Origin: Candidatus Poribacteria bacterium
GTDB taxonomy: Bacteria; Poribacteria; WGA-4E; PCPOR2b
NCBI GenBank assembly: GCA_965208675.1
Contig: OZ242351.1
Coordinates: forward strand, 2,528,001-2,592,000
Direction: 5' to 3'
DNA length: 64,000 nucleotides
Shown here: positions 1 through 64,000 of the stretch, piece after piece
How the letters are laid out: the number at the start of each line of letters is the position of its first letter
How positions within the stretch are numbered: the first letter of the stretch is position 1
Notes under the pieces: model-generated
The model's database searches: none
Told to the model about the DNA's origin: nothing
Seen by the model: only the letters and a program-made list of their open reading frames with translations
Made by a program: the position numbers and the translations under genes

Positions 1-463
1 GGAGGTTTTGCCGGAGGACAAAGCCGAACATGTGCAAGCGTTGCAAAAGGCGGGCAAGCGCGTTGCCATGGTCGGTGACGGCATCAATGACGCGCCCGCG
101 CTAGCGCAAGCCGATATTGGAATTGCAATTAGCACCGGTACGGATGTCGCCATCGAAACCGCTGATATTACGTTGCTCAAAGAAGATTTGATGGGCGTAT
201 CAACCGCGATTCAACTCAGCCGCAAAATCTTCCGCACGATCCAGTGGAATCTCTTCTGGGCGTTTTTCTACAATATACTTGGCATCCCAATCGCCGCCGG
301 TGCCCTGTATCTGTTGGTTAAATCGTTGGACATTGGCAATCCGGAACAGTTCTTGCTCAATCCGATGATTGCCGCCGCGGCGATGGCGTTTAGTTCCGTG
401 TTCGTGGTTACGAATTCACTTCGATTAAAGAAATGGGGGCATACGGTTTTAACGCGGGGCTAA
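1..463 (+). CDS. Heavy-metal (Cu-type) P1B ATPase, C-terminal part, truncated by window edge
   Basis: [16 protein letters not shown] hinge, YN in TM7 and MAFSSVFVV in TM8, typical of CopA-like P1B ATPases. Confidence 0.93.
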
Positions 464-621
464 GAAGTGATTCCGGAGTCTTCCAATCCCTCGGTCAATC
501 AGAGAAACTAGATCGAGGTTGCCGAACTGATAAATATAATTCAAACCTAAAGTGGCAAGTGTATGCGGTTTGCGGCAGCATGTGTGGTTTAATTCCTCAC
601 GTCTCTCCACATCTAGCGAGA

Positions 622-650
622 TTGACAGGCGGTCTCAATCGTGATATAAT
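622..650 (+). promoter_or_regulatory. sigma70 promoter
   Basis: Perfect TTGACA-17bp-TATAAT about 85 bp upstream of the ORF at 736, which has an AAGGAG RBS. Confidence 0.85.
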
Positions 651-735
651 GCGTTTCATCAATGCACGAAAGTTCTTCGATTAACTCGCGGGAATTCATC
701 CTCAGAAATTTGGAACATTGTAAGGAGACTAAGAA

Positions 736-1737
736 ATGGCAAGACCTGTAACACTGATTACTGGGCAGTGGGCAGATTTACCACTTGAGGATTTGGCGAA
801 AAAAACCAGTCAATGGGGATATGACGGCTTAGAGCTGGGATGCTGGGGGGATCACTTTGACGTGCAAAAAGCACTTGAGGACGACAGCTATTGTCAGGGG
901 CGGCACGATCTCCTAGCGCGCTACGGACTCAAGGTCTGGGCAATTAGTAATCATCTGGTCGGACAAGCGGTGTGCGACAATATTGATAGCCGTCACGAGG
1001 CGGTTCTTCCGCCCTACGTTTGGGGAGACGGGGATCCAGAAGGCGTTCGCCAGCGGGCGGCAGAAGAAATGAAAAACACTGCGCGTGCAGCCGCTAAACT
1101 CGGCGTGAGTGTCGTTAACGGGTTTACCGGCAGCAGCATTTGGCATCTGCTCTACTCTTTCCCGCCCAACAGGCCTGAGATGATTGACGGGGGGTTTCAG
1201 GACTTCGCTGACCGCTGGAATCCAATTTTCGACGTATTCGATGAAGTTGGCGTAAAGTTCGGCTTAGAAGTGCACCCAACCGAGATTGCTTTTGATATCG
1301 TTACTACGGAACGCGCCATGGATGCCGTCAACAGACGCGAGGCGTTCGGACTAAACTACGATCCGAGCCATCTTGGCTATCAGGGTGTTGATTACATAGA
1401 CTTCATAGACCGATTCGCAGACCGCATCTACCACGTGCACATGAAGGATGTCTGGTGGTCATCCACGCCGTGTCCCTCAGGCGTGTTTGGCGGACATCTT
1501 GACTTCGGTGACGCGAGGCGCTACTGGGATTTTCGGTCAATCGGACATGGTAAAATCGAATTCGGAGAAATTATTCGCGCACTTAATCGCATCGAGTATG
1601 ATGGACCTCTTTCAATTGAATGGGAAGACAGCGGAATGAATCGCGAGCGCGGTGCGGAAGAATCGTGCGCAAGAATCAAGGCTATCGATTTTGAACTTCC
1701 GGCGGCGGCATTCGATGCAGTGTTTGGAGAAGAGTAA
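736..1737 (+). CDS. Sugar phosphate isomerase/epimerase (xylose-isomerase-like TIM barrel)
   Basis: GYDGLEL, LEVHP, DPSH, HVHMKD and LSIEWED metal-binding motifs. Confidence 0.9.
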
Positions 1738-1812
1738 ATTCTTGGAATAAGGAGATATTTTACTTTTCAATGATCCGCGCCGCAACTGCAGCTCAAAGAA
1801 AGGAAATTAATC

Positions 1813-2817
1813 GTGTCCTCCAGGTATAGGGTTATAATAACCGATTACGGTTGGCCCTCTGTCGAGTTGGAGCGTCAAGTCCTCGCAGAAATCGGAGCGG
1901 AACTGATCGTTGCCGAGACCGGCGCGGAGGATGAGCTGGTCGCCCTTGCACCCGAGGCTGATGGTATTCTCACCAACTGGAAACCGACGACCGGTAACGT
2001 CATTCAAGCCGCCAGCGAATGCCAGGTGATTGGACGGATGGGTATCGGCGTTGATAACATTGATGTGGAGACCGCAACAGGGTTGGGCATCGTTGTAACA
2101 AACGTCCCGGATTTCTGCGTTGATGAGGTCTCCGATCACGCAATGGCGCTGTTATTGGCATGCGCTCGAAAGGTTGCGTTGTTGGATCGGGGTGTGAGAG
2201 ATGGTGAGTGGGACCGAGACGTGGGACCATCAATGCGCCGAATGCGCGGCCAAACATTAGGTATCATCGGGCTCGGAAAAATTGGCGCAACGATGCCGCC
2301 GAAAGCGAATGCCTTTGGACTAGAAGTCTTGGCATATACGCCGCGGTTGACGCCGCAGATAGCTCAAAAGTACGGCGTGGAGTGCACGAGCCTTCAAGAA
2401 TTGATTGCACGTTCAGATTTTATCACTATCCACGCACCGCTGACGCCCGAAACGGAAGGACTGATTGGAGAGAAGGAACTTCGCAAAATGAAGCCGACTG
2501 CGTATATCATCAACACGTCTCGGGGTGATATCATCGACTCAACTGCACTTCACAAAGCGTTGACTGAAGGATGGATTGCCGGCGCCGCTTTGGATGTACT
2601 TCCTCAGGAACCCCCCGCCGACGATTATCCCCTTCTCGGCTTGGACAACGTCGTTATCACCCCGCATGCCGCGTTCATGTCGGAGGAGTCCATCTATGAT
2701 CTAGAGATCAAAGCGGCGACAGCGGTCGCAAAGGTTTTAACCGGGCAGATGCCAGAATCGATCGTGAACCCGAAAGTCCTAGAAAACCCCGTGCTGCGAG
2801 CTAAACAACTGAGATGA
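1813..2817 (+). CDS. D-isomer-specific 2-hydroxyacid dehydrogenase (CtBP/SerA-like)
   Basis: GIGVDNID, GIIGLGKIG, INTSRG, AALDV, ITPHAA. Confidence 0.92.
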   Translation: MSSRYRVIITDYGWPSVELERQVLAEIGAELIVAETGAEDELVALAPEADGILTNWKPTTGNVIQAASECQVIGRMGIGVDNIDVETATGLGIVVTNVPDFCVDEVSDHAMALLLACARKVALLDRGVRDGEWDRDVGPSMRRMRGQTLGIIGLGKIGATMPPKANAFGLEVLAYTPRLTPQIAQKYGVECTSLQELIARSDFITIHAPLTPETEGLIGEKELRKMKPTAYIINTSRGDIIDSTALHKALTEGWIAGAALDVLPQEPPADDYPLLGLDNVVITPHAAFMSEESIYDLEIKAATAVAKVLTGQMPESIVNPKVLENPVLRAKQLR

Positions 2818-2848
2818 ACCTTGAATTCTTATTGTCAAGTGCCAAGCA

Positions 2849-4015
2849 TTGAGGAGGACTTTGAATCGGATACGGATTCTCTATGTTATCGATTCAATGG
2901 GAAGGGGCGGCGCTGAAACGCAGTTGCTCAGGACTTTGGCTCGGTTGAACCGTGATAATTTTGAAGCCTTTGTCGTATTGAGCCGGGAAGAGGGAAACTG
3001 GCTAAACCGCTTGGAAAAGCTCCCGATTGTCAAGAGAATTACCGTCCTGCGGAATGGGAGGAGGCGTTCTAAATCGGCTTTAATCGCAAGGGTCTTCAAA
3101 CTCGCGGCGATCGCGAAAGTAGTGCAGCCATCAATCATTCACAGTTGGCTATGGTATTCCAATTTCCTCTGCGGGCTTGCACGTCGGTTTGCCGTATTTT
3201 CTGACGTCCCATTCATTGTTTCACAGCGCGGCGACTATCATGCTAGATACGGGGGGTTGCGGCTCTGGTTGACGGAACGAATCATCTACCATCAAGCGGA
3301 CGTTATCCTGACCAATGCGGTTCGCCTCTGGGACAATCTTCGAACGCGTTATCCTGAAAAGCGAATCCTGGCAATTCTGAATATTATCCGTTCACCGAAT
3401 TCATCGTCTCTATCTGAAAGTAAACTTGGGAACGCGCATCGTCCTGATTTGCCAAAACAACACATCGTGAGCGTGGGCAGATTAGTCCCCGAAAAAGGCT
3501 ACCGGTACCTAATCCAAGCGTTAAATCTGCTCAGCACAAATTTCAATTGCCCAGACTTCACGGCGACAATCCTTGGCGAGGGCGAGTTAAAAGATGAATT
3601 AAGCCGTTTGGCTGATAGGCATCATCTGTCGGATCGTATTCACTTGCCCGGTTACTGTGAAGATATCTTTCCGATTTTATCTAGCGCCAATCTTTTAGTT
3701 CTGCCGTCGCTGCATGAAAGCGCGCCAAATGCACTCATTGAGGCAATGGAGATTGGGCTGCCCTGTGTCGCTTCTGACGTGGGGGGCGTATCCGACTTAA
3801 TCGAAGACGGAAAGAGCGGGTTGCTCGTGCCAGCTGCGGATTCCGAGGCGTTAGCACGGGCAATCTGCCGTGCGTTGACGGACGCGACGCTCGCCGACGC
3901 CATGGGCGAACAAGCACGGGCGAAGATTCACCGGCTGTTCGATAATGAAAAATCTATCCGGCAATTGGAAGCTGTATATCGAGAAGCTCTCAATCACCCC
4001 AGTCCGGTCAAATGA
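2849..4015 (+). CDS. Glycosyltransferase family 4
   Basis: GGAE N-terminal motif, VGRLVPEKG, E-x7-E (ESAPNALIE), SDVGGV. Confidence 0.92.
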   Translation: MRRTLNRIRILYVIDSMGRGGAETQLLRTLARLNRDNFEAFVVLSREEGNWLNRLEKLPIVKRITVLRNGRRRSKSALIARVFKLAAIAKVVQPSIIHSWLWYSNFLCGLARRFAVFSDVPFIVSQRGDYHARYGGLRLWLTERIIYHQADVILTNAVRLWDNLRTRYPEKRILAILNIIRSPNSSSLSESKLGNAHRPDLPKQHIVSVGRLVPEKGYRYLIQALNLLSTNFNCPDFTATILGEGELKDELSRLADRHHLSDRIHLPGYCEDIFPILSSANLLVLPSLHESAPNALIEAMEIGLPCVASDVGGVSDLIEDGKSGLLVPAADSEALARAICRALTDATLADAMGEQARAKIHRLFDNEKSIRQLEAVYREALNHPSPVK

Positions 4016-5418
4016 ACCGTCCCAAACCTCGCTTCGCGTTCAAAAATCTCATCTCTCGCTTCCAAATCTCCGCGCCCCATCAATCTATCCTCAAAAACCT
4101 CCTAATTGTGACGCCGGTAAGCCTGATGAGCCGCGGCGGCACGCTGCTGATATACGCTGTTCTCGCTAATTGGTTCGGCGTAAATCCGGAGATGGACTTT
4201 CTCTATTACTATTGGGGGATTGGAGTCTTTCTTGTCCAAATCTTGAGTTCAGCTTCGGCGTATTCAATACTGATTCCATTGGTGGCGGAGGAACGCACAA
4301 AAAGTCAAGCCCATGCAAACGCGTGTCTGCGAGCAATCTTTTCGGTCTATCTCATCGGTATGCCCGGTATCTGCTGCGTGTTATTCACCATTTGCTATAT
4401 TGTTTCGAGCCTCTTCCTACCGCGCCCGGACATCCCCAATATCATCGCCATTGGCATAGTGTGCGGATTTGCAGTTTTCACAATCTCGGCTTCGATTCGG
4501 TGGCTGTTGAAAGGCGTCTTGGATGCGTATCAGCGTTTTAGTTTGCCGGCAATTGTTCAGGCGCTCGCTGTACCTGCCGTCATCGGGTTAACCTACGCCC
4601 TTAAGCCATCAATTGGTTTGAGTAGCATTGTCTTCGCGCTCATCATCAGCGAACTATTACAAACAATTGCGTTGTTCATTGTGTGCCGGTTCTCGCTCAA
4701 AATTAAGGGATTGTTTAGCCTTGTCCACGCGCAGCGCCACTGGCGGGCGTACTCGAAAACGAAACGGTTTGTGAAGCAGTTTTTTCTGATGATGGGCACT
4801 GCGATTTCCGCCGGCGCCAATCCTGTCGTCGATCGAGGGATGTCAAGCTCCTTAAGCGCGGGCTCCGTGTCCAAATTGGATTATTCCTTCAGACTTTGCA
4901 CGATTCCTGAAACCGTGGCAGGCGTTATCATGCCCGTATTGCTGTCTCACTGGTCGGCAATCTCCGCCGACGCCAACATTCAGTTCCTGCGGCAGAGTGT
5001 GTGGAAAGGCGTACTCGCGATTGTCGGCGTCATGGGACCGATAATCTACGGGTTTTACTTTTTCCGTGTCGCCATCGTAGATTTGCTTTACGGGCACGGC
5101 GCAATGTCTGAACCCGAACGGCTTCATGTTGCGTCCTTGCTCGGGATTTACCTGATTGGGACGCTGCCCCGCTTAATCAGTCGGCTGCTAATCCGCGCCC
5201 ACCTTTCCCTTCAAAACGTGACGTTCGTCTTCTCAGCGACGCTGGTCCGAACAGCCTTCAACCCAATTTTGAACCTCATTTTCATGAGGCGCTGGGGTTT
5301 GGAAGGCATTGCGCTGTCCACAACGCTGCTATCTTTTCCCTCAATGGTATACATCGGAGTGGCGTTCCTGATTGTCAGCCGCCGGCGAATGAATAGCATG
5401 AAGATAGATGAAGGGTGA
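4012..5418 (+). CDS. MurJ/MviN-like MOP-family flippase
   Basis: Polytopic membrane protein; VDRGMSSSLSAGSVSKLDY and GLEGIALST resemble MviN; ATGA overlap with the GT4 gene. Confidence 0.8.
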   Translation: MNRPKPRFAFKNLISRFQISAPHQSILKNLLIVTPVSLMSRGGTLLIYAVLANWFGVNPEMDFLYYYWGIGVFLVQILSSASAYSILIPLVAEERTKSQAHANACLRAIFSVYLIGMPGICCVLFTICYIVSSLFLPRPDIPNIIAIGIVCGFAVFTISASIRWLLKGVLDAYQRFSLPAIVQALAVPAVIGLTYALKPSIGLSSIVFALIISELLQTIALFIVCRFSLKIKGLFSLVHAQRHWRAYSKTKRFVKQFFLMMGTAISAGANPVVDRGMSSSLSAGSVSKLDYSFRLCTIPETVAGVIMPVLLSHWSAISADANIQFLRQSVWKGVLAIVGVMGPIIYGFYFFRVAIVDLLYGHGAMSEPERLHVASLLGIYLIGTLPRLISRLLIRAHLSLQNVTFVFSATLVRTAFNPILNLIFMRRWGLEGIALSTTLLSFPSMVYIGVAFLIVSRRRMNSMKIDEG

Positions 5419-5522
5419 GTTCATGCTGACACAGTGCAATCTATGTCGGTACTGCTTCAACCCATGAGTTTTAAACAATTTGGCCTGAAATTTAAAAGAT
5501 ATAATAATAACAAGGAGAAAAA

Positions 5523-6776
5523 ATGAATGTAGAAGCACTAAAAGGTAAAACTGTTGGCGCCGCGGTTTCCGGCGGGCTTGATAGCTGCACCATCACACGA
5601 TGGTTAGTCGATAACGGCGTCAATGTCGTATGCTTCACGGCTGACCTCGGACAACCTGACGAGGAGAATGTAGAGGAAATATGCGAGCGGATGTTGGCGT
5701 GCGGCGCCCAAGACGCAGTTATCGTTGATGCCAAAGATTCCCTAGCCATGGCGGGCATCAAGGTGATTCAATCTCAAGCTAAATATGAAGGCGGATACTG
5801 GAATACGACCGGCATCGCGCGGCATGTAACCGTCGAAGCGCTGCTTCCGGAGATGGAGAAGCGCGGCATTAACATCTTGAGTCACGGCTGCACGGGCCGC
5901 GGTAACGATCAGGTACGGTTTCAGCTCGCAGCCAATATGCTTAATCCCGAATTATCCGTATACGCCCCATGGCGGGATGCGATTTTTCTGGAGCGATTTG
6001 GCGGTAGAAAGGAGATGATCGATTATTGCAGCGAACACGGTCTGCCGATTCGGGCAACCCATGAAAAACCTTACTCGACTGACGCCAATCTGTTGGGCTT
6101 AACACACGAAGCCGGCAAATTGGAATCCCTCAAAACCCCCGCTAGATTTATCACACCCGGGATGGGCGTGCACCCAACGGATGCTCCTGATGAAGTTGAG
6201 TATTTCACCGCCGCATTTTCCAACGGGATCCCCGTTGAAGTCAATGGAAGTCGAGCCAGTCCGCTTAGTGCCCTTATTGAAGCCAATCGAATTGGCGGGC
6301 GTAACGGTGTTGGTATCGGCATCCACACGGTCGAAAACCGATTTGTTGGCATTAAGAGCCGAGGCGTTTACGAATCGCCTGGGATGGAACTGTTAGGCAA
6401 ATGTTACGAATACCTGCTTCAACTTATCTTGGATCGGCGGGCAACGCGCGTCTTCGAGCAGGTTTCCGCGGTGGTCGCTGAACAAATCTATCAGGGCTAT
6501 TGGTTCGACCCTGCGACCCAATCGCAGCTAGCGTCAATTGCCCCATTTACGCGCCTAGCGCAAGGGGTGGTTACCGTCGCGCTGTATAAAGGCTCTGTCG
6601 CCTTCCACGCCGCGGGCGAGGCGCCCCACTCGCTTTATTCCGAGGAAACTGCTTCAATGGAAGACGTTGGGAATTTCAACCACGCCGATTCCGAAGGGTA
6701 CGTATCGGTTTTGGGTGTCGGTGCGCGGGCGCTGGCTGCCGCGGGGCAGACGATGACGGAACGGTCACGCGACTGA
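5523..6776 (+). CDS. argG: Argininosuccinate synthase
   Basis: SGGLDS, HGCTGRGNDQVRF, YSTDANL, ENRFVGIKSRGVYESPG. Confidence 0.97.
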   Translation: MNVEALKGKTVGAAVSGGLDSCTITRWLVDNGVNVVCFTADLGQPDEENVEEICERMLACGAQDAVIVDAKDSLAMAGIKVIQSQAKYEGGYWNTTGIARHVTVEALLPEMEKRGINILSHGCTGRGNDQVRFQLAANMLNPELSVYAPWRDAIFLERFGGRKEMIDYCSEHGLPIRATHEKPYSTDANLLGLTHEAGKLESLKTPARFITPGMGVHPTDAPDEVEYFTAAFSNGIPVEVNGSRASPLSALIEANRIGGRNGVGIGIHTVENRFVGIKSRGVYESPGMELLGKCYEYLLQLILDRRATRVFEQVSAVVAEQIYQGYWFDPATQSQLASIAPFTRLAQGVVTVALYKGSVAFHAAGEAPHSLYSEETASMEDVGNFNHADSEGYVSVLGVGARALAAAGQTMTERSRD

Positions 6777-7364
6777 TCGGAACCGTAGGCGAAATTCGGC
6801 AATCGCCGGCAGGTAAAATGGATTTATAAACGAGTATAACAGCTTAGCCCAACTATGTTTCTATTACAGAATATAGTGCTTCACATATGCACTAAATGTA
6901 GTCCCAGTTTGGCTTTCCACCTATCCCCGCTATTGGACACCCAAATCGTTTAATCTCATTATTATGGTTCAGAGTTTATGCAGGTTTGGTAGTGTAAGCC
7001 TCAAACAGCGAAAAACGCCTGATGACCTAACTTGGCATTTTGTAAGCGACCAAATCACGTAAATGTCCCAAACGACCGGATTCTGCGTCAGATAAATCCT
7101 GCGCAATCATTGACTTTGGGACGTCAGGTTTTAGCCATTGTCTCGGCTGGGTGTCCACACACAATTTCAGACCTCAAAAATCTGCGGTTTTTCTTTGAAT
7201 GTAACCAGCAATGACTTCCTCAGAGTTGGGAGATTAACACATTCTTGCAAGACCGCAAGTCTAGTTTTCACTACCGGCTCGTTCTGTTGATAGAAGAATC
7301 CGAATGCTTTCGCTTTGGGAGTATGTCAATCCCGATCTGGCAAGACTCCGAAGGAGGTTAACTG

Positions 7365-8420
7365 ATGGCTAAAACGTATCGGGTTGGAATTATTGGCTGT
7401 GGCGGTATGGGAAGGATTCATTCAAGAGCTTATACCCAAAATCCAGCAACAGAGCTCGTTGCAGGAATGGACATCAACGAAGAATCGGCGAGACGAGTTG
7501 CCGAAGAATTCTCTATGCCAGCGGTTTACACCGACTATCACAAGATGTTAGAGAAAGAGAATCTAGACATTGTTAGCATTACGACCTGCCAAAGTGTGCG
7601 GCCTGTGATTACTGTTGCCGCGGCAAATGCAGGGGTTAAAGGCATTCTCGGCGAAAAACCGATGGCTGCTTCCTTGGGTGGTGCTGATGACATGCTTAAA
7701 GCGTGCGAAAAGAACGATGTCAAGCTCGCCATTGGACATCAAGGGCGTTTCAACCCAGCAAATACCGAGATTCGAAGACTTGTCAGAGACGGAGCCATCG
7801 GACAACCGACGCTGTTACTGAGAAAAAGCAAACACAACGCCGGACTGCTAAATATAGGTACACACCATATTGACGGGATGCGGTATCAGTTATCAGACCC
7901 TGAAACACTTTGGGTAATTGGACAAGTTTCGCGTACAACCGATAGGTGGGAACGCCGAAACCATTGTGAAGATTTGTGCATGGGATTGATTTGCTTTGAA
8001 GGCGGCACGCGGGGAGTGTATGAAAGCGATTTGCCTGAACCGGCATCCCAAGCGACCGGAATTTACGGGACCGAGGGCCAGATTAAAACTGGACAACACG
8101 AAACGGTCCTGCTTCTGAATAACAAAACCAGCGGCTGGAAACAGATTACGCCGCGAGCGGTGGGAACAGACCAATTTCAGGAGTTAATCGATTGGATGGA
8201 AGGAAAGGTGCCTGAACACCGTAGCAGCGGACGCCAGGCGCGTTATACCATGGAAATTATGATGGCAATTTACGAATCGCTGCGGGTTAAGAATTTGGTC
8301 AAAATGCCGCTCGAAACCAAGGAATCGCCCCTCGATTTAATGATTGAAGATGGCACACTACCAATACTGAAAAAAGGGCGCTATGATATTCGGCAGCCTT
8401 TTCCCGAACAAAATCGGTGA
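7365..8420 (+). CDS. Gfo/Idh/MocA family oxidoreductase
   Basis: GIIGCGGMG, EKPMA, GTHHID; AAGGAGG RBS. Confidence 0.92.
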   Translation: MAKTYRVGIIGCGGMGRIHSRAYTQNPATELVAGMDINEESARRVAEEFSMPAVYTDYHKMLEKENLDIVSITTCQSVRPVITVAAANAGVKGILGEKPMAASLGGADDMLKACEKNDVKLAIGHQGRFNPANTEIRRLVRDGAIGQPTLLLRKSKHNAGLLNIGTHHIDGMRYQLSDPETLWVIGQVSRTTDRWERRNHCEDLCMGLICFEGGTRGVYESDLPEPASQATGIYGTEGQIKTGQHETVLLLNNKTSGWKQITPRAVGTDQFQELIDWMEGKVPEHRSSGRQARYTMEIMMAIYESLRVKNLVKMPLETKESPLDLMIEDGTLPILKKGRYDIRQPFPEQNR

Positions 8421-8903
8421 AAAAGCAAGTTGAGATTCAATTGCAAGCAGATTCTGATGTGCGACACGGTCCATTGGCTGAAATACTAGCGCGGACTCGA
8501 AAGCGTCCATCGCCAACCTGGCACACCCGAATCCGACGCGCAGACTCCGGCGGCGTTGGCGAGTGATGCGCTGCCAGCCATGAAAACAGAGAGCCGTTTG
8601 GTTGCAGTTTCGGTTGCACGCACGCAGCGATGTCTGGGTTTTGTGGGGTAAGGACTAGTAAAATGAGTGAGGTTTGGAACAGGAGATTGGTCTGGCACGT
8701 ATGGTATCTTTGCGCTAGAGTCCCTAAGTCCGCTTCAGAGTCGCTTGATGCTCGAACTGCAGGTGGATTTATCGCTTAACTTGATTCCTATCGTTCTTTA
8801 AAAAAAAATAATAGCAACCCGATATTTTACACAAAACAGAGGTATATACTATTGATTGAAAACGGTCTCATGGTTTAGTTGGTAAAACCGTTGAATTCAG
8901 GAG

Positions 8904-11105
8904 ATGCATAGCATGCAAGCAGAATTGGACGATAAGGCACTTGTACAAAAAGCGAAACAAGGAGATTGCCGCGCTTTCGGGGAGTTGGTGCGATGTTACC
9001 AACATACTGTCATGCGAACCGCACGCTCGTTGACAAAAAACGAAGAAGCGGCGCAAGATGTCGCGCAAGAGGCGTTTGAAAGAGCATACAAGTATCTGGA
9101 TTGCTTCAAGCCAGAAAGGCCATTTGTCAACTGGCTGTTAACAATTACGAAAAATACCGCCAAGAGTTGGTTGGCACGGGAACACAAAGCGAACGGGAGA
9201 TTTGTGTCGTTGCAGGAGACGGGGGACGCCGTTTTAGATCAGCGGACATACGAGATCTACTCAGCTCAGACAATCCAACAACAGGTTCGAGAGGCGATTT
9301 CTGAACTTTCCCCCGCGAATCGAACGGTGGTTCACCTTTACTACATTTGCGGGTATTCCTATAAAGAGATAAGCCATCAGCTTGAGATTCCCACAAGCAC
9401 GGTTCGTAGTCGGCTTCAAGAATCCAGAAAGCAACTGAGAGAGGAGTTTGTTAGCATGGTGACTGCATTACGATTGCAAAAGACGTTGACTAAGAAGGAT
9501 GGTCTGATAGGCGATACAATCACCGCAATTTTTGAAGACAGCAAAGGAAATATGTGGTTCGGTACGACCAATGGGGTTAGCCGCTATGATGGCAAGGCCT
9601 TCCAGAATTTCACGCAGATCGATGGGTTAGCGTTGGATACCGTTGGCGCAATTCTTGAAGATAGCCGCGGTACGCTCTGGTTCGGCACGGGGCGGTGGAA
9701 CGTTGAGGGAAAGGGGGTCAGCCGCTATGACGGAAAGACCTTCCAAAATTTCACCACAGCGGACGGCCTAGCTGACAACACGGTAAAGGACATATTTGAG
9801 GATAAGGAGGGACACCTCTGGTTTGCGACACACGGCGGCGTGAGTCGTTACGATGGCCATAACTTTTACAACGTTAAGGACGGATTTGCACACAGCGCCG
9901 ATTGGAACTCTAACAACGGTGTTGATGCGATTGTGCAAGACGCTGATGGTAACCTCTGGTTTGGGGGCTACGGCGGCATCAGTTGTTACAATGGAGAGAT
10001 GTTTGAGTATCTCACAACCGATGATGGGCTGCAAAGCGGCTGGGTGACCGACCTTCTGTTCGATCAGCAGGGCAATCTCTGGATTACCCGCGCCGGCGGC
10101 GGAGGCTTGCTCGCATGCCTCGATATGAAGTTTAACCACCATATTGACCGTGGCAACCCAATATCAAAGGATATGCGGACTTCCATGGAAAAAAACGGCA
10201 TTGCCCTCTCACATAAGGCAAAGATCTGGTCGCAGGAAGAAGGCCGCAAAGGGCTAGTTCGGGATGGAAAGCTGTTCGATATTGAACCGAAATTCCAAAC
10301 GGAATTCGATAAAAATATCATTTCCGTCGAATTACGGGACGCTTTTGGAAGGAATGAATTTCCACTTTCTGATCCGGAGTTTCTTTTTCGCCTCGATCTG
10401 AAACGCCAGTGTGACTTAGACAGCAGTAATTCGTCATTCCCAAAAAACCTGCGGCAAGAGTTTGAAAAGAAACTCAAGCGCTCATTACTAAAGGATACGG
10501 AGATTTTAACCCAGGAGAGTGGTAGCCTATGGCTGATGACCGAGAGGGAAAACCATTCAAATGGGTGTTATGGCGGAGATACTTTCACCGTCAGAATAGA
10601 AAAGGAAAGGCTAAATGTCTACCGACAGAGCGTCTCCGTGCACCCAACGGCAGATGACCAATGGCGCATCAGTGACAACGGAGATCGAATCAACAATTGT
10701 CCCCGGCTCCGAGAATACTTTGTTGTCAAGGAACAGAATCGACTCGACGTATACCAAAATCAGTACGAGGTCATAAAAGGAAATAATCATCTATTAATCA
10801 TGGGGCGCGGCAGCGGGATTAGCCGGTACGATGGCAAAAACTTGGTGAATTTTCCGTCTCATGAGGGTATTCCGATGGATATAACCGAAAGCGTCACGCA
10901 GGACCGGAAAGGAAACCTTTGGTTTACAAGCCGTGACGGCGTCAGTGTCTATGACGGGAAAACTTTCCACAACTTTACGACAGGCGACGGCCTGCCGCAT
11001 AATAATGTGTCAGCGGTGCTTGAGGACAGACACGGCACGCTCTGGTTCGCCACGGACGGGGGTGTGGGTTTGGGCGTCTATGTGTCCGTCAACGACTCGA
11101 GATGA
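8904..11105 (+). CDS. ECF sigma factor fused to a two-component-regulator-type beta-propeller
   Basis: N-terminal sigma2 (AQDVAQEAF, FVNWL) and sigma4 (SYKEIS..TVRSRL); repeated D-x-x-G-x-LWF..GVSRYDG..F blades. Confidence 0.9.
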   Translation: MHSMQAELDDKALVQKAKQGDCRAFGELVRCYQHTVMRTARSLTKNEEAAQDVAQEAFERAYKYLDCFKPERPFVNWLLTITKNTAKSWLAREHKANGRFVSLQETGDAVLDQRTYEIYSAQTIQQQVREAISELSPANRTVVHLYYICGYSYKEISHQLEIPTSTVRSRLQESRKQLREEFVSMVTALRLQKTLTKKDGLIGDTITAIFEDSKGNMWFGTTNGVSRYDGKAFQNFTQIDGLALDTVGAILEDSRGTLWFGTGRWNVEGKGVSRYDGKTFQNFTTADGLADNTVKDIFEDKEGHLWFATHGGVSRYDGHNFYNVKDGFAHSADWNSNNGVDAIVQDADGNLWFGGYGGISCYNGEMFEYLTTDDGLQSGWVTDLLFDQQGNLWITRAGGGGLLACLDMKFNHHIDRGNPISKDMRTSMEKNGIALSHKAKIWSQEEGRKGLVRDGKLFDIEPKFQTEFDKNIISVELRDAFGRNEFPLSDPEFLFRLDLKRQCDLDSSNSSFPKNLRQEFEKKLKRSLLKDTEILTQESGSLWLMTERENHSNGCYGGDTFTVRIEKERLNVYRQSVSVHPTADDQWRISDNGDRINNCPRLREYFVVKEQNRLDVYQNQYEVIKGNNHLLIMGRGSGISRYDGKNLVNFPSHEGIPMDITESVTQDRKGNLWFTSRDGVSVYDGKTFHNFTTGDGLPHNNVSAVLEDRHGTLWFATDGGVGLGVYVSVNDSR

Positions 11106-11124
11106 CTTTATACTACCAACACTA

Positions 11125-11140
11125 GGTTCTGTTGACATTT
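11125..11140. mobile_element. Lone terminal inverted repeat of the GGTTCTGTTGACATTT MITE family
   Basis: CTAGGTTCTGTTGACATTT is identical to the element ends at 41734 and 58960; no partner end visible nearby. Confidence 0.7.
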
Positions 11141-11222
11141 CAACGTAACCAGATAAGCGTGGAGACAAAACTCAGAAATCCAAGATAGCGGGCAGCGAGT
11201 TTCTCGAAACGAGAGAAGATAC

Positions 11223-11516
11223 GACGGAATAGGGATTTTCCACCTGCTCAACGGGGACAAGAAACTTCCGACAGAAAAAGTGCCTGATGGCATCGATCCT
11301 GAAGCATGGAACAGTCAAGGAAGCGACGAACACCAGAAGGCACTTGACGCACTAACCACGGTCTGGGGTATATTGCCCGGTCAAACTGGACAAATTAAGT
11401 ACGATTTCAATCAGGGACAGCGTTTTAACCTGTGCGCTACTGGCGATCAATGGGGTGGTACAGAGACCATAAACGCTTTTCATGCTAAGATTTCTGTAAA
11501 AAGGAAATTGAAATGA
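11223..11516 (+). pseudogene. 5'-truncated remnant encoding the C-terminal accessory domain found on the SelN-like paralogues
   Basis: Open frame GIFHLLNGDKKLP..WGILPGQTGQIKYDFNQGQRFNL..INAFHAKISV aligns with the C-terminus of 14694-16232 and of 16764-17258; ATGA overlap with the next gene. Confidence 0.7.
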
Positions 11517-12646
11517 GAACTTCACCAAACAAAATCAAGCTTAATCTCGACAGTAATGCAGAAGTTTCTGTTAAAGGCTTTATCGCTCCGATTGAATACA
11601 CGCAATACAACTTCCATGTTGATTGGGAGGCGTTGGCAAATCTACGGGTTGCTGAGCCAGAAAAGCAGCATTCTGCATCGGTTTTTCAATCTTTTCTGCC
11701 TCCAGAACCGGTTACGGTCGGTGAATGCTGGCAAATCGATGAAGCAGGCGCGCTGGAAATACTAAAACAACTTCACCCGAATCCGAGTTACGATAATGAT
11801 GGTGATTCTTATGGATTGTGGGCGTGTTTGCGCGCTTACAATGATGCGTTCGCTGAAATCGTGTTTCGCATCCATGCACAATTTGCTTTAAATGGCGGCT
11901 TGTTCACACCCTCGCAGTTTGCCGGGAGTCTAGTTGTCGACCGAATCGAAGATAGGGTTGCCCACTTCAAGATGCATGTACCCGAAGGCGTACTGAACTT
12001 CGATGTCTGCTGGGGCGAATATATCGACATCGGCTTTTGCCCGCAAATGGAACTGCATGCTGGGAGGCAAGACGTTGTATTCGGGGCTGAATTTGCTGAA
12101 GCCATCACCCAAGACGAAGCGGCGCACGTTCTAATACTGCGTTTCTACAAGTCCCAGCAAATTCATTGGGTATCGCTGGAAGAAGCGTTGAAAATGGCAC
12201 CGGTGCAACAGCAACCGATTCATGCCATTTCGATTGATGGGCCGCTGGCTGACGAGTCGTGCTGAGGGAGCGGCAAATGCCTGAGGGCAGGTGCTCTCTC
12301 ACACGACCGGGTCATCAAATTCTTGAACGAAAAATTCATCAACACTTGGGCAACAAATGCCGAATTAGGGCGTCATCGTAGCTTGCGAGACCCTATCGCT
12401 AAGAGACGCAAGCGCGAATCCAAGACGTTCGACACCTCCCACCCGTTGGCGCAAGCAATCTTGAAGGGCGGGGAGACAAGTTCACCGGTGGATTGTATGG
12501 TTATATCGCCCGACTTTGAACTGAAAGGGCAACTTCCGCTCAATGAATTCCTTGAGAACACCCGAAGTAAGGGCATTCGCCAAGAGGAGAGTTACCTAAC
12601 GTTTCTCGTGCAATCGTTAGAAGGGAAACAGCCGGGATTGGAGTAA
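11513..12646 (+). CDS. selN: Selenoprotein N-like protein, copy 1 (377 aa; in-frame TGA 12263-12265 read as Sec251)
   Basis: ORFs 11513-12265 and 12323-12646 are in one frame with no other stop; the join reads GPLADESC-U-GSGKCLRAGALSHDRVIKFLNEKFINTW; FRIHAQF, FTPSQFAG and DIGFCPQMEL match animal SelN motifs as recalled. Confidence 0.88.
12263..12301 (+). promoter_or_regulatory. Putative bacterial SECIS hairpin, copy 1
   Basis: TGAGGGAGC/GCTCTCTCA lower stem, TGCC/GGCA upper stem, TGAG loop after a 16-nt spacer from the UGA. Confidence 0.7.
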
Positions 12647-12692
12647 TTGCCAATACCGGCTTTGAGCGAACCTCGTGTGTGGTATAGGACAA

Positions 12693-12835
12693 TTACGGAC
12701 ACCCGCGACTGAACATCAGGATTACAACGTGCGCTAACGATTGGTATCCCAGCCGGCAACGCCAAGCGAGGAGGTTCTTTACGCTTGTACGATAGCGACA
12801 TCGGAATCGCCACAGGGAGCGGAGAACGTAGCTAA
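12693..12835 (+). pseudogene. Decayed C-terminal accessory domain of SelN-like copy 1
   Basis: Pieces LRTPATEHQDYNV and ALTIGIPAGNAKRGGSLRLYDSDIGIATGSGER match FRAPTPDCQDFTV and TLAIDIRVGGAELRGSFYLYDTDVEIPTGRGER in 16764-17258; internal deletion, frameshift and stop. Confidence 0.7.
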
Positions 12836-13038
12836 GACTCCTTTACACGCAGGTTTGCAGTACCGATTCAGTTGCATGAAGGGTAGTTACCAGGTAGGGA
12901 TTAGTAAGTCTAGATATGCCAATCCGGACCAGTCTTTCACCCTACACGTTTACACCCGCAATTGGAAAATTTTTTGGCTGAATAGTCAAATCAGATTTTG
13001 AGGAGTTCGGGTTTTGCCTTGCAATGCCCAAAATATAG

Positions 13039-14196
13039 ATGAAAACTTTCAAAAACAGAATCGCCGTCAATCTTGACGACACAGCAGAAGTGTCCGTGAA
13101 CGGTTTCATCGCGCCGGTTGAGTACTCTGCTGGAGATTTCCATAAGAGGTGGGACGCATTGGCGAATCTAAGGGGCGCTGAGCCAGAGATGCAGTATTCT
13201 GCGTCAGTATTTCGTGCGTTTCTCCCGTCGGGAGCGGTTTCGGTTGGTGAAGTCTGGCGTATTGAGGAAGCGGGGGCACTGGCGTTGTTGAGGCAACTTC
13301 ACCCTAATCCACATCTGGATTTGCACCATGATGCAGGAGACTCCTGTGGATTGTGGGCATGCCTGCGTGCATATAACAATGAACTTGCCCATGTTGTGTT
13401 CCGCATTCATGCAGAATTTGCGTTGACGGACGGCTGGTTCACACCCTCCCAATTTGCCGGGCATCTCGTTATCGATCGAAATGAAGACAAGATTGTGTTT
13501 TTCCAGATGCGCGTACCTGAAGGTATAATGAACTTCGATGCTAATTGGCAAACGACGGAAGAAGGATGGAGACCAGATACGATAATTACCGATACCGGCT
13601 TCTGCCCGCAAATGGAATTACGTGCCGGTATTGAACCCGGTGTGCAGAATCTTGAATTCATAGAAGCTATTACGGAAGAAGAAGCGGCGCACAAGCTGAT
13701 ACTGTGCTTTTACGAATCGGCGCAAATTCATTGGGTATCGCTGGAAGAAGCCTTGAAAACCGCAGCGGTGCAACAGAAGCCGATTCACGCCCTTTCCGTA
13801 GATGGGCCGCTGGCTGACGAGTCGTGCTGAGGCAGCGGCAAACTCCTGAGGGCAGTTGCTTTCTCACACGACCGGGTCATCAAATTCTTGAACGAGAATT
13901 TCATCAACACTTGGGCAACCAATGCCGAATTAGGGCGTAAACCGCAATTACGAGTTCCTATTGCCAAGAGACGCGAGCGCGAATCCAAGACCTTTGACAC
14001 AACGTCCCCCTTGGTACAAGCAATCATGAAGGGCTGGAAGAAAGATTCACCGGTGGATTGTTTGGTTATATCGCCCACCTTTGAACTGAAAGGGAAACTT
14101 CCACTCAATGAATTTACCAGCAACGCCTTGGATGGTGGGAGAACGGCGGCGGAAAACTACCGACTATTTCTAATGGAATCCTTAGAACCTGTTTGA
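13039..14196 (+). CDS. selN: Selenoprotein N-like protein, copy 2 (TGA 13828-13830 read as Sec264); 3' end interrupted at 14184 by a composite transposon
   Basis: ORFs 13039-13830 and 13888-14196 are in one frame; GPLADESC-U-GSGKLLRAVAFSHDRVIKFLNENFINTW; the last codons come from the MITE. Confidence 0.85.
13828..13866 (+). promoter_or_regulatory. Putative bacterial SECIS hairpin, copy 2
   Basis: TGAGGCAGC/GCTTTCTCA lower stem (one mismatch), AACT-CC/GG-c-AGTT upper stem, TGAG loop at the same offset as copy 1. Confidence 0.65.
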
Positions 14197-14313
14197 AAAG
14201 TAACTGGCGGAGCCGTTGTTTGAATATTTGAGCGTCATAATCATCGGATTTTCAAGGCATTTACCCCAAAATGACATCGCCCGATGACGGATTTGGACTT
14301 TTCAAACAGGCTC
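14185..14313 (+). mobile_element. 129-bp MITE, left copy
   Basis: TIRs GAACCTGTTTGAAAAGT / ACTTTTCAAACAGGCTC; flanks TTA and TAA; no transposase. Confidence 0.88.
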
Positions 14314-14693
14314 TAAAGCAATGCACGTATCTCTGAGAAATTTCTCGCTTAATCGCGTAATTTCCGTGAAAAGTGCATCCGAAACTGTGTTGCGGTAAAA
14401 GCTGCATAATAGTCTTCTCAACGGCATTTATACGGACAATACACGTTGCGCAAACATCCATGACAGCGAGAACAAAGATTACGCCGCCATCCATGCATTA
14501 ATCCCTCAATACATGGTTGCAGCGGTTTTTAAAATGTCGTATTATGCGTTAATGGTGACAAATGTCAACTGGTAATTGCTAACATCTACTATGGACAATG
14601 AAAATAGCAGGAAAATATCCGACGCGAGAGTTTCTGTGACCTGACGGTACCGCAAAAAGTTTGATGCAACCCACATTTCATTAGGAGAATTAA

Positions 14694-16232
14694 ATGAGAA
14701 TGGATTTAAATAACGTGCCTCAGTATTCGCGGAGCGTGCAGGTAGAAGCACACTGGGAACCGATTGCGGATTCTACATTTAATCTGCACAAAGAAATCCC
14801 AGAACACGCTGAGTTGTTCGATTTATCTCCAGACTACCCGTTCAAAAAATATGAGTCAGACGCTTTCAAAGCCTTCTTTCCCTCATCATCCGTAGCAGTG
14901 GGAGATGTATGGCAGCTTGATTCGGAGGGAGTTGTTCTGTTCCTTCGCCAATTCCACGCCGGAGCGACGACGAATCTACATCATGGCACGGAAGGTGCCT
15001 TTGCGTGCTTACGCGCCCTTTCGGCGGAATATGCGGAAATTACTTTCCGAATTCATGCGGATTTCGCGTTGTCGAGTATCGCTTATGAAGAATGGACGCG
15101 TGCGAACTCGATGAAAGAGGATGAAGGCAAAGCCCGATTTATTGCATCGCAATTCGCGGGAAAACTAGTCGTTAATCTGATGGATAGGACGGTTCAAGCG
15201 TTTTCACTAGCGTTGCCGCCCCGCAATAGCAACATTGACATCAACGCCTATGGTTGTGCCGATATGGTTTTTGTTCCGCGCATGCAACTCCTCGCCATCG
15301 GCGCCGATGACCATGGTGAAATTACGTGGGACGATTCCATCACTGAAGAAGAGGCGCGCAGGGCGATGGAGTTGAAATTCTATAAGTTCGCTGAGATCGA
15401 ATGGCGGCCGGTTGAAGAAGCGGTCGAACTTGCAAAAAAAACGCGCCGTCCGATCCATGCAATCCTTGTCTGGGGGGCACTGGACGACGAATCTTGCTGA
15501 GCGAACGGCAAACGATTGAGGGCGGGTCCGCTCTCCAATTCAGAAGTGATAAAGACGCTCAATGAGAAGTTTGTAAATACTTGGGTGTTCCTAAGAGAGT
15601 TGCCGGAACTAATACGCGGCGTTAGAGGGGAAGGTGCAAGCCGCGTCGCGGCAAAACTACAAAAACATTATTCCCATTCGGTTGATATATTGGCGCTGAC
15701 CTCAGAGGCAGAAGTGCTGGCGCATCATCCGGAGATGGCACTTCCCTACAGGAACAGGACACAAGCCTATTTAAGGCTGCTTAATCGTTCTCTAGAGGCT
15801 TTTGAAGCAAGGTATTTCTCAGAATTAGGAGCAAGGCCCATCAGTTTGGGGAAAAAACTCAAGGAGGTTTTGCATGTTTTTCGAGCATCCGAAACGCCGG
15901 ATTACACGATCGTTGACATTGACACAACCTCTTTTGAACACGACGGGATACTCTACATTGAGATACAGGTCGGTGGGGGCGAGGCGGCAGGGACGTTTGA
16001 ATTGTTCGATGGTGACACGGAACTTGTTACAGATGAATCTCCTGATGAAGCACTGGCTGGAGCGTGGAATGTCCCTCCCGGTGGAACAGGTCATATCATT
16101 CACAACTTCAAACGAGGGCAGCGTTTTAAGTTGAGGGCTAATGGGAGTAGGTCAAGCAAGGAGGGGTGCATCAACGCTTTTAGTGCGTATATTTCTGTCG
16201 TGCCGGAGTCTGAAGAATACGGGGAGTGGTGA
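14694..16232 (+). CDS. selN: Selenoprotein N-like protein, copy 3 (512 aa; TGA 15498-15500 read as Sec269) with intact C-terminal accessory domain
   Basis: ORFs 14694-15500 and 15516-16232 are in one frame; HAILVWGALDDESC-U-ANGKRLRAGPLSNSEVIKTLNEKFVNTW against recalled human [22 protein letters not shown]; AGGAG RBS. Confidence 0.9.
15498..15533 (+). promoter_or_regulatory. Putative bacterial SECIS hairpin, copy 3
   Basis: GAGCGAAC/GTCCGCTC lower stem (7 of 8 pairs), weak CGAT/GGCG upper stem, TGAG loop at the same offset. Confidence 0.55.
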
Positions 16233-16239
16233 CGCTTAG

Positions 16240-16634
16240 CTAGACCTCAACACGGACAAAAGCGAGATACGCACCCGATACAAGAACAACGACAAACAGC
16301 GCTAACAACAGTAAATCTATCGCCGTGGCGTTGAAATCACGGCTGAGATTGAGTGTATCTTCAAACTTTGGATTCGACTCCGGACTGACGCGTTTCTGCG
16401 ACATTCCCTCGCCAACGCCTATGATATTAAGACTTTCCGGGTCAGCCCTATCCGTGTCAAGGACAAATTCGCGGAATTGGCGGGCGTAACCTTGGACATT
16501 TTCCAAGAATTGCAAATGGCGATTAAATCCGGTTGCCGCAAACGATTCCAGAAGGTGCTGGACAAGCACTACTGGGGAAACACGGGTTGTTGGGCGGTCG
16601 GTTAACGGAAATTTCACCGGCGGAATAGGTCTTA
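16240..16634 (-). pseudogene. C-terminal fragment of a membrane protein (ABC permease-like), cut by the MITE
   Basis: TRVSPVVLVQHLLESFAATG..terminal TM helix ending YLAFVRVEV; the predicted start lies inside the MITE. Confidence 0.55.
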
Positions 16635-16763
16635 GAGCCTGTTTGAAAAGTCCAAATCCGTAATCGGGCGATGTCATTTTGGGGTAAATGCCTTGAAAAT
16701 CCGATGATTATGACGCTCAAATATTCAAACAACGGCTCCGCCAGTTACTTTTCAAACAGGTTC
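16635..16763 (-). mobile_element. 129-bp MITE, right copy (inverted)
   Basis: Reverse complement of 14185-14313 with one substitution seen. Confidence 0.88.
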
Positions 16764-17258
16764 TTAGAGGGGAAACGTCCCGGGTTGAGTCGAGATAATT
16801 CTTTCGGATATTTATTTGGCGAAGTAGATGATAGCGCCGTGGAACCGCTCTTAAGTGATTTAAACGTTGTCCTCAACAATGCGCAACCCTCGTTGGAAGT
16901 GTTGGATGTTTTTCGGGCTCCAACACCGGATTGTCAGGATTTCACTGTCGTAAAAATTGATGCCACGGCGTTTAAAACCGGTGGGACGCTAGCAATTGAT
17001 ATCCGAGTCGGCGGCGCCGAACTGAGAGGTTCTTTCTATTTATACGATACCGATGTTGAAATCCCTACAGGGCGCGGGGAGCGTTACTATCACTCGTTCG
17101 CCAATGCGACGGATATGCCTCCCAGGGGAGCAGCGCAAATCCAGTATCCTTTCTATCGACCTCAGGTGTTCAAGCTGGTAGTTGCCGCGGAGCCGGAAAA
17201 TGGGGACGGGAGTGTCAACGCCTTTCATGCGAGAATTTCTGTAGAGCAGGCAAATTGA
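16764..17258 (+). pseudogene. Displaced 3' part of SelN-like copy 2 (linker plus accessory domain)
   Basis: Begins LEGKRPGL (copy 1 has LEGKQPGL) exactly at the TTA duplication; homologous to the C-terminus of copy 3. Confidence 0.85.
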
Positions 17259-17892
17259 ACTTGCGAGACAGGTGGTTGAGTCATCCACCATTAAGTTACC
17301 TGATGTCGGGAAAAGTCTCCGGTTTTTGCGTGATTTTAGATACGGTGGAGATGAGCCACGGAGCGCGGATTTGGTACGTTTGCGGCGACCGTATTACACG
17401 CTTGATTGGTTTCTCTGAGGGCGGAGCAAGTGGATTCCCATTGCACCGTTCAACACCGGTAGCAGCGCATCGAAGAATGTCCACACCAGCGAACGGACAT
17501 CTGCGCTGACCGCGGTAAAATCTTTTGCAGCCTTGCTGATGCCGAACCAGTTCCAGAAAAAGAGTATGGCAGCGAACACGAACCCGTAGAACAGCGCGTT
17601 GGCTGCCGCAGGGCAGACGACGGCAGAAGGATCTCGAAATCGGTCAGAGGCGTAAGCGCACTTCCGCAATCGCCAATAGGAACCGAGTCTTTATTTACTA
17701 GTAAAGGGGATTGATTTAGCTGTTGCTTCTGTTACGACTTTATGGTTTCAGTATTGCACCAAATGTTGTGGTAGTTCGGCTTGCTACCCAATCGACTTCT
17801 TACCGGCATACGCAGCAGTTTAAATCAAAAACAGAGTATAGTCTGCAGCAGTCATTGGATGGGGCGAAGTAACTCCGTTTCTAAATGACCGA

Positions 17893-20246
17893 TCATTCTA
17901 CGCCGTTGAGTTCTGGCAGTTTATTCGCATCAATCGCCACACGGAAACCGGTAAAGGACTGGCGTACGTCGGACGGACTCAATCCATTTCTTACGATGCT
18001 GTAGACACGCGCATCCATGCAGCGTACGTCGTCCGTATAATCCCGCCATGAACTACCTCGCACGACTCTACCGCGCAAACCGTTGACGCCGATACCCCAG
18101 CCGTCAACCCATTCACGGACATTCCCAGCCATATCGAGGACGCCATAGGCACTCGCCCCTGCAGGCGCGCTGCCGACATTTCGTGTACCGAATTCCACCA
18201 TTTGGGTTTCAAACAACATACTGCCTCCCGGTTTCTGCTCAACAGTGTAGCCGCGAAACACTCCATATTTTCCCAATTCTGCTTCCACTTCTGCTTCAGT
18301 TCTCCTGCCACTTAGGGTTGCCTTCGGCAAATAATTGCCCCAAGGATACGTCCTTCCATCAGTTCCTCGCGCCGCTTTTTCCCATTCCAACTCCGTCGGA
18401 AGCCGAAAACCTGCCCGTTGGCAGAACGCTTTAGCGTCTGCATAGTTGACTCCAACGACCGGCTGACTTGGCGCGTTGTACAGTTCATTATCCCAAAAGA
18501 CAGGCGCGGGATACCCCTTTGCGTCGATAAACCGCTTGTATTGAACGTTTGTCAACTCGTATTTGGCGATGTAAAATTCTCCTGTGAGCCGTTTCTCGTT
18601 CAATTCTCCGTAGAGAAATTCCCCAGCGGGAACGTAGACTAATTCAATCCCTTTGTGCTGTGTCTCCCTAACTTTATGCGGTTTGAGGGCGCGATCATCA
18701 TATGGAATCTGTATCCCACGCTCGTAGTCTTCGATTGAATAACGGCGGTCATTTCGTCCATCATACACCCACGTATTCGACGGCAGATTCAGGCTACGAA
18801 CGTCGAACAGCTCCTTCGGTAGATTGGCATTAATCTGGAAGTCTTCAAACGTAATCCGGATTTCCTCAATAACGTCATCGGGTTGTTCGGAGAGTCGAAG
18901 CGTTTCAACAGCGGTGCGAGGAAACCAACTTCCATCGGCAAACTGGCGATAGGTTATATCTAAGGTAACAAAATTGTTACTATGGCGAGTCTCCAAGCGA
19001 CGAGGACGATAGCCTTGTTCAGGGTCAATCCAAAACCGGCGTTCGCTATGATCAGTGGTTTGGACAACGTAACACCAACTATCCCCAATCTTTTCGTGCC
19101 CGATTACGTCCGTGCCGTGATGCTTAATATACTCACCAATACGAACACGCCTGTTGCCGATATACAAGTTCATCCCCCACGTAAAGCGAATCCAACTGGC
19201 AAGCGATAAGGTATACTTAGGCTCATGATGATCCAAATTAACGCTCACGCCTTGGTTGGGCTCAAACAGAATGTCCTTTTCACCATCATAAATCTGCTGT
19301 TTGCTGATATGCGGTTCGCCTTGCCACTGTAAGATGTCGTCTTGCCGAAAACGATTCTTAGCGAACGCGAAAAAATATCGGTCTGGGGCAAGAAACTGAT
19401 TCTTGATAACCAAATAACCCATCCCATTTCTGATTTTCTCACCGTTTTTCCGAATCTCCGCGACAAGCTCACCAAGCGTCGGAAGTTCGTCAGCATCAAC
19501 TTGAAGCGGCGTCTTATCGTCCTGCGCAATGGCGCCACCAACCAAGTTGACATTCCGATAAGAATTCGGTTCTTGTGAGAATTGGTTGTCACCCGTACCG
19601 ATTCCCAAGCTGACCATACAGAGAATCGTCAACCCGGCAAGCGACATTGAAAGCGGGGCGCTCCAACTTGGCTTTGTCGAAGGTTGATGGGGTATTATCC
19701 CTTCCTGTTGGATGGATTTCAGCAAATCGAACGTGAAAGTCCCTTTGAGCCGGTGTTCAGGCTTTTTGCGCGCGCAGATGTACCGAAATACCGCCCTATC
19801 TCCTTGCACGTCAATCCGTGCATGTAATGCAGCGTCAAAACTTGTTGATCGCTCTCTGACAGCTCCGCAATTACACTCCGTACTGTGCGTTTCAGTTCAT
19901 CGTCCTGATAAGACTCCGCCGCCTTCTCTTCCAGCGCTTGGGGCCTTACCCTGTCAATCGGCACCTCATGTTTTGCGCTTCTCGACATGCGCCGCATCCT
20001 ATCGCGGCAACAGTTCACCGTAATAGTGTAAAGCCAGCCAGAGAAATTATAAGGTCGTCGAAACGCGCCCAAGTTTTGATAGGCTTTAAGAAAGACCTCC
20101 TGCGTTACGTCTTCGGCATCGGTGTGATTGCCAAGTTTGCGGCGGGCGATTCCGTATACGGCAGCTTTGTGGCGATCAACAAGAACACCGAAAGCGGTAT
20201 CGTCCCCCGCAAGGGATTCCCGGACAAGCATTTCATCTCGATTCAC
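17893..20246 (-). pseudogene. Frameshifted ECF sigma - TM - LolA-like - formylglycine-generating enzyme (SUMF1/FGE) domain fusion
   Basis: ECF frame from GTG 20246 (GGAGG RBS) breaks inside sigma4 at GTSARA; the other frame continues ARKKPEHRL.., a TM helix, WIDPEQGY, then RLPTELEWEKAARG and DMAGNVREW. Confidence 0.75.
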
Positions 20247-20724
20247 GTAAAGTCCTCCTCGCAATTCACGCGCTCTATCATATAAAACGCCAAAGAAGCG
20301 GCAATCCTCACACAAAAACTGCATCGGCGGAGCCTGTGCATAAAATATTACCATTTCTCCACAAGAATGTGACAATATTCTGTAAGGATAAATCATTGTG
20401 TCTGTTCAAGCAGTACACACGGGAAGGTGTCCCTAGAATGAACGCGTTATCTTCATACGAAAATGGTATAATGATTGTCTGATACGGGAGAACCTATTTT
20501 ACAGTTGTGGGTTTGTATCACACAAAACAATTACATGTCAGTACGGCGTTGACTATCCTGCACTAAAACTGGAATTGAGCAAACGTCAATATCGGGCGAT
20601 CGATAGAGAAGATGTCGCGCTCCTTGAGATAAGTGTTTCACATTGAGGTGCGCATAACGTTCAGTCGCACGGTACGCAATAGGCATACATTTTTTGGAAG
20701 GTTGATAAAAAGAGGAGATACGCT

Positions 20725-22584
20725 ATGGGTAAATCCGCTTGGCAACAGATTCATGACGGCGTCTTTATGTTTCAGGATAGTTGCTGCGTATACGCAGTGC
20801 AATGTCCTCGGGGGACAGTTCTAATCAATGCAGGAACGGGTCTAGCAGCGAACCATCTCGGCGAGGTCGTTAAAAATGGGCCGCTGACGGTTCTGCTCAC
20901 CCATCATTTTAGGGACCATTCGGATGGCTCAATTCGCCTGCATGCAGCCGGGGCAAAAACATTGGGGCCTTACTGGGACGCAGAATACTTCTTGGACCCC
21001 GAACAGCACTTCCGCGAACGGCAAATCTGGAATTCGTACGACAATCGCTGGGACCGGTTCTCGCCAGTTCGCCCAATACCGGTTACAGACTGGATGATGG
21101 ATTACGAAACGCGAAACATCGCGGGTTTAGCGTGGAAAGTTATTCCCACGCCGGGCGTCACGAATGGAGCGAGTAGCTACCTCGTCACGCTGAACGGACG
21201 GCGATTGGCTTTCGTTGGAGAAGTAATCTGCGGTCATGGACGAACAGCTCGATTGGCGCCGCTCCAATACAACTACAATGACATGAGCGGGGCAGTGAAC
21301 CTCTGGCATAGCTGCTCTCGCTTGCTTGATGCCAAGCCAGACATGCTGCTGCCCAGCCTCGGCGAACCCATTGATAACCCGACCGGTGCAATTGGCGCCT
21401 TCAAAAAGAATCTCAAACGCCTGGACGAGATTGTCCCCGGTTTTACGACTGCACTGAACGAACCTAGCGAAGACGACATCGAACGAATTCTGCCCCACCT
21501 TTACCGCTCCAAGTACGGATCGGCTCATACGCATTTCGTCATCAGCAAAAGCGGAAAAGTGATGTCGCTGGATTATGGATACAACACCGCGGCATATTTA
21601 GCGCCGGGCAAGCAGCACGTATCTAATCGGCGTCCATTTCTACACGGACTGAGTGGGCTAAATAAACATTTCGGCGCCGATCGAATCGATACAGTTCTGG
21701 TTACACATTTTCACGACGACCATGTGAACGGTATACCGCTGCTTCAACGGCTGTTTGGTACCACCGTCTGGGCTGGGAGACACTTTTCCGACATCCTTGA
21801 GCAGCCCAACCGTTATGATCGGCCCTGCCTCTGGCACGAACCGATTCAGGTCACCCGGCACCTACCCGACGCTGAGACGGTTTACTGGGAAGATGTGCCA
21901 ATCACCCTTTACCCGATGTCCGGTCACACACGTTTTGCGACGCTTGTTTGCATGGAGATTGACGGGAAGCGGGTTGCGCATACCGGAGACCAAATCTTCT
22001 TCGATACGGAAGGTAAGGATTTTGAATCCGGAGCTAAGTTGTTTACCAACCACGTTTACAAAAACGGCCTTGATATCGGTTGCTACAAGCAAACACTGGA
22101 AGACCTTCGACGCTTTCAACCGGATTTGATATTGACCGGACATACAATGCCCTACCAAACCAGCGACGAATGGTACGAGGTGCTCGACCGCGGCGCCAAT
22201 GCGTTCGACGAAATCCACCAGTCCCTGATGATATTAGGAGATGGCGATGTCCATTTTGGCGCCGAGTCTCAGGGCGGGACGCTCAAGCCCTACCGTCTGC
22301 ACCTTCCGACCGGTGTAAGGGCAGAGTTTCAGGGATGGGTCCTTAACCCCTTTCCGTCAGCGTGTAAAGCGACGGCTAGATTGATCGGCGCCGCGGGCTG
22401 GGAAAGCGAATCCATTGAAATTGAGCTAAGCCCTCGCGAGCGGAAAGAGATCCAAATCTCTATTACAGCTCCGGCCGGCACATGCTGCAGACGTCAACCC
22501 ATCGGTTTGGACATAACGGTTGATGGACGCGCCTTCGGTCAGGTGGCTGAAGCGCTGCTCACCATTGGACATGCCAGATTTTAG
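20725..22584 (+). CDS. Tandem metallo-beta-lactamase-fold hydrolase
   Basis: Two MBL domains: THHFRDH and THFHDDH, plus SGHT and HTGD. Confidence 0.85.
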   Translation: MGKSAWQQIHDGVFMFQDSCCVYAVQCPRGTVLINAGTGLAANHLGEVVKNGPLTVLLTHHFRDHSDGSIRLHAAGAKTLGPYWDAEYFLDPEQHFRERQIWNSYDNRWDRFSPVRPIPVTDWMMDYETRNIAGLAWKVIPTPGVTNGASSYLVTLNGRRLAFVGEVICGHGRTARLAPLQYNYNDMSGAVNLWHSCSRLLDAKPDMLLPSLGEPIDNPTGAIGAFKKNLKRLDEIVPGFTTALNEPSEDDIERILPHLYRSKYGSAHTHFVISKSGKVMSLDYGYNTAAYLAPGKQHVSNRRPFLHGLSGLNKHFGADRIDTVLVTHFHDDHVNGIPLLQRLFGTTVWAGRHFSDILEQPNRYDRPCLWHEPIQVTRHLPDAETVYWEDVPITLYPMSGHTRFATLVCMEIDGKRVAHTGDQIFFDTEGKDFESGAKLFTNHVYKNGLDIGCYKQTLEDLRRFQPDLILTGHTMPYQTSDEWYEVLDRGANAFDEIHQSLMILGDGDVHFGAESQGGTLKPYRLHLPTGVRAEFQGWVLNPFPSACKATARLIGAAGWESESIEIELSPRERKEIQISITAPAGTCCRRQPIGLDITVDGRAFGQVAEALLTIGHARF

Positions 22585-22626
22585 AGATAACTCCCACTAA
22601 CCACAATAAATACGAGGCACACAGAA

Positions 22627-23703
22627 ATGAAAATTAAAAAGGGCAACATCACCAGCCGTATCGAACTCTCGCCGGGTGAGGATGTAGGCATCCATCCGAT
22701 TCACACCCTGAATTTTACCAATGTAGACGCCCTAAATATTCAGGACACCTCCGGATTCCCTTGGCTGCGCTTTTTCAAGGGTTATCAGCACTCTGAGCAT
22801 GACCCTTACTGGCATGAAGCCTATTTCGTTTCTAACGGGGGCTTTACGTTCTTGCTTAATCTGATGAACACGCGGGATGATAAGGAGGTGGGCATCCGGC
22901 TGTGGAAAGGCGACCATCCCAACCAGTGGTGCATCTTGATTCCGAGCCAGCCGGGGTACAAATTTGCCATCATTCGGGACGCGCTGATTGACGCTTTCGT
23001 CCTTGATGAGGACGGTAGGCTCATTATTGGAAGGCTTCCTCCAAACGACTACGGGCCGCCTGAAGGTAGATTTCACGTCAAAGGGATGATTGATGAAATA
23101 CAGGCTATCGTGGAGGCTGCCGCCTCGCAATCCGACGATATATTCGAGGTAACAAGCAACGGTAGAAAAAGTAAACACTTCGTCGTAAGTGCGGAAGGCA
23201 ACGTTGGCGTTGGGACGGGTACGCCTCGCGCTAAGCTGGACATCAGCGGAACAGCGCACCATACAGGTTTGGCGCAAGAATTTCTCTGCAACGGCGACCT
23301 AGAACCAGGGGAAATCGCGGTGATCGACACAAACGACAGGTTGAAGGTAAAGCGGTCCGAGAAAGCTTATGAGACCGCCATAGCCGGCGTCGTCTCAAGA
23401 AGTCCGGCAATAAGGATTAGTCCACAGCATAATGAGCGGACGGCACCTTTAACCCTGTTTGGAAGTGTTCCGGTCAAGGTGACCGATGAGAACGGCCCAA
23501 TTGAAGTAGGCGATGCGTTAACCTCCAGTTCAATACCAGGCTGCGCCATGAAATTCCGGTTGTTAGAAGCGCAAAGCGGAATGGGCAGCGGCGAAATCAT
23601 CGAACTCATCAATGAGAATGAACGGCGACGGAACGCAATTTTGGGCAAAGCGTTGGAACCTTTTACACAAGGCACCGGCGAAATAATGGCATTGGTATCG
23701 TAA
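22627..23703 (+). CDS. Hypothetical protein with tail-fibre-like GNVGVGT repeat and C-terminal peptidase G2/intramolecular-chaperone-like domain
   Basis: GNVGVGTGTPRAKLDISG, IAGVVS, GSVPVKVTDENGPIEVGDALTSS, ILGKALE. Confidence 0.6.
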   Translation: MKIKKGNITSRIELSPGEDVGIHPIHTLNFTNVDALNIQDTSGFPWLRFFKGYQHSEHDPYWHEAYFVSNGGFTFLLNLMNTRDDKEVGIRLWKGDHPNQWCILIPSQPGYKFAIIRDALIDAFVLDEDGRLIIGRLPPNDYGPPEGRFHVKGMIDEIQAIVEAAASQSDDIFEVTSNGRKSKHFVVSAEGNVGVGTGTPRAKLDISGTAHHTGLAQEFLCNGDLEPGEIAVIDTNDRLKVKRSEKAYETAIAGVVSRSPAIRISPQHNERTAPLTLFGSVPVKVTDENGPIEVGDALTSSSIPGCAMKFRLLEAQSGMGSGEIIELINENERRRNAILGKALEPFTQGTGEIMALVS

Positions 23704-23834
23704 GCGACCTCCCTCTAACCCAGCGAAGTTACATCCATGTAATGATTGTTTCTGCATTATGTGAGAAATACCAAGTTTCCTTGTTCATTTTTGTTTCAAC
23801 AATTTTCAAGGGTAACGCTGACTCCCTAAAGAGA

Positions 23835-23863
23835 TTGACAAAACCTTAGCGGCGATTTACAAT
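23835..23863 (+). promoter_or_regulatory. sigma70 promoter
   Basis: TTGACA-17bp-TACAAT upstream of the 24-27.5 kb cluster. Confidence 0.7.
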
Positions 23864-24027
23864 ATGGTGTCGTTTCGATTTACAACCTAGCACATCTGAA
23901 TAATTTCAGTTACGGTTCATGTTTCAAAATTTACGTCTTTTCATTTTCACTAGCCAAAGATTAGAAGCCGCATGCAAATTCCTTTGCTAGTGCTCGTTCA
24001 GACATTCTACTTAGAAGGAAATGTACC

Positions 24028-24423
24028 TTGAGAATTGAATTTAAAATGCCATTCAAGATTTTGGCTCTTTTTATGGCATCAATAATGTTCAGTATGCCTT
24101 TTGTCACCCTTGCCCAACGGAATGTACAAGCAGAAGCAACAGCCGCTGCGAAACGAGATGCCCAAAATGATATAAATTCTACCCTATGGTGTTTGGGAGG
24201 CTGTTTAGGCGGTGTAATCGCGATCGTTATTGCCTATGCTGTTGAGCCAACTCCTCCGGCCACAAGATTAATAGGTAAATCACCAGAATATGTCGCTTTT
24301 TACACTGATGCCTATACTGAAACAGCCAAAAAGCGTCAGGCTAACAGTGCTCTAAATGGCTGTCTTGCCAACGCCTGTGCATCCATAGCATTAATTGTGG
24401 TTGCCGCAGCAGTTGATGATTAG
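24028..24423 (+). CDS. Hypothetical exported/membrane protein
   Basis: Signal-like N-terminus and two hydrophobic segments; start may be ATG 24046. Confidence 0.7.
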   Translation: MRIEFKMPFKILALFMASIMFSMPFVTLAQRNVQAEATAAAKRDAQNDINSTLWCLGGCLGGVIAIVIAYAVEPTPPATRLIGKSPEYVAFYTDAYTETAKKRQANSALNGCLANACASIALIVVAAAVDD

Positions 24424-24467
24424 TCTTACCAATGGCTTACTCCAAGGAGCTTGGTGGCGGGTGATTA

Positions 24468-25211
24468 TTGACTCGTGCTGTCACAATACAGATGCCCAAA
24501 TCATCCAAACGTACAGTTGCATTTTTACTCATATCCATTTTTTGCACTTCGCTCCACGCCGATCAGTTAAAATGCCTCTCCTTGGATTTTGCACGCGAAT
24601 TAATCGAAAATGAAATAACGGAGCACACAACCGGCACCCTGCACTACGATGCCAAAACAACACGTGTTGTCGTTGAGGTTACGGAACCACTCAAGCAGAT
24701 AATGATTGTGAAGGACAACGTCCTAGAAATCTATTACCCTGTAGAGCAGCAGGCGTTTCGATTTATCTCTCCGGGACGAGTTCCGCTCCCGTTTGTGGAG
24801 TCCATAATCCAGTCGACACAAACAGAATTTGGGTTATCAACCATTGGGTATTCTCTTGACAAACACGTGATAGTGGATGACATGCTCTATACCTATTGGT
24901 CACCGCCTGAAAAAGCACGAGATAAAATCGGCGCTGTCATTCTCGGGATGCGCGATGAACGACTCCTTTCTACCGAAGTCAAAAACCCAAAAGGGGTTAC
25001 AATTGCAAAATCCCAATATCAAGATCACAGCAAAGTCGGAATTAACTTTATACCAATGACGGTTACTTCCAAGACGTATGGGGCAAATTCTGAAGTTTTA
25101 CAACATGAGCGAATAGTCTATAACAACCCACAAGTGAACGCGGAGAGGCGGAACCCGATATTAAATTTCATAATTCCGGAATCCGTACCAGTAAAGGTCG
25201 TTAAATGGTAA
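24468..25211 (+). CDS. Hypothetical periplasmic protein, LolA-like
   Basis: Signal peptide; beta-rich pattern GTLHYD..VVEVTEPLKQIMIV..IYYP..ending NFIIPESVPV. Confidence 0.55.
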   Translation: MTRAVTIQMPKSSKRTVAFLLISIFCTSLHADQLKCLSLDFARELIENEITEHTTGTLHYDAKTTRVVVEVTEPLKQIMIVKDNVLEIYYPVEQQAFRFISPGRVPLPFVESIIQSTQTEFGLSTIGYSLDKHVIVDDMLYTYWSPPEKARDKIGAVILGMRDERLLSTEVKNPKGVTIAKSQYQDHSKVGINFIPMTVTSKTYGANSEVLQHERIVYNNPQVNAERRNPILNFIIPESVPVKVVKW

Positions 25212-25687
25212 CTTACCCCAGATTATCCAGATTTGTCGGGCGGGGTTCCTGTGTCTCAGCGCGAGCCTTACTTATAGTTCTCCTCATTGCATTCTGTTTG
25301 TCATTCGTTTTCCTCGTTTTTCCCACGCCTGCAGATGAAGCCGCCGACCTAGCATTCATCCGTAAAGCCAACCCTATCACAACTCCCAAACCGCAGGAGG
25401 CTGTCGGTTTTAATCTTCAGGAGACCTCGGAACTGAAGCTCGCCGCGGCTGGTCTGATTCGTTTGTATCAAAAATTTATCTCTAGCCAAGACGGTCCGGC
25501 GTGCAATTTCGTACCGAGCTGTTCACGTTTCGGCATGGGATGTATTCAGGAATACGGTATGCTGCGGGGACTATTGCTTACCAGTGACCGGTTGCTCCGA
25601 TGCAATGGTTCGGTATCGAGGCATTACTACAAAGATGATGCCACGGCTAAATACCTCGATCCGGTTTCAGATTATGCCGCGTGGTAA
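25205..25687 (+). CDS. Membrane protein insertion efficiency factor YidD-like, with N-terminal extension
   Basis: LIRLYQKFISSQDGPACNFVPSCS..DRLLRC three-Cys signature. Confidence 0.85.
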   Translation: MVTYPRLSRFVGRGSCVSARALLIVLLIAFCLSFVFLVFPTPADEAADLAFIRKANPITTPKPQEAVGFNLQETSELKLAAAGLIRLYQKFISSQDGPACNFVPSCSRFGMGCIQEYGMLRGLLLTSDRLLRCNGSVSRHYYKDDATAKYLDPVSDYAAW

Positions 25688-26636
25688 TAGTTGTTTTGGC
25701 AAGACTCAAGTTTACATTCCTACTGGTCAACAGAAAGGGGCATGGTTTCGTTTCCATTGTATGCGTCTACGGCGATTCACGCTCATTGTCCTCCTTTGCA
25801 CCACGCCCCTATCGGTTGCAACCGCTGAGAAGCACCGCGACTATTACAGCCCTAAGAATGTCCGTAAATTCGCCGATTTTTTATACGAGCAGGGCGACTA
25901 CCTTCGCGCCGCGAGTGAATTTCAACGCTATCTGTTTTATCAGCCTAGAGAAAGCGACAAAATATATTATCAAATTGGACTATGTTACCGTCTTGGCGGC
26001 AAATCTGAAAAAGCAATTAGGACATTTTCGACGTTTCTACACACATTTCCCGACAGCCAGTTGGTTAATAGTGCACGCTTTCAAATCGGCGTCGCCTATT
26101 TCCTCACGGAACAGTTTCAGCAATCTGTAAACTATCTGGATGCAGCACTGCCGCACATTACTGATTTACCGTCTCGTGCAGTATCGCTAGAACTAATCGG
26201 GCTCTCTTACCTGATGCAAAAGCGGTGGTTTGAAGCCAACAAAATATTCATTGGGTTGCAGGAATCGGATGTGGCAGAGGTCAGGGAGAGGGCAACACTG
26301 TACCACAATTACGCAATGCGGGGAACGCAATTGCCTAACCGCAGTCCGCTTTTGGCAGGAATTCTCTCAACGATTTTACCCGGCGCTGGTCGGCTCTATA
26401 CAGGACGCATCGGCGATACGCTGACCTCACTGTTTACTGTCGGCTTAACGGGCTGGCAAGCTTACGACGGTTTCAGAGAGAACGGGCTTTCTTCAGCAAA
26501 AGGCTGGGGGTTTGGTGCGCTCAGCGGAATCTTTTATGTCGGAAATATCTACGGCTCCGTAATATCGGCGCATGTTTACAACCGACACGCGGCGGACGAA
26601 TTCTTGGGGTCGTTATCCATAAAATTGTTGTATTGA
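25584..26636 (+). CDS. Tetratricopeptide repeat protein with C-terminal membrane hairpin
   Basis: TPR helices; SPLLAGILSTILPGAGRLYTG motif; true start probably downstream (about 25761). Confidence 0.78.
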   Translation: MTGCSDAMVRYRGITTKMMPRLNTSIRFQIMPRGNSCFGKTQVYIPTGQQKGAWFRFHCMRLRRFTLIVLLCTTPLSVATAEKHRDYYSPKNVRKFADFLYEQGDYLRAASEFQRYLFYQPRESDKIYYQIGLCYRLGGKSEKAIRTFSTFLHTFPDSQLVNSARFQIGVAYFLTEQFQQSVNYLDAALPHITDLPSRAVSLELIGLSYLMQKRWFEANKIFIGLQESDVAEVRERATLYHNYAMRGTQLPNRSPLLAGILSTILPGAGRLYTGRIGDTLTSLFTVGLTGWQAYDGFRENGLSSAKGWGFGALSGIFYVGNIYGSVISAHVYNRHAADEFLGSLSIKLLY

Positions 26637-26677
26637 GTTTTCCTTGACTCGTTGTTAGCTAATCAGTTGGAGTTGCA

Positions 26678-27529
26678 ATGAATTCGAGGCGCGTTGTATT
26701 TTCCCTTCTTGCCGCGGCGCTTTCACTTTTCTGTGGCCCCACAGCAACCGGGGAAGATACTCCGCTTTCTCTGGGATCCCATTTTTTTAAATTGGGCAAT
26801 TTTGATGCCGCTATAACTGAATACAAGCGTTTCATTTTCTTTCATCCGGATGATCCTCGTACGGCGGAAACATTCCGCAACATCGGCATCGCTAATCGAG
26901 AACAGGGTCATTGGGGTGAAGCCGTCGCTGCGATGCATGCGGCAGTACAACACGCTTCGAATCCGGAAGAAAAATCGAAATACCAACTGGAACTCGCCGT
27001 GATATTCATCGCTGCGAAGGACTACGATCTTGGACGGCTTGAGCTGATAAAGGCGAGGATGCGGAACCCATCCGCGCCGGTTCACCAACGCGCGCTTTTT
27101 TTAGAAGCCATTGCCTTAATTTACCAGTTTCGATGGACGGAGGCGGGTGAGGTGTTGCGGAACTATACCACGGATGAAAAGCTTGATACGCTTCTTGAGA
27201 ACGCGGTCAACTTGCCGCAGAAATCCCCTGGGTTAGCCAAAGTTTTATCGGCAATCCTACCCGGAGCGGGGCAAGTCTACGCAGGAAATTGGCGAAGCTG
27301 GTTAAACGCTCTCACCCTGAACGGTGTCCTCGGTTATCTCACAGTCGATGCAGTGCTAGACCGGCATTACATGGATGCGGCTTTGTGGGGAGGGGCTGTT
27401 TTCTCGCGTTATTACCGAGGCAATATCTTCCGCGCCGAAGAAGCGGTGAAGCAGTTCAATACCCAGCAGTCCCGCCGAGCATCCGAAGCACTCTTACAGC
27501 GACTGCAAGACATTGCTGACATTCGTTAA
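26678..27529 (+). CDS. Tetratricopeptide repeat protein, paralogue of the upstream gene
   Basis: Signal peptide, AITEYKRFIFFHP, KSPGLAKVLSAILPGAGQVYAG. Confidence 0.8.
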   Translation: MNSRRVVFSLLAAALSLFCGPTATGEDTPLSLGSHFFKLGNFDAAITEYKRFIFFHPDDPRTAETFRNIGIANREQGHWGEAVAAMHAAVQHASNPEEKSKYQLELAVIFIAAKDYDLGRLELIKARMRNPSAPVHQRALFLEAIALIYQFRWTEAGEVLRNYTTDEKLDTLLENAVNLPQKSPGLAKVLSAILPGAGQVYAGNWRSWLNALTLNGVLGYLTVDAVLDRHYMDAALWGGAVFSRYYRGNIFRAEEAVKQFNTQQSRRASEALLQRLQDIADIR

Positions 27530-27656
27530 AAAGTGCTATGCTACAGTTCCGAAAATTTCTGTGGGGCGTAAACGACAGATAGGATTGCAAAGATAAAAAT
27601 TACAAATCCTCAAGTATTTGTAGAATTAAGTTGAATACCCATAAGGAGGCTTCAAG

Positions 27657-28691
27657 ATGTTTCATCCAAAACGATTCTGTAGTTGCATGTTTGGCGTAGT
27701 TATACTCATTTATTCTGCTCTCCACGCATCCGCACAGACTAACGTCTCTTCACCTACCACTGCTGTTTGCTTAATCGGAGATAATCCGGGCATCGATGAT
27801 TCTGACGCACAGACTGCAGCGATGTTGGTGTGCGATGAGTTGCGCAAGCAGGGCATATCGGTCAGCGATCCTGTTTTCGAGGCGCCTGCTTCTGGAAATG
27901 TCTACCGCATTGTGTTACGGCGTCTAGGTGGGAAGGTTATTGTGCGCTTGAGTCAGGAAAGTCCTATCGGAACCGTTATCGCCGAACGGCAGATGACCTT
28001 AGCAAATATCGAAGAGATGATTCCCGCGGCGCCGCGGTTGGTTGATGCGCTCGTCCACCGCAAGCCAATTGATGCGACGGTTGACATGGAGAGTGTTGTT
28101 GAGCAGGAAGCGCGTGAACTTCGAAAGATATCCGGTGAGTCGCTTTGGAATTTCGGAGTTATCGGAATTTCTATCCCGGGCACAGATATAGTTGGTGATG
28201 CCGGATTCCAGTGCGGCTGGTATCACGAAACACCGTCCTTCGCCGCAGGTACTGACCTTCAGATTAGCGGAAACGGCCAAGACGAGAACAACGACGGTTT
28301 TCTCTTCTTCACTTGGTCGGTCGGCGGACGTTATTTCCTCGCCAAACAGAACATTTCACCCTATGTGGGCGGCGGGATCGCATTTGTCGCAGCCAGCTAC
28401 GATCCGCGAGAACCAATGACAGAACGAAAGGAAATTCCTAGACAACCACAGTTCAATGACGAGTGGTGGGAGGACGATTACTATTTCGAAGACGATTCCT
28501 ACTATTCAGAATCGGAAGAAGATACTGGCTTGGGAGTCTATGGTGTCGTCGGAATAGAAATGCTGCGACTCACGCAGAGCCGCCTAAACCTTGAATTGCG
28601 GGTGGATAGACCGTTCTTTTCGTTGCCAAACCAAGACATGATGCCGATAACGATTGGTGCTACCTTTTCTTGGAATTTAAATTTTTTTTAG
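27657..28691 (+). CDS. Outer-membrane beta-barrel-domain protein
   Basis: Signal peptide, GGRYF..SPYVGGG strands, acidic loop, aromatic C-terminus. Confidence 0.7.
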   Translation: MFHPKRFCSCMFGVVILIYSALHASAQTNVSSPTTAVCLIGDNPGIDDSDAQTAAMLVCDELRKQGISVSDPVFEAPASGNVYRIVLRRLGGKVIVRLSQESPIGTVIAERQMTLANIEEMIPAAPRLVDALVHRKPIDATVDMESVVEQEARELRKISGESLWNFGVIGISIPGTDIVGDAGFQCGWYHETPSFAAGTDLQISGNGQDENNDGFLFFTWSVGGRYFLAKQNISPYVGGGIAFVAASYDPREPMTERKEIPRQPQFNDEWWEDDYYFEDDSYYSESEEDTGLGVYGVVGIEMLRLTQSRLNLELRVDRPFFSLPNQDMMPITIGATFSWNLNFF

Positions 28692-29582
28692 AGCCTAGGA
28701 AAATCTCGACAATATTCTCGTGAAGATATTTCTTCCGTTTGGTGAAAATAATGGCAAGGTCAGTTCCCTTTCCATTGTATTTGCTGCTAGATTCTCTAAA
28801 TTGGCAAAAATAATAATGGTTGTTGCCATTGGACATCTGGTATAAGGCTCGAAAAATGTATATGGTTCATACTTAACCCTTTCATTGGTTTAGAATTAAA
28901 TTTCCCAATGAAGTAAACGCATACATCAGCAGGTAGCGTGACTTTTTCTCTTTCATTGAGGCTTTAATGCGCGTTCGATTCCATGGTAATATCGGTTACA
29001 ATTTAATCATTGCAATCGGTTAACATATCTTACGGCGCCCAACAATGGCAACCGCTCCTCCCTCAACGTGTTTACACATTTGTATCTATTTGAGACACAT
29101 TTGTTTACAACCCGTGAATCCTAGATTTGGTGCAGGCTATCCCGACCTTCTGCGTCTGTTTTATCGAATTCTTGTAAACAAAAGTGTATTCCCCTTCCAT
29201 ACCACCTAAACATTTCCTCCCCATACTCAAAAAATTCTGAACTGCCCGCAGCCTTTGACACTTCAGATTATCCGCGTCCAAACCAAACCAATATTTAATG
29301 GCATTTATAGCATGTGGTGCATAAATTGCCTCATCCCATTTACCGCAAACAATCTACCGTACTAAACTAATCAGTACTGCAGGAGGATTTGGCTGTACGA
29401 CTGTCTTATAATTCAGTCGAGCCGAATCTAAAAACCGATGGTAATTACTGGCGTGTTACGAAGTATGCAGGGCATTTCTCTTGACACCAAGGGCGGGATT
29501 TGGCAAAATTCGCCACATGTATGTTTCGATAAACCTGAATTATCTATAACTAAATAATAGCGGCTTAAGAGGTGCGGTTACT

Positions 29583-32500
29583 ATGAAATTTGCGATAGTT
29601 TTCTTTACCATGTTTTTCCTGCTGTTCAGTTTGATTGCAGCGATTCCCGATGCGATGAGCCAAGACGCAGCACCGGGGTCACCGGTTGTTTTATACGGAA
29701 CCAATGAAGATGCGAATACAAGCGTACCTGCGCCGCCAATGCAGACACCGCCCCCACATGCTCGTCGGTTCAGAACAGTAAATCCACAGTTTATCGTAAC
29801 CTATCACGGTTTTACGGACGAAGCGCGGGCGGCATTTCAATATGCGGTTGATATCTGGGCTTCGCTAATCCGGTCACCTGTGACCATCCATGTAGACGCA
29901 ACGTTTGAAGACCGCGGCGGATGGGAAGATGGATCTATCAATTTGGGCGGTGCAAGACCCGGAAACTGGTGGAACTTCGCCGGAGAGCGGCTGTGGGTTG
30001 CTTTTGCTCTCGCTGATAAGATTGCCGGTAGAAATCTGAGGAGCGGTGAAGCAGACATCATTGTGAGATTCAACAGCAACGACGAGGTAGGTTGGTATTT
30101 TGGCACTGATACCAACACACCATCTGGCAAGTACGATTTTGTTAGTGTTGTGCTTCATGAAATTGGTCACGGTCTTGGTATTTCTAGCACGAGTAGAATG
30201 ATTGAAACCGGTTTTTTTAGTGTTGAAGGTGCGCTCAGAAGCGGTCCATCCCACGCAAGATTCCCCGAGGTTTACGACGAATTTGTAGTCAACGGCGCCG
30301 GTACGGCGATTACGGAATTTTCTGACCCATCTACCGCGCTGCGAGAACAGTTCACCGGTAACAGCCTCTTCTGGAATGGGTCAAATGGGAAACTTGCATA
30401 CAATGGAGCCCGTCCAAAACTATTCGCGCCGACGTGGTGGATTCAAGGGTCGAGCTTCGTCCATTTGGATGAGGAGACGTTTCAGTCGGGCGATCCGAAC
30501 TCCTTAATGACGCCGTATTTTGATAGGGCAGAAGCGATTCACAGCCCCGGCTCCATTGCACTCGGCATGCTCGATGATATCGGGTGGACAATCAACAAAG
30601 CGCCCGTGTTTGCTGAAGACCGTACTACTCGTTCCGTGGCAGAGAATATGGCTGCCGACGTAGATATCGGTAACGCAGTAACCGCTACGGATGCCAACGA
30701 TGCCGATACAGATGATAACACCGTCGACACCTTGATATACGCCTTGAGCGGTACTGATGCGTCATCGTTTGACATTGAACCCTTCACCGGACAGTTGAAG
30801 ACGCGAGCCGCGCTCGATTTCGAATCCAAGTCCGCTTACACGGTAACAGTTATTGTCTCCGATGGAAGCCTTACGGACTCCACTACTGTCGATATCAATG
30901 TCACTGACATAGACGAAACCTCCGCGAACAATGCGCCAGTGTTTTCCGAAGGTAACACCGGCATGCGTACAGTCGCAGAGAACACTGGTGCCGGTGAAAA
31001 TATCGGAAGTGAAGTGAAAGCCACGGATGCCGATAACGATACCCTAACCTACACCTTGGGCGGCGTGGATGCATCTTCGTTTGAAATTGACAGTACATCC
31101 GGTCAGTTGAAGACAAAGGCATCGCTCGACTATGAAACCAAAATATCGTTCACGGTAACGGTGAGTGTCTCCGATAATACTGACACAGCCTCCATTACGG
31201 TCACTATCGGCGTCAGTAACGTAAACGAAGCCGCACCGGTGTTCTCCGATGGCGCCGCCGCCATCCGCTCTGTGGAAGAGAATACAGGAGTAGGTGAAGA
31301 CATTGGCAGCGAAGTGTCTGCTACAGATGCGGACAACGACCCTTTAACGTATACGCTCAGCGGGAATGACGCCTCTTCATTTGACATTGACCGCACATCA
31401 GGCCAGTTGAAGACCAGAGATGCACTCGACTACGAAACAAAAGCTGTCTACACGGTAACGGTTACGGTTTCAGACGGAAGTCTTGAAGCTCGAACTACGG
31501 TCAATATCAACGTCACCAATGTAGACGACGACATTGTCATGGCAGATTGTCAGGAAGGGGATGTTCTTTCACCAGGAGAAAGTTGTACTTACCCCGACAC
31601 CGATACCGAGTTTTCTGTGCTTGATAACGGTCAAGCGAGCTTGGACGACCCGGATTTTCCCTCGTGGTTCAACCAAATATCCGTCGGCGGTTCGTTAAAT
31701 GTAACCGCAACAGTCAATGGTGTACCCTATCATTTGGTTGCCACAGAACTCACCGGCGGCTCATGGAGAATTGATGAACTTGGAGAAATCGTCGTACCGA
31801 CAGTAGACCCTGCCAACCTGAGCCTTGCCGCTTCACCGTCGTTGACAGAAGCGACGCTAAATGGGGGTATAGTGACGCTGACGCTTAGCGGCAGTGCTTT
31901 CTCGCGATTTAGTTTCGGTGATGTAACGGTGTCAGGTATTGCCGGCGTATCAGCTTCCGATGTGGATCGCGTGAGCGATACAGAGGTGAGCGTTCAACTC
32001 GCATTCAGCGGCAACATGGATACCGATGGCACGCTGACTTTCACGGTTGGTTCGGACGCAATTGCAGGCTATACCGGCGCTGCACTCACTGCTGAAATAT
32101 CCGTCACGGCGCTTGCAGAATCAGTGATCGCTTCAACATCCGCTCCATTGACAGAGAGGACACTGAATGAGGGCGTAGTTACACTGACACTGAACGGCGG
32201 CACTTACGAACGCCAGACCACCGTCAGAAATAACGTGACGGTATCAGGTATTACCGGCGTAACGTTCAGGTCTCTCGATGTGCAGCGTGTGAGCGATACC
32301 GTGGTAACGGTTGAACTGTCGTTTGACGGTACTGACTTCGACAGCGACGCGGTCTTGAACTTTACGGTTGGAGCTGATGCGATAGCTGGCTACGACGGTG
32401 CCGCGCTCACCGCCGGAATACCCGTCACCGCATTGTTGGAATCGGTGGTCGCCACAACAACCACCCCGTTGACTGAAGGAACGCTAGATGAGAGCGTGGT

Positions 32501-35500
32501 TACACTGACATTGGACGGCTGTACCTACGAAACTCAGACCGCCGTCAGAAATAACGTGACGGTATCAGGTATTACTGGCGTAACAGTTGGAACCTTCGGT
32601 ATAGAGCGTGTGAGCGATACTGTCGCAACGGTTGATCTGACATTTGACGGTTCTGACCTCGACGCCAATGCCGCCCTGACATTCACAGTCGCGGCGGACG
32701 CTATTGTGGACTATAGCGGTTCTGCCCTTTCAACCCAAATTACCATCGCCGCACCATCGAACAGAGCACCGGTGTTCACCGATGGCGCCACCGCTGCCCG
32801 CTCAGTGGCGGAGAATACGGCAGCGGGCGTAAACATCGGTAATGCTGTGGCGGCTACAGATGCTGACAACGATACCCTTACCTACACCCTCGGCGGTACC
32901 GACGCTTCTATGTTTGACATTGAGCGTGCGTCAGGACAGTTGAAGACGCGAGCGGCACTCGATTATGAAACCATACGCGCTTATACCGTAACGGTCACGG
33001 TCTCCGATGGCAGTCTCACTGACTCCATCACCGTCACTATCACAGTCAGCAACGAAAATGATGCACCAGTGTTTGCCGCAGGTAGCGCCACCCGTACAGT
33101 GGGGGAGAATACGGGGACAGGTGTGAACATCGGTAGTGCGGTAACGGCTACGGACCCCGACAACGACGTCCTAACCTACACCCTCGGCGGTACTGACGCC
33201 GCTTCGTTTGACATTAACCGCACATCGGGGCAGTTGAAGACCAAGGCGGCGCTTGACTATGAAACTAAAACTTCCTATATGGTAACAATAACTGTCTCCG
33301 ACGGCAGTCTAACGGACACTATCACGGTGACAATCAATGTGACCAACGTACCTGAAACTCCGACGAACAGAGCGCCAATTTTCTCCGAAGGCAGCCGTAC
33401 CAAGCGAACAGTAGCTGAGAATACGGCGGAGGGCGCAAACATCGGTAATGCAGTGACGGCTACAGACCCCGATAACGACACATTAACCTATACCCTCGGC
33501 GGTATTGACGCGTCTTCGTTTAACATTGAACCGTCAACTGGCCAGTTGAAGACAAAGGCGGCACTCGACTACGAAACCAAAACTTCCTATAGTGTAACGA
33601 TTACTGTCTCCGACAGGGGGCTTACGGACTCCATCACCGTTACCATTGATGTGGCGGACCTAGACGATCAAGCGAGCCCGACAATAACGTTAGAATCGAC
33701 ATCTTTAACGGAGAGGACGCTGAATGGGAGTGTAGTTACCCTGAGGCTGAGTAACCGAATTTTTGAACGATGGCTGAGCGGCCTTGTGACCGTGTCGGGT
33801 ATTGATGGTGTAAGTGTTAGATCGTTTGATTTGAAACGTGTGAGTGATACTGAATTGACCGCTAAACTTACGTTTGACGGCACGGATTTTGATTCCGATG
33901 CTACCCTTACGTTCACGGTTGAGGCGGGGGCAATTGCAAGTTATAACGGTCCTGCATTGACCAATTCCCTACCTGTCGCCGCAAGTCAGGAATCGGTGGT
34001 CGGATCGCCTACCTCCTTAACGGAGACGGCGCTTAATGAGAGCACGGTGACGCTGACGTTGAGCGGGCGTGTCTACGAATCGCGGTTCACGGTTGCAAAT
34101 AACATTACTGTGTCTGGTATTGACGGCGTTACATTTCGCACGTTTGACCTGGAACGAGATAGCGATACGGTGGTAACGGTTAAACTGAGGTTCGACGGTA
34201 CGGACTTTGACACCGATGCCACCCTCAACTTTACAGTTGGGGCGCGCGCAATAGTAGATTATAGCGGGCCCGCATTCACCGCAACAATACCTGTCACCGC
34301 TGTGGTGGAAGCAATCCCAACAATGGCCGCATCGTCTTCACAACCGCTTTATGAAGGGACGCTGGATGAGAGCGTGGTTACATTGACTTTGTCATCCGGT
34401 GCTTACGCACAATCTAGCTTCGACATCAGCCGTGCTGTCACGGTGTCAGGGATTGATGGCGTCACATTTCGCAGGTTTGATGTAGATCGGGTCAGCGATA
34501 CCGTGGCAACGGTTGAGCTGACATTTGACGGCACGGACTTTGACACCGATGCCACCCTCAACTTTACAGTCGGGGCGGGTGCAATTGAGAACTATAACGG
34601 CGACGCACTAACTGCGGAAATACCTGTCACAGCGGTTGTGGAGGAAGACCCAACCATAACGGCATCAACCCCGCAGCCGCTTTCAGAGGCAACCTTGGAT
34701 GAAAGCGTGGTTACATTGACGCTAAAAAACCGGACTTACGCACAATCCAGCTTTGGGATTAGAGATGCCTTAACGGTTGACGGTATTGTCGGTGTAACTA
34801 TTGGTACGTTCGGCGTAGATCGTGTGAGCGACACGGAGGTGACCGTCGAGTTAACTTTCAACGGAGATATTGACACCGATGCTACCCTCACCTTCTCGGT
34901 GGAGGCAGAAGCCATTGCTAACTACGATGGGCAAACGCTGGTTGCACAAGTTCCTGTCACAGGCGGGCAGGAATCGGTAACCGTATCAACAGAGGCGCCG
35001 TTGACAGAAGCAACCCTCGATGGGAGCGTCGTCACACTCACACTAAATGGCGGCGTTTACGAGCCGTCCACCTTTGACCTCAGAGATGCCGTGACCGTCT
35101 CCGGCATTGATGGTGTCACGATTCAAGGGTTTGATTTGGACCGAGTCAGCGATACAGAGCTTACTGTCGAACTGACATTTGTCGGAAATATAGACACCGA
35201 TGCCGCGCTCGTATTTTCCGTCGGTGCCGATGCCATAGCGGGCTACAATGGCTCCGCGCTGGACACACAATTACCCGTCACAAGCAGGCAGGAATCGGTA
35301 ACTGCATCAATAGAGACGCCGTTGACGGAAGCAACGCTGGATGGGAGCGTAGTCACATTGACGCTAAGCGGCGCAGTTTACGCGAGATCCGTCTTTGACA
35401 TACGAGATTCGGTAACAGTCTCGGGCATTGAAGGTGTAACTATACCTTGGCACCAACCCGATCGGGAGAGCGACACCCAAATCGCCGTTGAACTTGAATT

Positions 35501-37184
35501 CAGCGGCAACATTGACAACGATGCCACACTCACCTTCTCGGTCGGAGCCCATGCAATACAAAGATACAACGGCGAGGCATTCATCGCGGAGATACCCGTA
35601 GCTGCGCTGAATGAATCGGTAACCGCATCGTCGGCGGCACCTTTGACGGAAGCAACATTGGCTGGAAGCGTGGTCACACTCACGCTTAGCGACGCTAAAT
35701 ACGCACGTTCTATCTTCGACATCAGAGATGCCGTGACCGTCACCGGCATTGACGGCGTAACTATTCCTTGGCACCAGCCCGACCGTGAGAGCGATACGGT
35801 AATTACTGTTGAACTCGAATTCATCGGCGACTTTGACACCGATGCCACACTCACCTTTTCAGTCGGAGCCGATGCCATAGCGGGATATAACGGCCCCGCA
35901 CTGGTTGCACAAATGTCTGTCGCTGCGGGACAGGAGTCGATAATCGCCTCAACAGAAGCCCCGTTGACAGAATCAACCCTAAATGAGAGCGAGGTCACAC
36001 TGACGCTTAACGGTGCCAATTATGCGCGTTCTATCTTCGACATTAGAGATTCCGTGACAGTATCCGGTATTGACGGCGTAACTATTCCTTGGCACCAACC
36101 GGACCGTGAGAGTGACACTGTTATCACCGTTGAACTTGAATTCACTGGTGACTTTGATACCGATACGGCACTAACCTTCACTGTGGGAGCAGAAGCCATA
36201 GCAAGTTACGATGGCCCAGCATTCACTGCCCAAATTCCCGTCAACGCGAACATGGAATCGGTGGTTGCCTCTTCTGATTCCCCGTTGACAGAGGTAAGCC
36301 TTGATGAGAGCGTGGTCACTCTGACGCTTAGCGGCGCTAATTACGCGCGTTCTATCTTCGACATCAGAGATGCCGTGACCGTCTCCGGTATTGACGGTGT
36401 GACAATCCCTTGGCACCAACCGGACCGAGGGAACGACACCGTTATCACTGTCGAACTTGAATTCGACGGCAACATTAGCGCCGATGCGACACTTACCTTT
36501 ACCGTGGGCGCGGACGCCATTGCAAACTACGTCGGGTCAGAACTCACAGCCGAAATATCCGTCACCGCAGGCCCCCAAGGAGACGCAAACCAAGATGGTG
36601 TGGTGGACCTCGAGGATTTGGTGGAGGTTGCTTCAAACTTTCAACAGACTGGCCCGAACAGTGCTGATGTCAACGGAGACGGTGTGGTGGATGTTGAAGA
36701 CCTGCTCCTAGTTGCAGGCACACTGGAAAACACGGCAGCCGCGCCTGCCGCACATCCACAAACACTGACGATACTCACCGCCGCAGATGTTCAAGATTGG
36801 CTGTCACAAGCGCGGCATTTGGACCTAACGGACACAAAGTTGCAAAGGGGTGTTCTCTTTTTGGAACAACTCCTCACGGTTTTGATTCCGAAAGAAACAG
36901 CGCTGTTGCCCAACTACCCGAATCCGTTCAACCCAGAGACGTGGATACCGTATCATCTGTCCAACGACGCCGATGTACAAATCTCGATTTACGATTCAAA
37001 AGGCATGTTAGTCCGTTGGTTGGATCTAGGTCATCAGATGGCTGGTTACTATACTGATCGCACAAAAGCCGCGTATTGGGACGGAAAGAACGAGTTCGGT
37101 GAGCAGGCAGCGAGCGGTGTGTATTTCTATCACTTGTCCGCCGGCGATTATTTCGCCGTGTGGAAGATGATAATTTTGAAGTAA
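29583..37184 (+). CDS. 2533-aa secreted protein: zinc metallopeptidase domain, 6 cadherin domains, 12 uncharacterised ~100-aa repeats, dockerin-like domain and FlgD/CTD-like tail
   Basis: LHEIGHGLG; APVF..VAEN..ATDADND..LDYE x6; PLTEATL..VVTLTL..VSGIDGV x12; GDANQDG/DVNGDG; LLPNYPNPFNPETWIPY. Confidence 0.9.
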   Translation: MKFAIVFFTMFFLLFSLIAAIPDAMSQDAAPGSPVVLYGTNEDANTSVPAPPMQTPPPHARRFRTVNPQFIVTYHGFTDEARAAFQYAVDIWASLIRSPVTIHVDATFEDRGGWEDGSINLGGARPGNWWNFAGERLWVAFALADKIAGRNLRSGEADIIVRFNSNDEVGWYFGTDTNTPSGKYDFVSVVLHEIGHGLGISSTSRMIETGFFSVEGALRSGPSHARFPEVYDEFVVNGAGTAITEFSDPSTALREQFTGNSLFWNGSNGKLAYNGARPKLFAPTWWIQGSSFVHLDEETFQSGDPNSLMTPYFDRAEAIHSPGSIALGMLDDIGWTINKAPVFAEDRTTRSVAENMAADVDIGNAVTATDANDADTDDNTVDTLIYALSGTDASSFDIEPFTGQLKTRAALDFESKSAYTVTVIVSDGSLTDSTTVDINVTDIDETSANNAPVFSEGNTGMRTVAENTGAGENIGSEVKATDADNDTLTYTLGGVDASSFEIDSTSGQLKTKASLDYETKISFTVTVSVSDNTDTASITVTIGVSNVNEAAPVFSDGAAAIRSVEENTGVGEDIGSEVSATDADNDPLTYTLSGNDASSFDIDRTSGQLKTRDALDYETKAVYTVTVTVSDGSLEARTTVNINVTNVDDDIVMADCQEGDVLSPGESCTYPDTDTEFSVLDNGQASLDDPDFPSWFNQISVGGSLNVTATVNGVPYHLVATELTGGSWRIDELGEIVVPTVDPANLSLAASPSLTEATLNGGIVTLTLSGSAFSRFSFGDVTVSGIAGVSASDVDRVSDTEVSVQLAFSGNMDTDGTLTFTVGSDAIAGYTGAALTAEISVTALAESVIASTSAPLTERTLNEGVVTLTLNGGTYERQTTVRNNVTVSGITGVTFRSLDVQRVSDTVVTVELSFDGTDFDSDAVLNFTVGADAIAGYDGAALTAGIPVTALLESVVATTTTPLTEGTLDESVVTLTLDGCTYETQTAVRNNVTVSGITGVTVGTFGIERVSDTVATVDLTFDGSDLDANAALTFTVAADAIVDYSGSALSTQITIAAPSNRAPVFTDGATAARSVAENTAAGVNIGNAVAATDADNDTLTYTLGGTDASMFDIERASGQLKTRAALDYETIRAYTVTVTVSDGSLTDSITVTITVSNENDAPVFAAGSATRTVGENTGTGVNIGSAVTATDPDNDVLTYTLGGTDAASFDINRTSGQLKTKAALDYETKTSYMVTITVSDGSLTDTITVTINVTNVPETPTNRAPIFSEGSRTKRTVAENTAEGANIGNAVTATDPDNDTLTYTLGGIDASSFNIEPSTGQLKTKAALDYETKTSYSVTITVSDRGLTDSITVTIDVADLDDQASPTITLESTSLTERTLNGSVVTLRLSNRIFERWLSGLVTVSGIDGVSVRSFDLKRVSDTELTAKLTFDGTDFDSDATLTFTVEAGAIASYNGPALTNSLPVAASQESVVGSPTSLTETALNESTVTLTLSGRVYESRFTVANNITVSGIDGVTFRTFDLERDSDTVVTVKLRFDGTDFDTDATLNFTVGARAIVDYSGPAFTATIPVTAVVEAIPTMAASSSQPLYEGTLDESVVTLTLSSGAYAQSSFDISRAVTVSGIDGVTFRRFDVDRVSDTVATVELTFDGTDFDTDATLNFTVGAGAIENYNGDALTAEIPVTAVVEEDPTITASTPQPLSEATLDESVVTLTLKNRTYAQSSFGIRDALTVDGIVGVTIGTFGVDRVSDTEVTVELTFNGDIDTDATLTFSVEAEAIANYDGQTLVAQVPVTGGQESVTVSTEAPLTEATLDGSVVTLTLNGGVYEPSTFDLRDAVTVSGIDGVTIQGFDLDRVSDTELTVELTFVGNIDTDAALVFSVGADAIAGYNGSALDTQLPVTSRQESVTASIETPLTEATLDGSVVTLTLSGAVYARSVFDIRDSVTVSGIEGVTIPWHQPDRESDTQIAVELEFSGNIDNDATLTFSVGAHAIQRYNGEAFIAEIPVAALNESVTASSAAPLTEATLAGSVVTLTLSDAKYARSIFDIRDAVTVTGIDGVTIPWHQPDRESDTVITVELEFIGDFDTDATLTFSVGADAIAGYNGPALVAQMSVAAGQESIIASTEAPLTESTLNESEVTLTLNGANYARSIFDIRDSVTVSGIDGVTIPWHQPDRESDTVITVELEFTGDFDTDTALTFTVGAEAIASYDGPAFTAQIPVNANMESVVASSDSPLTEVSLDESVVTLTLSGANYARSIFDIRDAVTVSGIDGVTIPWHQPDRGNDTVITVELEFDGNISADATLTFTVGADAIANYVGSELTAEISVTAGPQGDANQDGVVDLEDLVEVASNFQQTGPNSADVNGDGVVDVEDLLLVAGTLENTAAAPAAHPQTLTILTAADVQDWLSQARHLDLTDTKLQRGVLFLEQLLTVLIPKETALLPNYPNPFNPETWIPYHLSNDADVQISIYDSKGMLVRWLDLGHQMAGYYTDRTKAAYWDGKNEFGEQAASGVYFYHLSAGDYFAVWKMIILK

Positions 37185-37378
37185 CGAAAAATTCGAAGAG
37201 AGTAAAATTAGTGTTGGTTAAATATGTTTCATCTGAACGTTTCTCAATACGTTAAACCTGTAATTACCCCCAAAACCTAGACAGTTGCATAAGAGATCTT
37301 TTCGACTAGAAAAATGGTCATCATCTGAGCGAAAATAGGACTCGGAAACGCCAAGAAAAAGAAAGGAGTTTCTCCACG

Positions 37379-37666
37379 ATGTCCCGTAGAATACAGCGTG
37401 ATGGCCGATTCAAAGCGCAAGTGGCTCTTGAAGCTATCAAGAATCAGCAGACTATCAGTCAGATTGCCAGTGAATACGGTGTCAATCCGGCTCAAGTCAG
37501 CCAATGGAAAAAACAGGTGCTTGAGGAATTACCTCAACTCTTTGCGAAGGGACGTTCAAAAACGGCGTCCGACCACGACAAGCTAGTGTCTGAACTGTAT
37601 CGCCAGATTGGTCAGTTGAAGGTAGAACTGGACTGGCTTCAAAAAAAAACGTCGCGCTTCCGTTGA
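37379..37666 (+). CDS. IS3 transposase OrfA (HTH)
   Basis: FKAQVALEAIK, QVSQWKKQ, LYRQIGQLKVELDWLQKK; A9 run at 37641-37649. Confidence 0.9.
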   Translation: MSRRIQRDGRFKAQVALEAIKNQQTISQIASEYGVNPAQVSQWKKQVLEELPQLFAKGRSKTASDHDKLVSELYRQIGQLKVELDWLQKKTSRFR

Positions 37667-38477
37667 ACAGAAGCGGCAGCTTGTTGAACCGGAGTGCCGT
37701 TCAGTGTCGATTGCAAGACAGTGTGAGCTCTTAGGCTTGTCTCGAGCATCGTTCTATTACACTCCTGTAGGGGAGTCACCACAAAATCTGCTGTACATGC
37801 GTCTGTTAGATGAACAGTACACCAAGAGGCCGTGGTGTGGGGTGCCTAAGTTAACGAAATGGCTTCGTCGTCAAGGATATGTTGTCAATCCGAAACGGGT
37901 AGCACGGTTAATGCGGAAGATGGGATTAGTTGCCATCTATCCCAAGATCTCCAGAATGGGCAAACCGTCGAAAGTGTACCCCTATCTGTTGAAAGGATTA
38001 AGCATCACCAGACCGAACCACGTCTGGGCAACTGACATCACCTATATTCGTTTAAGCCATGGCTTCGTTTATCTGGTAGCCATTATGGATTGGTTTTCCC
38101 GTTATGTGTTGTCATGGGAACTGTCAAACTCCCTCGACGTGTTCTTTTGCCTATCGGCTCTGGAACGGGCGCTTGGTAAAGCGAGTCCATTAATATTCAA
38201 CAACGACCAAGGAAGTCAATTTACTTCGGAGGCGTTTACTGCTAGACTTGAAGCCTCTGGCATAGCCATTAGTTGGAACGGTAGAGGCCGCTACTTTGAC
38301 AACATCTTCGTTGAACGACTTTGGCGCAGTGTTAAGTATGAGGAGGTTTACCTCAACGACTATGATTCAATGAACACGGCTCGGCGCCGCTTGAGAGATT
38401 ATTTCAACTTTTACAACCGAGAGCGACTTCATCAATCGCTCGATTACTGTACACCTTACGAGGTGTATTTTCACTAA
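37641..38477 (+). CDS. IS3 transposase OrfB (DDE integrase core), expressed by frameshift
   Basis: WATDITY, NNDQGSQF, DNIFVERLWRSVKYE; frame is open from the A9 run. Confidence 0.9.
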   Translation, partial: KKKRRASVEQKRQLVEPECRSVSIARQCELLGLSRASFYYTPVGESPQNLLYMRLLDEQYTKRPWCGVPKLTKWLRRQGYVVNPKRVARLMRKMGLVAIYPKISRMGKPSKVYPYLLKGLSITRPNHVWATDITYIRLSHGFVYLVAIMDWFSRYVLSWELSNSLDVFFCLSALERALGKASPLIFNNDQGSQFTSEAFTARLEASGIAISWNGRGRYFDNIFVERLWRSVKYEEVYLNDYDSMNTARRRLRDYFNFYNRERLHQSLDYCTPYEVYFH

Positions 38478-38564
38478 CTTCAGGCGTTTAAGTTTGACCA
38501 GAATTAGTCAGGTTTTATTTCTTAAATCTCCTCATTTTCTGTCTAAAGGATGGGGGTAGCTTAA

Positions 38565-38936
38565 CACATTTATGACCGTGTAGATAATTTTATTGCGTGC
38601 TCCGGTCAAATAAACGGATTAGAACATGTTGATGTATCGAACAGGCATTACTCCGTTGGCGCATTCTTCAATAAGCCCGATGGCGGTTATTTGACATTCG
38701 ACGATCTTCAGGATAAGGTGATATATCTCGTCGTTATTGAGGATGATGCTTATCCATGCCCAGCCCCAGGGGGAGATTTCTTTCCTTTTTCGGACGACTT
38801 TGTCGGCAAGACCGAAACCTTTCCGGGTCGTGACATTGCCGGTACAAAAGCCATGCAGTTTGACGACCTAACCCAGTTAACCGTCACCGTTTCACTTACA
38901 TGGAAACCCATTAATGATAACGGCACAAAATTCTAA
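38565..38936 (+). pseudogene. 5'-truncated hypothetical gene abutting the IS3 end
   Basis: The frame of ORF 38691-38936 is open back to the IS edge and lacks an ATG/RBS there. Confidence 0.5.
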
Positions 38937-39088
38937 CAATAACAAAATCTCCTCATTAGATGCCGCAAATGTTCGAGAATGTGTCCCAGATGTCAAAATA
39001 GTCCGTCGTCTGCGTTTAATCTGCGTTTCATTTCAGTAGATATTTCAGAAAATTCGGAAATTTATTCTGAAAAATTAATAAAAAAGAC

Positions 39089-39118
39089 TTGACAAAAATA
39101 TTCACGATGAATTATACT
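39089..39118 (+). promoter_or_regulatory. sigma70 promoter of the first iron operon
   Basis: TTGACA-18bp-TATACT. Confidence 0.75.
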
Positions 39119-39160
39119 ATCGCGATTTTCCGAATATTTCTTGGTGATGGACATATATTA

Positions 39161-39181
39161 TGCGATTGAGTCTCAGTTGCA
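39161..39181. promoter_or_regulatory. Fur-like 21-bp operator
   Basis: TGCGATTGAGTCTCAGTTGCA dyad; related boxes at 39250, 45047 and 52950. Confidence 0.65.
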
Positions 39182-39249
39182 ATTCAGATTTTATGGTCTC
39201 AACCAGTTTTGGACGGATTAAGTACGTCCGTTTTTATTTAAGAACGTAT

Positions 39250-39270
39250 TGAAATAGAGTCTCAATATCA
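39250..39270. promoter_or_regulatory. Fur-like 21-bp operator
   Basis: TGAAATAGAGTCTCAATATCA just upstream of the RBS. Confidence 0.65.
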
Positions 39271-39289
39271 ATAACGAAATGAGGTAAAA

Positions 39290-40537
39290 TTGCGCAGTTT
39301 TTGTTTTGGTGTATTTCTAATCTTGATTGCCCAAGCCGCACCGGCTGATTCCGGGCGGCTCCAAATCTCCGGTTACGGGGTAATCAACTACGCTAACTTT
39401 TTTTGGGAAACAGATCCAGAGCGGCGCGCCCATATTGACGTTGAACGGCTTGTCGTCGCGCCGAAGTACCAGGTCAATGACAACATCCGGCTTGAAGCGG
39501 AGCTTGAGTTTGAACACGGCGGCACCGGCATCACAATGGAGTTCGACAAATTTGAGGAGTTTGGCGAATTTGAGATGGAGGTCGAAAAAGGCGGTGAGGT
39601 CATCGTTGAGAAACTGGCTGCAGTCTTTGAGTTTCGTCCAACATTCAACTTGCGGATAGGTCACATCATCGTGCCGGTCGGCTTAACTACCAAACGGCAT
39701 CGCCCGCAACACTACTTCACGACCACCCGCCCGGAATCCGAATCATACCTGATCCCAACCATCTGGCATGAAAACGGAATTGAGATATTCGGCAATATCG
39801 GCGCGTTCAGCTATCAAGCGCAAGTTGTCAACGGATTGGATTCAACCGGATTCAGCTCACGCCGATGGATAGTCGGCGGTCATCAACTGCGTTTTGAGGC
39901 TGCAAATGCTGAAGATTTCGCGCTCGTCGGCCGTGTCGATTACACAGTCACGGACGGAGCCGTTCTCGGACTCTCCGGGTACTACGGCGACAGTGCGGAC
40001 AACCGTCCGAAACCAGACTTTCAGTCAGATGCCCATGTTTCAATTGTCGACCTGCACGGCTTTTACAAGGTCGGCGCATTGAAAATTCGCGGCATGTTCC
40101 TTTACGGTACGCTCGAAAATTCTGAATTTGTCTCCAAAGCCAATCGAAATCTCTCCAACAACTTGAACGTAAAGCGGACACCCGTTGGCAGCCGAGCACA
40201 CGGCGGTTACCTCGAAGTCGGATTCAATGTGCTAACTTTCTTCAAATCATCGCTGAACACGCAGGCGGCGCTCGACCTGTTCATCCGTTACGACAACTAC
40301 GATACAATGGCTGAGGTTAAGGGAGACATCTTCGATAATCCGCGTTGGGAACGGAAGACGTGGACGTTCGGCGCCAATTACCACCCGCATCCGCAGCTTG
40401 TCTTTAAAGGGCACTACTCCGCACGAACATTGGGCTCTACACCCGTAGAGGTGCTAGACACCATACCCATAGAGATATTTGACACCGAATTTGAGGACGA
40501 ACACACTTTCGCGCTCGGATTTGGGTTTCAATACTAA
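39290..40537 (+). CDS. Outer-membrane porin-like beta-barrel associated with imelysin loci
   Basis: Signal peptide, ELEFEHGG, IPTIWHENG, terminal GFGFQY. Confidence 0.8.
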   Translation: MRSFCFGVFLILIAQAAPADSGRLQISGYGVINYANFFWETDPERRAHIDVERLVVAPKYQVNDNIRLEAELEFEHGGTGITMEFDKFEEFGEFEMEVEKGGEVIVEKLAAVFEFRPTFNLRIGHIIVPVGLTTKRHRPQHYFTTTRPESESYLIPTIWHENGIEIFGNIGAFSYQAQVVNGLDSTGFSSRRWIVGGHQLRFEAANAEDFALVGRVDYTVTDGAVLGLSGYYGDSADNRPKPDFQSDAHVSIVDLHGFYKVGALKIRGMFLYGTLENSEFVSKANRNLSNNLNVKRTPVGSRAHGGYLEVGFNVLTFFKSSLNTQAALDLFIRYDNYDTMAEVKGDIFDNPRWERKTWTFGANYHPHPQLVFKGHYSARTLGSTPVEVLDTIPIEIFDTEFEDEHTFALGFGFQY

Positions 40538-40568
40538 ATTCAACATTAAACCAACAAGGAGGAATCCA

Positions 40569-41681
40569 ATGAGATTCAATCAACACTTAGAAAAATTCTA
40601 TTGCAGTACACTATCGACGCTTCTGGTTTTATCAGTCTTTCTCATCGGGTGCGGTCTCTCTGGTTGCGGCGAGGACGAGGAAATCGATCCTGACACGGGA
40701 GCCGCATTTGATGCAACCACCATTTTGAATGACTTCGCTAACAAGGTCGTGCTTGCCACCTACACCGATTTGGACAATAAAGCGAGTGACCTATTAAACG
40801 CTGTCAACGCATTAAACGCAGCCGCCAACCAATCCCATTTGGAATTGGCGCAAACAGCTTGGAAGGCAGCCAGGACACCGTGGGAACAGAGCGAAGCATT
40901 TTTGTTCGGCCCGGTTGATACACAGGGGCTCGACCCGGCGCTAGATAGTTGGCCCGTCAATAAAGTAGACCTCGACGCGGTGCTCGCCAGTGACCAGGAT
41001 TTGACCTCGGCATCCATTGACGCGCTAGAAGACACGCTGAAAGGCTTCCATACTATCGAGTATCTCCTCTTCCGCGAAGGAGACCAGAGAAAAGCTGAGG
41101 AAATTACGCCTCGAGAGCTCGAATATCTAATTGCCACTACGGAGAATCTGAAAGATAAAACTGGCCAGTTGCGTACCGCGTGGGATGCGTCGGGTGAAAA
41201 CTACGCCGGTGAGGTCGCTAACGCCGGCACATCGAGCACCATTTATAAATCACAGAAAGACGGTATGCAGGAGATGATCAACGGAATGATTGTCATCGCC
41301 GATGAAGTCGCTAACGGTAAAATTTCCGACCCGTTCTCCGAGCAGGACACAACCCTCGTCGAGTCGCAGTTTAGCTTCAACTCAATTAGCGATTTCCAAG
41401 ACAATATCCGCGGTATTCAGAATGTCTACATGGGGAAATTCACTGGCGATGGCCAAGGGCTCAACGAATTTATAAATGGAGTGGACGCCGGATTGGACGC
41501 CAGATTCCTTACCGAAGTCCAAACCGCCATTGATACCATCGGTGCGATTCCAGATCCATTCCGAGATTCTATCACTTCCCATCGTTCTTCAGTCCAAGCG
41601 GCAATTGACGCAGTAAATACGGTTCAGCGTACACTTGAGAACGATATCTTAAAGTTGGTGCTAGACGGTAACTTCAATTAA
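40569..41681 (+). CDS. Imelysin/IrpA-like iron-regulated lipoprotein
   Basis: LSGC lipobox, WEQSEAFLFGP, LDSWP, GFHTIEYLLF; AAGGAGG RBS before ATG 40569. Confidence 0.88.
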   Translation: MRFNQHLEKFYCSTLSTLLVLSVFLIGCGLSGCGEDEEIDPDTGAAFDATTILNDFANKVVLATYTDLDNKASDLLNAVNALNAAANQSHLELAQTAWKAARTPWEQSEAFLFGPVDTQGLDPALDSWPVNKVDLDAVLASDQDLTSASIDALEDTLKGFHTIEYLLFREGDQRKAEEITPRELEYLIATTENLKDKTGQLRTAWDASGENYAGEVANAGTSSTIYKSQKDGMQEMINGMIVIADEVANGKISDPFSEQDTTLVESQFSFNSISDFQDNIRGIQNVYMGKFTGDGQGLNEFINGVDAGLDARFLTEVQTAIDTIGAIPDPFRDSITSHRSSVQAAIDAVNTVQRTLENDILKLVLDGNFN

Positions 41682-41685
41682 TGAG

Positions 41686-41718
41686 AGAAACCGAGTTTTT
41701 TCAAAAAACTCGGTTTCT
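41686..41718. repeat. Palindromic REP-like repeat, possible terminator
   Basis: AGAAACCGAGTTTTT/AAAAACTCGGTTTCT; second copy at 57804-57840. Confidence 0.75.
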
Positions 41719-41733
41719 TCGCACCACTCACTA

Positions 41734-41934
41734 GGTTCTGTTGACATTTTGAGACTACTGATTCAGCAAAGGTTGTCACCATTGGATAATCTGATATAAG
41801 TAACGCAAACTGTTAGTTTGCGGGCTCGGATCACAATCTAACAGATTGTGTTACAAAAGATTCCTTTGTACTTGATAGGGACTGCCGTTTAACCGTTCAA
41901 TTCAACCTACGGGATGCCAAATGTCAACAAAACC
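41734..41934. mobile_element. 201-bp MITE
   Basis: TIRs GGTTCTGTTGACATTT / AAATGTCAACAAAACC with TA flanks; internal GTAACGCAAAC..GTTAC palindrome. Confidence 0.8.
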
Positions 41935-41937
41935 TAG

Positions 41938-42014
41938 TTTGTAGGAGAGGCTTCCTAGCCTCGATTATTAATCAGTCGATTCCTCCTTGTGTAAATATGA
42001 ACCCAAATGACTAT
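41938..42014 (+). repeat. ~75-bp dispersed repeat, copy 1
   Basis: TTTGTAGGAGAGGCTTCCTAGCCTCGAT..TGTGTAAATATGAACC..GACTA, near-identical to 58884-58959. Confidence 0.8.
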
Positions 42015-42588
42015 AACAGGGGCAAATTTGATATCCAAAATCGACTTTCCACACCTGTTTGAACGCGCCACTTGGGGTGCTGTAAGCTGTGAGTTTGAAT
42101 GCCTCAACAAGTTACCGCCGCTCAACCTTATCAGTAATGTCAACCTTGTTCCGTTCAGAGAGGATTTGTGGTTAATGCTTCGCACACAAACAGGGGAATG
42201 GGAAGTTCCGGGAGGCACGCTGGAGCCGGACGAATGCTATTCGGATGCAATAAGACGTGAGTTAATTGAAGAAGCTGGTGCACGGGTGATAACCTTTGAA
42301 CTACTCGGCGCATGGCACTGTTTTTCGACTGCTCCAAAACCCTATCGATCGCATCTGCCGCATCCCGAATTCTATCGGCTTGTGGGTTATGGAGCGGTAG
42401 AAATCATCAGCAGCCCTGAAAATCCTGAAGGCGGCGAACAGGTGGCAAGCGTAGAATTCGTCCCTATTGAGGAAGTTGTTCAACGGTTCCACGCCATCAA
42501 TCGGTTTGAGTTGGCAGAGTTATACCAGTTGGCAGCAAAAGTACGTGAGTCTAAAGCTGAAAACCGGCGAGAACGGACAGATCAATGA
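42007..42588 (+). CDS. NUDIX hydrolase
   Basis: Nudix box PGGTLEPDECYSDAIRRELIEEAG. Confidence 0.88.
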   Translation: MTITGANLISKIDFPHLFERATWGAVSCEFECLNKLPPLNLISNVNLVPFREDLWLMLRTQTGEWEVPGGTLEPDECYSDAIRRELIEEAGARVITFELLGAWHCFSTAPKPYRSHLPHPEFYRLVGYGAVEIISSPENPEGGEQVASVEFVPIEEVVQRFHAINRFELAELYQLAAKVRESKAENRRERTDQ

Positions 42589-42638
42589 AGATATATTTGT
42601 TCTCTTTTTGATGGGGCAAATATTAAGAGCTTGGAACC

Positions 42639-44039
42639 ATGAAATCAAATCATATCTCAAACACCCTATTCGCTGGGATACTGTTCTGTATGCTGATTAC
42701 TGCTTGTGATTCGGACGATCTAACCGATCCGGAGAAGATGGACATTGTGGATAAAAGGTTTTCCGGTGGGGAAACCACGGTTTTTGACGCAACCAGCCAT
42801 GCGTTTTCGACACCTGCCCCAAACCTTTCGGCAGACGGACTCGAAAAACACCTCGACGGAGACCTTGAATTTGAAGCAGTGTTTGTCACAGTGCCGGCGG
42901 AGGTCAACCCGGGGCTCGGTCCAGTTTACAACAATATCTCGTGTATCAACTGCCATGCGCGAGATGGACGGGGACGTGCACCGACATCCGGGGAAAAGCT
43001 CACATCAATGCTTTTCCGCGTGAGTCTTCCAAATACGGACGGTGACGTTACACATGGACCTGTCCCAGTTCCCGGTTTCGGCACACAACTCAACAACCGC
43101 GCGATTTACGGCGTGCCCCCAGAGGGGACGGTTACAATCAATTACACGGAAGGTGAACTCGCGACAAGCGACGGCGCGAAGGTGTATCTTCGCACGCCGA
43201 ACTACAGTATTGAAAACACATATCAACCGTTACCGGACGATGTTGAAATCTCTCCCCGCGTCGCCCCCGTTGTGTTTGGTTTAGGATTGCTTGAAGCGAT
43301 ACCTGAATCGACCATCCTCGCCTTGGCAGACGAGGAGGACCAGGATGGCGATGGCATTTCAGGGAAAGCGAATTACGTCTGGGATGTCCAGAAGAACGGG
43401 TTAAGCCTAGGTAGGTTCGGGTGGAAAGCAAATCAGCCGACGTTGCTTCAACAGGTCGCTTCTGCCTACCACGACGATATCGGTATTACAACTTCGCTAT
43501 TGCCGACCGAGAGTTCGGCTGGACAACCGCAATACGACGGTAGGGGTGACGACCCGGAACTCAGCGATGAAATTATGGACGTGGTGACGTTTTACATTCA
43601 AACCCTTGCAGTGCCTGCCCGCCGCAACCTTGACGACCCGGTTGTTCAGCGCGGCGAGGAACTCTTTGATAGCGCGGGCTGCACCGGATGCCATATCCCG
43701 ATGTTGCAGACGGGAACGCTGGCAGATGTGCCCGCGGTTTCTAACCAGACGATTTACCCATATACCGATCTGCTTCTGCACGATATGGGTCCGGGGTTAG
43801 CAGACTACCGCCCCGATTTCCTAGTGAGCGGATCGGAGTGGCGTACACCGCCGTTGTGGGGTATCGGGTTAATAAAAGTGGTCAACGGACACACCAACTT
43901 TCTCCACGACGGCCGCGCAAGAGGTTTGCTGGAGGCAATCCTGTGGCACGGTGGAGAGGCGGAACAATCGCGTGAGCGAGTTCAGCAGATGCCGGCAAGT
44001 GACAGAGAGGCGCTAATCGCGTTTCTGGAATCGCTGTAG
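42639..44039 (+). CDS. Di-heme oxidoreductase family lipoprotein
   Basis: CINCH and CTGCH heme c motifs, GLGLLEAI, GRFGWKA, YTDLLLHDMG, LHDGRAR. Confidence 0.92.
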   Translation: MKSNHISNTLFAGILFCMLITACDSDDLTDPEKMDIVDKRFSGGETTVFDATSHAFSTPAPNLSADGLEKHLDGDLEFEAVFVTVPAEVNPGLGPVYNNISCINCHARDGRGRAPTSGEKLTSMLFRVSLPNTDGDVTHGPVPVPGFGTQLNNRAIYGVPPEGTVTINYTEGELATSDGAKVYLRTPNYSIENTYQPLPDDVEISPRVAPVVFGLGLLEAIPESTILALADEEDQDGDGISGKANYVWDVQKNGLSLGRFGWKANQPTLLQQVASAYHDDIGITTSLLPTESSAGQPQYDGRGDDPELSDEIMDVVTFYIQTLAVPARRNLDDPVVQRGEELFDSAGCTGCHIPMLQTGTLADVPAVSNQTIYPYTDLLLHDMGPGLADYRPDFLVSGSEWRTPPLWGIGLIKVVNGHTNFLHDGRARGLLEAILWHGGEAEQSRERVQQMPASDREALIAFLESL

Positions 44040-44126
44040 GAATGAAGTCCTATCATCCATTTAGGCATTGGACATTAGTTTTAATCTTTATGATGTAGTT
44101 TATGTCAACAATACTTGAGGAAAAAT

Positions 44127-44546
44127 ATGACCTTGCAAGTTCAAGAGGTTCAAAACAGCCCCAGCACCCCGCGTTTCATCATAGCAGCCAAGACGGACGA
44201 AATTAGACCGGGTAGCTGTATTGACGCAAAGCTAGAAGGGCATTGCATTGGTATCCACAATGTCGATGGACAGTATTACGCGGTCGACAATATTTGTCCC
44301 CATGTTGGCGGAGTTTTACACTCAGGTCAGTTAATGGACGGGGTTATCGTCTGTCCAATTCATCAATGGAAGTTTGATGTCAAGACGGGCGCGTGCATCT
44401 GGCCGGGGAAATGCGAGATTGCGACCTATCCCGTGAAGGTTGACGGCGACCACATTTTTGTTGATATCAATTCACCGAGCCGCCCAATCCAACATAACCC
44501 CATTCGAGTTTATCATACGAAGGCAAAACGGAGGGCAAAGCCGTGA
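44127..44546 (+). CDS. Rieske [2Fe-2S] ferredoxin
   Basis: CPH..CPIH motifs. Confidence 0.9.
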   Translation: MTLQVQEVQNSPSTPRFIIAAKTDEIRPGSCIDAKLEGHCIGIHNVDGQYYAVDNICPHVGGVLHSGQLMDGVIVCPIHQWKFDVKTGACIWPGKCEIATYPVKVDGDHIFVDINSPSRPIQHNPIRVYHTKAKRRAKP

Positions 44547-44899
44547 TAACTGTCGCGAATCGAATTTACGTTGCGCCTGAATTTAGAGAAGACTTCGAGG
44601 CGCGTTTCCGAAATCGCGCACGCCTTGTCGACGGCATGCCCGGGTTCATATCAAATCAGGTGTTGCGGCCGGTAAATGACGATGACCCTTACGTGGTTTT
44701 TACACTTTGGGCATCACGCAAAGACTTTGAAAACTGGGTGGAATCGGATGAATTCCGGAAGGGGCATGCCCAATCCGGAACATTGCCCAAAGAGGCGTTC
44801 ACGCAATCGAACAAGTTAGAACTTCACGAGGTATTTCTCGATTCTTCTCGTCCGGACCTTGTGGAAGAGCCGCACGGCGGCGCATTCAGCGTACATTAG
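44543..44899 (+). CDS. ABM-domain heme-degrading monooxygenase (IsdG/HmoA-like)
   Basis: NRIYV, FEARFRNR, MPGF, W..SDEFRKGH. Confidence 0.82.
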   Translation: MITVANRIYVAPEFREDFEARFRNRARLVDGMPGFISNQVLRPVNDDDPYVVFTLWASRKDFENWVESDEFRKGHAQSGTLPKEAFTQSNKLELHEVFLDSSRPDLVEEPHGGAFSVH

Positions 44900-45046
44900 A
44901 ATGTGTAAAAACAACCGACATTCAGATTTCAGATAAAGGCTCACGAAGATGTACGACGAATTGTTTTCACACGAATCTATCAGTAAAACATATGAGCACA
45001 TTTGTACCGACACGGCGAGTGTGGCTCAATTCGTAAAATTACTTAT

Positions 45047-45067
45047 TGATACTGAGATTCGTTTTCA
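45047..45067. promoter_or_regulatory. Fur-like 21-bp operator
   Basis: TGATACTGAGATTCGTTTTCA. Confidence 0.65.
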
Positions 45068-45082
45068 ATAAATGTGAAAAAA

Positions 45083-45242
45083 ACAGAAAGGGCCAACAAC
45101 AGGGAAAGGGACAGCACGCAACGGTCAATTGTTAGCTAGCTCCCGTATCCCCGTTGATTAGATGAATTGGGGCTTTTTTGCGCCCAATCGGGGCGAACGT
45201 TAGCAAATCAACAATTTCCCAAACGCGCCCCGCCCTTTCTGT
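45083..45242. ncRNA. Unidentified structured RNA element, copy A
   Basis: Closed by ACAGAAAGGGC/GCCCTTTCTGT; shares conserved blocks with 52988-53107; functional strand not settled. Confidence 0.6.
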
Positions 45243-45249
45243 ACAAATA

Positions 45250-45279
45250 AGAGTAAGCCAATCGCTTAACAAATGTCAA
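45250..45279 (-). promoter_or_regulatory. Antisense sigma70 promoter A
   Basis: Minus strand TTGACA-18bp-TACTCT; predicted start falls at the edge of the structured element. Confidence 0.55.
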
Positions 45280-45343
45280 GAAAATAGTACGTCGTCGGTC
45301 AATGACGACGACATTAATAACCATTATCAGGTTGAGGATTTAT

Positions 45344-45598
45344 ATGATGAAACTAACCCCTATCCAATTTAGCATCTTGTTGTTGGTAATGGTGGCTGCA
45401 ACCGGTCTGGTGTTGTCTGGTTGTGAGAGCGACCCTTTGCTTGAACCGCAGTCTCAAGTCCCTGAAGAGACCGGCAGCTACGGCAATACGAATCTCCCGG
45501 TCAGTGGAACCGACAACTCGAACAATGCGGTCAACGCCGGTCAGAATAAAGATATTGACGGCAACCGCTACAGGAAAACCAATCCAGAACTCTTTTGA
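45344..45598 (+). CDS. Small lipoprotein
   Basis: GAGG RBS, signal with LSGC lipobox, low-complexity body ending NPELF. Confidence 0.7.
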   Translation: MMKLTPIQFSILLLVMVAATGLVLSGCESDPLLEPQSQVPEETGSYGNTNLPVSGTDNSNNAVNAGQNKDIDGNRYRKTNPELF

Positions 45599-45617
45599 AA
45601 GTGTAGGGAACACATCT

Positions 45618-48089
45618 ATGCATCAGATTTTAGGAATTTTAATGACATTAATTCTTCTACTAGGCACGCCGAATCTTTGCTTTAGCTCAGTCGAGATTCG
45701 CGGTAAAGTTGTTGACAAAGAGACGGCACAACCGATTATGGGCGCCGCGGTTAGAATTGAATCCAATGGACAGGACTCGCGAGAGACAAAAACGGTACGA
45801 GATGGCACTTTCCATTTTGCTCAGGTTGACTTGGGGCAGATACTGATTAAGGTAAGTCTGATCGGTTATGATGATTATGTTGAGATGCTTGAGATAGATT
45901 CCGATACCACGCAAGCGTTAGACATAGCCTTGTTGAGCCGTCTCTTTGAATTTGCGCCCGTAGAGATCATTGGCAAATCACCGCAGATTAACAGAAAACT
46001 CACCGGCACTATTAGCGTATTGGAACCGCAATCGGTCGAGTTGATTCGCCCGGTTGGGACACAGGAATTGCTCGAACTCATGCCCGGCATAAACGGCTAC
46101 GCGGACGACGGATTCGGAAATTCGCGTTTGAGCATTGGCATCCGCGGTTTGAATCCGCGCCGGAGTGCGCGAGTCCTTATCCTAGAAGATGGTGTACCGA
46201 TTCAACCCGCGGTCTACATCTATCCGAATGCCTACTACAATCCGCCATCAGATAGAATCGATGCGGTGGAGGTCATTAAAGGGAGTGCCGCACTTCGTTT
46301 TGGTCCCCAAACAATGGGTGGGGTCATTAACTATACTACTCATAAACCGGTGGGGACCCGCCGCTTGGCAAATCAGTTGACTGTCGGAAATAACGGATTT
46401 TACAGCGCCTTCTCGGAGTGGCGGGGCCTCGGCAGCAAAAATATCGCTTCCGACGTACAACTGCTTTATAAACACGGCGACGGATTTCGGGAAAACAATT
46501 CGTTTGACCAAGCGAACGGCACCGTAAAGACGCTGTTCCAATTGAGTGAGCAAAAGACGCTCTATCTCAAAGCTAACGGCAATTTTGAAGACTCGAGCGC
46601 GACCTACACTGGATTGACGGAATACTCCTTCCGAACTGACCCAAACTTCAATCCGAAGGAGGACGATAATTTTAAGGTCATTCGTACATCGCTTGATCTA
46701 ATTTACACGAACAGGATTTCAAATAATCTCATAAGCAACACCACCGTATACACAAGCGTGTTTGACCGCCGATGGTGGCGCGAGGATGATATCTACGTTC
46801 GTCCTTCGGCAATTGAAACGGGGAATTTAGCGCCGGTCCCCTATTTTCAAACCGGGGACTTAGTGAGAATAGGCGGCGGAAAAGGGAATTTTGGAATCTT
46901 GAGGACGTTTTACGTCGGCGGCATAGAACAAAATTATTCCTTCAAACACCGCCTTGCCGGGACACACAGCAACGCTGACATTGGCGCACGAGTTCACTGG
47001 GAACGCTTTATCGACGATAAAAAGATTGGTGATGCTCCAGATGCACGCGACGGTGTCTACTACACTGGCACGCCGGTGGACGCCGAAGACCCCGTGAAAA
47101 TTGTGGGTCAAAGCCACCACTACGAAACCGCTGCCCTCGCACTCTATGCTAAAGAACAACTTGAGTGGGACGAGTTCACGCTGACTCCGGGACTCCGCTT
47201 TGAGGTGTTTAAGCAGGACCGAGTTGACCGGCTATACGGTTCTGTGCTAGCCGACAAGGTTTCTTCTGTTGTGTTGCCCGGCATAGGAGCAAACTATCAG
47301 CTCGGTAGATTCAATCTGTTCGGAGGGGTTCACAGAGGATATACAGCGCCATCCAGCGGAGCGTTAAAAATTACCAATTTCGGACAAAACGTCGACGCCG
47401 GCGGGCTCGACCTCAAGGCCGAAAAGAGTTGGAACATGGAAGCCGGTTTCAGGTCTTGGGGGCAGCGTTTGACCGTAGAAGTCACCGGATTCCTAATTAG
47501 CATCTCGGACATAGTCGCGGCAGGACGTGGTACAGCCTTTAAGAATTTAGGTAGAGTTGACAATTACGGATTGGAAACCGCGGTTGCAATCGGCGTTTCA
47601 CGATTCGCACCGTTGCTTCCCGACGTTAATCTTGCTTACACCTATCTCCAAACTGAAATCAAGAGCGGTATCGTCAAGTCCGCCACTATTGCCGGGAACG
47701 TAGATGTAGACCTCGTTGGAAACGAATTGCCCTACGCGCCGCGGCACACCTTGACTGTCGGATTGGCAAAACAGCTTGGTGATGCCCTGCGCTTGAGAGC
47801 AGACATGCGATTTGTCGACAAGGTCTTCACAGACTTTGAGAATATCGAACAGACGTTTAATCGCGGTGATACTGGCCCCATTCCGAGCTACACAATCGTC
47901 AATGCAAGTGCGGATTATAAAATTTCGAGCCAATGGAAGGCTTTTGTTGCGGGCAAAAACCTCTTTGACAAAGTCTACATCGGGTCGAGATTGCACTCGA
48001 ACGCCGGTCAACCAGAAGCAAACCTAAGCTCAGGTATTCTTGTTGGACCCAGGCGGCAGATACTTTTTGGTATCAAGCATGGGTTTTAG
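45618..48089 (+). CDS. TonB-dependent receptor (FecA-like) with N-terminal carboxypeptidase-regulatory-like domain
   Basis: IGIRGLNPRRSARVLILEDGVP plug, EVIKG, NLFD, terminal F; start taken at MHQILG. Confidence 0.92.
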   Translation: MHQILGILMTLILLLGTPNLCFSSVEIRGKVVDKETAQPIMGAAVRIESNGQDSRETKTVRDGTFHFAQVDLGQILIKVSLIGYDDYVEMLEIDSDTTQALDIALLSRLFEFAPVEIIGKSPQINRKLTGTISVLEPQSVELIRPVGTQELLELMPGINGYADDGFGNSRLSIGIRGLNPRRSARVLILEDGVPIQPAVYIYPNAYYNPPSDRIDAVEVIKGSAALRFGPQTMGGVINYTTHKPVGTRRLANQLTVGNNGFYSAFSEWRGLGSKNIASDVQLLYKHGDGFRENNSFDQANGTVKTLFQLSEQKTLYLKANGNFEDSSATYTGLTEYSFRTDPNFNPKEDDNFKVIRTSLDLIYTNRISNNLISNTTVYTSVFDRRWWREDDIYVRPSAIETGNLAPVPYFQTGDLVRIGGGKGNFGILRTFYVGGIEQNYSFKHRLAGTHSNADIGARVHWERFIDDKKIGDAPDARDGVYYTGTPVDAEDPVKIVGQSHHYETAALALYAKEQLEWDEFTLTPGLRFEVFKQDRVDRLYGSVLADKVSSVVLPGIGANYQLGRFNLFGGVHRGYTAPSSGALKITNFGQNVDAGGLDLKAEKSWNMEAGFRSWGQRLTVEVTGFLISISDIVAAGRGTAFKNLGRVDNYGLETAVAIGVSRFAPLLPDVNLAYTYLQTEIKSGIVKSATIAGNVDVDLVGNELPYAPRHTLTVGLAKQLGDALRLRADMRFVDKVFTDFENIEQTFNRGDTGPIPSYTIVNASADYKISSQWKAFVAGKNLFDKVYIGSRLHSNAGQPEANLSSGILVGPRRQILFGIKHGF

Positions 48090-48157
48090 TCAAAACCTTT
48101 CAAACGAGAGGTTTAATCGGTTAAATTTTTAACCATTCAATTTGAAGAGGAGAACAA

Positions 48158-49483
48158 ATGAAAGTGTTTACCGAGCGGATTCTCTGGACAACTGTGCTAC
48201 TCTTGGCGACCAGCCTGTTTGTTGTAGGTTGCGGCGAGGATGACACGGAGGATCCTCTCACTGAAGAACCACCAGAAGGCGACGCCGCCATTCAGGTGCC
48301 GTCCGCTTACGTATTTGACAGTCGTTTCGTTGAAGGCAAAAGCAGCGTTTCCTATTCCGGACAGACGGTGCGCAATCTGCTGTTGCAAGACCTGAAAATC
48401 TTTATTGACAGTTTGGGCAAAGACGGCGCTCGAGCAGCAGCTGTTCAAGAAATGCTTAATCTTTATGATTACGACGATGGACTCAACCTTAAATCACTTA
48501 GTACCGCCGGCGCACTGCCAGTTTTGGAGAGCCATTATTCCTCGATTTCGACCGGCAAAAATCTGTCAGGGAAAATTTCGGGAGACGTCGTCATAGGCTA
48601 CGACCATACCGCGGACGAACTGGTGCGAGAGTGGTTTCAAATTATCGCGGATAACTCGGAAAACCCTGATAAACTCGGAACACCGGCGGTCTACACCGAT
48701 GACAACGGCGTTGACCTGACGCAGATGATTAACAAAGTACTTATCGGTGCGGTGCCTTACTATCAAGCCACGGGAGTTTATCTCGACAGCTTGCTAGACC
48801 GCGACAACAACGAGGCGCGTAATGGAACCGACCCCTACACCGCTATGGAACATGCGTGGGACGAAGCCTTCGGCTACTTTGGCGCTGCGCGAGACTATGC
48901 CCGCTATACCGATGAACAACTCGCCGGCAGCATCGATGATTTTACCTTTGACTCCAACGGCGACGGCAGCATCGATTTCAAGTCGGAGTATAATTTTGGA
49001 CTCTCGCGTAACGCCGGCAAGCGTGATAAAGGGGGCTCTGGCGTGAACTTCACGCAGGAGATTTTCGATGCGTTCCTCAAGGGCCGCACCCTAATCACTA
49101 ACCAAGGCACCGTGGCTGAAATCAGTCAACAGCGGCAGATCGCTGCAAACGGTATGGAGAAGGTAATCGCCGCGACAGTTGTCCATTATATTAACGATAC
49201 GCTCAGCGACATGTCCAAGCTGGGTACGGCGGATGAAAATCGCGTCAATCAAAATAAGCACTGGGCAGAAATGAAAGGGTTTACTGTAGCCCTGCAATAT
49301 AATCCGTTCAGGCTGATTAGCGACGGGCAACTCAGGGAATTGCACGGCATCATGGGTCAGGCGCCAGCCTACGACGCCCCCGGCAGCAACGGGTATGACA
49401 CGACGGTTGCGAACTACAACCGTGCGAAGACTGTGTTGCAGGAAGCGTATGGATTCTCCGGCGCCAATATGGCAAATTGGTAA
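48158..49483 (+). CDS. DUF4856-like iron-locus lipoprotein
   Basis: VVGC lipobox, SVSYSGQTVR, MEHAWDEAFGYFG, KHWAEMKGF. Confidence 0.8.
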   Translation: MKVFTERILWTTVLLLATSLFVVGCGEDDTEDPLTEEPPEGDAAIQVPSAYVFDSRFVEGKSSVSYSGQTVRNLLLQDLKIFIDSLGKDGARAAAVQEMLNLYDYDDGLNLKSLSTAGALPVLESHYSSISTGKNLSGKISGDVVIGYDHTADELVREWFQIIADNSENPDKLGTPAVYTDDNGVDLTQMINKVLIGAVPYYQATGVYLDSLLDRDNNEARNGTDPYTAMEHAWDEAFGYFGAARDYARYTDEQLAGSIDDFTFDSNGDGSIDFKSEYNFGLSRNAGKRDKGGSGVNFTQEIFDAFLKGRTLITNQGTVAEISQQRQIAANGMEKVIAATVVHYINDTLSDMSKLGTADENRVNQNKHWAEMKGFTVALQYNPFRLISDGQLRELHGIMGQAPAYDAPGSNGYDTTVANYNRAKTVLQEAYGFSGANMANW

Positions 49484-49496
49484 GACTTAAACGATT

Positions 49497-50960
49497 GTGG
49501 ACGCACATAGGGAATCAGATCGTCGACATCTAGGCAGATTGGTGATACGCAAATTCTCGGATTTGCGTATCACTGAATTTAAAATGTGGTGTATTGTACT
49601 CGTCCTATGTGTGGCATCGCGGTTGCTTACAACCATATTCTACATCGAAGATTTGGATAGTCTCCGTTTTGCGTTGAGTATGGTTGACTATGATGTCGCC
49701 AAATTGCAACCCCACTTTCCGGCTTACCCCGTCTTCTGTTTTGTCGGCAAGCTGATTTATGCCGTTACGGGGCGTTATGCCTTGGCGTTTTCGCTCATCG
49801 GCGGCGTATCCATATTTTTGACGATTTTTTTCCTACTCAAGATTGCGGGAATTAGAATCACTTCGTCTGCCGGGCTAATTACCGTTTTCGTATTGTTCAT
49901 CAACCCGCTGCTGTGGTTGATGAGCAACCGCTACATGCCGGACGCGATGGGAGTTGGGCTCGTTTTTGCCGGTCTCTATTTCACAACAGTTAAAGACCAG
50001 AATCCGCGTAAAGTCGGGTTCGGGTTCTTTCTTGCGGGAGTCTTAGGTGGGGTGCGCCTCTCCTATCTGCCAATGCTCATACCCGCGCTATTCATGCGGT
50101 TGCGGACAAATTGGATGTCGTTAGGGTTTATCGCGGCGGGAACAGTTGGCGCTATCATTTGGCTAGTCCCTTTAGTTTTCCTCACCGGATGGGAAACACT
50201 GCTCCAAGCCGCTCAGACCCAAAGTCGAGGGCATCTTTTTGAATTTGGCGGCACTGTTGTTAGCCACCCCGAAATGTGGCTGCGAATAACGAAACTTCTT
50301 GAAGGCGTGAGGGCAGACGGATTCGGGCTTTATTGGGGCGGGCGGCATATAATAACCGCATGCACAACTATTACGCTGCTTGGAATTCTCGCCGCAAATT
50401 GGCGCCAGATAAAAAATGTCAAGCGGTCGAGTTTTCTGAGTGCCAGTTTTATCGGATGTGTGGTTTACGTCATCTGGATTTTCTGCTTTCAAAACGTCGT
50501 GAATAAGAGCCGGCATGTTCTGCCGTTAATCCCTTTTTTGGGACTTTTCATCGCGTTTGCCTGTGCTAGAATCGCCGGGCATCGGAACCGTATACTCAAA
50601 GTGGTTTTAGCCGGTTTCTTGCTCTGTTACGGATACGTTACGCTTCATCTGGTTGTGCAGCACAAAAATCCGACGGCGATTGCGCAGATATACCAGTATC
50701 TCAAGGCTAAACAGAGCGATAAACTATGTGTGGTCTCGGTGCCCCTAATAAAATATTACCTTGAATCTCAAGGGCTGAAAGCGGTCTATATCCCGATTAA
50801 AGATGAGGCTGACACCGTGAAACTTGACGAGCAGTTGAGCTCAGAATTCGTAGTCATCGGCAGCCCGCTGCATGGCCGGGCAATGAAAACTCGAAAGACG
50901 TTCTATCACAATCCGTATGTTAATCGGATGTGGTCTGAAATCCCCTTGTTTGAGTATTAA
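49497..50960 (+). CDS. Polytopic membrane protein, GT-C-fold-like
   Basis: About 11 TM segments; early loop EDLDSLRF..YDV..QPHFPAYP; start may be ATG 49584. Confidence 0.6.
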   Translation: MDAHRESDRRHLGRLVIRKFSDLRITEFKMWCIVLVLCVASRLLTTIFYIEDLDSLRFALSMVDYDVAKLQPHFPAYPVFCFVGKLIYAVTGRYALAFSLIGGVSIFLTIFFLLKIAGIRITSSAGLITVFVLFINPLLWLMSNRYMPDAMGVGLVFAGLYFTTVKDQNPRKVGFGFFLAGVLGGVRLSYLPMLIPALFMRLRTNWMSLGFIAAGTVGAIIWLVPLVFLTGWETLLQAAQTQSRGHLFEFGGTVVSHPEMWLRITKLLEGVRADGFGLYWGGRHIITACTTITLLGILAANWRQIKNVKRSSFLSASFIGCVVYVIWIFCFQNVVNKSRHVLPLIPFLGLFIAFACARIAGHRNRILKVVLAGFLLCYGYVTLHLVVQHKNPTAIAQIYQYLKAKQSDKLCVVSVPLIKYYLESQGLKAVYIPIKDEADTVKLDEQLSSEFVVIGSPLHGRAMKTRKTFYHNPYVNRMWSEIPLFEY

Positions 50961-51019
50961 CGTGAGAGTAGAGAGACGTTACTCACATCCAAACTCAATA
51001 TCGCTGAGTAGACAAAAAC

Positions 51020-52360
51020 TTGCAATCAATCGAAACTGACGTTCAGATTCTTGGCGGCGGCCCTGCGGGGTTGGCGGCGGGGTATTATGCCAAACAGCGC
51101 GGCATCAATTTTGCTCTCGTTGAGGCTAGTGCACATGTCGGCGGAAATTGCCGCACACTCCGGGCAGGCGGCTTCCGATTCGATACCGGCGCCCACCGAT
51201 TCCACGATAAAGACCGCGAAGTCACGAGCGAGGTCAAAAAACTTCTGGGCGACGCGCTACTCCGCGTCGAAGCGCCAAGTGAGATTTTTTTCGAGGGGCA
51301 GTTCGTCCAGTTTCCGCTCACATTGACTAATTTGGTGAAGAAACTGGATGCCAAAACCTTGCTAAAAATCGCTTGTGATACACCGGGCGCTGGCCGAGGA
51401 ATATCCGCAGACAACTTCGGGAGGTTTGCGGTCAATCAGTACGGAAAGACATTAGCAGAACGCTTCCTGCTCAACTATTCTCAAAAACTGTGGGGAGAGC
51501 CGCCGCACAAGCTATCTACAGCCGTCTCCGGCAGCAGATTAAACGGATTGGACATCAAAAATTTTATCCGTTCCACCGTCATGGGCGATGTTCAACAGCC
51601 GAGCCATCTGGACGGTTCTTTCCTTTATCCAAGGTACGGCATCGGGATGATTGCAGAAAAAATGCGGGATTTTATTGGAGACCGATGCATCAGAACCAAC
51701 AGCCGAGTGAGCCGCTTAGTTCACAAGAACGGCAAAATCGAACAAATCATATTAAATGGCGGCGATGACGAGTTGCGAGCCACGAAGCTTGTCAACACAT
51801 TGCCATTGACGCTTACAACGAAAATTCTAGACCCGCCGCCGCCGCCGGAGCTTCTAGATGTCGCGAATTCAATCAAATTCAGAAATCTGGTGCTCTGCGT
51901 ATTTTGCTTGAACCGCAACTCCTTTTCGCCTAACGCCTCGCTCTATTTCCCAAGCGAATCGTTTCCTTTTACGCGGCTTTATGAACCAAAAAACCGAAGC
52001 CTTCACATGGCCCCGCAAGGTCAGACGGCAATAGTGCTTGAACTGCCGTGTTACAACCGTGATGCGTTGTGGCGTATGTCGGACAAAGCACGAAAAGCCC
52101 TGGTTTGGAAGGCTTTACAGCATGTTAAACCGATTGCAACTGAAGAAATTCTCTGTTATCGCTCTTATAAGTTGCCTTTTGCTTATCCGGTACTTGAGGT
52201 TGGGTTTGACGAAAACATAAGGCGCTTGATCGATTACCTTGAGGCATTTGAGAATCTATATCTGACAGGCAGAAGCGCGCTCTTTCGCTATCTGCATCTC
52301 CACGACCTGTTTAAAGCGGGGAAAGCGTTGGCAAATCGAATCGTAACGGTGTCCGATTAG
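51020..52360 (+). CDS. FAD-dependent oxidoreductase (protoporphyrinogen oxidase/UDP-galactopyranose mutase-like)
   Basis: GGGPAGLAA, GGNCRT, FDTGAHRF, YPRYGIG, AYPV, GR..FRY. Confidence 0.82.
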   Translation: MQSIETDVQILGGGPAGLAAGYYAKQRGINFALVEASAHVGGNCRTLRAGGFRFDTGAHRFHDKDREVTSEVKKLLGDALLRVEAPSEIFFEGQFVQFPLTLTNLVKKLDAKTLLKIACDTPGAGRGISADNFGRFAVNQYGKTLAERFLLNYSQKLWGEPPHKLSTAVSGSRLNGLDIKNFIRSTVMGDVQQPSHLDGSFLYPRYGIGMIAEKMRDFIGDRCIRTNSRVSRLVHKNGKIEQIILNGGDDELRATKLVNTLPLTLTTKILDPPPPPELLDVANSIKFRNLVLCVFCLNRNSFSPNASLYFPSESFPFTRLYEPKNRSLHMAPQGQTAIVLELPCYNRDALWRMSDKARKALVWKALQHVKPIATEEILCYRSYKLPFAYPVLEVGFDENIRRLIDYLEAFENLYLTGRSALFRYLHLHDLFKAGKALANRIVTVSD

Positions 52361-52431
52361 GGAACCGCGATGATCACTTAAAGATTGTATTATACATACT
52401 AGGAGGAATGTAGTTATTTCATTTCACAATC

Positions 52432-52800
52432 ATGAGTTATAGTGCAGATTTAAGGAAACGAGTTGTCAGTTATGTTAAAGCTGGCGGCAGCAAAATCGAA
52501 GCCGCTCGCCGATTCGATATCAGTCGAAGGACGGTGTACAATTGGTTAGCGTCAGTCAACCTGCCGCCTAAACCGCGGGCGCCGCACGCCCGTAAATTTG
52601 ACATTGGCGCTTTACGGCGTCACGTAAAGGATTATCCTGATGCCATACTCTCAGAACGCGCTCAACAGTTCGGCGTATCCATAAGTACGATATGGTATCA
52701 TTTGAATCAGATGAATTTATGCAGGCGAAACCATCAGCATATCAATAAAAACATCACTGCAACCGAGACAAGTCTTGCCGTGAATACCGTAACCGATTAG
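52432..52800 (+). pseudogene. IS630 transposase N-terminal HTH remnant
   Basis: YSADLRKRV, AARRFDISRRTVYNW, HVKDYPDAILSERA; no DDE domain follows. Confidence 0.78.
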
Positions 52801-52949
52801 ATTTAAAGCCAGGGGAGATGCCATCCATGTTCGTGCGTGGAAATTTGACTCAACTACTTAACGAAGTGCGGCACGACGCCATCATAAGACAACGAGGCAT
52901 CGCATTGGGAGAAACTGACGCCGCCGCATGGTACATTTTTAAAAATGGC

Positions 52950-52970
52950 TGATACTGAGACTCATTTGCA
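52950..52970. promoter_or_regulatory. Fur-like 21-bp operator
   Basis: TGATACTGAGACTCATTTGCA. Confidence 0.68.
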
Positions 52971-52987
52971 TAAATCAGACCTAATAT

Positions 52988-53107
52988 AACAGAAAAGGCG
53001 AACGATAGATATAGGGAAGAACTCGCAACGTCCAATTGTTAGCCGCATTCCCTATCCCTATCGGATTCATAAATTGGGGCTTTTTTGCGCCCACCGCCCT
53101 TTCTGTT
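52988..53107. ncRNA. Unidentified structured RNA element, copy B
   Basis: Closed by AACAGAAAAGGCG/CGCCCTTTCTGTT; long arm CGATAG..ATAGGGAA/TTCCCTAT..CTATCG; shares blocks with copy A. Confidence 0.6.
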
Positions 53108-53113
53108 CCCATT

Positions 53114-53143
53114 AGGATAAGCCAGTCGCTTTGAGATTGTCAA
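53114..53143 (-). promoter_or_regulatory. Antisense sigma70 promoter B
   Basis: Minus strand TTGACA-18bp-TATCCT, same position relative to the element as promoter A. Confidence 0.55.
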
Positions 53144-53170
53144 GAATTTTGCCTAGGAGGAAATCTATAA

Positions 53171-55117
53171 ATGACGTTGCACACCCAAATTTTGATGGGG
53201 GTTTTCGCCATCTTCGCCATTGGGGAAATAACTTTAAAGACAGGCCCCAAATCTGCCTATGCCTTCGATTCAACTGAGTTAACCAATGACATTTTTAAGA
53301 TGGACGAGATTGTCATCACCGGTACAAAAACCGAGCGTCAATTGAAAAATACACCTATTATCACCGAGATTATCACGCGCAGCGAAATCGAAGCAACAGG
53401 TGCAGAGAACATCGGAGAGGCGTTAGAGCATCGAGTGGGTGTCGTTGTCAATCGTGACGCCCACGGCGACGGAGTTCAACTGCAAGGGCTAGATTCGGAT
53501 TACATCCTAATTCTGGTCGACGGCGAACCGCAGGTTGGGCGAATCGCCGGCAAACTGGATCTTGCGCGTATGACAGTCGAAAATGTTGAACGGATCGAGA
53601 TTGTCAAAGGCGCATCGTCTGCGCTCTTCGGCAGCGCCGCGATGGGGGGCGTAATCAACGTTATCACGCGAAAAATATCATCGCCGTTTACTGCTCAATT
53701 CACCAACAACTTCGGGAACCACAACACCATTGACAGCCGTAGCACGGTTGGGTTGAATCGCGGCAAGTTCAACGGGTTAATGACGGTTACTGCAAACCGC
53801 CGAAACCCAATCGACCTGGACAAGTCAGACCTTACGACAACGATTGACGGCTATCAAAACTGGACCCACTCGGCGCGAACTGAGTATCAACTGACCCCAA
53901 AATCAACCCTCCTGTTTTCGGGGCAATATTTTGCCCAAAATCAGGACGGTGTCAGCGAAAGAGAGGGCGCCGTTTTTGACCGGCTCGGCGACATTGACAA
54001 CTTCAGCGGCAGCGTCGGCACGGAATATCAAGTCGGATCCCGCTCAAAGTTGATGGGCAAAATTTACGGCACGCGGTACCGCGATGAATCCACGGTTATC
54101 GACCGCGGCGCATCGCTCACCGCGTCATCAAATGTCACAATTCAAGACCTAATCAAGGGCGAAGTGCAATATGACGCCGCTCTCGGTTCAAAAAATCAAC
54201 TGACCGTTGGCGCAGAACTGATATTTGAAAATCTCGAATCGAAACGCATCACGGGCGGCGAAAAGGACATCACAACCGACTCGCTGTTTTTCCAAAACGA
54301 ATTTCGACCAATGGCAAAACTGTCGATTGTCTTGGGCGGACGGTTTGACAATCACTCCGAATTTGGAACACATTTCAGTCCAAAGTTGAGCGGGATGTAT
54401 CACGTGACACCTAATCTAACGATGCGTACCTCCTTCGGTGAAGGTTTTCGCGCCCCTGACTTCAAAGACCTATATCTCGATTTCAGCAATGTGACATCCG
54501 GGTATCAGGTGCTTGGAAATCCGGACTTACAACCGGAGTCGTCGGGCAACTGGAATCTTGGAGTTGAATACCTATTCAAGTCCTCAATTCGCGGACGGGC
54601 GCACCTGTATCGAAACAACCTAAACAACCTTATTGAAGCGGAACGGATCGGGACAAGCGTGCTTGGTGGGAGTAAGTTTCAGTATTTTAATGTCAGCGAG
54701 GCATTCACTGAAGGGCTTGAAGTCGAATTCTCGACCCGCTCAATTAGGGGATGTGCCGCCTCAATCGGCTATGCATATCTCAACGGCGAGGACAAGGAGA
54801 CCGGTATGGCGCTGCTGAACCGATCAAAGCATAGCGGTAACCTCAAGCTCGTTTACATGAACCCGGACGCCGGTGTCAACCTTGACCTGCGCGGGCGTTA
54901 CGCCAGTAAGTGGGGTTTTTACGACGACGGTGACAAGGTACTTGAAGATGAGGAGTATGCGCCAAGCAACTGGATATGGAACATTCGGGCGTCGAAGCAG
55001 GTCATCAAATGGTTAAAAGCCTCGTTCGGAATCAACAACATCTTCGACTTCAAAATTCCGACCTTTTATCCCTTTTCCGGGCGGTCATTTTACGGCGGTT
55101 TGTCGCTAAATTACTGA
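53171..55117 (+). CDS. TonB-dependent receptor (HmuR/CirA-like)
   Basis: DEIVITGTK, VERIEIVKGASSALFG, GFRAP, NPDLQPE; AGGAGG RBS. Confidence 0.92.
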   Translation: MTLHTQILMGVFAIFAIGEITLKTGPKSAYAFDSTELTNDIFKMDEIVITGTKTERQLKNTPIITEIITRSEIEATGAENIGEALEHRVGVVVNRDAHGDGVQLQGLDSDYILILVDGEPQVGRIAGKLDLARMTVENVERIEIVKGASSALFGSAAMGGVINVITRKISSPFTAQFTNNFGNHNTIDSRSTVGLNRGKFNGLMTVTANRRNPIDLDKSDLTTTIDGYQNWTHSARTEYQLTPKSTLLFSGQYFAQNQDGVSEREGAVFDRLGDIDNFSGSVGTEYQVGSRSKLMGKIYGTRYRDESTVIDRGASLTASSNVTIQDLIKGEVQYDAALGSKNQLTVGAELIFENLESKRITGGEKDITTDSLFFQNEFRPMAKLSIVLGGRFDNHSEFGTHFSPKLSGMYHVTPNLTMRTSFGEGFRAPDFKDLYLDFSNVTSGYQVLGNPDLQPESSGNWNLGVEYLFKSSIRGRAHLYRNNLNNLIEAERIGTSVLGGSKFQYFNVSEAFTEGLEVEFSTRSIRGCAASIGYAYLNGEDKETGMALLNRSKHSGNLKLVYMNPDAGVNLDLRGRYASKWGFYDDGDKVLEDEEYAPSNWIWNIRASKQVIKWLKASFGINNIFDFKIPTFYPFSGRSFYGGLSLNY

Positions 55118-55365
55118 GCCATGATTCTCAACGTTGGACACTGCGTCTCTGACAACTCTCTTATCGGGTAGAGAGTGGTCTGAAAAAACCAACCCAACTT
55201 GTAGCTTGGCAATCGTTACGCGTGGAATTTGCTTCACGTTGCTTCTCAATTTTTGCATACGATTTCTGTCGCCAGCACATCGCTCCCGCGGGACTTGACA
55301 CCCAAGGGTGTGCGCTGTTGACAGTTGCTAACCTTAATCCAAAAACATTAAAAGGATATCAGGTA

Positions 55366-55995
55366 ATGAAGAAGATTAGGTTTCTCTTAACACCGATATT
55401 CATCTGCACAATAATTTTCGGCGTGGTACCGGCTGATGCGAAAGTTCACAGCGCAACCGTCACCATTGACGCCACGAGCCGCGAGGCGTGGACATTTTTC
55501 AGCTTCTCAACAGGTAAGCCGGTCGAAGTTGAACACCATTCATCCTCAATAAATTGGGACCTCGGTTTCCAAAGGACAATGGTGATTGTCAACGGTGGTG
55601 CCAGCGGTCCCGGTGAAGGCACCGTCCTAATATTAGAAGGTGTTCAATTTGAAGATGTTGTCGCTGCGCCGGAAGGCGTCTACGTACCGGATACCGACCA
55701 GATTGCCACGATTGCACGGGGAGACGGTTGGTACACCTACACCGGTCCCCCAAATCACTTGGTTCTGCCCAACGATCGGGTCTACGTGCTGCAAACCGCA
55801 GCCGGGCTGTTCGCAAAGTTGCGCTTTATCGGCTATTACAGCGACAACGAAGCCAAGGAAGGCTCTGGTAATATCACCATCGAGTATGCCTTCCAAGACG
55901 ACGGCAGCCGCAGTTTCCAGACGTCTGCTCAAACCTCAGTCGAAGCGAAAGCGAAACTCGTAACGACATGGGCGCGGCTTAAGTTCGGTAGTTGA
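55366..55995 (+). CDS. hmuY: HmuY-family heme-binding protein with C-terminal VEAKAKLVTTWARLK tail
   Basis: IDATSREAWTFFSF, WDLGFQR, NGGASGPG, GWYTY, AKLRFIGYY; start taken at MKKIRF. Confidence 0.85.
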   Translation: MKKIRFLLTPIFICTIIFGVVPADAKVHSATVTIDATSREAWTFFSFSTGKPVEVEHHSSSINWDLGFQRTMVIVNGGASGPGEGTVLILEGVQFEDVVAAPEGVYVPDTDQIATIARGDGWYTYTGPPNHLVLPNDRVYVLQTAAGLFAKLRFIGYYSDNEAKEGSGNITIEYAFQDDGSRSFQTSAQTSVEAKAKLVTTWARLKFGS

Positions 55996-56202
55996 TTCGC
56001 CGACAGATGAACCTTATATGCTTGCTCGCCGCCAATTTGCTGCCGCGGCGAGCAAGATTAGCGAACTTTACTCTATTTAATGTTGTACTCGTAAGGTCTA
56101 CCAATTGCCAACCCAAGACTCCCAAGCTAGTTTGGGTTGTGGACGAGCGTGAAGCTTGTATTGGCAAGTCATGCGTAACGTCAAGGAAATTATTCCCTAC
56201 CA

Positions 56203-56233
56203 TTACGCATTACGCTTTACTCATTATTCACTA
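56203..56233. repeat. Short 7-bp tandem repeat (TTACGCA/TTACGCT/TTACTCA)
   Basis: Same unit forms a longer array at 62115-62160. Confidence 0.5.
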
Positions 56234-56265
56234 CACAGCAATCAATTTTGCCAAGAGAATAAAAG

Positions 56266-56766
56266 ATGACTTTCAGCATATCTCGCCTCATTGGAATAAC
56301 CGGTTTCGGTGCGATTGCACTCACCGGTACTTTGATTGCGCTCACGCCTTTATTGCAGCAGTCATGCTGGTTAATCTATTCGCGTTCACTTCTGCTCGCA
56401 AACGGTGCGTTTGCATGCGCGTGCGCCGCATCGGCATTCTACCTCATCCAAGAACGCCAACTCAAACGTAAGCGGTTTCTCACGGCATTTAAACACCTGC
56501 CGGCGCTTGAGCGGTTGGACACGCTTTGTCATCAAGGCGTGATTATCGGGCTGTCGCTATCGATTCTTGGACTGTTCGCTGTTTTAAGATGGCACGCCAG
56601 TTATCACAACGACTGGTCGCACCAAGTGTCCGGCGTGAGTGGTGTGTGTCTGCTCTATCTGTTTCACCTGTTTATTCGCTTCGTTCTACGTCGGCGCGGA
56701 AAAACGCTTGCGTATTTTTCAATCACTTGCATTTCAATTCTGCTGCTTTTACACCTATCTTCCTAA
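56266..56766 (+). CDS. Short CcsA-like (cytochrome c assembly family) membrane protein, possibly degenerate
   Basis: YLIQERQLKRK..LPALERLD and RGK..AY match the family; WWD motif is eroded. Confidence 0.6.
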   Translation: MTFSISRLIGITGFGAIALTGTLIALTPLLQQSCWLIYSRSLLLANGAFACACAASAFYLIQERQLKRKRFLTAFKHLPALERLDTLCHQGVIIGLSLSILGLFAVLRWHASYHNDWSHQVSGVSGVCLLYLFHLFIRFVLRRRGKTLAYFSITCISILLLLHLSS

Positions 56767-56819
56767 TAGCAGGGAGATGTACATTTACTCAACCCTCAAA
56801 CTATCTAGAAAGGTAAAAA

Positions 56820-57035
56820 ATGCATCACACGAAAGAGTTTCGGTCGAGTAACAACATCTGTTGCGTTTATCAATGCCTTGAGGGGCATATTCACTTCAAA
56901 TACCGCGGGATTGACATTGCGATGACTCCCAAAGATTTCTACGATGTTGCAGATACTATCGCGGAAGCCATGTTAACTTTAAAGGACGACAATACAAAAA
57001 CTCTAACGGACGCGGGTCATCCGATTGCTGTTTAA
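56820..57035 (+). CDS. Small Cys/His-containing hypothetical protein
   Basis: AAAGG RBS; CCVYQCLEGHIH; within the heme operon. Confidence 0.6.
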   Translation: MHHTKEFRSSNNICCVYQCLEGHIHFKYRGIDIAMTPKDFYDVADTIAEAMLTLKDDNTKTLTDAGHPIAV

Positions 57036-57067
57036 CCCGTTATTTCAATTGATCGATAGGGGGTATT

Positions 57068-57742
57068 ATGAATGCCTTTAGAGATGTCGCCGTTTGGCGG
57101 CTAATCTTCTGGTCGGTTATGATTGTTGGGGTTGTTTTCTTATTCGGTTGCGGTAATGATGACAACGACACACCTGAGCAACCACTCAAGGAACAGTTGC
57201 CTGAAACTATGACCCCGCCGCCAACTAATCAAACTCCCGTCGAGGTCGAACCGCAACTCGACGTTGTCACCTTCACCATTGATGCGACCAATAGAGAAGC
57301 GTGGTCGTATTTTTCCTTCGCCACGAATGATGTTATAGAAGTGGCAGACCCGGAAAATTCAGCGGATTGGGACCTCGGATTTCAACGGACAAAGGTAAAA
57401 CTCAATGGCGGTGTCAGCGGCCCGGGAAAGGGCGCCGCTGTTATGCTCAAAGATGTGGAGTTTGAGGGTGTGAAAGAAGCGCCTGCCGATGGGTACATTG
57501 CAGATTCCGCGGATACATTAGCGATCGCCGCACAGAGCGAGAAGGGATGGTACATTTACACCGGACCGCCCAACCACTGGGTTTTGCCGCTTGATAATCG
57601 CGTGTTCATTGTTCAAGCGGCGGACGGTACATTTGCTAAAGTTCGGTTCATCGGTTACTACAAGGACAATGAAAATAAAAAGGACAGCGGTTTTGTTACC
57701 TTTGAATATGTCCATCAACCCGATGGAAGCCTAAATTTCTAA
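57068..57742 (+). CDS. hmuY: HmuY-family lipoprotein
   Basis: LFGC lipobox, Pro-rich linker, IDATNREAWSYFSF, WDLGFQR, GWYIYTGPPNH. Confidence 0.87.
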   Translation: MNAFRDVAVWRLIFWSVMIVGVVFLFGCGNDDNDTPEQPLKEQLPETMTPPPTNQTPVEVEPQLDVVTFTIDATNREAWSYFSFATNDVIEVADPENSADWDLGFQRTKVKLNGGVSGPGKGAAVMLKDVEFEGVKEAPADGYIADSADTLAIAAQSEKGWYIYTGPPNHWVLPLDNRVFIVQAADGTFAKVRFIGYYKDNENKKDSGFVTFEYVHQPDGSLNF

Positions 57743-57803
57743 CTCGGGCGCAAACGACCGGTCTAGACCGCAACGAGTTTGTACTGCGTCTCACACTGCT
57801 CTG

Positions 57804-57840
57804 GTAGAAACCGAGTTTTTTTCCAAAACTCGGTTTCTAC
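57804..57840. repeat. Palindromic REP-like repeat, possible terminator
   Basis: GTAGAAACCGAGTTTT/AAAACTCGGTTTCTAC. Confidence 0.75.
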
Positions 57841-57908
57841 TCACCATCGCTCGACAGAAGTGGTCAATTATTATATCCCACTTTCAACACAAGGAGTCAA
57901 AATTGAAA

Positions 57909-58820
57909 ATGCGGCATCTCGCAATACTGTTCTGTCTGGTTGCATCAATCGTCAATGCAGAACCGGTGGAAGTTTCGGACGCCCACGGCGAAACGATAGT
58001 CGTCAACTCATCCGAGCGCATCGTTTCGCTCAACGGCAGTACCACTGAGATTCTCTTTGCGCTCGGCGCCGGCGAAAATGTCGTTGGCTGTGATGCATCT
58101 TCCACCTATCCAAAACATGTTAAGGAATCCTTGCCGTCGATCGGTTATCAGTATCGGCTAAACGCAGAAGGGATTCTCGCCCTTAATCCGACGTTAGTCA
58201 TCGGCCGCGCAAATGTGAAACCGCCTCAAGTCGTCGATCAGCTGCGCATGGCGGGCGTAACTGTGCTGCTGCTCAAAGAACCGAGAACATTCGACGAAGC
58301 CACGCAACGTCTGCGCAAAATCGGAAAGGCGGTCGGTCGTGAGGAGCGCGCAACAGAATTAATCTCGGCGTTGGACGAGGACATTGAAACGTTGAATTCA
58401 AAGCTTGCCGCACGGGAAGGCAAGGAAAAACTGAAAGTGTTGTTTCTATATTTGCGAGGTCCGCAAACCGCTTTTGTGCTCGGCAAGAATTCCGGTCCCG
58501 GCGCAATGCTTGAACTTGCCGGAGCAACCAACGCCTCCGGAAAGATCAAGGACTCCAAACCGATGACGGCGGAGGCGGTTATCGCCGCACAACCGGATGT
58601 GTACGTGCTGTTTGAATCCGGGTTGAAATCTATCGGCGGCGTCGAAGGGTTGCTCGAAGTGCCCGGTTTGGCACAGACGCCCGCCGGACGAAACAAGCGA
58701 GTGGTTGCAATGGATGGATTGTATTTGTCCGGATTCGGCCCCCGCTGCGGGCGGGCAGCCCTTGACCTATTCCGCGGCATCTACGAATCTCAAGGACTTT
58801 TCAACTCAAAGAGGGAGTAG
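57909..58820 (+). CDS. hmuT: Heme ABC transporter substrate-binding protein
   Basis: RIVSLNGSTTEILFALG, IGYQYRLNAEG, QTPAGRNKR, GFGPR. Confidence 0.9.
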   Translation: MRHLAILFCLVASIVNAEPVEVSDAHGETIVVNSSERIVSLNGSTTEILFALGAGENVVGCDASSTYPKHVKESLPSIGYQYRLNAEGILALNPTLVIGRANVKPPQVVDQLRMAGVTVLLLKEPRTFDEATQRLRKIGKAVGREERATELISALDEDIETLNSKLAAREGKEKLKVLFLYLRGPQTAFVLGKNSGPGAMLELAGATNASGKIKDSKPMTAEAVIAAQPDVYVLFESGLKSIGGVEGLLEVPGLAQTPAGRNKRVVAMDGLYLSGFGPRCGRAALDLFRGIYESQGLFNSKRE

Positions 58821-58883
58821 TTCGGTTGCAACTCGCCATCGTCCATAGTCATTGCGGCTAAAAATTAGACATTTACTCATTGG

Positions 58884-58959
58884 TTTGTGGGAGAGGCTTC
58901 CTAGCCTCGATCATCTATCAGTCGATTCCTACTTGTGTAAATATGAACCTAAACGACTA
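58884..58959 (+). repeat. ~75-bp dispersed repeat, copy 2
   Basis: Near-identical to the repeat at 41938; interrupted at its TA by the following MITE. Confidence 0.8.
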
Positions 58960-59161
58960 GGTTCTGTTGACATTTCATCACAACTGAACAATCATAGGGG
59001 CAGTGCACAGCTCCAAGACGATTAGTAGGGGTTGGGTTACCCAACCCTCTATTCCCAAACATATCTGTATGGTTGGGAGTCTCCTGCCAGCGGTTAATCT
59101 GTGGGCGGGGTGACCCCGCCCCTACGGTTACGGAGGGATTCACACAAATGTCACCACGCCC
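58960..59161. mobile_element. 202-bp MITE
   Basis: TIRs GGTTCTGTTGACATTT / AAATGTCACCACGCCC with TA flanks; internal GTAGGGG..CCCCTAC REP-like palindrome. Confidence 0.72.
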
Positions 59162-59194
59162 TATAATACGGCTATGCATAACTATCGGTAAACC

Positions 59195-60193
59195 GTGACA
59201 AATCGAGCGCGAATCCTTTACACCCTCGGCAGCTTACTCCCAATCTCATTGTGCGTCGCCGCAGGAGTGGGAGCATACCAAATCCTTCCTTGGCGCATAC
59301 CTAGTGTCTTGCTATTCCGCGAAGACGGTTTTGATGTACTCATCTACGTCCGATTCCCCCGCGTCATCTTGTCCGCAATTGTCGGATCAGTCTTAGCCAT
59401 CTCCGGGGCGACGCTGCAAGGCATCTTCCGCAATCCGCTCGCAGATCCTGGACTAATTGGCGTAACTGCGGGAGCGGGTCTCGGCGCAGCGGTGTGGATT
59501 GTACTGATTGGGAGCGGGTTCTTTGGAATCTGGGGTGTGCCAATCGCGGCATTCGCCGGAGGCGTGATTGTAACGATTGCAGTCTGGAAAATCGCTCAAA
59601 CCCAAGGACAGGTTCTCACGGTAACCCTGTTACTCGCCGGGATAGCGCTCAACAGTTTCGCCGGGGCGGGCATCGGCATGATGACCTTCCTCGCTGACGA
59701 AGAACAGCTTCGGAGCCTTACCTTCTGGCTGCTCGGCGGATTTGGCGGGGCGACCTGGCGTGTGGTTGCGGTAACGCTTCCGGTGGCAACCGCAGGGGGA
59801 GTCGTGTTGTTTCGTTTGGCTCGCGCGCTTAACGCCATGAGCTTGGGCGAATCGGAAGCATATCATCTCGGGGTTTCGACCGAATCGCTGAAGCGATGGG
59901 CAGTCTTTGGCGTCGCACTGACTGCCGGTGCAGCCGTATCAGCCGCTGGCGGCATCGGTTTCGTAGGACTTGTCGTACCGCACCTGCTTCGCCTCATGGG
60001 CGGCGCCGACCATCGGTATGTGTTGCCCGGATCGGCGCTCGGCGGTGCGATACTGCTCGTATTGGCGGACCTGTTCGCGCGAACGGTTGCCATTCCCGCT
60101 GAACTGCCCGTTGGCGTAATCACCGCCTTGCTTGGGGGACCGTTTTTTCTCTGGCTATTGATGAGATTCAAAAAAGAGGTGGTATATGGTTGA
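59195..60193 (+). CDS. hmuU: Heme ABC transporter permease (FecCD family)
   Basis: RFPRV, FRNPLADPGLIG, GIGFVGLVVPH, ELPVGVIT. Confidence 0.92.
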   Translation: MTNRARILYTLGSLLPISLCVAAGVGAYQILPWRIPSVLLFREDGFDVLIYVRFPRVILSAIVGSVLAISGATLQGIFRNPLADPGLIGVTAGAGLGAAVWIVLIGSGFFGIWGVPIAAFAGGVIVTIAVWKIAQTQGQVLTVTLLLAGIALNSFAGAGIGMMTFLADEEQLRSLTFWLLGGFGGATWRVVAVTLPVATAGGVVLFRLARALNAMSLGESEAYHLGVSTESLKRWAVFGVALTAGAAVSAAGGIGFVGLVVPHLLRLMGGADHRYVLPGSALGGAILLVLADLFARTVAIPAELPVGVITALLGGPFFLWLLMRFKKEVVYG

Positions 60194-61013
60194 ACTGGTG
60201 GCAGTTGGATATCGGATCGGTCATAAGTGGATTGTCCGCGATATTGACCTGAAAATCGAAGCCGGTCAGTTTTGGATTTTCGTCGGACCGAATGGCGCGG
60301 GCAAGACAACGCTTTTGCGCCTCATCTCCGGCGAACTGCCGCCGACCACCGGGCGAATTACATTTTTCGGCGAATCAGCCTGTCAATACGCGCCGCGCGA
60401 ATTAGCGCGGAAACGCGCCTATCTCCAACAGAAACGAGATGTCAACTTCCCATTCCGAGCCTCCGAGATTGTCCTGCTTGGGCGCCATCCGCATCTCAAC
60501 GGCGCGAAAGAAAGCCCCGCAGATTTCGCCGTTGCTGAAGAAGCTATGAAAAAGGTACAATCCGAGATGTTCGCTGAACGCCTTTTTTATCCAACCCTTT
60601 CGGGCGGGGAAGCGTCTCGCGTCGATCTCGCCCGCATCCTCGCGCAAGAACCGGAACTCTTTCTCCTGGATGAACCGACGAATCATCTTGACCCGCGGCA
60701 TCAGGTACAAATCCTCCATTTGTGCCAGTCCATCGCGCAGTCGGGGAAATCGGTCATCGCCGCGGTTCATGACCTGAATTTGGCGTCAATGTATGCCGAG
60801 CACGTGCTCATGTTGCGGCAAGGGATCCCGATTGCGGTTGGACCTCCGGCGCTTGTTCTCACGCCGCAACTGTTGGAGGCCGCCTACGATGTACCGTTTG
60901 AAGTGAAGCGGCTTTCGAGCGGCAGGCTAGTGGTTTTACCGCTTCTCTCCGATTCCATACCTAAAACCGGCGCATTGAAGCCTGTGTCAAACTCACCTTC
61001 CCCTGAAGCATGA
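60186..61013 (+). CDS. hmuV: Heme ABC transporter ATP-binding protein
   Basis: GPNGAGKT, YPTLSGGE, LLDEPT, HDLNLA. Confidence 0.92.
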   Translation: MVELVAVGYRIGHKWIVRDIDLKIEAGQFWIFVGPNGAGKTTLLRLISGELPPTTGRITFFGESACQYAPRELARKRAYLQQKRDVNFPFRASEIVLLGRHPHLNGAKESPADFAVAEEAMKKVQSEMFAERLFYPTLSGGEASRVDLARILAQEPELFLLDEPTNHLDPRHQVQILHLCQSIAQSGKSVIAAVHDLNLASMYAEHVLMLRQGIPIAVGPPALVLTPQLLEAAYDVPFEVKRLSSGRLVVLPLLSDSIPKTGALKPVSNSPSPEA

Positions 61014-61073
61014 ATCATTAGAAGCAACGACTTCCGGCTAAGCGCAGCCCTCTGTCGGGCGCGCTTACACATT

Positions 61074-61655
61074 TTAATCGAAATACTCATCCTCCCTAAA
61101 CTTCGTCCACGAGTTGAACACGGGAAACGGTGATGGTAAGCTCTCATCAGGGTCGTTCAGTTTGAAGGATATCTTTTCGCTGTCGAAAACGTCCCTTACC
61201 GAAATAGAAATCCCCGACGTTTCTATACAATCGTCGCATCGAGTCGGCAGTATTCTCTCCGAACGCGGTTCAATGAAATACATCTTGATCTCGGAACCGT
61301 TCTCCTTCTGTTCAATGCGATACTTTTCTGCGCGGATCTCCCACTCGTTGATTGCGTGTTCGCCCTCCGAATATTGCGCCCAGAGACTAATTCCGTCAAA
61401 GAAATCCAGAATTACCGCTTTTCTCGGACTCGCATCTATGTCGTCCGGATCAAATTGGCGGAACGACCTATCTTTCAACGCCGCCTTTATCTCGTCTTCG
61501 TCCGATTCGCTAACCGGCAGAAATCTGCCTTCAAACCCGCACGACGATACGATAAGCAGCGCGAGTATGAGAATAATTGGTTTTAGGTGGGATTGTACAG
61601 TTACGATTGACACGATTACCTCCACTATATTTAAACATTTGCGAGAGCGAAACAT
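61074..61655 (-). CDS. Hypothetical lipoprotein
   Basis: Hydrophobic signal ending VSSC and a globular-looking body; true start probably near 61601. Confidence 0.6.
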   Translation of the reverse strand: MFRSRKCLNIVEVIVSIVTVQSHLKPIILILALLIVSSCGFEGRFLPVSESDEDEIKAALKDRSFRQFDPDDIDASPRKAVILDFFDGISLWAQYSEGEHAINEWEIRAEKYRIEQKENGSEIKMYFIEPRSERILPTRCDDCIETSGISISVRDVFDSEKISFKLNDPDESLPSPFPVFNSWTKFREDEYFD

Positions 61656-61838
61656 TTTCCGGCTTCAAGCGCTAGTGTACCACATGATAGGACAAGAATC
61701 AAACCGCTGCAATTCGTGCCGAACCGAATAAAAGCCTGTTTTTGTAGGTTGGAATCGACTACGTAAGTGGCGAAGGATAAACCGACCGAATAGGATCAAC
61801 TGAGCGAATAGCGAAGGCGATAGTCTTCTCCAGTCTTC

Positions 61839-62100
61839 GTAGGTTGGGTTAAGCGGAGCAAATGAAAGATGCGAAACATGTCGAGTGGATATTTGTATTA
61901 GAATTCGTTCAGGATTTTTTGTGATGCAGCGAACCCAACGTTTTTCGTTAATTTCGAGGCGTCCAGGTTTTCGGGCGACGTGGGGGTATCCAAAAAGCGT
62001 TGGGTTACGCGCCGTGCATCAGATTTTGTACGTCGTTAAGCTCTTGGCACGAAACGTAAAACCGTACATCATTTGGTAAAATTCGCTCAACCCAACCTAC
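61839..62100. repeat. Large REP/BIME-like inverted-repeat element
   Basis: GTAGGTTGGGTT..AACCCAACCTAC outer IR with inner AACCCAACG/CGTTGGGTT IR. Confidence 0.75.
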
Positions 62101-62114
62101 ACAATCTTAACCGT

Positions 62115-62160
62115 TTACGCATTACGCTTTACTCGTTACGCTTTACTCGTTACGCTTTAC
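62115..62160. repeat. Short 7-bp tandem repeat array (TTACGCT/TTACTCG)
   Basis: About six units seen directly. Confidence 0.7.
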
Positions 62161-62405
62161 CGTAGGAGCAATCTCCGTATCGCGGCACACATGCCCTTGA
62201 TCGCTCTACACAACCTACAATAGCCGATCATGAAAAAGCGCCGGCGGCTGCGACGTTTTTTACCCGATTGCACAAATTCGGCTTCGTGGATAGAAGTTTG
62301 ATAATACGCCGAGAAAAATGGTATGATAAATGAAAATTGATGATTCTTGTGTAGATTCTAATTTTCAATCTTTCACCACGCACCAATCGAAAGGGGATAT
62401 CCACT

Positions 62406-63911
62406 ATGAATCGTTCAATATTCAAATTCAGCGTGACATCAATCGCCGGGATTGTGGTGTTGTTGGTAACCTCCGTGTCGCTCGGCATCACGCCGAAAAT
62501 CCCAAGCACACTCTCTGGGCGTGTAGTTGATGTAGAAGGGAATCCGGTCGCCGGGTTTCCGCTAACCATGAAGCCCATAAAACTTGTCAACGGCTATGCT
62601 GTTGCGGCAAATAGCGGCCTTCCGATAATTTCTGTCGATACAACCGATGAAGCGGGACATTTCATTATCACCCCTGTAATGTCCGGCCCGGTTCAACTGA
62701 TTGGATCGTCTTCAGCGCCGCAGGAATCTCAGAAAAGTTATGAACTGCTATCAATGAAAATCGGCGCGATAACTGTCTATCCAACAGTCCTGTCGCACTC
62801 AAAGGGGATTAAGCTTTTGATTGAGCCGGGAACACATCTCGAAAACGTGAGAATCACGGTGCGGCCTCGTACTCGTTATCGCGGATTGGTCGTATCAAAG
62901 GATGGCACACTGTTTAAGAACGCGCAGATCGACCTCCACGTGCGAAGTGAATACAACAATGGGATGTCTAGTACAGAGACAAAAGGATCGTCAACGCGAA
63001 CGAATTCGGACGGTTACTTTGTGAGATACGTAGATGAGCCTAATTTCGAGGTCGCATCCTACAAGGTTTCGGTGAAATGTCAAGGGCTTTCGGCAACGTC
63101 CGAGTTTACCCTCAAAAGTGGAGAGCAGCGGGAAGATCTGGTCTTCACACTCCAAGAAACTTCCATGTTGATGCGGGGACGAATCGTATTTGAAGACGGC
63201 ACTGTACTTCCGAAAGCAATGTTCATGTTAGAGGTACGCAGTGGCGGTTCGGATAAAAGTTCTCTCCACCATTCAAGTCGCCGACCTGTGACCGATTATG
63301 CCGGTTACTTTATCGAATTTTTGCCTCAACCTGGAGTCTATGTCGCGTCCGTAGAATATCAAGGACTCTCTGCGGCATCGAAATTTACGGTCAAATCTGG
63401 GGCAGAGCGCAAAGACATGGTGTTCACACTCAACGACACACCAATTCGGGACATGATGGGATTGATGGCACCCACCGAACCGAACATGCTTGGCGTGTGG
63501 ATTGGGGCTCCCAATGAAAGCCTTTACAAAAGCATTCGTTGCAGCAGTTGGCAAGATGCCCAAACCAAAGCACGCACAGAAGGTGCACAACTCGTTTCAA
63601 TAAATGACAGTACCGAGCAGGAGTGGCTGGTCGAGCACTTTGGCTTTCATTCCTATTGGATTGGGTTGACCTATTCAGTTGAAGCGGGCGAATGGCAGTG
63701 GAACAGCGGAGAACCAGTTGTCTATACCAACTGGATGAGGAGTCAACCTGAGCATACAGAGGCTGATAGTTATGGTAGTATGGGCGGGAATTTACGTGGA
63801 CAGTGGCGCACACATGGACAGCTTGGAAGTGGAGCCTTAAGCGAATCCTCACCTAGAGTAGCGATCCTTGAAAAACGGATTGCCGGTACAGCGCCGTTGG
63901 GGGATAGGTAA
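62406..63911 (+). CDS. Secreted protein with repeated beta-sandwich (carboxypeptidase-regulatory-like) domains and a C-terminal C-type lectin domain
   Basis: SGRVVDVEGNPVAG; two repeats ending QGLSA.S.FT.KSG..R.D.VFTL; SWQDAQ..LVSIND..EQEWL..YWIGL..WQWNSGEPVVYTNW. Confidence 0.78.
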   Translation: MNRSIFKFSVTSIAGIVVLLVTSVSLGITPKIPSTLSGRVVDVEGNPVAGFPLTMKPIKLVNGYAVAANSGLPIISVDTTDEAGHFIITPVMSGPVQLIGSSSAPQESQKSYELLSMKIGAITVYPTVLSHSKGIKLLIEPGTHLENVRITVRPRTRYRGLVVSKDGTLFKNAQIDLHVRSEYNNGMSSTETKGSSTRTNSDGYFVRYVDEPNFEVASYKVSVKCQGLSATSEFTLKSGEQREDLVFTLQETSMLMRGRIVFEDGTVLPKAMFMLEVRSGGSDKSSLHHSSRRPVTDYAGYFIEFLPQPGVYVASVEYQGLSAASKFTVKSGAERKDMVFTLNDTPIRDMMGLMAPTEPNMLGVWIGAPNESLYKSIRCSSWQDAQTKARTEGAQLVSINDSTEQEWLVEHFGFHSYWIGLTYSVEAGEWQWNSGEPVVYTNWMRSQPEHTEADSYGSMGGNLRGQWRTHGQLGSGALSESSPRVAILEKRIAGTAPLGDR

Positions 63912-64000
63912 TTAAACATGAGATTCAAGTTACTGAAAGGATAACCCGCAGCAACCTAACAAAAGGAGGCAAGACGATGAACCCTTCGTACGGTAGAGCT

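What the first reader, a model, noticed from the sequence alone, without database searches (positions are those of the whole stretch)
11513..17258. Hidden tandem array of bacterial selenoprotein N homologues read through UGA
Seen: three paralogues all appear to stop at DESC-TGA, and in each the same frame continues without a stop into a conserved region (U-GSGKCLR, U-GSGKLLR, U-ANGKRLR, then LNExFxNTW), giving 377, 385 and 512 aa proteins. Other genes here use TGA as a normal stop. Known, from memory: animal SelN (SELENON, ER redox/Ca2+ protein linked to myopathy) has [26 protein letters not shown] plus FRIHAEF, PAQFTG and DIGYIPQMEL, all matched here. I recall a Poribacteria SelN orthologue being mentioned before, so the family may not be new. 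Inference: an expanded, diversifying vicinal Cys-Sec redox system (SCUG and SCUA variants), with no signal or TM anchor, that standard gene callers split into six hypothetical ORFs.
Basis: partly seen in the sequence, partly recalled or inferred. Interest (0 to 1): 0.93.

Follow-up and report, generated by a model that had tools for sequence, protein, structure and literature searches.

The report
Bacterial selenoprotein N homologues, UGA-decoded
Three neighbouring genes of a sponge-symbiont-type bacterium encode relatives of the human muscle-disease protein selenoprotein N, each very probably carrying a selenocysteine at an in-frame UGA, and they belong to a large bacterial family that gene callers cut in two.

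Summary
Genes at 11513-12646, 13039-14196 and 14694-16232 each stay open across one TGA after ..DESC (377, 385 and 512 aa). Both sides are homologous to vertebrate selenoprotein N. Natural homologues carry Cys at the TGA position. A hairpin starts 17 nt after the UGA in all 66 related loci I examined. dN/dS is equal on both sides (0.21 and 0.20). The genome has tRNA-Sec, selA, selB and a Sec-containing selD.

The models show an N-terminal beta-rich domain, then a thioredoxin-like domain with Cys-Sec before its first helix. Some members add a C-terminal beta-sandwich. A selenenylsulfide oxidoreductase role is inferred, not shown.

Refinements:
- The genome holds five such genes.
- 131 of 176 genomes of its phylum (apparently Poribacteria) have the family, often about 10 copies and often in tandem. 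In a Planctomycetota sample it was 6 of 101.
- g1 and g2 are recent duplicates. g3 belongs to another subfamily and sits on a 2.58-kb segment bounded by two inverted 136-nt MITE-like repeats. That segment severed the C-terminal domain of g2.

A database cluster name already hints at the homology. I found no paper or curated model describing a bacterial family.

The parts
11513..12646 (+). g1: SelN-like selenoprotein gene, 377 aa, Sec codon TGA at 12263-12265 (U251, motif ESC-U-GSGK). It has no C-terminal beta domain. The stop at 12644-12646 is followed by a decayed remnant of that domain.
   Evidence: tblastn; translation.
12283..12298 (+). SECIS-like hairpin of g1: GAGGGC-AGGU-GCUCUC, 6 bp, starting 17 nt after the UGA.
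   Evidence: Alignment A8 and pair counts: 98.5% of cells paired in 22 distinct sequences. Own fold.
13039..14196 (+). g2: SelN-like selenoprotein gene, 385 aa, Sec codon TGA at 13828-13830 (U264, ESC-U-GSGK). Its C-terminal domain was cut off by the insertion that starts at 14185.
   Evidence: dN/dS against the paralogue in L067 is 0.21 upstream and 0.20 downstream of the TGA.
13848..13863 (+). SECIS-like hairpin of g2: GAGGGC-AGUU-GCUUUC, 6 bp, two of them G-U. It is the weakest of the three.
14694..16232 (+). g3: SelN-like selenoprotein gene of a second subfamily, 512 aa, Sec codon TGA at 15498-15500 (U269, ESC-U-ANGK), with an intact C-terminal beta domain.
   Evidence: The representatives search gives E 3.7e-22 to a vertebrate SELENON. 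Tree.
15518..15535 (+). SECIS-like hairpin of g3: GAGGGCG-GGUC-CGCUCUC, 7 bp, starting 17 nt after the UGA.
   Evidence: Alignment A5 and pair counts: 94.7% of cells paired in 46 sequences, 0 of 500 shuffles as high.
16764..17258 (+). Severed C-terminal domain of the g2-type gene. It lies inside ORF 16671-17258, whose first ~30 codons are not homologous.
   Evidence: tblastn: residues 383-557 of the L067 paralogue match 16764-17288 at 88%. Junction sequences.
14181..14316 (+). Left copy of a 136-nt MITE-like repeat with 17-nt terminal inverted repeats. It forms the left border of the 2.58-kb insertion (14185-16763).
16632..16767 (-). Right copy of the same repeat in inverted orientation, 134 of 136 bases identical to the left copy.
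11223..11504 (+). Remnant: only the tail of a C-terminal beta domain (..INAFHAKISV), just upstream of g1.
   Evidence: tblastn; translation.
12647..12865 (+). Decayed remnant of g1's C-terminal domain, in frame but with several stops.

Best explanation
The three genes encode cytoplasmic bacterial homologues of selenoprotein N. In each, one in-frame UGA is decoded as selenocysteine by the bacterial route: SelB with Sec-tRNA(Sec) recognises a short hairpin with a G-containing tetraloop that starts 17 nt after the UGA, inside the coding sequence. Sec sits directly after a Cys (C-U) at the start of the first helix of a thioredoxin-like domain, which follows a conserved beta-rich N-terminal domain. 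The most likely activity (inferred, about 60%) is a thiol/selenol oxidoreductase that cycles through a vicinal Cys-Sec selenenylsulfide, as proposed for animal SELENON and known for the GCUG end of thioredoxin reductase. A C-terminal beta-sandwich, present in g3 and severed from g2, would be a binding module. What is shown: the open frames, the homology, Cys forms at the U position, the hairpin, the Sec machinery and the purifying selection downstream of the UGA. What is inferred: actual Sec insertion, redox chemistry, substrates and cytoplasmic location.
For: (1) The frames are open across one TGA.
(2) Homology to vertebrate SELENON. g3 against P0257 gives E 3.7e-22 in a library of 1.84 billion proteins, and the best stretch 209-333 spans U269. 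P0257 is a wombat protein whose relatives are named Selenoprotein N, human included. In pairwise BLASTP the upstream halves give E 6e-22 to 7e-25. The downstream halves give about 2e-6 to 8e-6 and lie colinear right after the Sec site.
(3) Of 11 proteins fetched from the representatives search, 6 carry Cys at the U position.
(4) The TGA is conserved at the same codon in 46 of 46, 20 of 20 and 5 of 5 loci. In the 46 loci the open frame continues for at least 94 codons.
(5) The hairpin is at a fixed distance. For the g3 type 94.7% of cells are paired and 0 of 500 shuffles reach this. Locus L021 keeps the stem through two compensatory pairs that change the protein from RAGPLS to RVGLLS. L023 and L025 have a different hairpin at about the same place. 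For the g1/g2 type 98.5% of cells are paired, and pair 24-33 is G-C 12, A-U 5, G-U 4. Synonymous sites are frozen: Arg is always AGA/AGG and Leu always CTC.
(6) dN/dS for g2 against its paralogue is 0.21 upstream and 0.20 downstream of the TGA.
(7) Machinery: tRNA-Sec at 77.5 bits with anticodon tca, selA at 595.6 bits, selB at 367.5 bits, and selD at 375.8 bits carrying its own in-frame TGA.
(8) Fold: the full-length AF2 model has pLDDT 88.7. The domain model has pLDDT 86.2 and pTM 0.83, and its PDB neighbours are thioredoxin-fold proteins: Thioredox_DsbH 7tkv at E 2.6e-5, DsbH 2ju5, thioredoxin 2lst, ERp19, AGR2/3, DsbD-gamma and the UAS domain 2dlx. C263-U264 lie between strand 249-255 and helix 266-275.
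(9) One relative is fused to an AhpC-TSA/Redoxin domain at E 4.5e-21.
Against: There is no direct evidence of selenium incorporation. No expression data were obtained.

Taken alone, the hairpins of g2 and g3 fold no better than shuffled sequence (z 0.16 and -0.12), and g2's stem has two G-U pairs.

Covariation is thin. Most stems are simply conserved and the sequences are related. The stem encodes LRAGPLS, which also occurs in some Cys forms (P0145, P0172), so part of the conservation may be at the protein level. I had no DNA of Cys forms to test whether they lack the hairpin.

selA is found in 164 of 176 genomes of the phylum, so co-occurrence with the Sec machinery does not discriminate. Six family-positive genomes showed no selA; all are MAGs 73-95% complete.

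g1 and g2 have lost the C-terminal domain, and the locus carries remnants, so some copies may be decaying.

Fold matches are modest (TM 0.4-0.6). The position of C-U relative to a CxxC site was read from secondary structure, not from a superposition.
Confidence: 0.85

Rival explanations
1. The TGAs are true stops. Each locus is a split or dead gene, or two separately translated proteins: an N-terminal domain ending in ..DESC, and a downstream protein started at an internal TTG or ATG.
For: Gene callers produce exactly these pieces, and both kinds are in public protein sets. Downstream TTG starts exist at 12323, 13888 and 15516. The locus does contain decayed fragments.
Against: The stop is always TGA at the same codon in 71 of 71 loci examined. 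The 19 codons between the TGA and the first possible start in g1 and g2 are conserved and homologous to Cys forms and to SELENON. dN/dS is equal on both sides. Uninterrupted Cys forms exist. A hairpin is conserved and the Sec machinery is complete.
Confidence: 0.04
2. The UGA is read through, but as a standard amino acid (Cys, Trp or Gly by near-cognate or suppressor tRNA) and not as selenocysteine.
For: Natural relatives carry Cys, Trp or Gly at this position, so the fold tolerates them.
Against: A dedicated tRNA-Sec, selA, selB and selD are present. A SelB-type hairpin lies at a fixed distance. TGA ends other genes in the window, so there is no general reassignment. The homologous residue of animal SELENON is Sec, as stated in the passage of PMC12839072 read.
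Confidence: 0.03
3. They are real selenoproteins, but the C-U site is not a catalytic oxidoreductase centre. It would serve as a redox- or metal/selenium-sensing switch or a binding site, for example as the sensor part of signalling proteins.
For: Relatives are fused to ECF sigma factor regions followed by a hydrophobic segment (P0127 in a Sec-type truncated form, P0156 in Cys form). A sigma-70/Reg_prop fusion gene lies directly upstream in the window. Many close relatives carry Gly or Trp instead of Sec yet are otherwise conserved. Animal SELENON is described as a sensor as well as a redox protein (abstract and passage of PMC12839072).
Against: The fold is thioredoxin-like with the pair at the usual active-site place. 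One relative is fused to a peroxiredoxin-type domain. Use of Sec usually marks catalytic redox sites (general knowledge, recalled).
Confidence: 0.2

Closest known systems
Animal selenoprotein N (SELENON / SelN / SEPN1)
   Same: Homologous over the beta-rich domain and the thioredoxin-like domain on both sides of the Sec site. Same Ser-Cys-Sec-Gly motif in g1 and g2. Same downstream LNExFxxxW block. Sec is encoded by UGA.
   Different: The bacterial proteins have no EF-hand and no N-terminal membrane anchor (alignment; Pfam none). They use an in-ORF bacterial hairpin rather than a 3'UTR SECIS. Some have a C-terminal beta-sandwich that SELENON lacks. They are multi-copy, up to about 10-12 matches per genome. 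g3 has SCUA. Vertebrate sequences form a separate long branch.
Thioredoxin-fold proteins of the DsbH / Thioredoxin_7 / UAS kind (e.g. PDB 7tkv, 2ju5, 3ira, 2dlx; also ERp19, AGR2)
   Same: These are the best structural neighbours of the domain that carries C-U. The Atlas lists the same families as structural neighbours of vertebrate SELENON.
   Different: No detectable sequence match: Pfam, NCBIfam and PDB sequence searches were empty. The active pair is vicinal C-U rather than CxxC. TM-scores are only 0.4-0.6.
C-terminal GCUG redox centre of animal thioredoxin reductase
   Same: Adjacent Cys-Sec that can form a selenenylsulfide. The comparison is made in the passage of PMC12839072 read.
   Different: In thioredoxin reductase the motif sits on a flexible C-terminal tail of a flavoenzyme. 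Here it is inside a thioredoxin-like domain, and there is no homology.
Bacterial selenoprotein genes decoded through an in-ORF SECIS (fdhF type)
   Same: A UGA followed at short, fixed distance by a hairpin with G in the apical loop, together with selA, selB, selD and tRNA-Sec. The genome's own selD shows a similar small hairpin (GAUCC-GGG-GGAUC) 12 nt after its UGA.
   Different: The protein family is absent from the text of the 2026 review of prokaryotic selenoproteomes that I searched and from NCBIfam. The SECIS consensus parameters are recalled; no SECIS program was run.

Membership tests
Selenoprotein N (SELENON) family | Sequence homology over the conserved core, on both sides of the Sec site | tested here: met
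   E 3.7e-22, 95.4 bits, to P0257; upstream halves E 6e-22 to 7e-25, downstream halves about 2e-6 to 8e-6, colinear. P0257's relatives are named Selenoprotein N.
Selenoprotein N (SELENON) family | Sec in an SCUG motif at the homologous position | tested here: met
   g1 and g2 have ESC-U-GSGK and g3 has ESC-U-ANGK. They align with vertebrate DDQSC-[U omitted in the database records]-SGRTLR. SCUG at residue 458 of human SelN is stated in PMC12839072 (passage).
Selenoprotein N (SELENON) family | EF-hand calcium-binding domain | tested here: not met
   Pfam finds nothing in the three proteins. In alignment A2 the bacterial proteins start after the EF-hand region of P0257.
Selenoprotein N (SELENON) family | N-terminal membrane anchor with ER-lumenal location | tested here: not met
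   The window proteins begin directly with the conserved core. Relatives have cleavable-looking signal peptides or lipoprotein signals. This was judged by eye; no predictor was run.
Selenoprotein N (SELENON) family | Eukaryotic SECIS in the 3'UTR | tested here: not met
   A hairpin inside the ORF, 17 nt after the UGA, is conserved instead. I did not scan the 3' flanks for eukaryotic SECIS models.
Bacterial Sec-decoded selenoprotein | In-frame UGA conserved among orthologues, with Cys in some homologues | tested here: met
   TGA in 46 of 46, 20 of 20 and 5 of 5 loci. Cys forms P0134, P0145, P0153, P0156, P0172 and P0205.
Bacterial Sec-decoded selenoprotein | Stem-loop immediately downstream of the UGA | tested here: met
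   The weak points are thin covariation and a stem that overlaps conserved codons.
Bacterial Sec-decoded selenoprotein | selA, selB, selD and tRNA-Sec in the genome | tested here: met
   All are over the curated cut-offs, and selA, selB and tRNA-Sec are adjacent at C1:2131409-2134883.
Bacterial Sec-decoded selenoprotein | Selenium actually incorporated into the protein | not testable with these tools
   This needs 75Se labelling or mass spectrometry.
Thioredoxin-fold oxidoreductase | Thioredoxin fold | tested here: met
   Domain model with pLDDT 86.2 and pTM 0.83. All five PDB matches with E <= 0.001, and most of the rest listed, are thioredoxin-fold proteins.
Thioredoxin-fold oxidoreductase | Redox pair at the N-terminus of helix 1 after strand 1 | tested here: inconclusive
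   DSSP on the models puts C-U between a strand and a helix. No residue-level superposition on a CxxC protein was available.
Thioredoxin-fold oxidoreductase | Measured redox activity | not testable with these tools
   This needs an enzyme assay.

The most novel reading that the evidence does not exclude
SELENON is the animal branch of a large, mainly bacterial selenoprotein superfamily, with hundreds of clusters at 50% identity. Its core, a beta-rich domain plus a thioredoxin-like domain with a vicinal Cys-Sec, is a general redox repair or sensing module. Poribacteria have amplified it to ten or more Sec-containing copies per genome, partly through mobile elements. In some bacteria it is wired directly to ECF sigma factors as a redox-sensing input. 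Natural Cys forms would then give the first easily expressed model for the unsolved biochemistry of a human myopathy protein.
Probability: 0.35. Interest if true: 0.8.

Novelty: new variant of a known kind. Interest (0 to 1): 0.66.

Why it matters
SELENON is a human disease gene (SEPN1-related myopathies). The sequence search of solved structures returned no relative, and the catalytic mechanism is not settled as far as I recall. A large bacterial family with natural Cys variants and compact soluble forms offers tractable material for structure and enzymology.

For microbiology, this is a selenoprotein family that standard annotation cuts in two at every copy. Protein catalogues of Poribacteria, and to a lesser degree of Planctomycetota, therefore hold many paired 'hypothetical' fragments. 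Ten or more Sec-containing paralogues of one family in a genome would be an unusually heavy investment in selenium. It raises the question of what redox task sponge symbionts need it for. The family is missing from Pfam, from NCBIfam and from the text of the 2026 review of prokaryotic selenoproteomes that I searched.

Tried and rejected
- Pfam, NCBIfam and PDB sequence searches of the three proteins found nothing.
- A diverse 14-sequence alignment (A3) was too divergent for the search for related loci, so I used a narrower one (A4). Its pattern, [LI]FG[TAS]LDDES, came from TGA-truncated fragments. The 46 loci are therefore biased towards Sec forms and say nothing about how common Cys forms are.
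- Single-sequence folds of the region after the UGA were significant only for g1 (z -2.2). For g2 and g3 they were not. The comparative alignments carried the argument instead.
- The selA survey of the phylum was meant as a co-occurrence test. It does not discriminate, because selA is found in 164 of 176 genomes.
- The whole-protein PDB fold search mostly reported the C-terminal beta-sandwich. A second model of the thioredoxin-like part alone was needed. I obtained no informative match for the N-terminal beta-rich domain.
- Sequencing runs: no RNA holder was listed.
- Contigs of four runs laid on 11000-17500 include joints 14180/14187 to 16763/16770 that skip the 2.58-kb insertion. At 90% likeness these may come from the uninterrupted paralogue or from relatives. 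I do not count them as evidence for excision or polymorphism.
- Literature searches found no paper describing a bacterial SelN. Terms tried: 'selenoprotein N'+Poribacteria, SelN+Poribacteria, SELENON/bacterial homolog/thioredoxin/UAS, 'selenoprotein N'/bacteria/HGT/sponge, '-like' name variants, selenoproteome/bacterial SECIS/SelN, Poribacteria+selenoprotein and 'selenoprotein N'+Planctomycet.
- The searched library lacks most subscription journals.
- Table S9 of PMC4807772 lists selenoprotein candidates of two Planctomycetes and may bear on novelty, but supplements are closed.
- In the tree I labelled P0019, P0037 and P0124 as Poribacteria by similarity only, so I do not use the group statistics of that call. 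No invertebrate or sponge SelN was available, so the direction of any transfer between animals and bacteria is untested.

Full report
**The observation**

Under the standard code, three + strand ORFs end at TGA straight after ..ADESC or ..DDESC (11513-12265, 13039-13830, 14694-15500). With TGA read as U, each frame continues without another stop. The results are 11513-12646 (377 aa, U251), 13039-14196 (385 aa, U264) and 14694-16232 (512 aa, U269). I call them g1, g2 and g3. The residues after U are GSGKCLR, GSGKLLR and ANGKRLR, followed by LNE(K/N)F(I/V)NTW. TGA is also an ordinary stop here: g2, g3 and the upstream gene all end in TGA.

**Homology to selenoprotein N**

Pfam, NCBIfam and PDB sequence searches found nothing. 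A search of 1.84 billion cluster representatives with g3 found 541 clusters at E <= 1e-3, 303 at <= 1e-10 and 59 at <= 1e-30.

- By my hand count, 87 of the 150 listed hits end exactly at query residue 268, the Cys before U, and at their own last residue. These are gene models stopped at the same TGA.
- Ten listed hits cross the site.
- One of them, P0257 (588 aa, E 3.7e-22, best stretch 209-333 of g3), is a wombat 'EF-hand domain-containing protein'. Its closest relatives are named Selenoprotein N in many vertebrates, including human. The Atlas places it in a 'selenoprotein N' cluster.

The multiple alignment shows colinear similarity along the whole bacterial core. Pairwise BLASTP of the separate halves gives E 6e-22 to 7e-25 upstream. 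Downstream it gives about 2e-6 to 8e-6, directly adjacent to the Sec site. The vertebrate database records omit the U itself. That human SelN has SCUG with Sec at 458 is stated in a passage of PMC12839072.

**Evidence that the UGA is decoded as Sec**

1. Cys forms. Of 11 proteins fetched from the representatives search, six have Cys at the U position: ESCCGSGK, EACCATGK and ESCCPSGK types. One has Trp, one Ala and one Phe. Of six fetched members of a full-length subgroup, five carry C-G and one S-G.
2. Conservation of the codon. All 46 loci found in species-representative genomes with a pattern ending before the site have TGA there, followed by at least 94 open codons. So do 20 of 20 g2-type loci fetched from the phylum and all five loci of the own genome.
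3. RNA structure. In the g3 type, the 7-bp stem with a GGUC loop (GAGAGCG-GGUC-CGCUCUC) starts 17 nt after the UGA. Of all cells, 94.7% are paired in 46 sequences, and 0 of 500 shuffles reach that. Slid controls give 34-73%.
   - A Fimbriiglobus locus (L021) keeps the stem by two compensatory pairs, at the cost of two amino-acid changes.
   - Two Planctomycetota loci (L023, L025) with a different peptide have a different hairpin at about the same place.
   - In the g1/g2 type a 6-bp stem with an AGKU loop is paired in 98.5% of cells. One pair varies as G-C 12, A-U 5, G-U 4.
   - Synonymous sites in the stem are frozen, while those before it vary.
4. Selection. dN/dS between g2 and its 92%-identical paralogue is 0.21 upstream and 0.20 downstream of the TGA.
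5. Machinery. The single-contig genome is 96.4% complete. It has tRNA-Sec (77.5 bits against a cut-off of 47; anticodon tca), with selB and selA adjacent, and a selD that itself contains an in-frame TGA followed by a small G-looped hairpin.

Weak points:
- There are no protein or RNA data.
- The g2 and g3 hairpins are not exceptional when folded alone.
- Covariation is sparse.
- The stem overlaps conserved codons.
- selA is nearly universal in the phylum (164 of 176 genomes), so co-occurrence proves little.

**Architecture and likely mechanism**

An AlphaFold2 model of the uninterrupted own-genome paralogue (546 aa, 35-row alignment) has pLDDT 88.7 and pTM 0.71. It shows:
- a beta-rich N-terminal domain (about residues 1-200);
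- an alpha/beta domain (about 214-385), in which C263-U264 lie between strand 249-255 and helix 266-275;
- a disordered linker (393-412);
- a C-terminal beta-sandwich (414-544).

A separate model of the alpha/beta domain of g2 has pLDDT 86.2 and pTM 0.83. Its PDB neighbours are thioredoxin-fold proteins: Thioredox_DsbH protein 7tkv (E 2.6e-5), DsbH 2ju5, a thioredoxin, ERp19, AGR2/3, DsbD-gamma and a UAS domain. TM-scores are modest at 0.4-0.6. The C-terminal sandwich resembles PliG and the pre-peptidase/collagen-binding domains. It is present in g3 only.

From fold and motif I infer a thiol/selenol oxidoreductase working through a vicinal selenenylsulfide, at about 60%. A sensing role is the main functional rival. 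Domain fusions give some support to each reading. One Poribacteria relative carries an AhpC-TSA/Redoxin domain. Two other relatives are fused to ECF sigma factor regions.

The window copies start directly with the core and have no hydrophobic N-terminus. Many relatives, including Sec-type ones, have signal or lipoprotein-like leaders (judged by eye).

**The locus is not a simple tandem array**

The own genome has five family members. Comparison with the uninterrupted paralogue shows that g2 is a truncated gene. Residues 2-384 match 13039-14187 and residues 383-557 match 16764-17288.

The 2.58 kb between them carries g3 and a small minus-strand ORF. It is bounded by two inverted copies of a 136-nt element (134 of 136 bases identical) with 17-nt terminal inverted repeats. 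The triplet TTA is duplicated at the two outer junctions. The element has 12 matches in the genome at 74-100% identity. So g3 appears to have arrived as cargo of a composite, MITE-bounded segment that severed g2's C-terminal domain. That domain survives as ORF 16671-17258.

g1 has a stop followed by a decayed remnant of the same domain, and another remnant lies just upstream of g1. The fifth paralogue is interrupted by an IS4/5-family transposase gene.

In a quick maximum-likelihood tree, g1 and g2 are sisters (99). They sit in a clade (100) next to Cys forms. g3 groups with other Poribacteria loci (99). Vertebrate SELENON forms its own long branch (100). The backbone is weak.

**Distribution**

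- In the window's phylum, 131 of 176 species genomes have matches: three families at 10 of 28, 10 of 11 and 110 of 112, and the other eight families at 0.
Tandem runs of five or six copies occur elsewhere. Every listed match has one TGA.
- Named relatives and loci are Candidatus Poribacteria. DNA holders of the stretch are mostly labelled sponge metagenomes.
- In an even sample of 101 Planctomycetota genomes, 6 have one copy each. The three Planctomycetota genomes I checked have selA.

**Novelty**

The family link is hinted at in public data: an Atlas cluster 'Putative selenoprotein n 1 (Fragment)' has Poribacteria as its commonest phylum. I also recall, unverified, a mention of a Poribacteria homologue in a SelN review.

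I found no paper in the searchable library that describes bacterial SelN. Term searches of the main text of the 2026 review of prokaryotic selenoproteomes (PMC13188914) and of the deep-Sep paper (PMC12013277) do not find it.

I rate it a new variant of a known kind: the SelN core in bacteria, decoded by a bacterial in-ORF hairpin, without an EF-hand or membrane anchor, sometimes with an extra C-terminal domain, and massively amplified in one phylum.

Noticed in passing
window 14181-14316 and 16632-16767: Two inverted copies (134 of 136 bases identical) of a 136-nt MITE-like element with 17-nt terminal inverted repeats bound a 2.58-kb segment carrying g3. TTA is duplicated at the outer junctions. 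The genome has 12 matches to the element at 74-100% identity.
   Followed up: partly
window 16671-17258: This ORF is mostly the severed C-terminal beta-sandwich domain of the g2-type gene (88% identical to the paralogue's domain). Whether it is still translated is unknown.
   Followed up: partly
window 11223-11504 and 12647-12865: Two decayed remnants of the same C-terminal domain, one upstream of g1 and one after g1's stop. They point to repeated duplication and decay at this locus.
   Followed up: partly
L068 2486-3277 (own genome C1:902500-906000): The fifth family member (g3 type, Sec codon intact) is interrupted in its C-terminal part by an IS4/5-family transposase gene (DDE_Tnp_1 at E 4.9e-25, DUF4096 at E 7.2e-25).
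   Followed up: yes
window 8904-11105: The gene directly upstream encodes an ECF-type sigma-70 (regions 2 and 4) fused to Reg_prop propeller repeats. Elsewhere ECF sigma regions are fused directly to the SelN-like domain (P0127, P0156). A regulatory link is possible but untested.
   Followed up: no
window 17893-19809 (- strand): A 638-aa protein with a C-terminal FGE-sulfatase (SUMF1-like) domain, E 9.4e-34.
   Followed up: no
window 16240-16677 (- strand): A 145-aa ORF inside the inserted segment with a weak, partial DUF3526 match (29.7 bits against a cut-off of 25). It may be a gene fragment.
   Followed up: no
L046 3602-4135: A Poribacteria g3-type SelN-like gene continues into an AhpC-TSA/Redoxin domain (E 4.5e-21). 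This is a natural fusion of the family to a peroxiredoxin-type module.
   Followed up: partly
L018 (own genome C1:4649539-4650462, - strand): The genome's selD is itself a selenoprotein gene (..VKCAG-U-ASKLDPGD..), with a small hairpin GAUCC-GGG-GGAUC 12 nt after the UGA.
   Followed up: partly
P0019, P0023, P0030, P0032, P0037, P0041 (relatives, 533-606 aa): A subgroup with a signal peptide and C-terminal domain carries Gly at the Sec position (C-G, once S-G), yet is otherwise about 52% identical to g2. These are presumably non-redox derivatives.
   Followed up: no

Follow-up and report, generated by a model that had tools for sequence, protein, structure and literature searches.

Two operons for TonB-dependent receptors in a genome of Candidatus Poribacteria carry, in the untranslated stretch between a Fur-like box and their first start codons, a related structured element, and the question raised by this locus is what the element is, which of its two strands is the functional one, and how it is connected to iron uptake. 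The window analysed here is the whole stretch of 64,000 nucleotides; all positions refer to it, and the two elements are called copies A and B. A sequence-only reading of the window had taken the element primarily for a leader of the receptor genes, i.e., a riboswitch or attenuator on their strand, and had kept a small RNA tied to iron uptake as its fallback. A new RNA and its tie to iron uptake survive our analysis, but strand and type do not: the G.U excess, the promoter, and the U-rich tail are all on the minus strand, and the fallback comes close to what the evidence indicates. Both elements look like copies of one hitherto undescribed gene for a small RNA, encoded on the strand opposite to the receptor operons, and we consider it on balance probable that they encode a new cis-antisense small RNA, ~124 and ~167 nt long in the window, which gates iron-uptake operons.

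Every feature on which the earlier reading had been built was found in the sequence where it had been placed. Fur-like palindromes end 15–17 nt before both elements; a closing helix is shared by copy A (ACAGAAAGGGCC/GGCCCTTTCTGT) and copy B (ACAGAAAAGGCG/CGCCCTTTCTGT); the stem letters of a long arm are unlike between the two copies, yet pairing is kept in both; the tips of this arm (GCAACGGTCAATTGTTAGC and GCAACGTCCAATTGTTAGC) are identical at 17 of 19 positions; and the 22-mer AATTGGGGCTTTTTTGCGCCCA is 100% the same. Copy A alone has an additional arm, in which GGGGCG (45190–45195) pairs with CGCCCC (45226–45231). The observation that the genes downstream are not close paralogues also held, with copy A leading into a lipoprotein ORF and a CarboxypepD_reg receptor and copy B into a 648-aa receptor and HmuY. 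The element was placed correctly but drawn too short, as the conserved block does not stop at the closing helix and reaches 45280 and 53143, ~40 nt farther on.

In a BLAST search of the whole 4.89-Mb genome, copy B matched copy A at an E value of 2.5e-15, the two having identical blocks of 22 nt and 11 nt in common, and the remaining matches were all at most 22 nt long with E values of at least 0.18; a covariance-model search of the genome returned exactly copies A and B at E values up to 1. Because both searches find only two copies in this genome (and one to three in related genomes), the mobile repeat that the earlier reading had itself raised as an objection was rejected. The extra arm of copy A was likewise rejected as a dispersed repeat, its 23-nt core being without another good match in the genome. 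Rfam, searched for the window (on both strands) and for eight related loci, gave no family at the gathering score, and with E-value thresholds both regions gave sub-threshold matches only, each well short of its gathering score, the best at 22.7 bits against a gathering score of 45.

Two other checks proposed by that reading, a covariance-model search of related genomes and an inspection of gene context, extended the element well beyond the window and tied it to Fur-boxed iron and heme uptake genes. Within the family, BLAST located it in 16 of 29 genomes, in one or two copies each and often a few kb apart, and a covariance model built on the minus strand (R1) found homologues in 75 of the 151 genomes of the order, distributed over four families, with one to three copies per genome where it was found. 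In family f2, 45 of 104 genomes matched with stricter filters, and the unmatched half may reflect either sensitivity loss or real absence; for the other five families of the phylum, the model gave no match in 11 genomes. In a pattern scan covering 185,579 species, each represented by one genome, 87 stretches were reported, and among the 80 of these listed as loci the model confirmed all 61 titled Candidatus or uncultured Poribacteria and none of the 19 from other taxa, the unconfirmed loci amounting to approximately the chance number estimated by hand. A third, divergent paralogue (~152 nt, 52–60 bits) was observed at four loci (L081, L084, L087, and L088) of genus g7 in the family of the window genome, where it faces head-on a gene for a lipoprotein with a C-x4-CH (heme-c-like) motif and has genes with a PSCyt1 domain and with WD40 repeats as neighbours; within 1.5 kb of these four copies, no Fur-like box was found.

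When aligned, the RNA comprises four parts, i.e., a closing helix (P1), a variable region, an unpaired linker, and a long hairpin. P1 has 10–12 bp, with GCAGAAAAGGCG pairing with CGCYUUUUCUGC, and the variable region forms one or two hairpins, in the window GGGCGC-A6-GCCCC plus an extra one in copy A. The tip of the long hairpin, GCUAACAAUUGGCNGUUGGGAGC, is nearly invariant through all four families and provides the most conserved columns of the 48-sequence alignment; it is built from two 4-bp stems, with a 2×2 A/G internal loop between them, and a 5-nt loop. In the window, these parts are positioned as follows.

45114..45136, minus strand: invariant tip of copy A, where the RNA strand reads GCUAACAAUUGACCGUUGCGUGC
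53022..53045, minus strand: invariant tip of copy B, where the RNA strand reads CGGCUAACAAUUGGACGUUGCGAG
45190..45231, minus strand: extra hairpin, seen in the alignments in copy A and the close relative L016

Shorter insertions occupy the site of this extra hairpin in L017 and L019. Across the 48-copy alignment, which as a model-fitted alignment favours structure somewhat, 92.2% of the cells were paired, against 44–53% with slid partners, both sides changed in 19 of 34 pairs, and the covariation score was 0.280 against 0.150 for shuffled data, a value that none of 500 shuffles reached. For the invariant tip, alignment pairs 193–202 with 208–217 were 93.6% paired, and within helices 3 and 4 changes on both sides affected 10 of 13 pairs. 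We thereby show that the predicted fold is supported by covariation. Conservation is concentrated in the helices and the 5-nt loop, and the alignment contains no conserved unpaired junction like those that form ligand pockets. P1 is symmetric: whichever strand is read, its 5' half is rich in A, its core in GC, and its 3' half in U. As a helix closing a three-way junction, it is no textbook intrinsic terminator. The loop of the invariant hairpin reads UUGG when its closing U is included, which we take to fit the YUNR U-turn motif that is typical of antisense recognition loops. Two further candidates were dropped along the way: a pseudoknot between the apical loop (plus-strand CCAAU) and AUUGG before the small hairpin, because L026 and L030 break the pairing without compensation, and a small ORF from an AUG of copy B, because the AUG is missing in aligned relatives.

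Which strand is under selection can be read from the wobble pairs. The 48 copies aligned to R1, of which 47 distinct rows were counted, come from four families of one order, and in the minus-strand reading 171 of 1569 cells are G.U or U.G against 42 that are A.C or C.A, in an alignment whose fit to a minus-strand-built model biases the counts towards the minus strand. In the family alignment of 22 sequences, columns 14/163 hold G.U in 14, columns 103/149 hold G.U in 17, and columns 124/130 hold U.G in all 22, and a pair that is G.U on the minus strand in most sequences is A.C at the same positions on the plus strand. The minus strand also folds more stably in 43 of the 47 distinct copies, with a mean gain of 8.9 kcal/mol (20 of 22 copies in a first set), and the plus strand in the other four. 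The 12 nt after P1 contain a mean of 7.0 U on the minus strand vs 4.4 on the plus strand (48 copies), U being commoner on the minus strand in 40 copies and tied in five. For the window copies, the minus-strand folds (copy B, -50.1 kcal/mol, z -5.34; copy A, -74.5 kcal/mol, z -5.79) and the plus-strand folds (z -4.7 and -5.2 in a first run, -5.6 and -5.2 in the comparison of the two strands) are both far better than shuffles; single-sequence folding of these two copies does not separate the strands, and, as the z-scores are about equal, the strand call rests on the relatives. Selection for structure on the sense strand is thus not what the wobble counts and stabilities indicate, and since the helices are kept on the opposite strand, a plus-strand riboswitch or leader is not supported. 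Taken together, these comparisons, as we show here, place the predicted RNA on the minus strand.

On that strand, each copy is preceded by a predicted promoter and has a U-rich end, and the two genes are read as follows.

52984..53107, minus strand: small RNA copy B, a predicted transcript of ~124 nt ending in CGCCUUUUCUGUUAUAU
53114..53143, minus strand: predicted promoter of copy B, with -35 TTGACA at 53143–53138, an 18-nt spacer, and -10 TATCCT at 53119–53114
45077..45243, minus strand: small RNA copy A, a predicted transcript of ~167 nt ending in CCCUUUCUGUUUUUUU
45250..45279, minus strand: predicted promoter of copy A, with -35 TTGACA at 45279–45274, an 18-nt spacer, and -10 TACTCT at 45255–45250

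Copy B consists of P1, the small hairpin GGGCGC-A6-GCCCC, the unpaired linker, and the long hairpin with the invariant tip, and copy A has the same architecture plus one additional hairpin beside P1; model R1 matched copy B at 52978–53112 (minus, 125.9 bits, E 7e-23) and copy A at 45072–45248 (minus, 126.2 bits, E 6e-23). That the RNA is produced, and where it starts and ends, is predicted from these sequence features, the ends of copy B from the promoter position and the U-rich tail; among public RNA runs, none was listed for 44100–53900. The copy B promoter has 10 of 12 consensus matches in a consensus scan, with a predicted start near 53107, and that of copy A, with a predicted start at 45242–45244, was read from its sequence and the aligned upstream regions (row L001). 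It is one of the 43 of 48 copies with the pattern TTGAC(A/G)-17/18-TAnnnT, which always ends 9–10 nt before P1 and whose genome-wide rate gives an expectation of 0.001 per such interval. The window promoters are near-consensus and of the sigma-70 type (TTGACA-18-TAyyCT), with predicted starts 2–3 nt ahead of the closing helix, and the conserved block that the earlier coordinates had left outside (plus strand, ATTGTCAAG) is the minus-strand -35 box. By its motif, then, the RNA has a predicted promoter of its own opposite the target gene, as expected for a cis-antisense RNA.

No Fur-like box was found at the small RNA promoter with the local consensus and up to 5–6 mismatches, and the boxes that these scans did find lay only beyond the RNA 3' end or upstream of an adjoining ABM-domain gene; a Fur operator overlapping the RNA's own promoter, as in RyhB and PrrF, was therefore not seen. 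An operator palindrome in the promoter spacer was also considered and set aside, being present in some f1 and f3 copies and not general (best arm 3.7 nt vs 3.2 nt in shuffled sequences). Between the copy A promoter and the lipoprotein start lies a 9-bp GC-rich hairpin (45289–45314, ACGTCGTCG...CGACGACGT), which a scan flagged as terminator-like on the minus strand and which occurs in this genome and its closest relative, L016, only.

The surroundings of the RNA genes comprise the following features.

45046..45068, either strand: Fur-like palindrome TTGATACTGAGATTCGTTTTCAA, 0 mismatches, ~9 nt past the 3' end of copy A
52949..52971, either strand: Fur-like palindrome CTGATACTGAGACTCATTTGCAT, ~13 nt past the 3' end of copy B, found by pattern match and consensus scan
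44543..44899, plus strand: ABM-domain gene, 118 aa (Pfam ABM, E 1e-22)
45344..45598, plus strand: sense target A, gene 1, a small lipoprotein ORF (MMKLTPIQFS...LSGCESDPLL) starting 65 nt past the small RNA -35 box
45423..48089 (open frame), plus strand: sense target A, gene 2, a TonB receptor (Pfam Plug, TonB_dep_Rec_b-barrel, and CarboxypepD_reg)
53171..55117, plus strand: sense target B, a 648-aa TonB-dependent receptor (Pfam) starting 28 nt past the small RNA -35 box

A degenerate Fur-like pattern matched three times in the window against 0.14 expected, and the genome encodes the Fur family twice. The palindrome at 45046–45068 is presumed to be the operator/promoter region of the sense operon. 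The third match, at 39251–39269 within a palindrome at 39249–39271, lies just upstream of ORF 39290–40537 and is without a small RNA copy; this ORF heads a cluster with imelysin (40479–41681), NUDIX, DHOR (42639–44039), Rieske, and ABM genes. In f1 and f3, Fur-like palindromes are directly past the RNA 3' end, and in f2 and f3 they precede the adjoining ABM gene. The stop codon of ABM directly adjoins the RNA 3' end in f2, where the element lies between this stop and the ribosome-binding site of the next gene, not in a first leader position. From these positions it follows that in f1 to f3 all Fur-controlled sense transcripts would traverse the RNA gene head-on; the sense and antisense transcripts would overlap only with a sense start located at the box or ahead of it. 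A plus-strand scan found no sense sigma-70 consensus at either Fur box, and TTGATA (-35-like) with TAAAT (-10-like), in or next to the box, may be read as a candidate sense promoter. A terminator scan of the plus strand from the element to the start codons found none, and P1 with its weak U run on that strand could act as a terminator. A conserved block, ~GGTATCGCTCAATAAAGTTGCACA, was observed ~25–50 nt upstream of the Fur-like box (plus orientation) in L017–L035; it is present in most f1 copies and poorly kept in both window copies, and could belong to the sense promoter or form another operator.

Downstream, a sense ORF of at least 70 aa with a Shine-Dalgarno-like motif was found at 45 of 48 copies, starting 14–161 nt (median 59) past the model's 5' end and roughly 20–40 nt beyond the small RNA -35 box, the two shortest distances looking like false starts; at these 45 copies the RNA gene is flanked by the sense start codon on one side and a Fur-like box or ABM gene on the other. 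At least four types of sense gene occur: PepSY_TM-like genes followed by TonB receptors, TonB receptors directly, the small lipoprotein gene followed by a CarboxypepD_reg-type receptor (copy A), and a gene for a lipoprotein with a heme-c-like motif (third paralogue). The lipoprotein ORF at 45344–45598 has 58% identity to its L023 counterpart over 83 residues (tblastn), and its signal peptide ends in LSGC. Since it overlaps the open frame from 45423, the receptor probably starts after 45598; a frameshifted receptor following copy A was rejected, the first ORF being a conserved small lipoprotein gene. Receptor B is followed by HmuY-family genes and a heme/iron ABC system. Within this heme-uptake cluster, the ORFs 55992–56471 and 56266–56766 (plus strand) overlap in different frames, the latter matching only the C-terminal part of Cytochrom_C_asm, which could be a frameshift or an assembly error. 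An N-terminal fragment of an IS630-type transposase (HTH_Tnp_IS630, 52432–52800, plus) ends ~150 nt short of the Fur-like box of copy B, and 37704–38477 (plus) holds an rve integrase ORF; the heme-uptake module with copy B may have moved or been rearranged.

Across the order, the small RNA gene has the ABM gene as its conserved neighbour on the upstream side, the two being convergent; the ABM gene is preceded by Rieske, DHOR, and imelysin genes, and the 118-aa ABM ORF adjoins the RNA in f1, f2, and f3. In each of four relatives without the RNA, the ABM gene is retained, and no Fur box, small RNA, or receptor leader comes after it, the region downstream having been read as unannotated sequence; at these loci (L183–L186, from G006, G007, G028, and G015), ABM has 86–91% identity and is followed by unrelated sequence. 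For the small RNA gene, we show here the promoter motif, the synteny, and the distribution among taxa.

Each element would then be a small RNA gene in its own right, encoded on the minus strand with a promoter, a three-way fold, and a U-rich 3' end, sitting head-on in the untranslated stretch between a Fur-controlled promoter and the ribosome-binding site of an iron-uptake gene, which may encode a PepSY-like membrane protein, a TonB receptor, or a lipoprotein. Because the gene is embedded opposite the leader (in f2, the intercistronic spacer), its RNA would be fully complementary to that leader, and it is from this arrangement that we infer pairing and a negative effect. Two components may contribute: the strong convergent promoter would interfere with sense transcription, and the RNA would pair with the nascent leader, probably beginning at the invariant hairpin loop, and reduce read-through or stability. 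Under iron sufficiency, Fur would hold sense transcription low, and the antisense promoter and its RNA would remove leakage; upon derepression, sense transcription would outrun the antisense RNA, and the receptor genes would remain tightly off until then. The identical blocks of 22 nt and 11 nt mean that each RNA could act on the other operon too, and the conserved fold suggests that the RNA itself matters, beyond the act of its transcription.

RNase III is the usual enzyme cutting sense-antisense duplexes. Searches with PF14622 and PF00636 gave no match in the window genome, and PF14622 gave none in 41 genomes of the order (this one and 40 others), with 8 of 14 control genomes positive; duplex cleavage by the usual route is therefore doubtful. 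Hfq (PF17209) was not found in the window genome. A pure cis-antisense RNA needs no apical hairpin that is invariant throughout an order, which indicates a further partner. A bolder extension, which we hold only tentatively and regard as unlikely, is that the invariant hairpin, with its two short stems, tandem A/G internal loop, and UGGCN loop, would serve as a module for recognition, its partner being a protein or the matching hairpins of all leaders, and that the RNA would be the central post-transcriptional regulator of iron in Poribacteria, acting both in cis and across operons. If this were true, RNA duplexes would have to be read out by some unfamiliar route in a lineage in which neither Hfq nor RNase III was found.

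The same invariance can be turned into a different account, in which the RNA acts mainly in trans as an iron-response small RNA analogous to RyhB or PrrF, is merely housed by uptake genes, and uses the hairpin as a seed or protein site. The apical hairpin and P1 are nearly invariant in four families while the rest varies, there are one to three copies per genome, the third paralogue is found beside genes without a nearby Fur-like box, and iron small RNAs of other bacteria often adjoin uptake genes, all of which speak for such an RNA. We nevertheless think this doubtful, because its promoter has no overlapping Fur-like palindrome, its promoter spacer has no consistent inverted repeat, and its head-on geometry to the sense start codon is fixed at 45 of 48 copies before at least four gene types. 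Further, the four relatives without the RNA are also without the Fur box and receptor leader after ABM, a crude complementarity search of the own genome, run without gene annotation and with G.U disallowed, stayed at chance level, and Hfq is among the proteins that were not found there.

Two other accounts give the minus-strand RNA no role. That the plus-strand transcript is the functional one, as a ligand- or metal-sensing leader or an attenuator with P1 and the U-rich stretch as its terminator, would suit an element that lies in a leader after a Fur box, folds well on the plus strand, has a moderately U-rich run after the 3' half of P1 there too, and in f2 must be crossed by sense transcripts to reach the PepSY and receptor genes. 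It is nonetheless very improbable in view of the excess of G.U over A.C, the greater stability of the minus strand in most distinct copies, the conserved promoter and richer U tail on that strand, the lack of an Rfam riboswitch or leader at threshold, and the lack of a conserved unpaired junction of the ligand-pocket kind; the sole opposite-strand model match among the 80 listed loci scored 23.5 bits against 153.9 at the same locus, which is weak evidence because the model was trained on the minus strand. A DNA-level or transcriptional element, i.e., a bidirectional terminator or insulator between ABM and the receptor module in which the firing of the promoter matters and the RNA does not, could draw on the symmetry of P1 on either strand and on the f2 arrangement, where the element directly abuts the ABM stop codon. 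The internal long hairpin covaries away from any terminator function (helices 3 and 4), and the G.U asymmetry implies selection on one RNA strand, so that we give this account hardly any credence. The cis-antisense gate is the reading that we carry into comparison with known systems.

IsrR is an iron-stress-repressed cis-antisense RNA to isiA in cyanobacteria that sets an expression threshold; it lies opposite the coding region, does not cover the leader, and its co-degradation model relies on duplex cleavage. The Poribacteria RNA is likewise a cis-antisense candidate inside an iron-regulated locus, but it lies opposite the leader, has no Rfam match, and belongs to an order in which no RNase III domain was found in the 41 genomes searched. 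RyhB, PrrF, and FsrA are Fur-repressed small RNAs of the iron regulon, often beside uptake genes, that have a Fur box on their own promoters and act in trans on the mRNAs of iron-using proteins. In the Poribacteria RNA, which unlike these has neither an Rfam match nor an Hfq found in its own genome, the Fur-like box lies beyond the RNA 3' end and would serve the opposite promoter.

For the proposed mechanism, parallels are offered by two further antisense RNAs. RnaG of Shigella flexneri is antisense to the icsA leader, being transcribed from the complementary strand within the leader region, and is reported to act both by transcriptional interference from a strong convergent promoter and by antisense-induced premature termination (PMC2879508); it is described elsewhere as a 450-nt RNA (PMC3185424). 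The Poribacteria RNA would resemble RnaG in its location in the target leader and in a strong, here predicted, antisense promoter converging on a weaker, regulated sense promoter, and interference with attenuation is the mechanism that we propose for it. The two have no sequence or structural relation, the Poribacteria targets are iron-uptake genes under a Fur-like box, and RnaG is a single virulence-plasmid locus, whereas the Poribacteria RNA is a multi-copy family conserved across an order; a pairing-dependent terminator like that of RnaG was not identified at the Poribacteria loci. MtlS of Vibrio cholerae is reported to be a small RNA fully complementary to the mtlA 5' untranslated region, with a level inversely coupled to mtlA sense transcription (PMC6597380). 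It would share with the Poribacteria RNA a transporter-gene 5' untranslated region as its complement and the threshold behaviour that we propose, but the two are not homologous, and MtlS belongs to a sugar regulon, is single copy, and has no reported order-wide fold. With no Rfam match, the Poribacteria RNA shows no homology to a named antisense RNA family, and it would be a new family of the cis-antisense kind. In the literature searched, as far as its texts were available, no paper connects Poribacteria with a regulatory RNA of their own, be it a riboswitch, an antisense RNA, or another small RNA.

For scans of this type, the locus carries the caution that a structure in a leader may belong to the other strand. 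For Poribacteria, an uncultivated phylum of sponge symbionts, the RNA would be a well-supported small RNA family whose link to iron and heme uptake can be tested and concerns a trait that matters to host-associated life. The Fur box, the head-on small RNA gene, and the ribosome-binding site would form a portable regulatory cassette placed before several unrelated uptake genes, and, if the RNase III gap holds, one would have to ask by what means these bacteria carry out antisense control when that enzyme is lacking.
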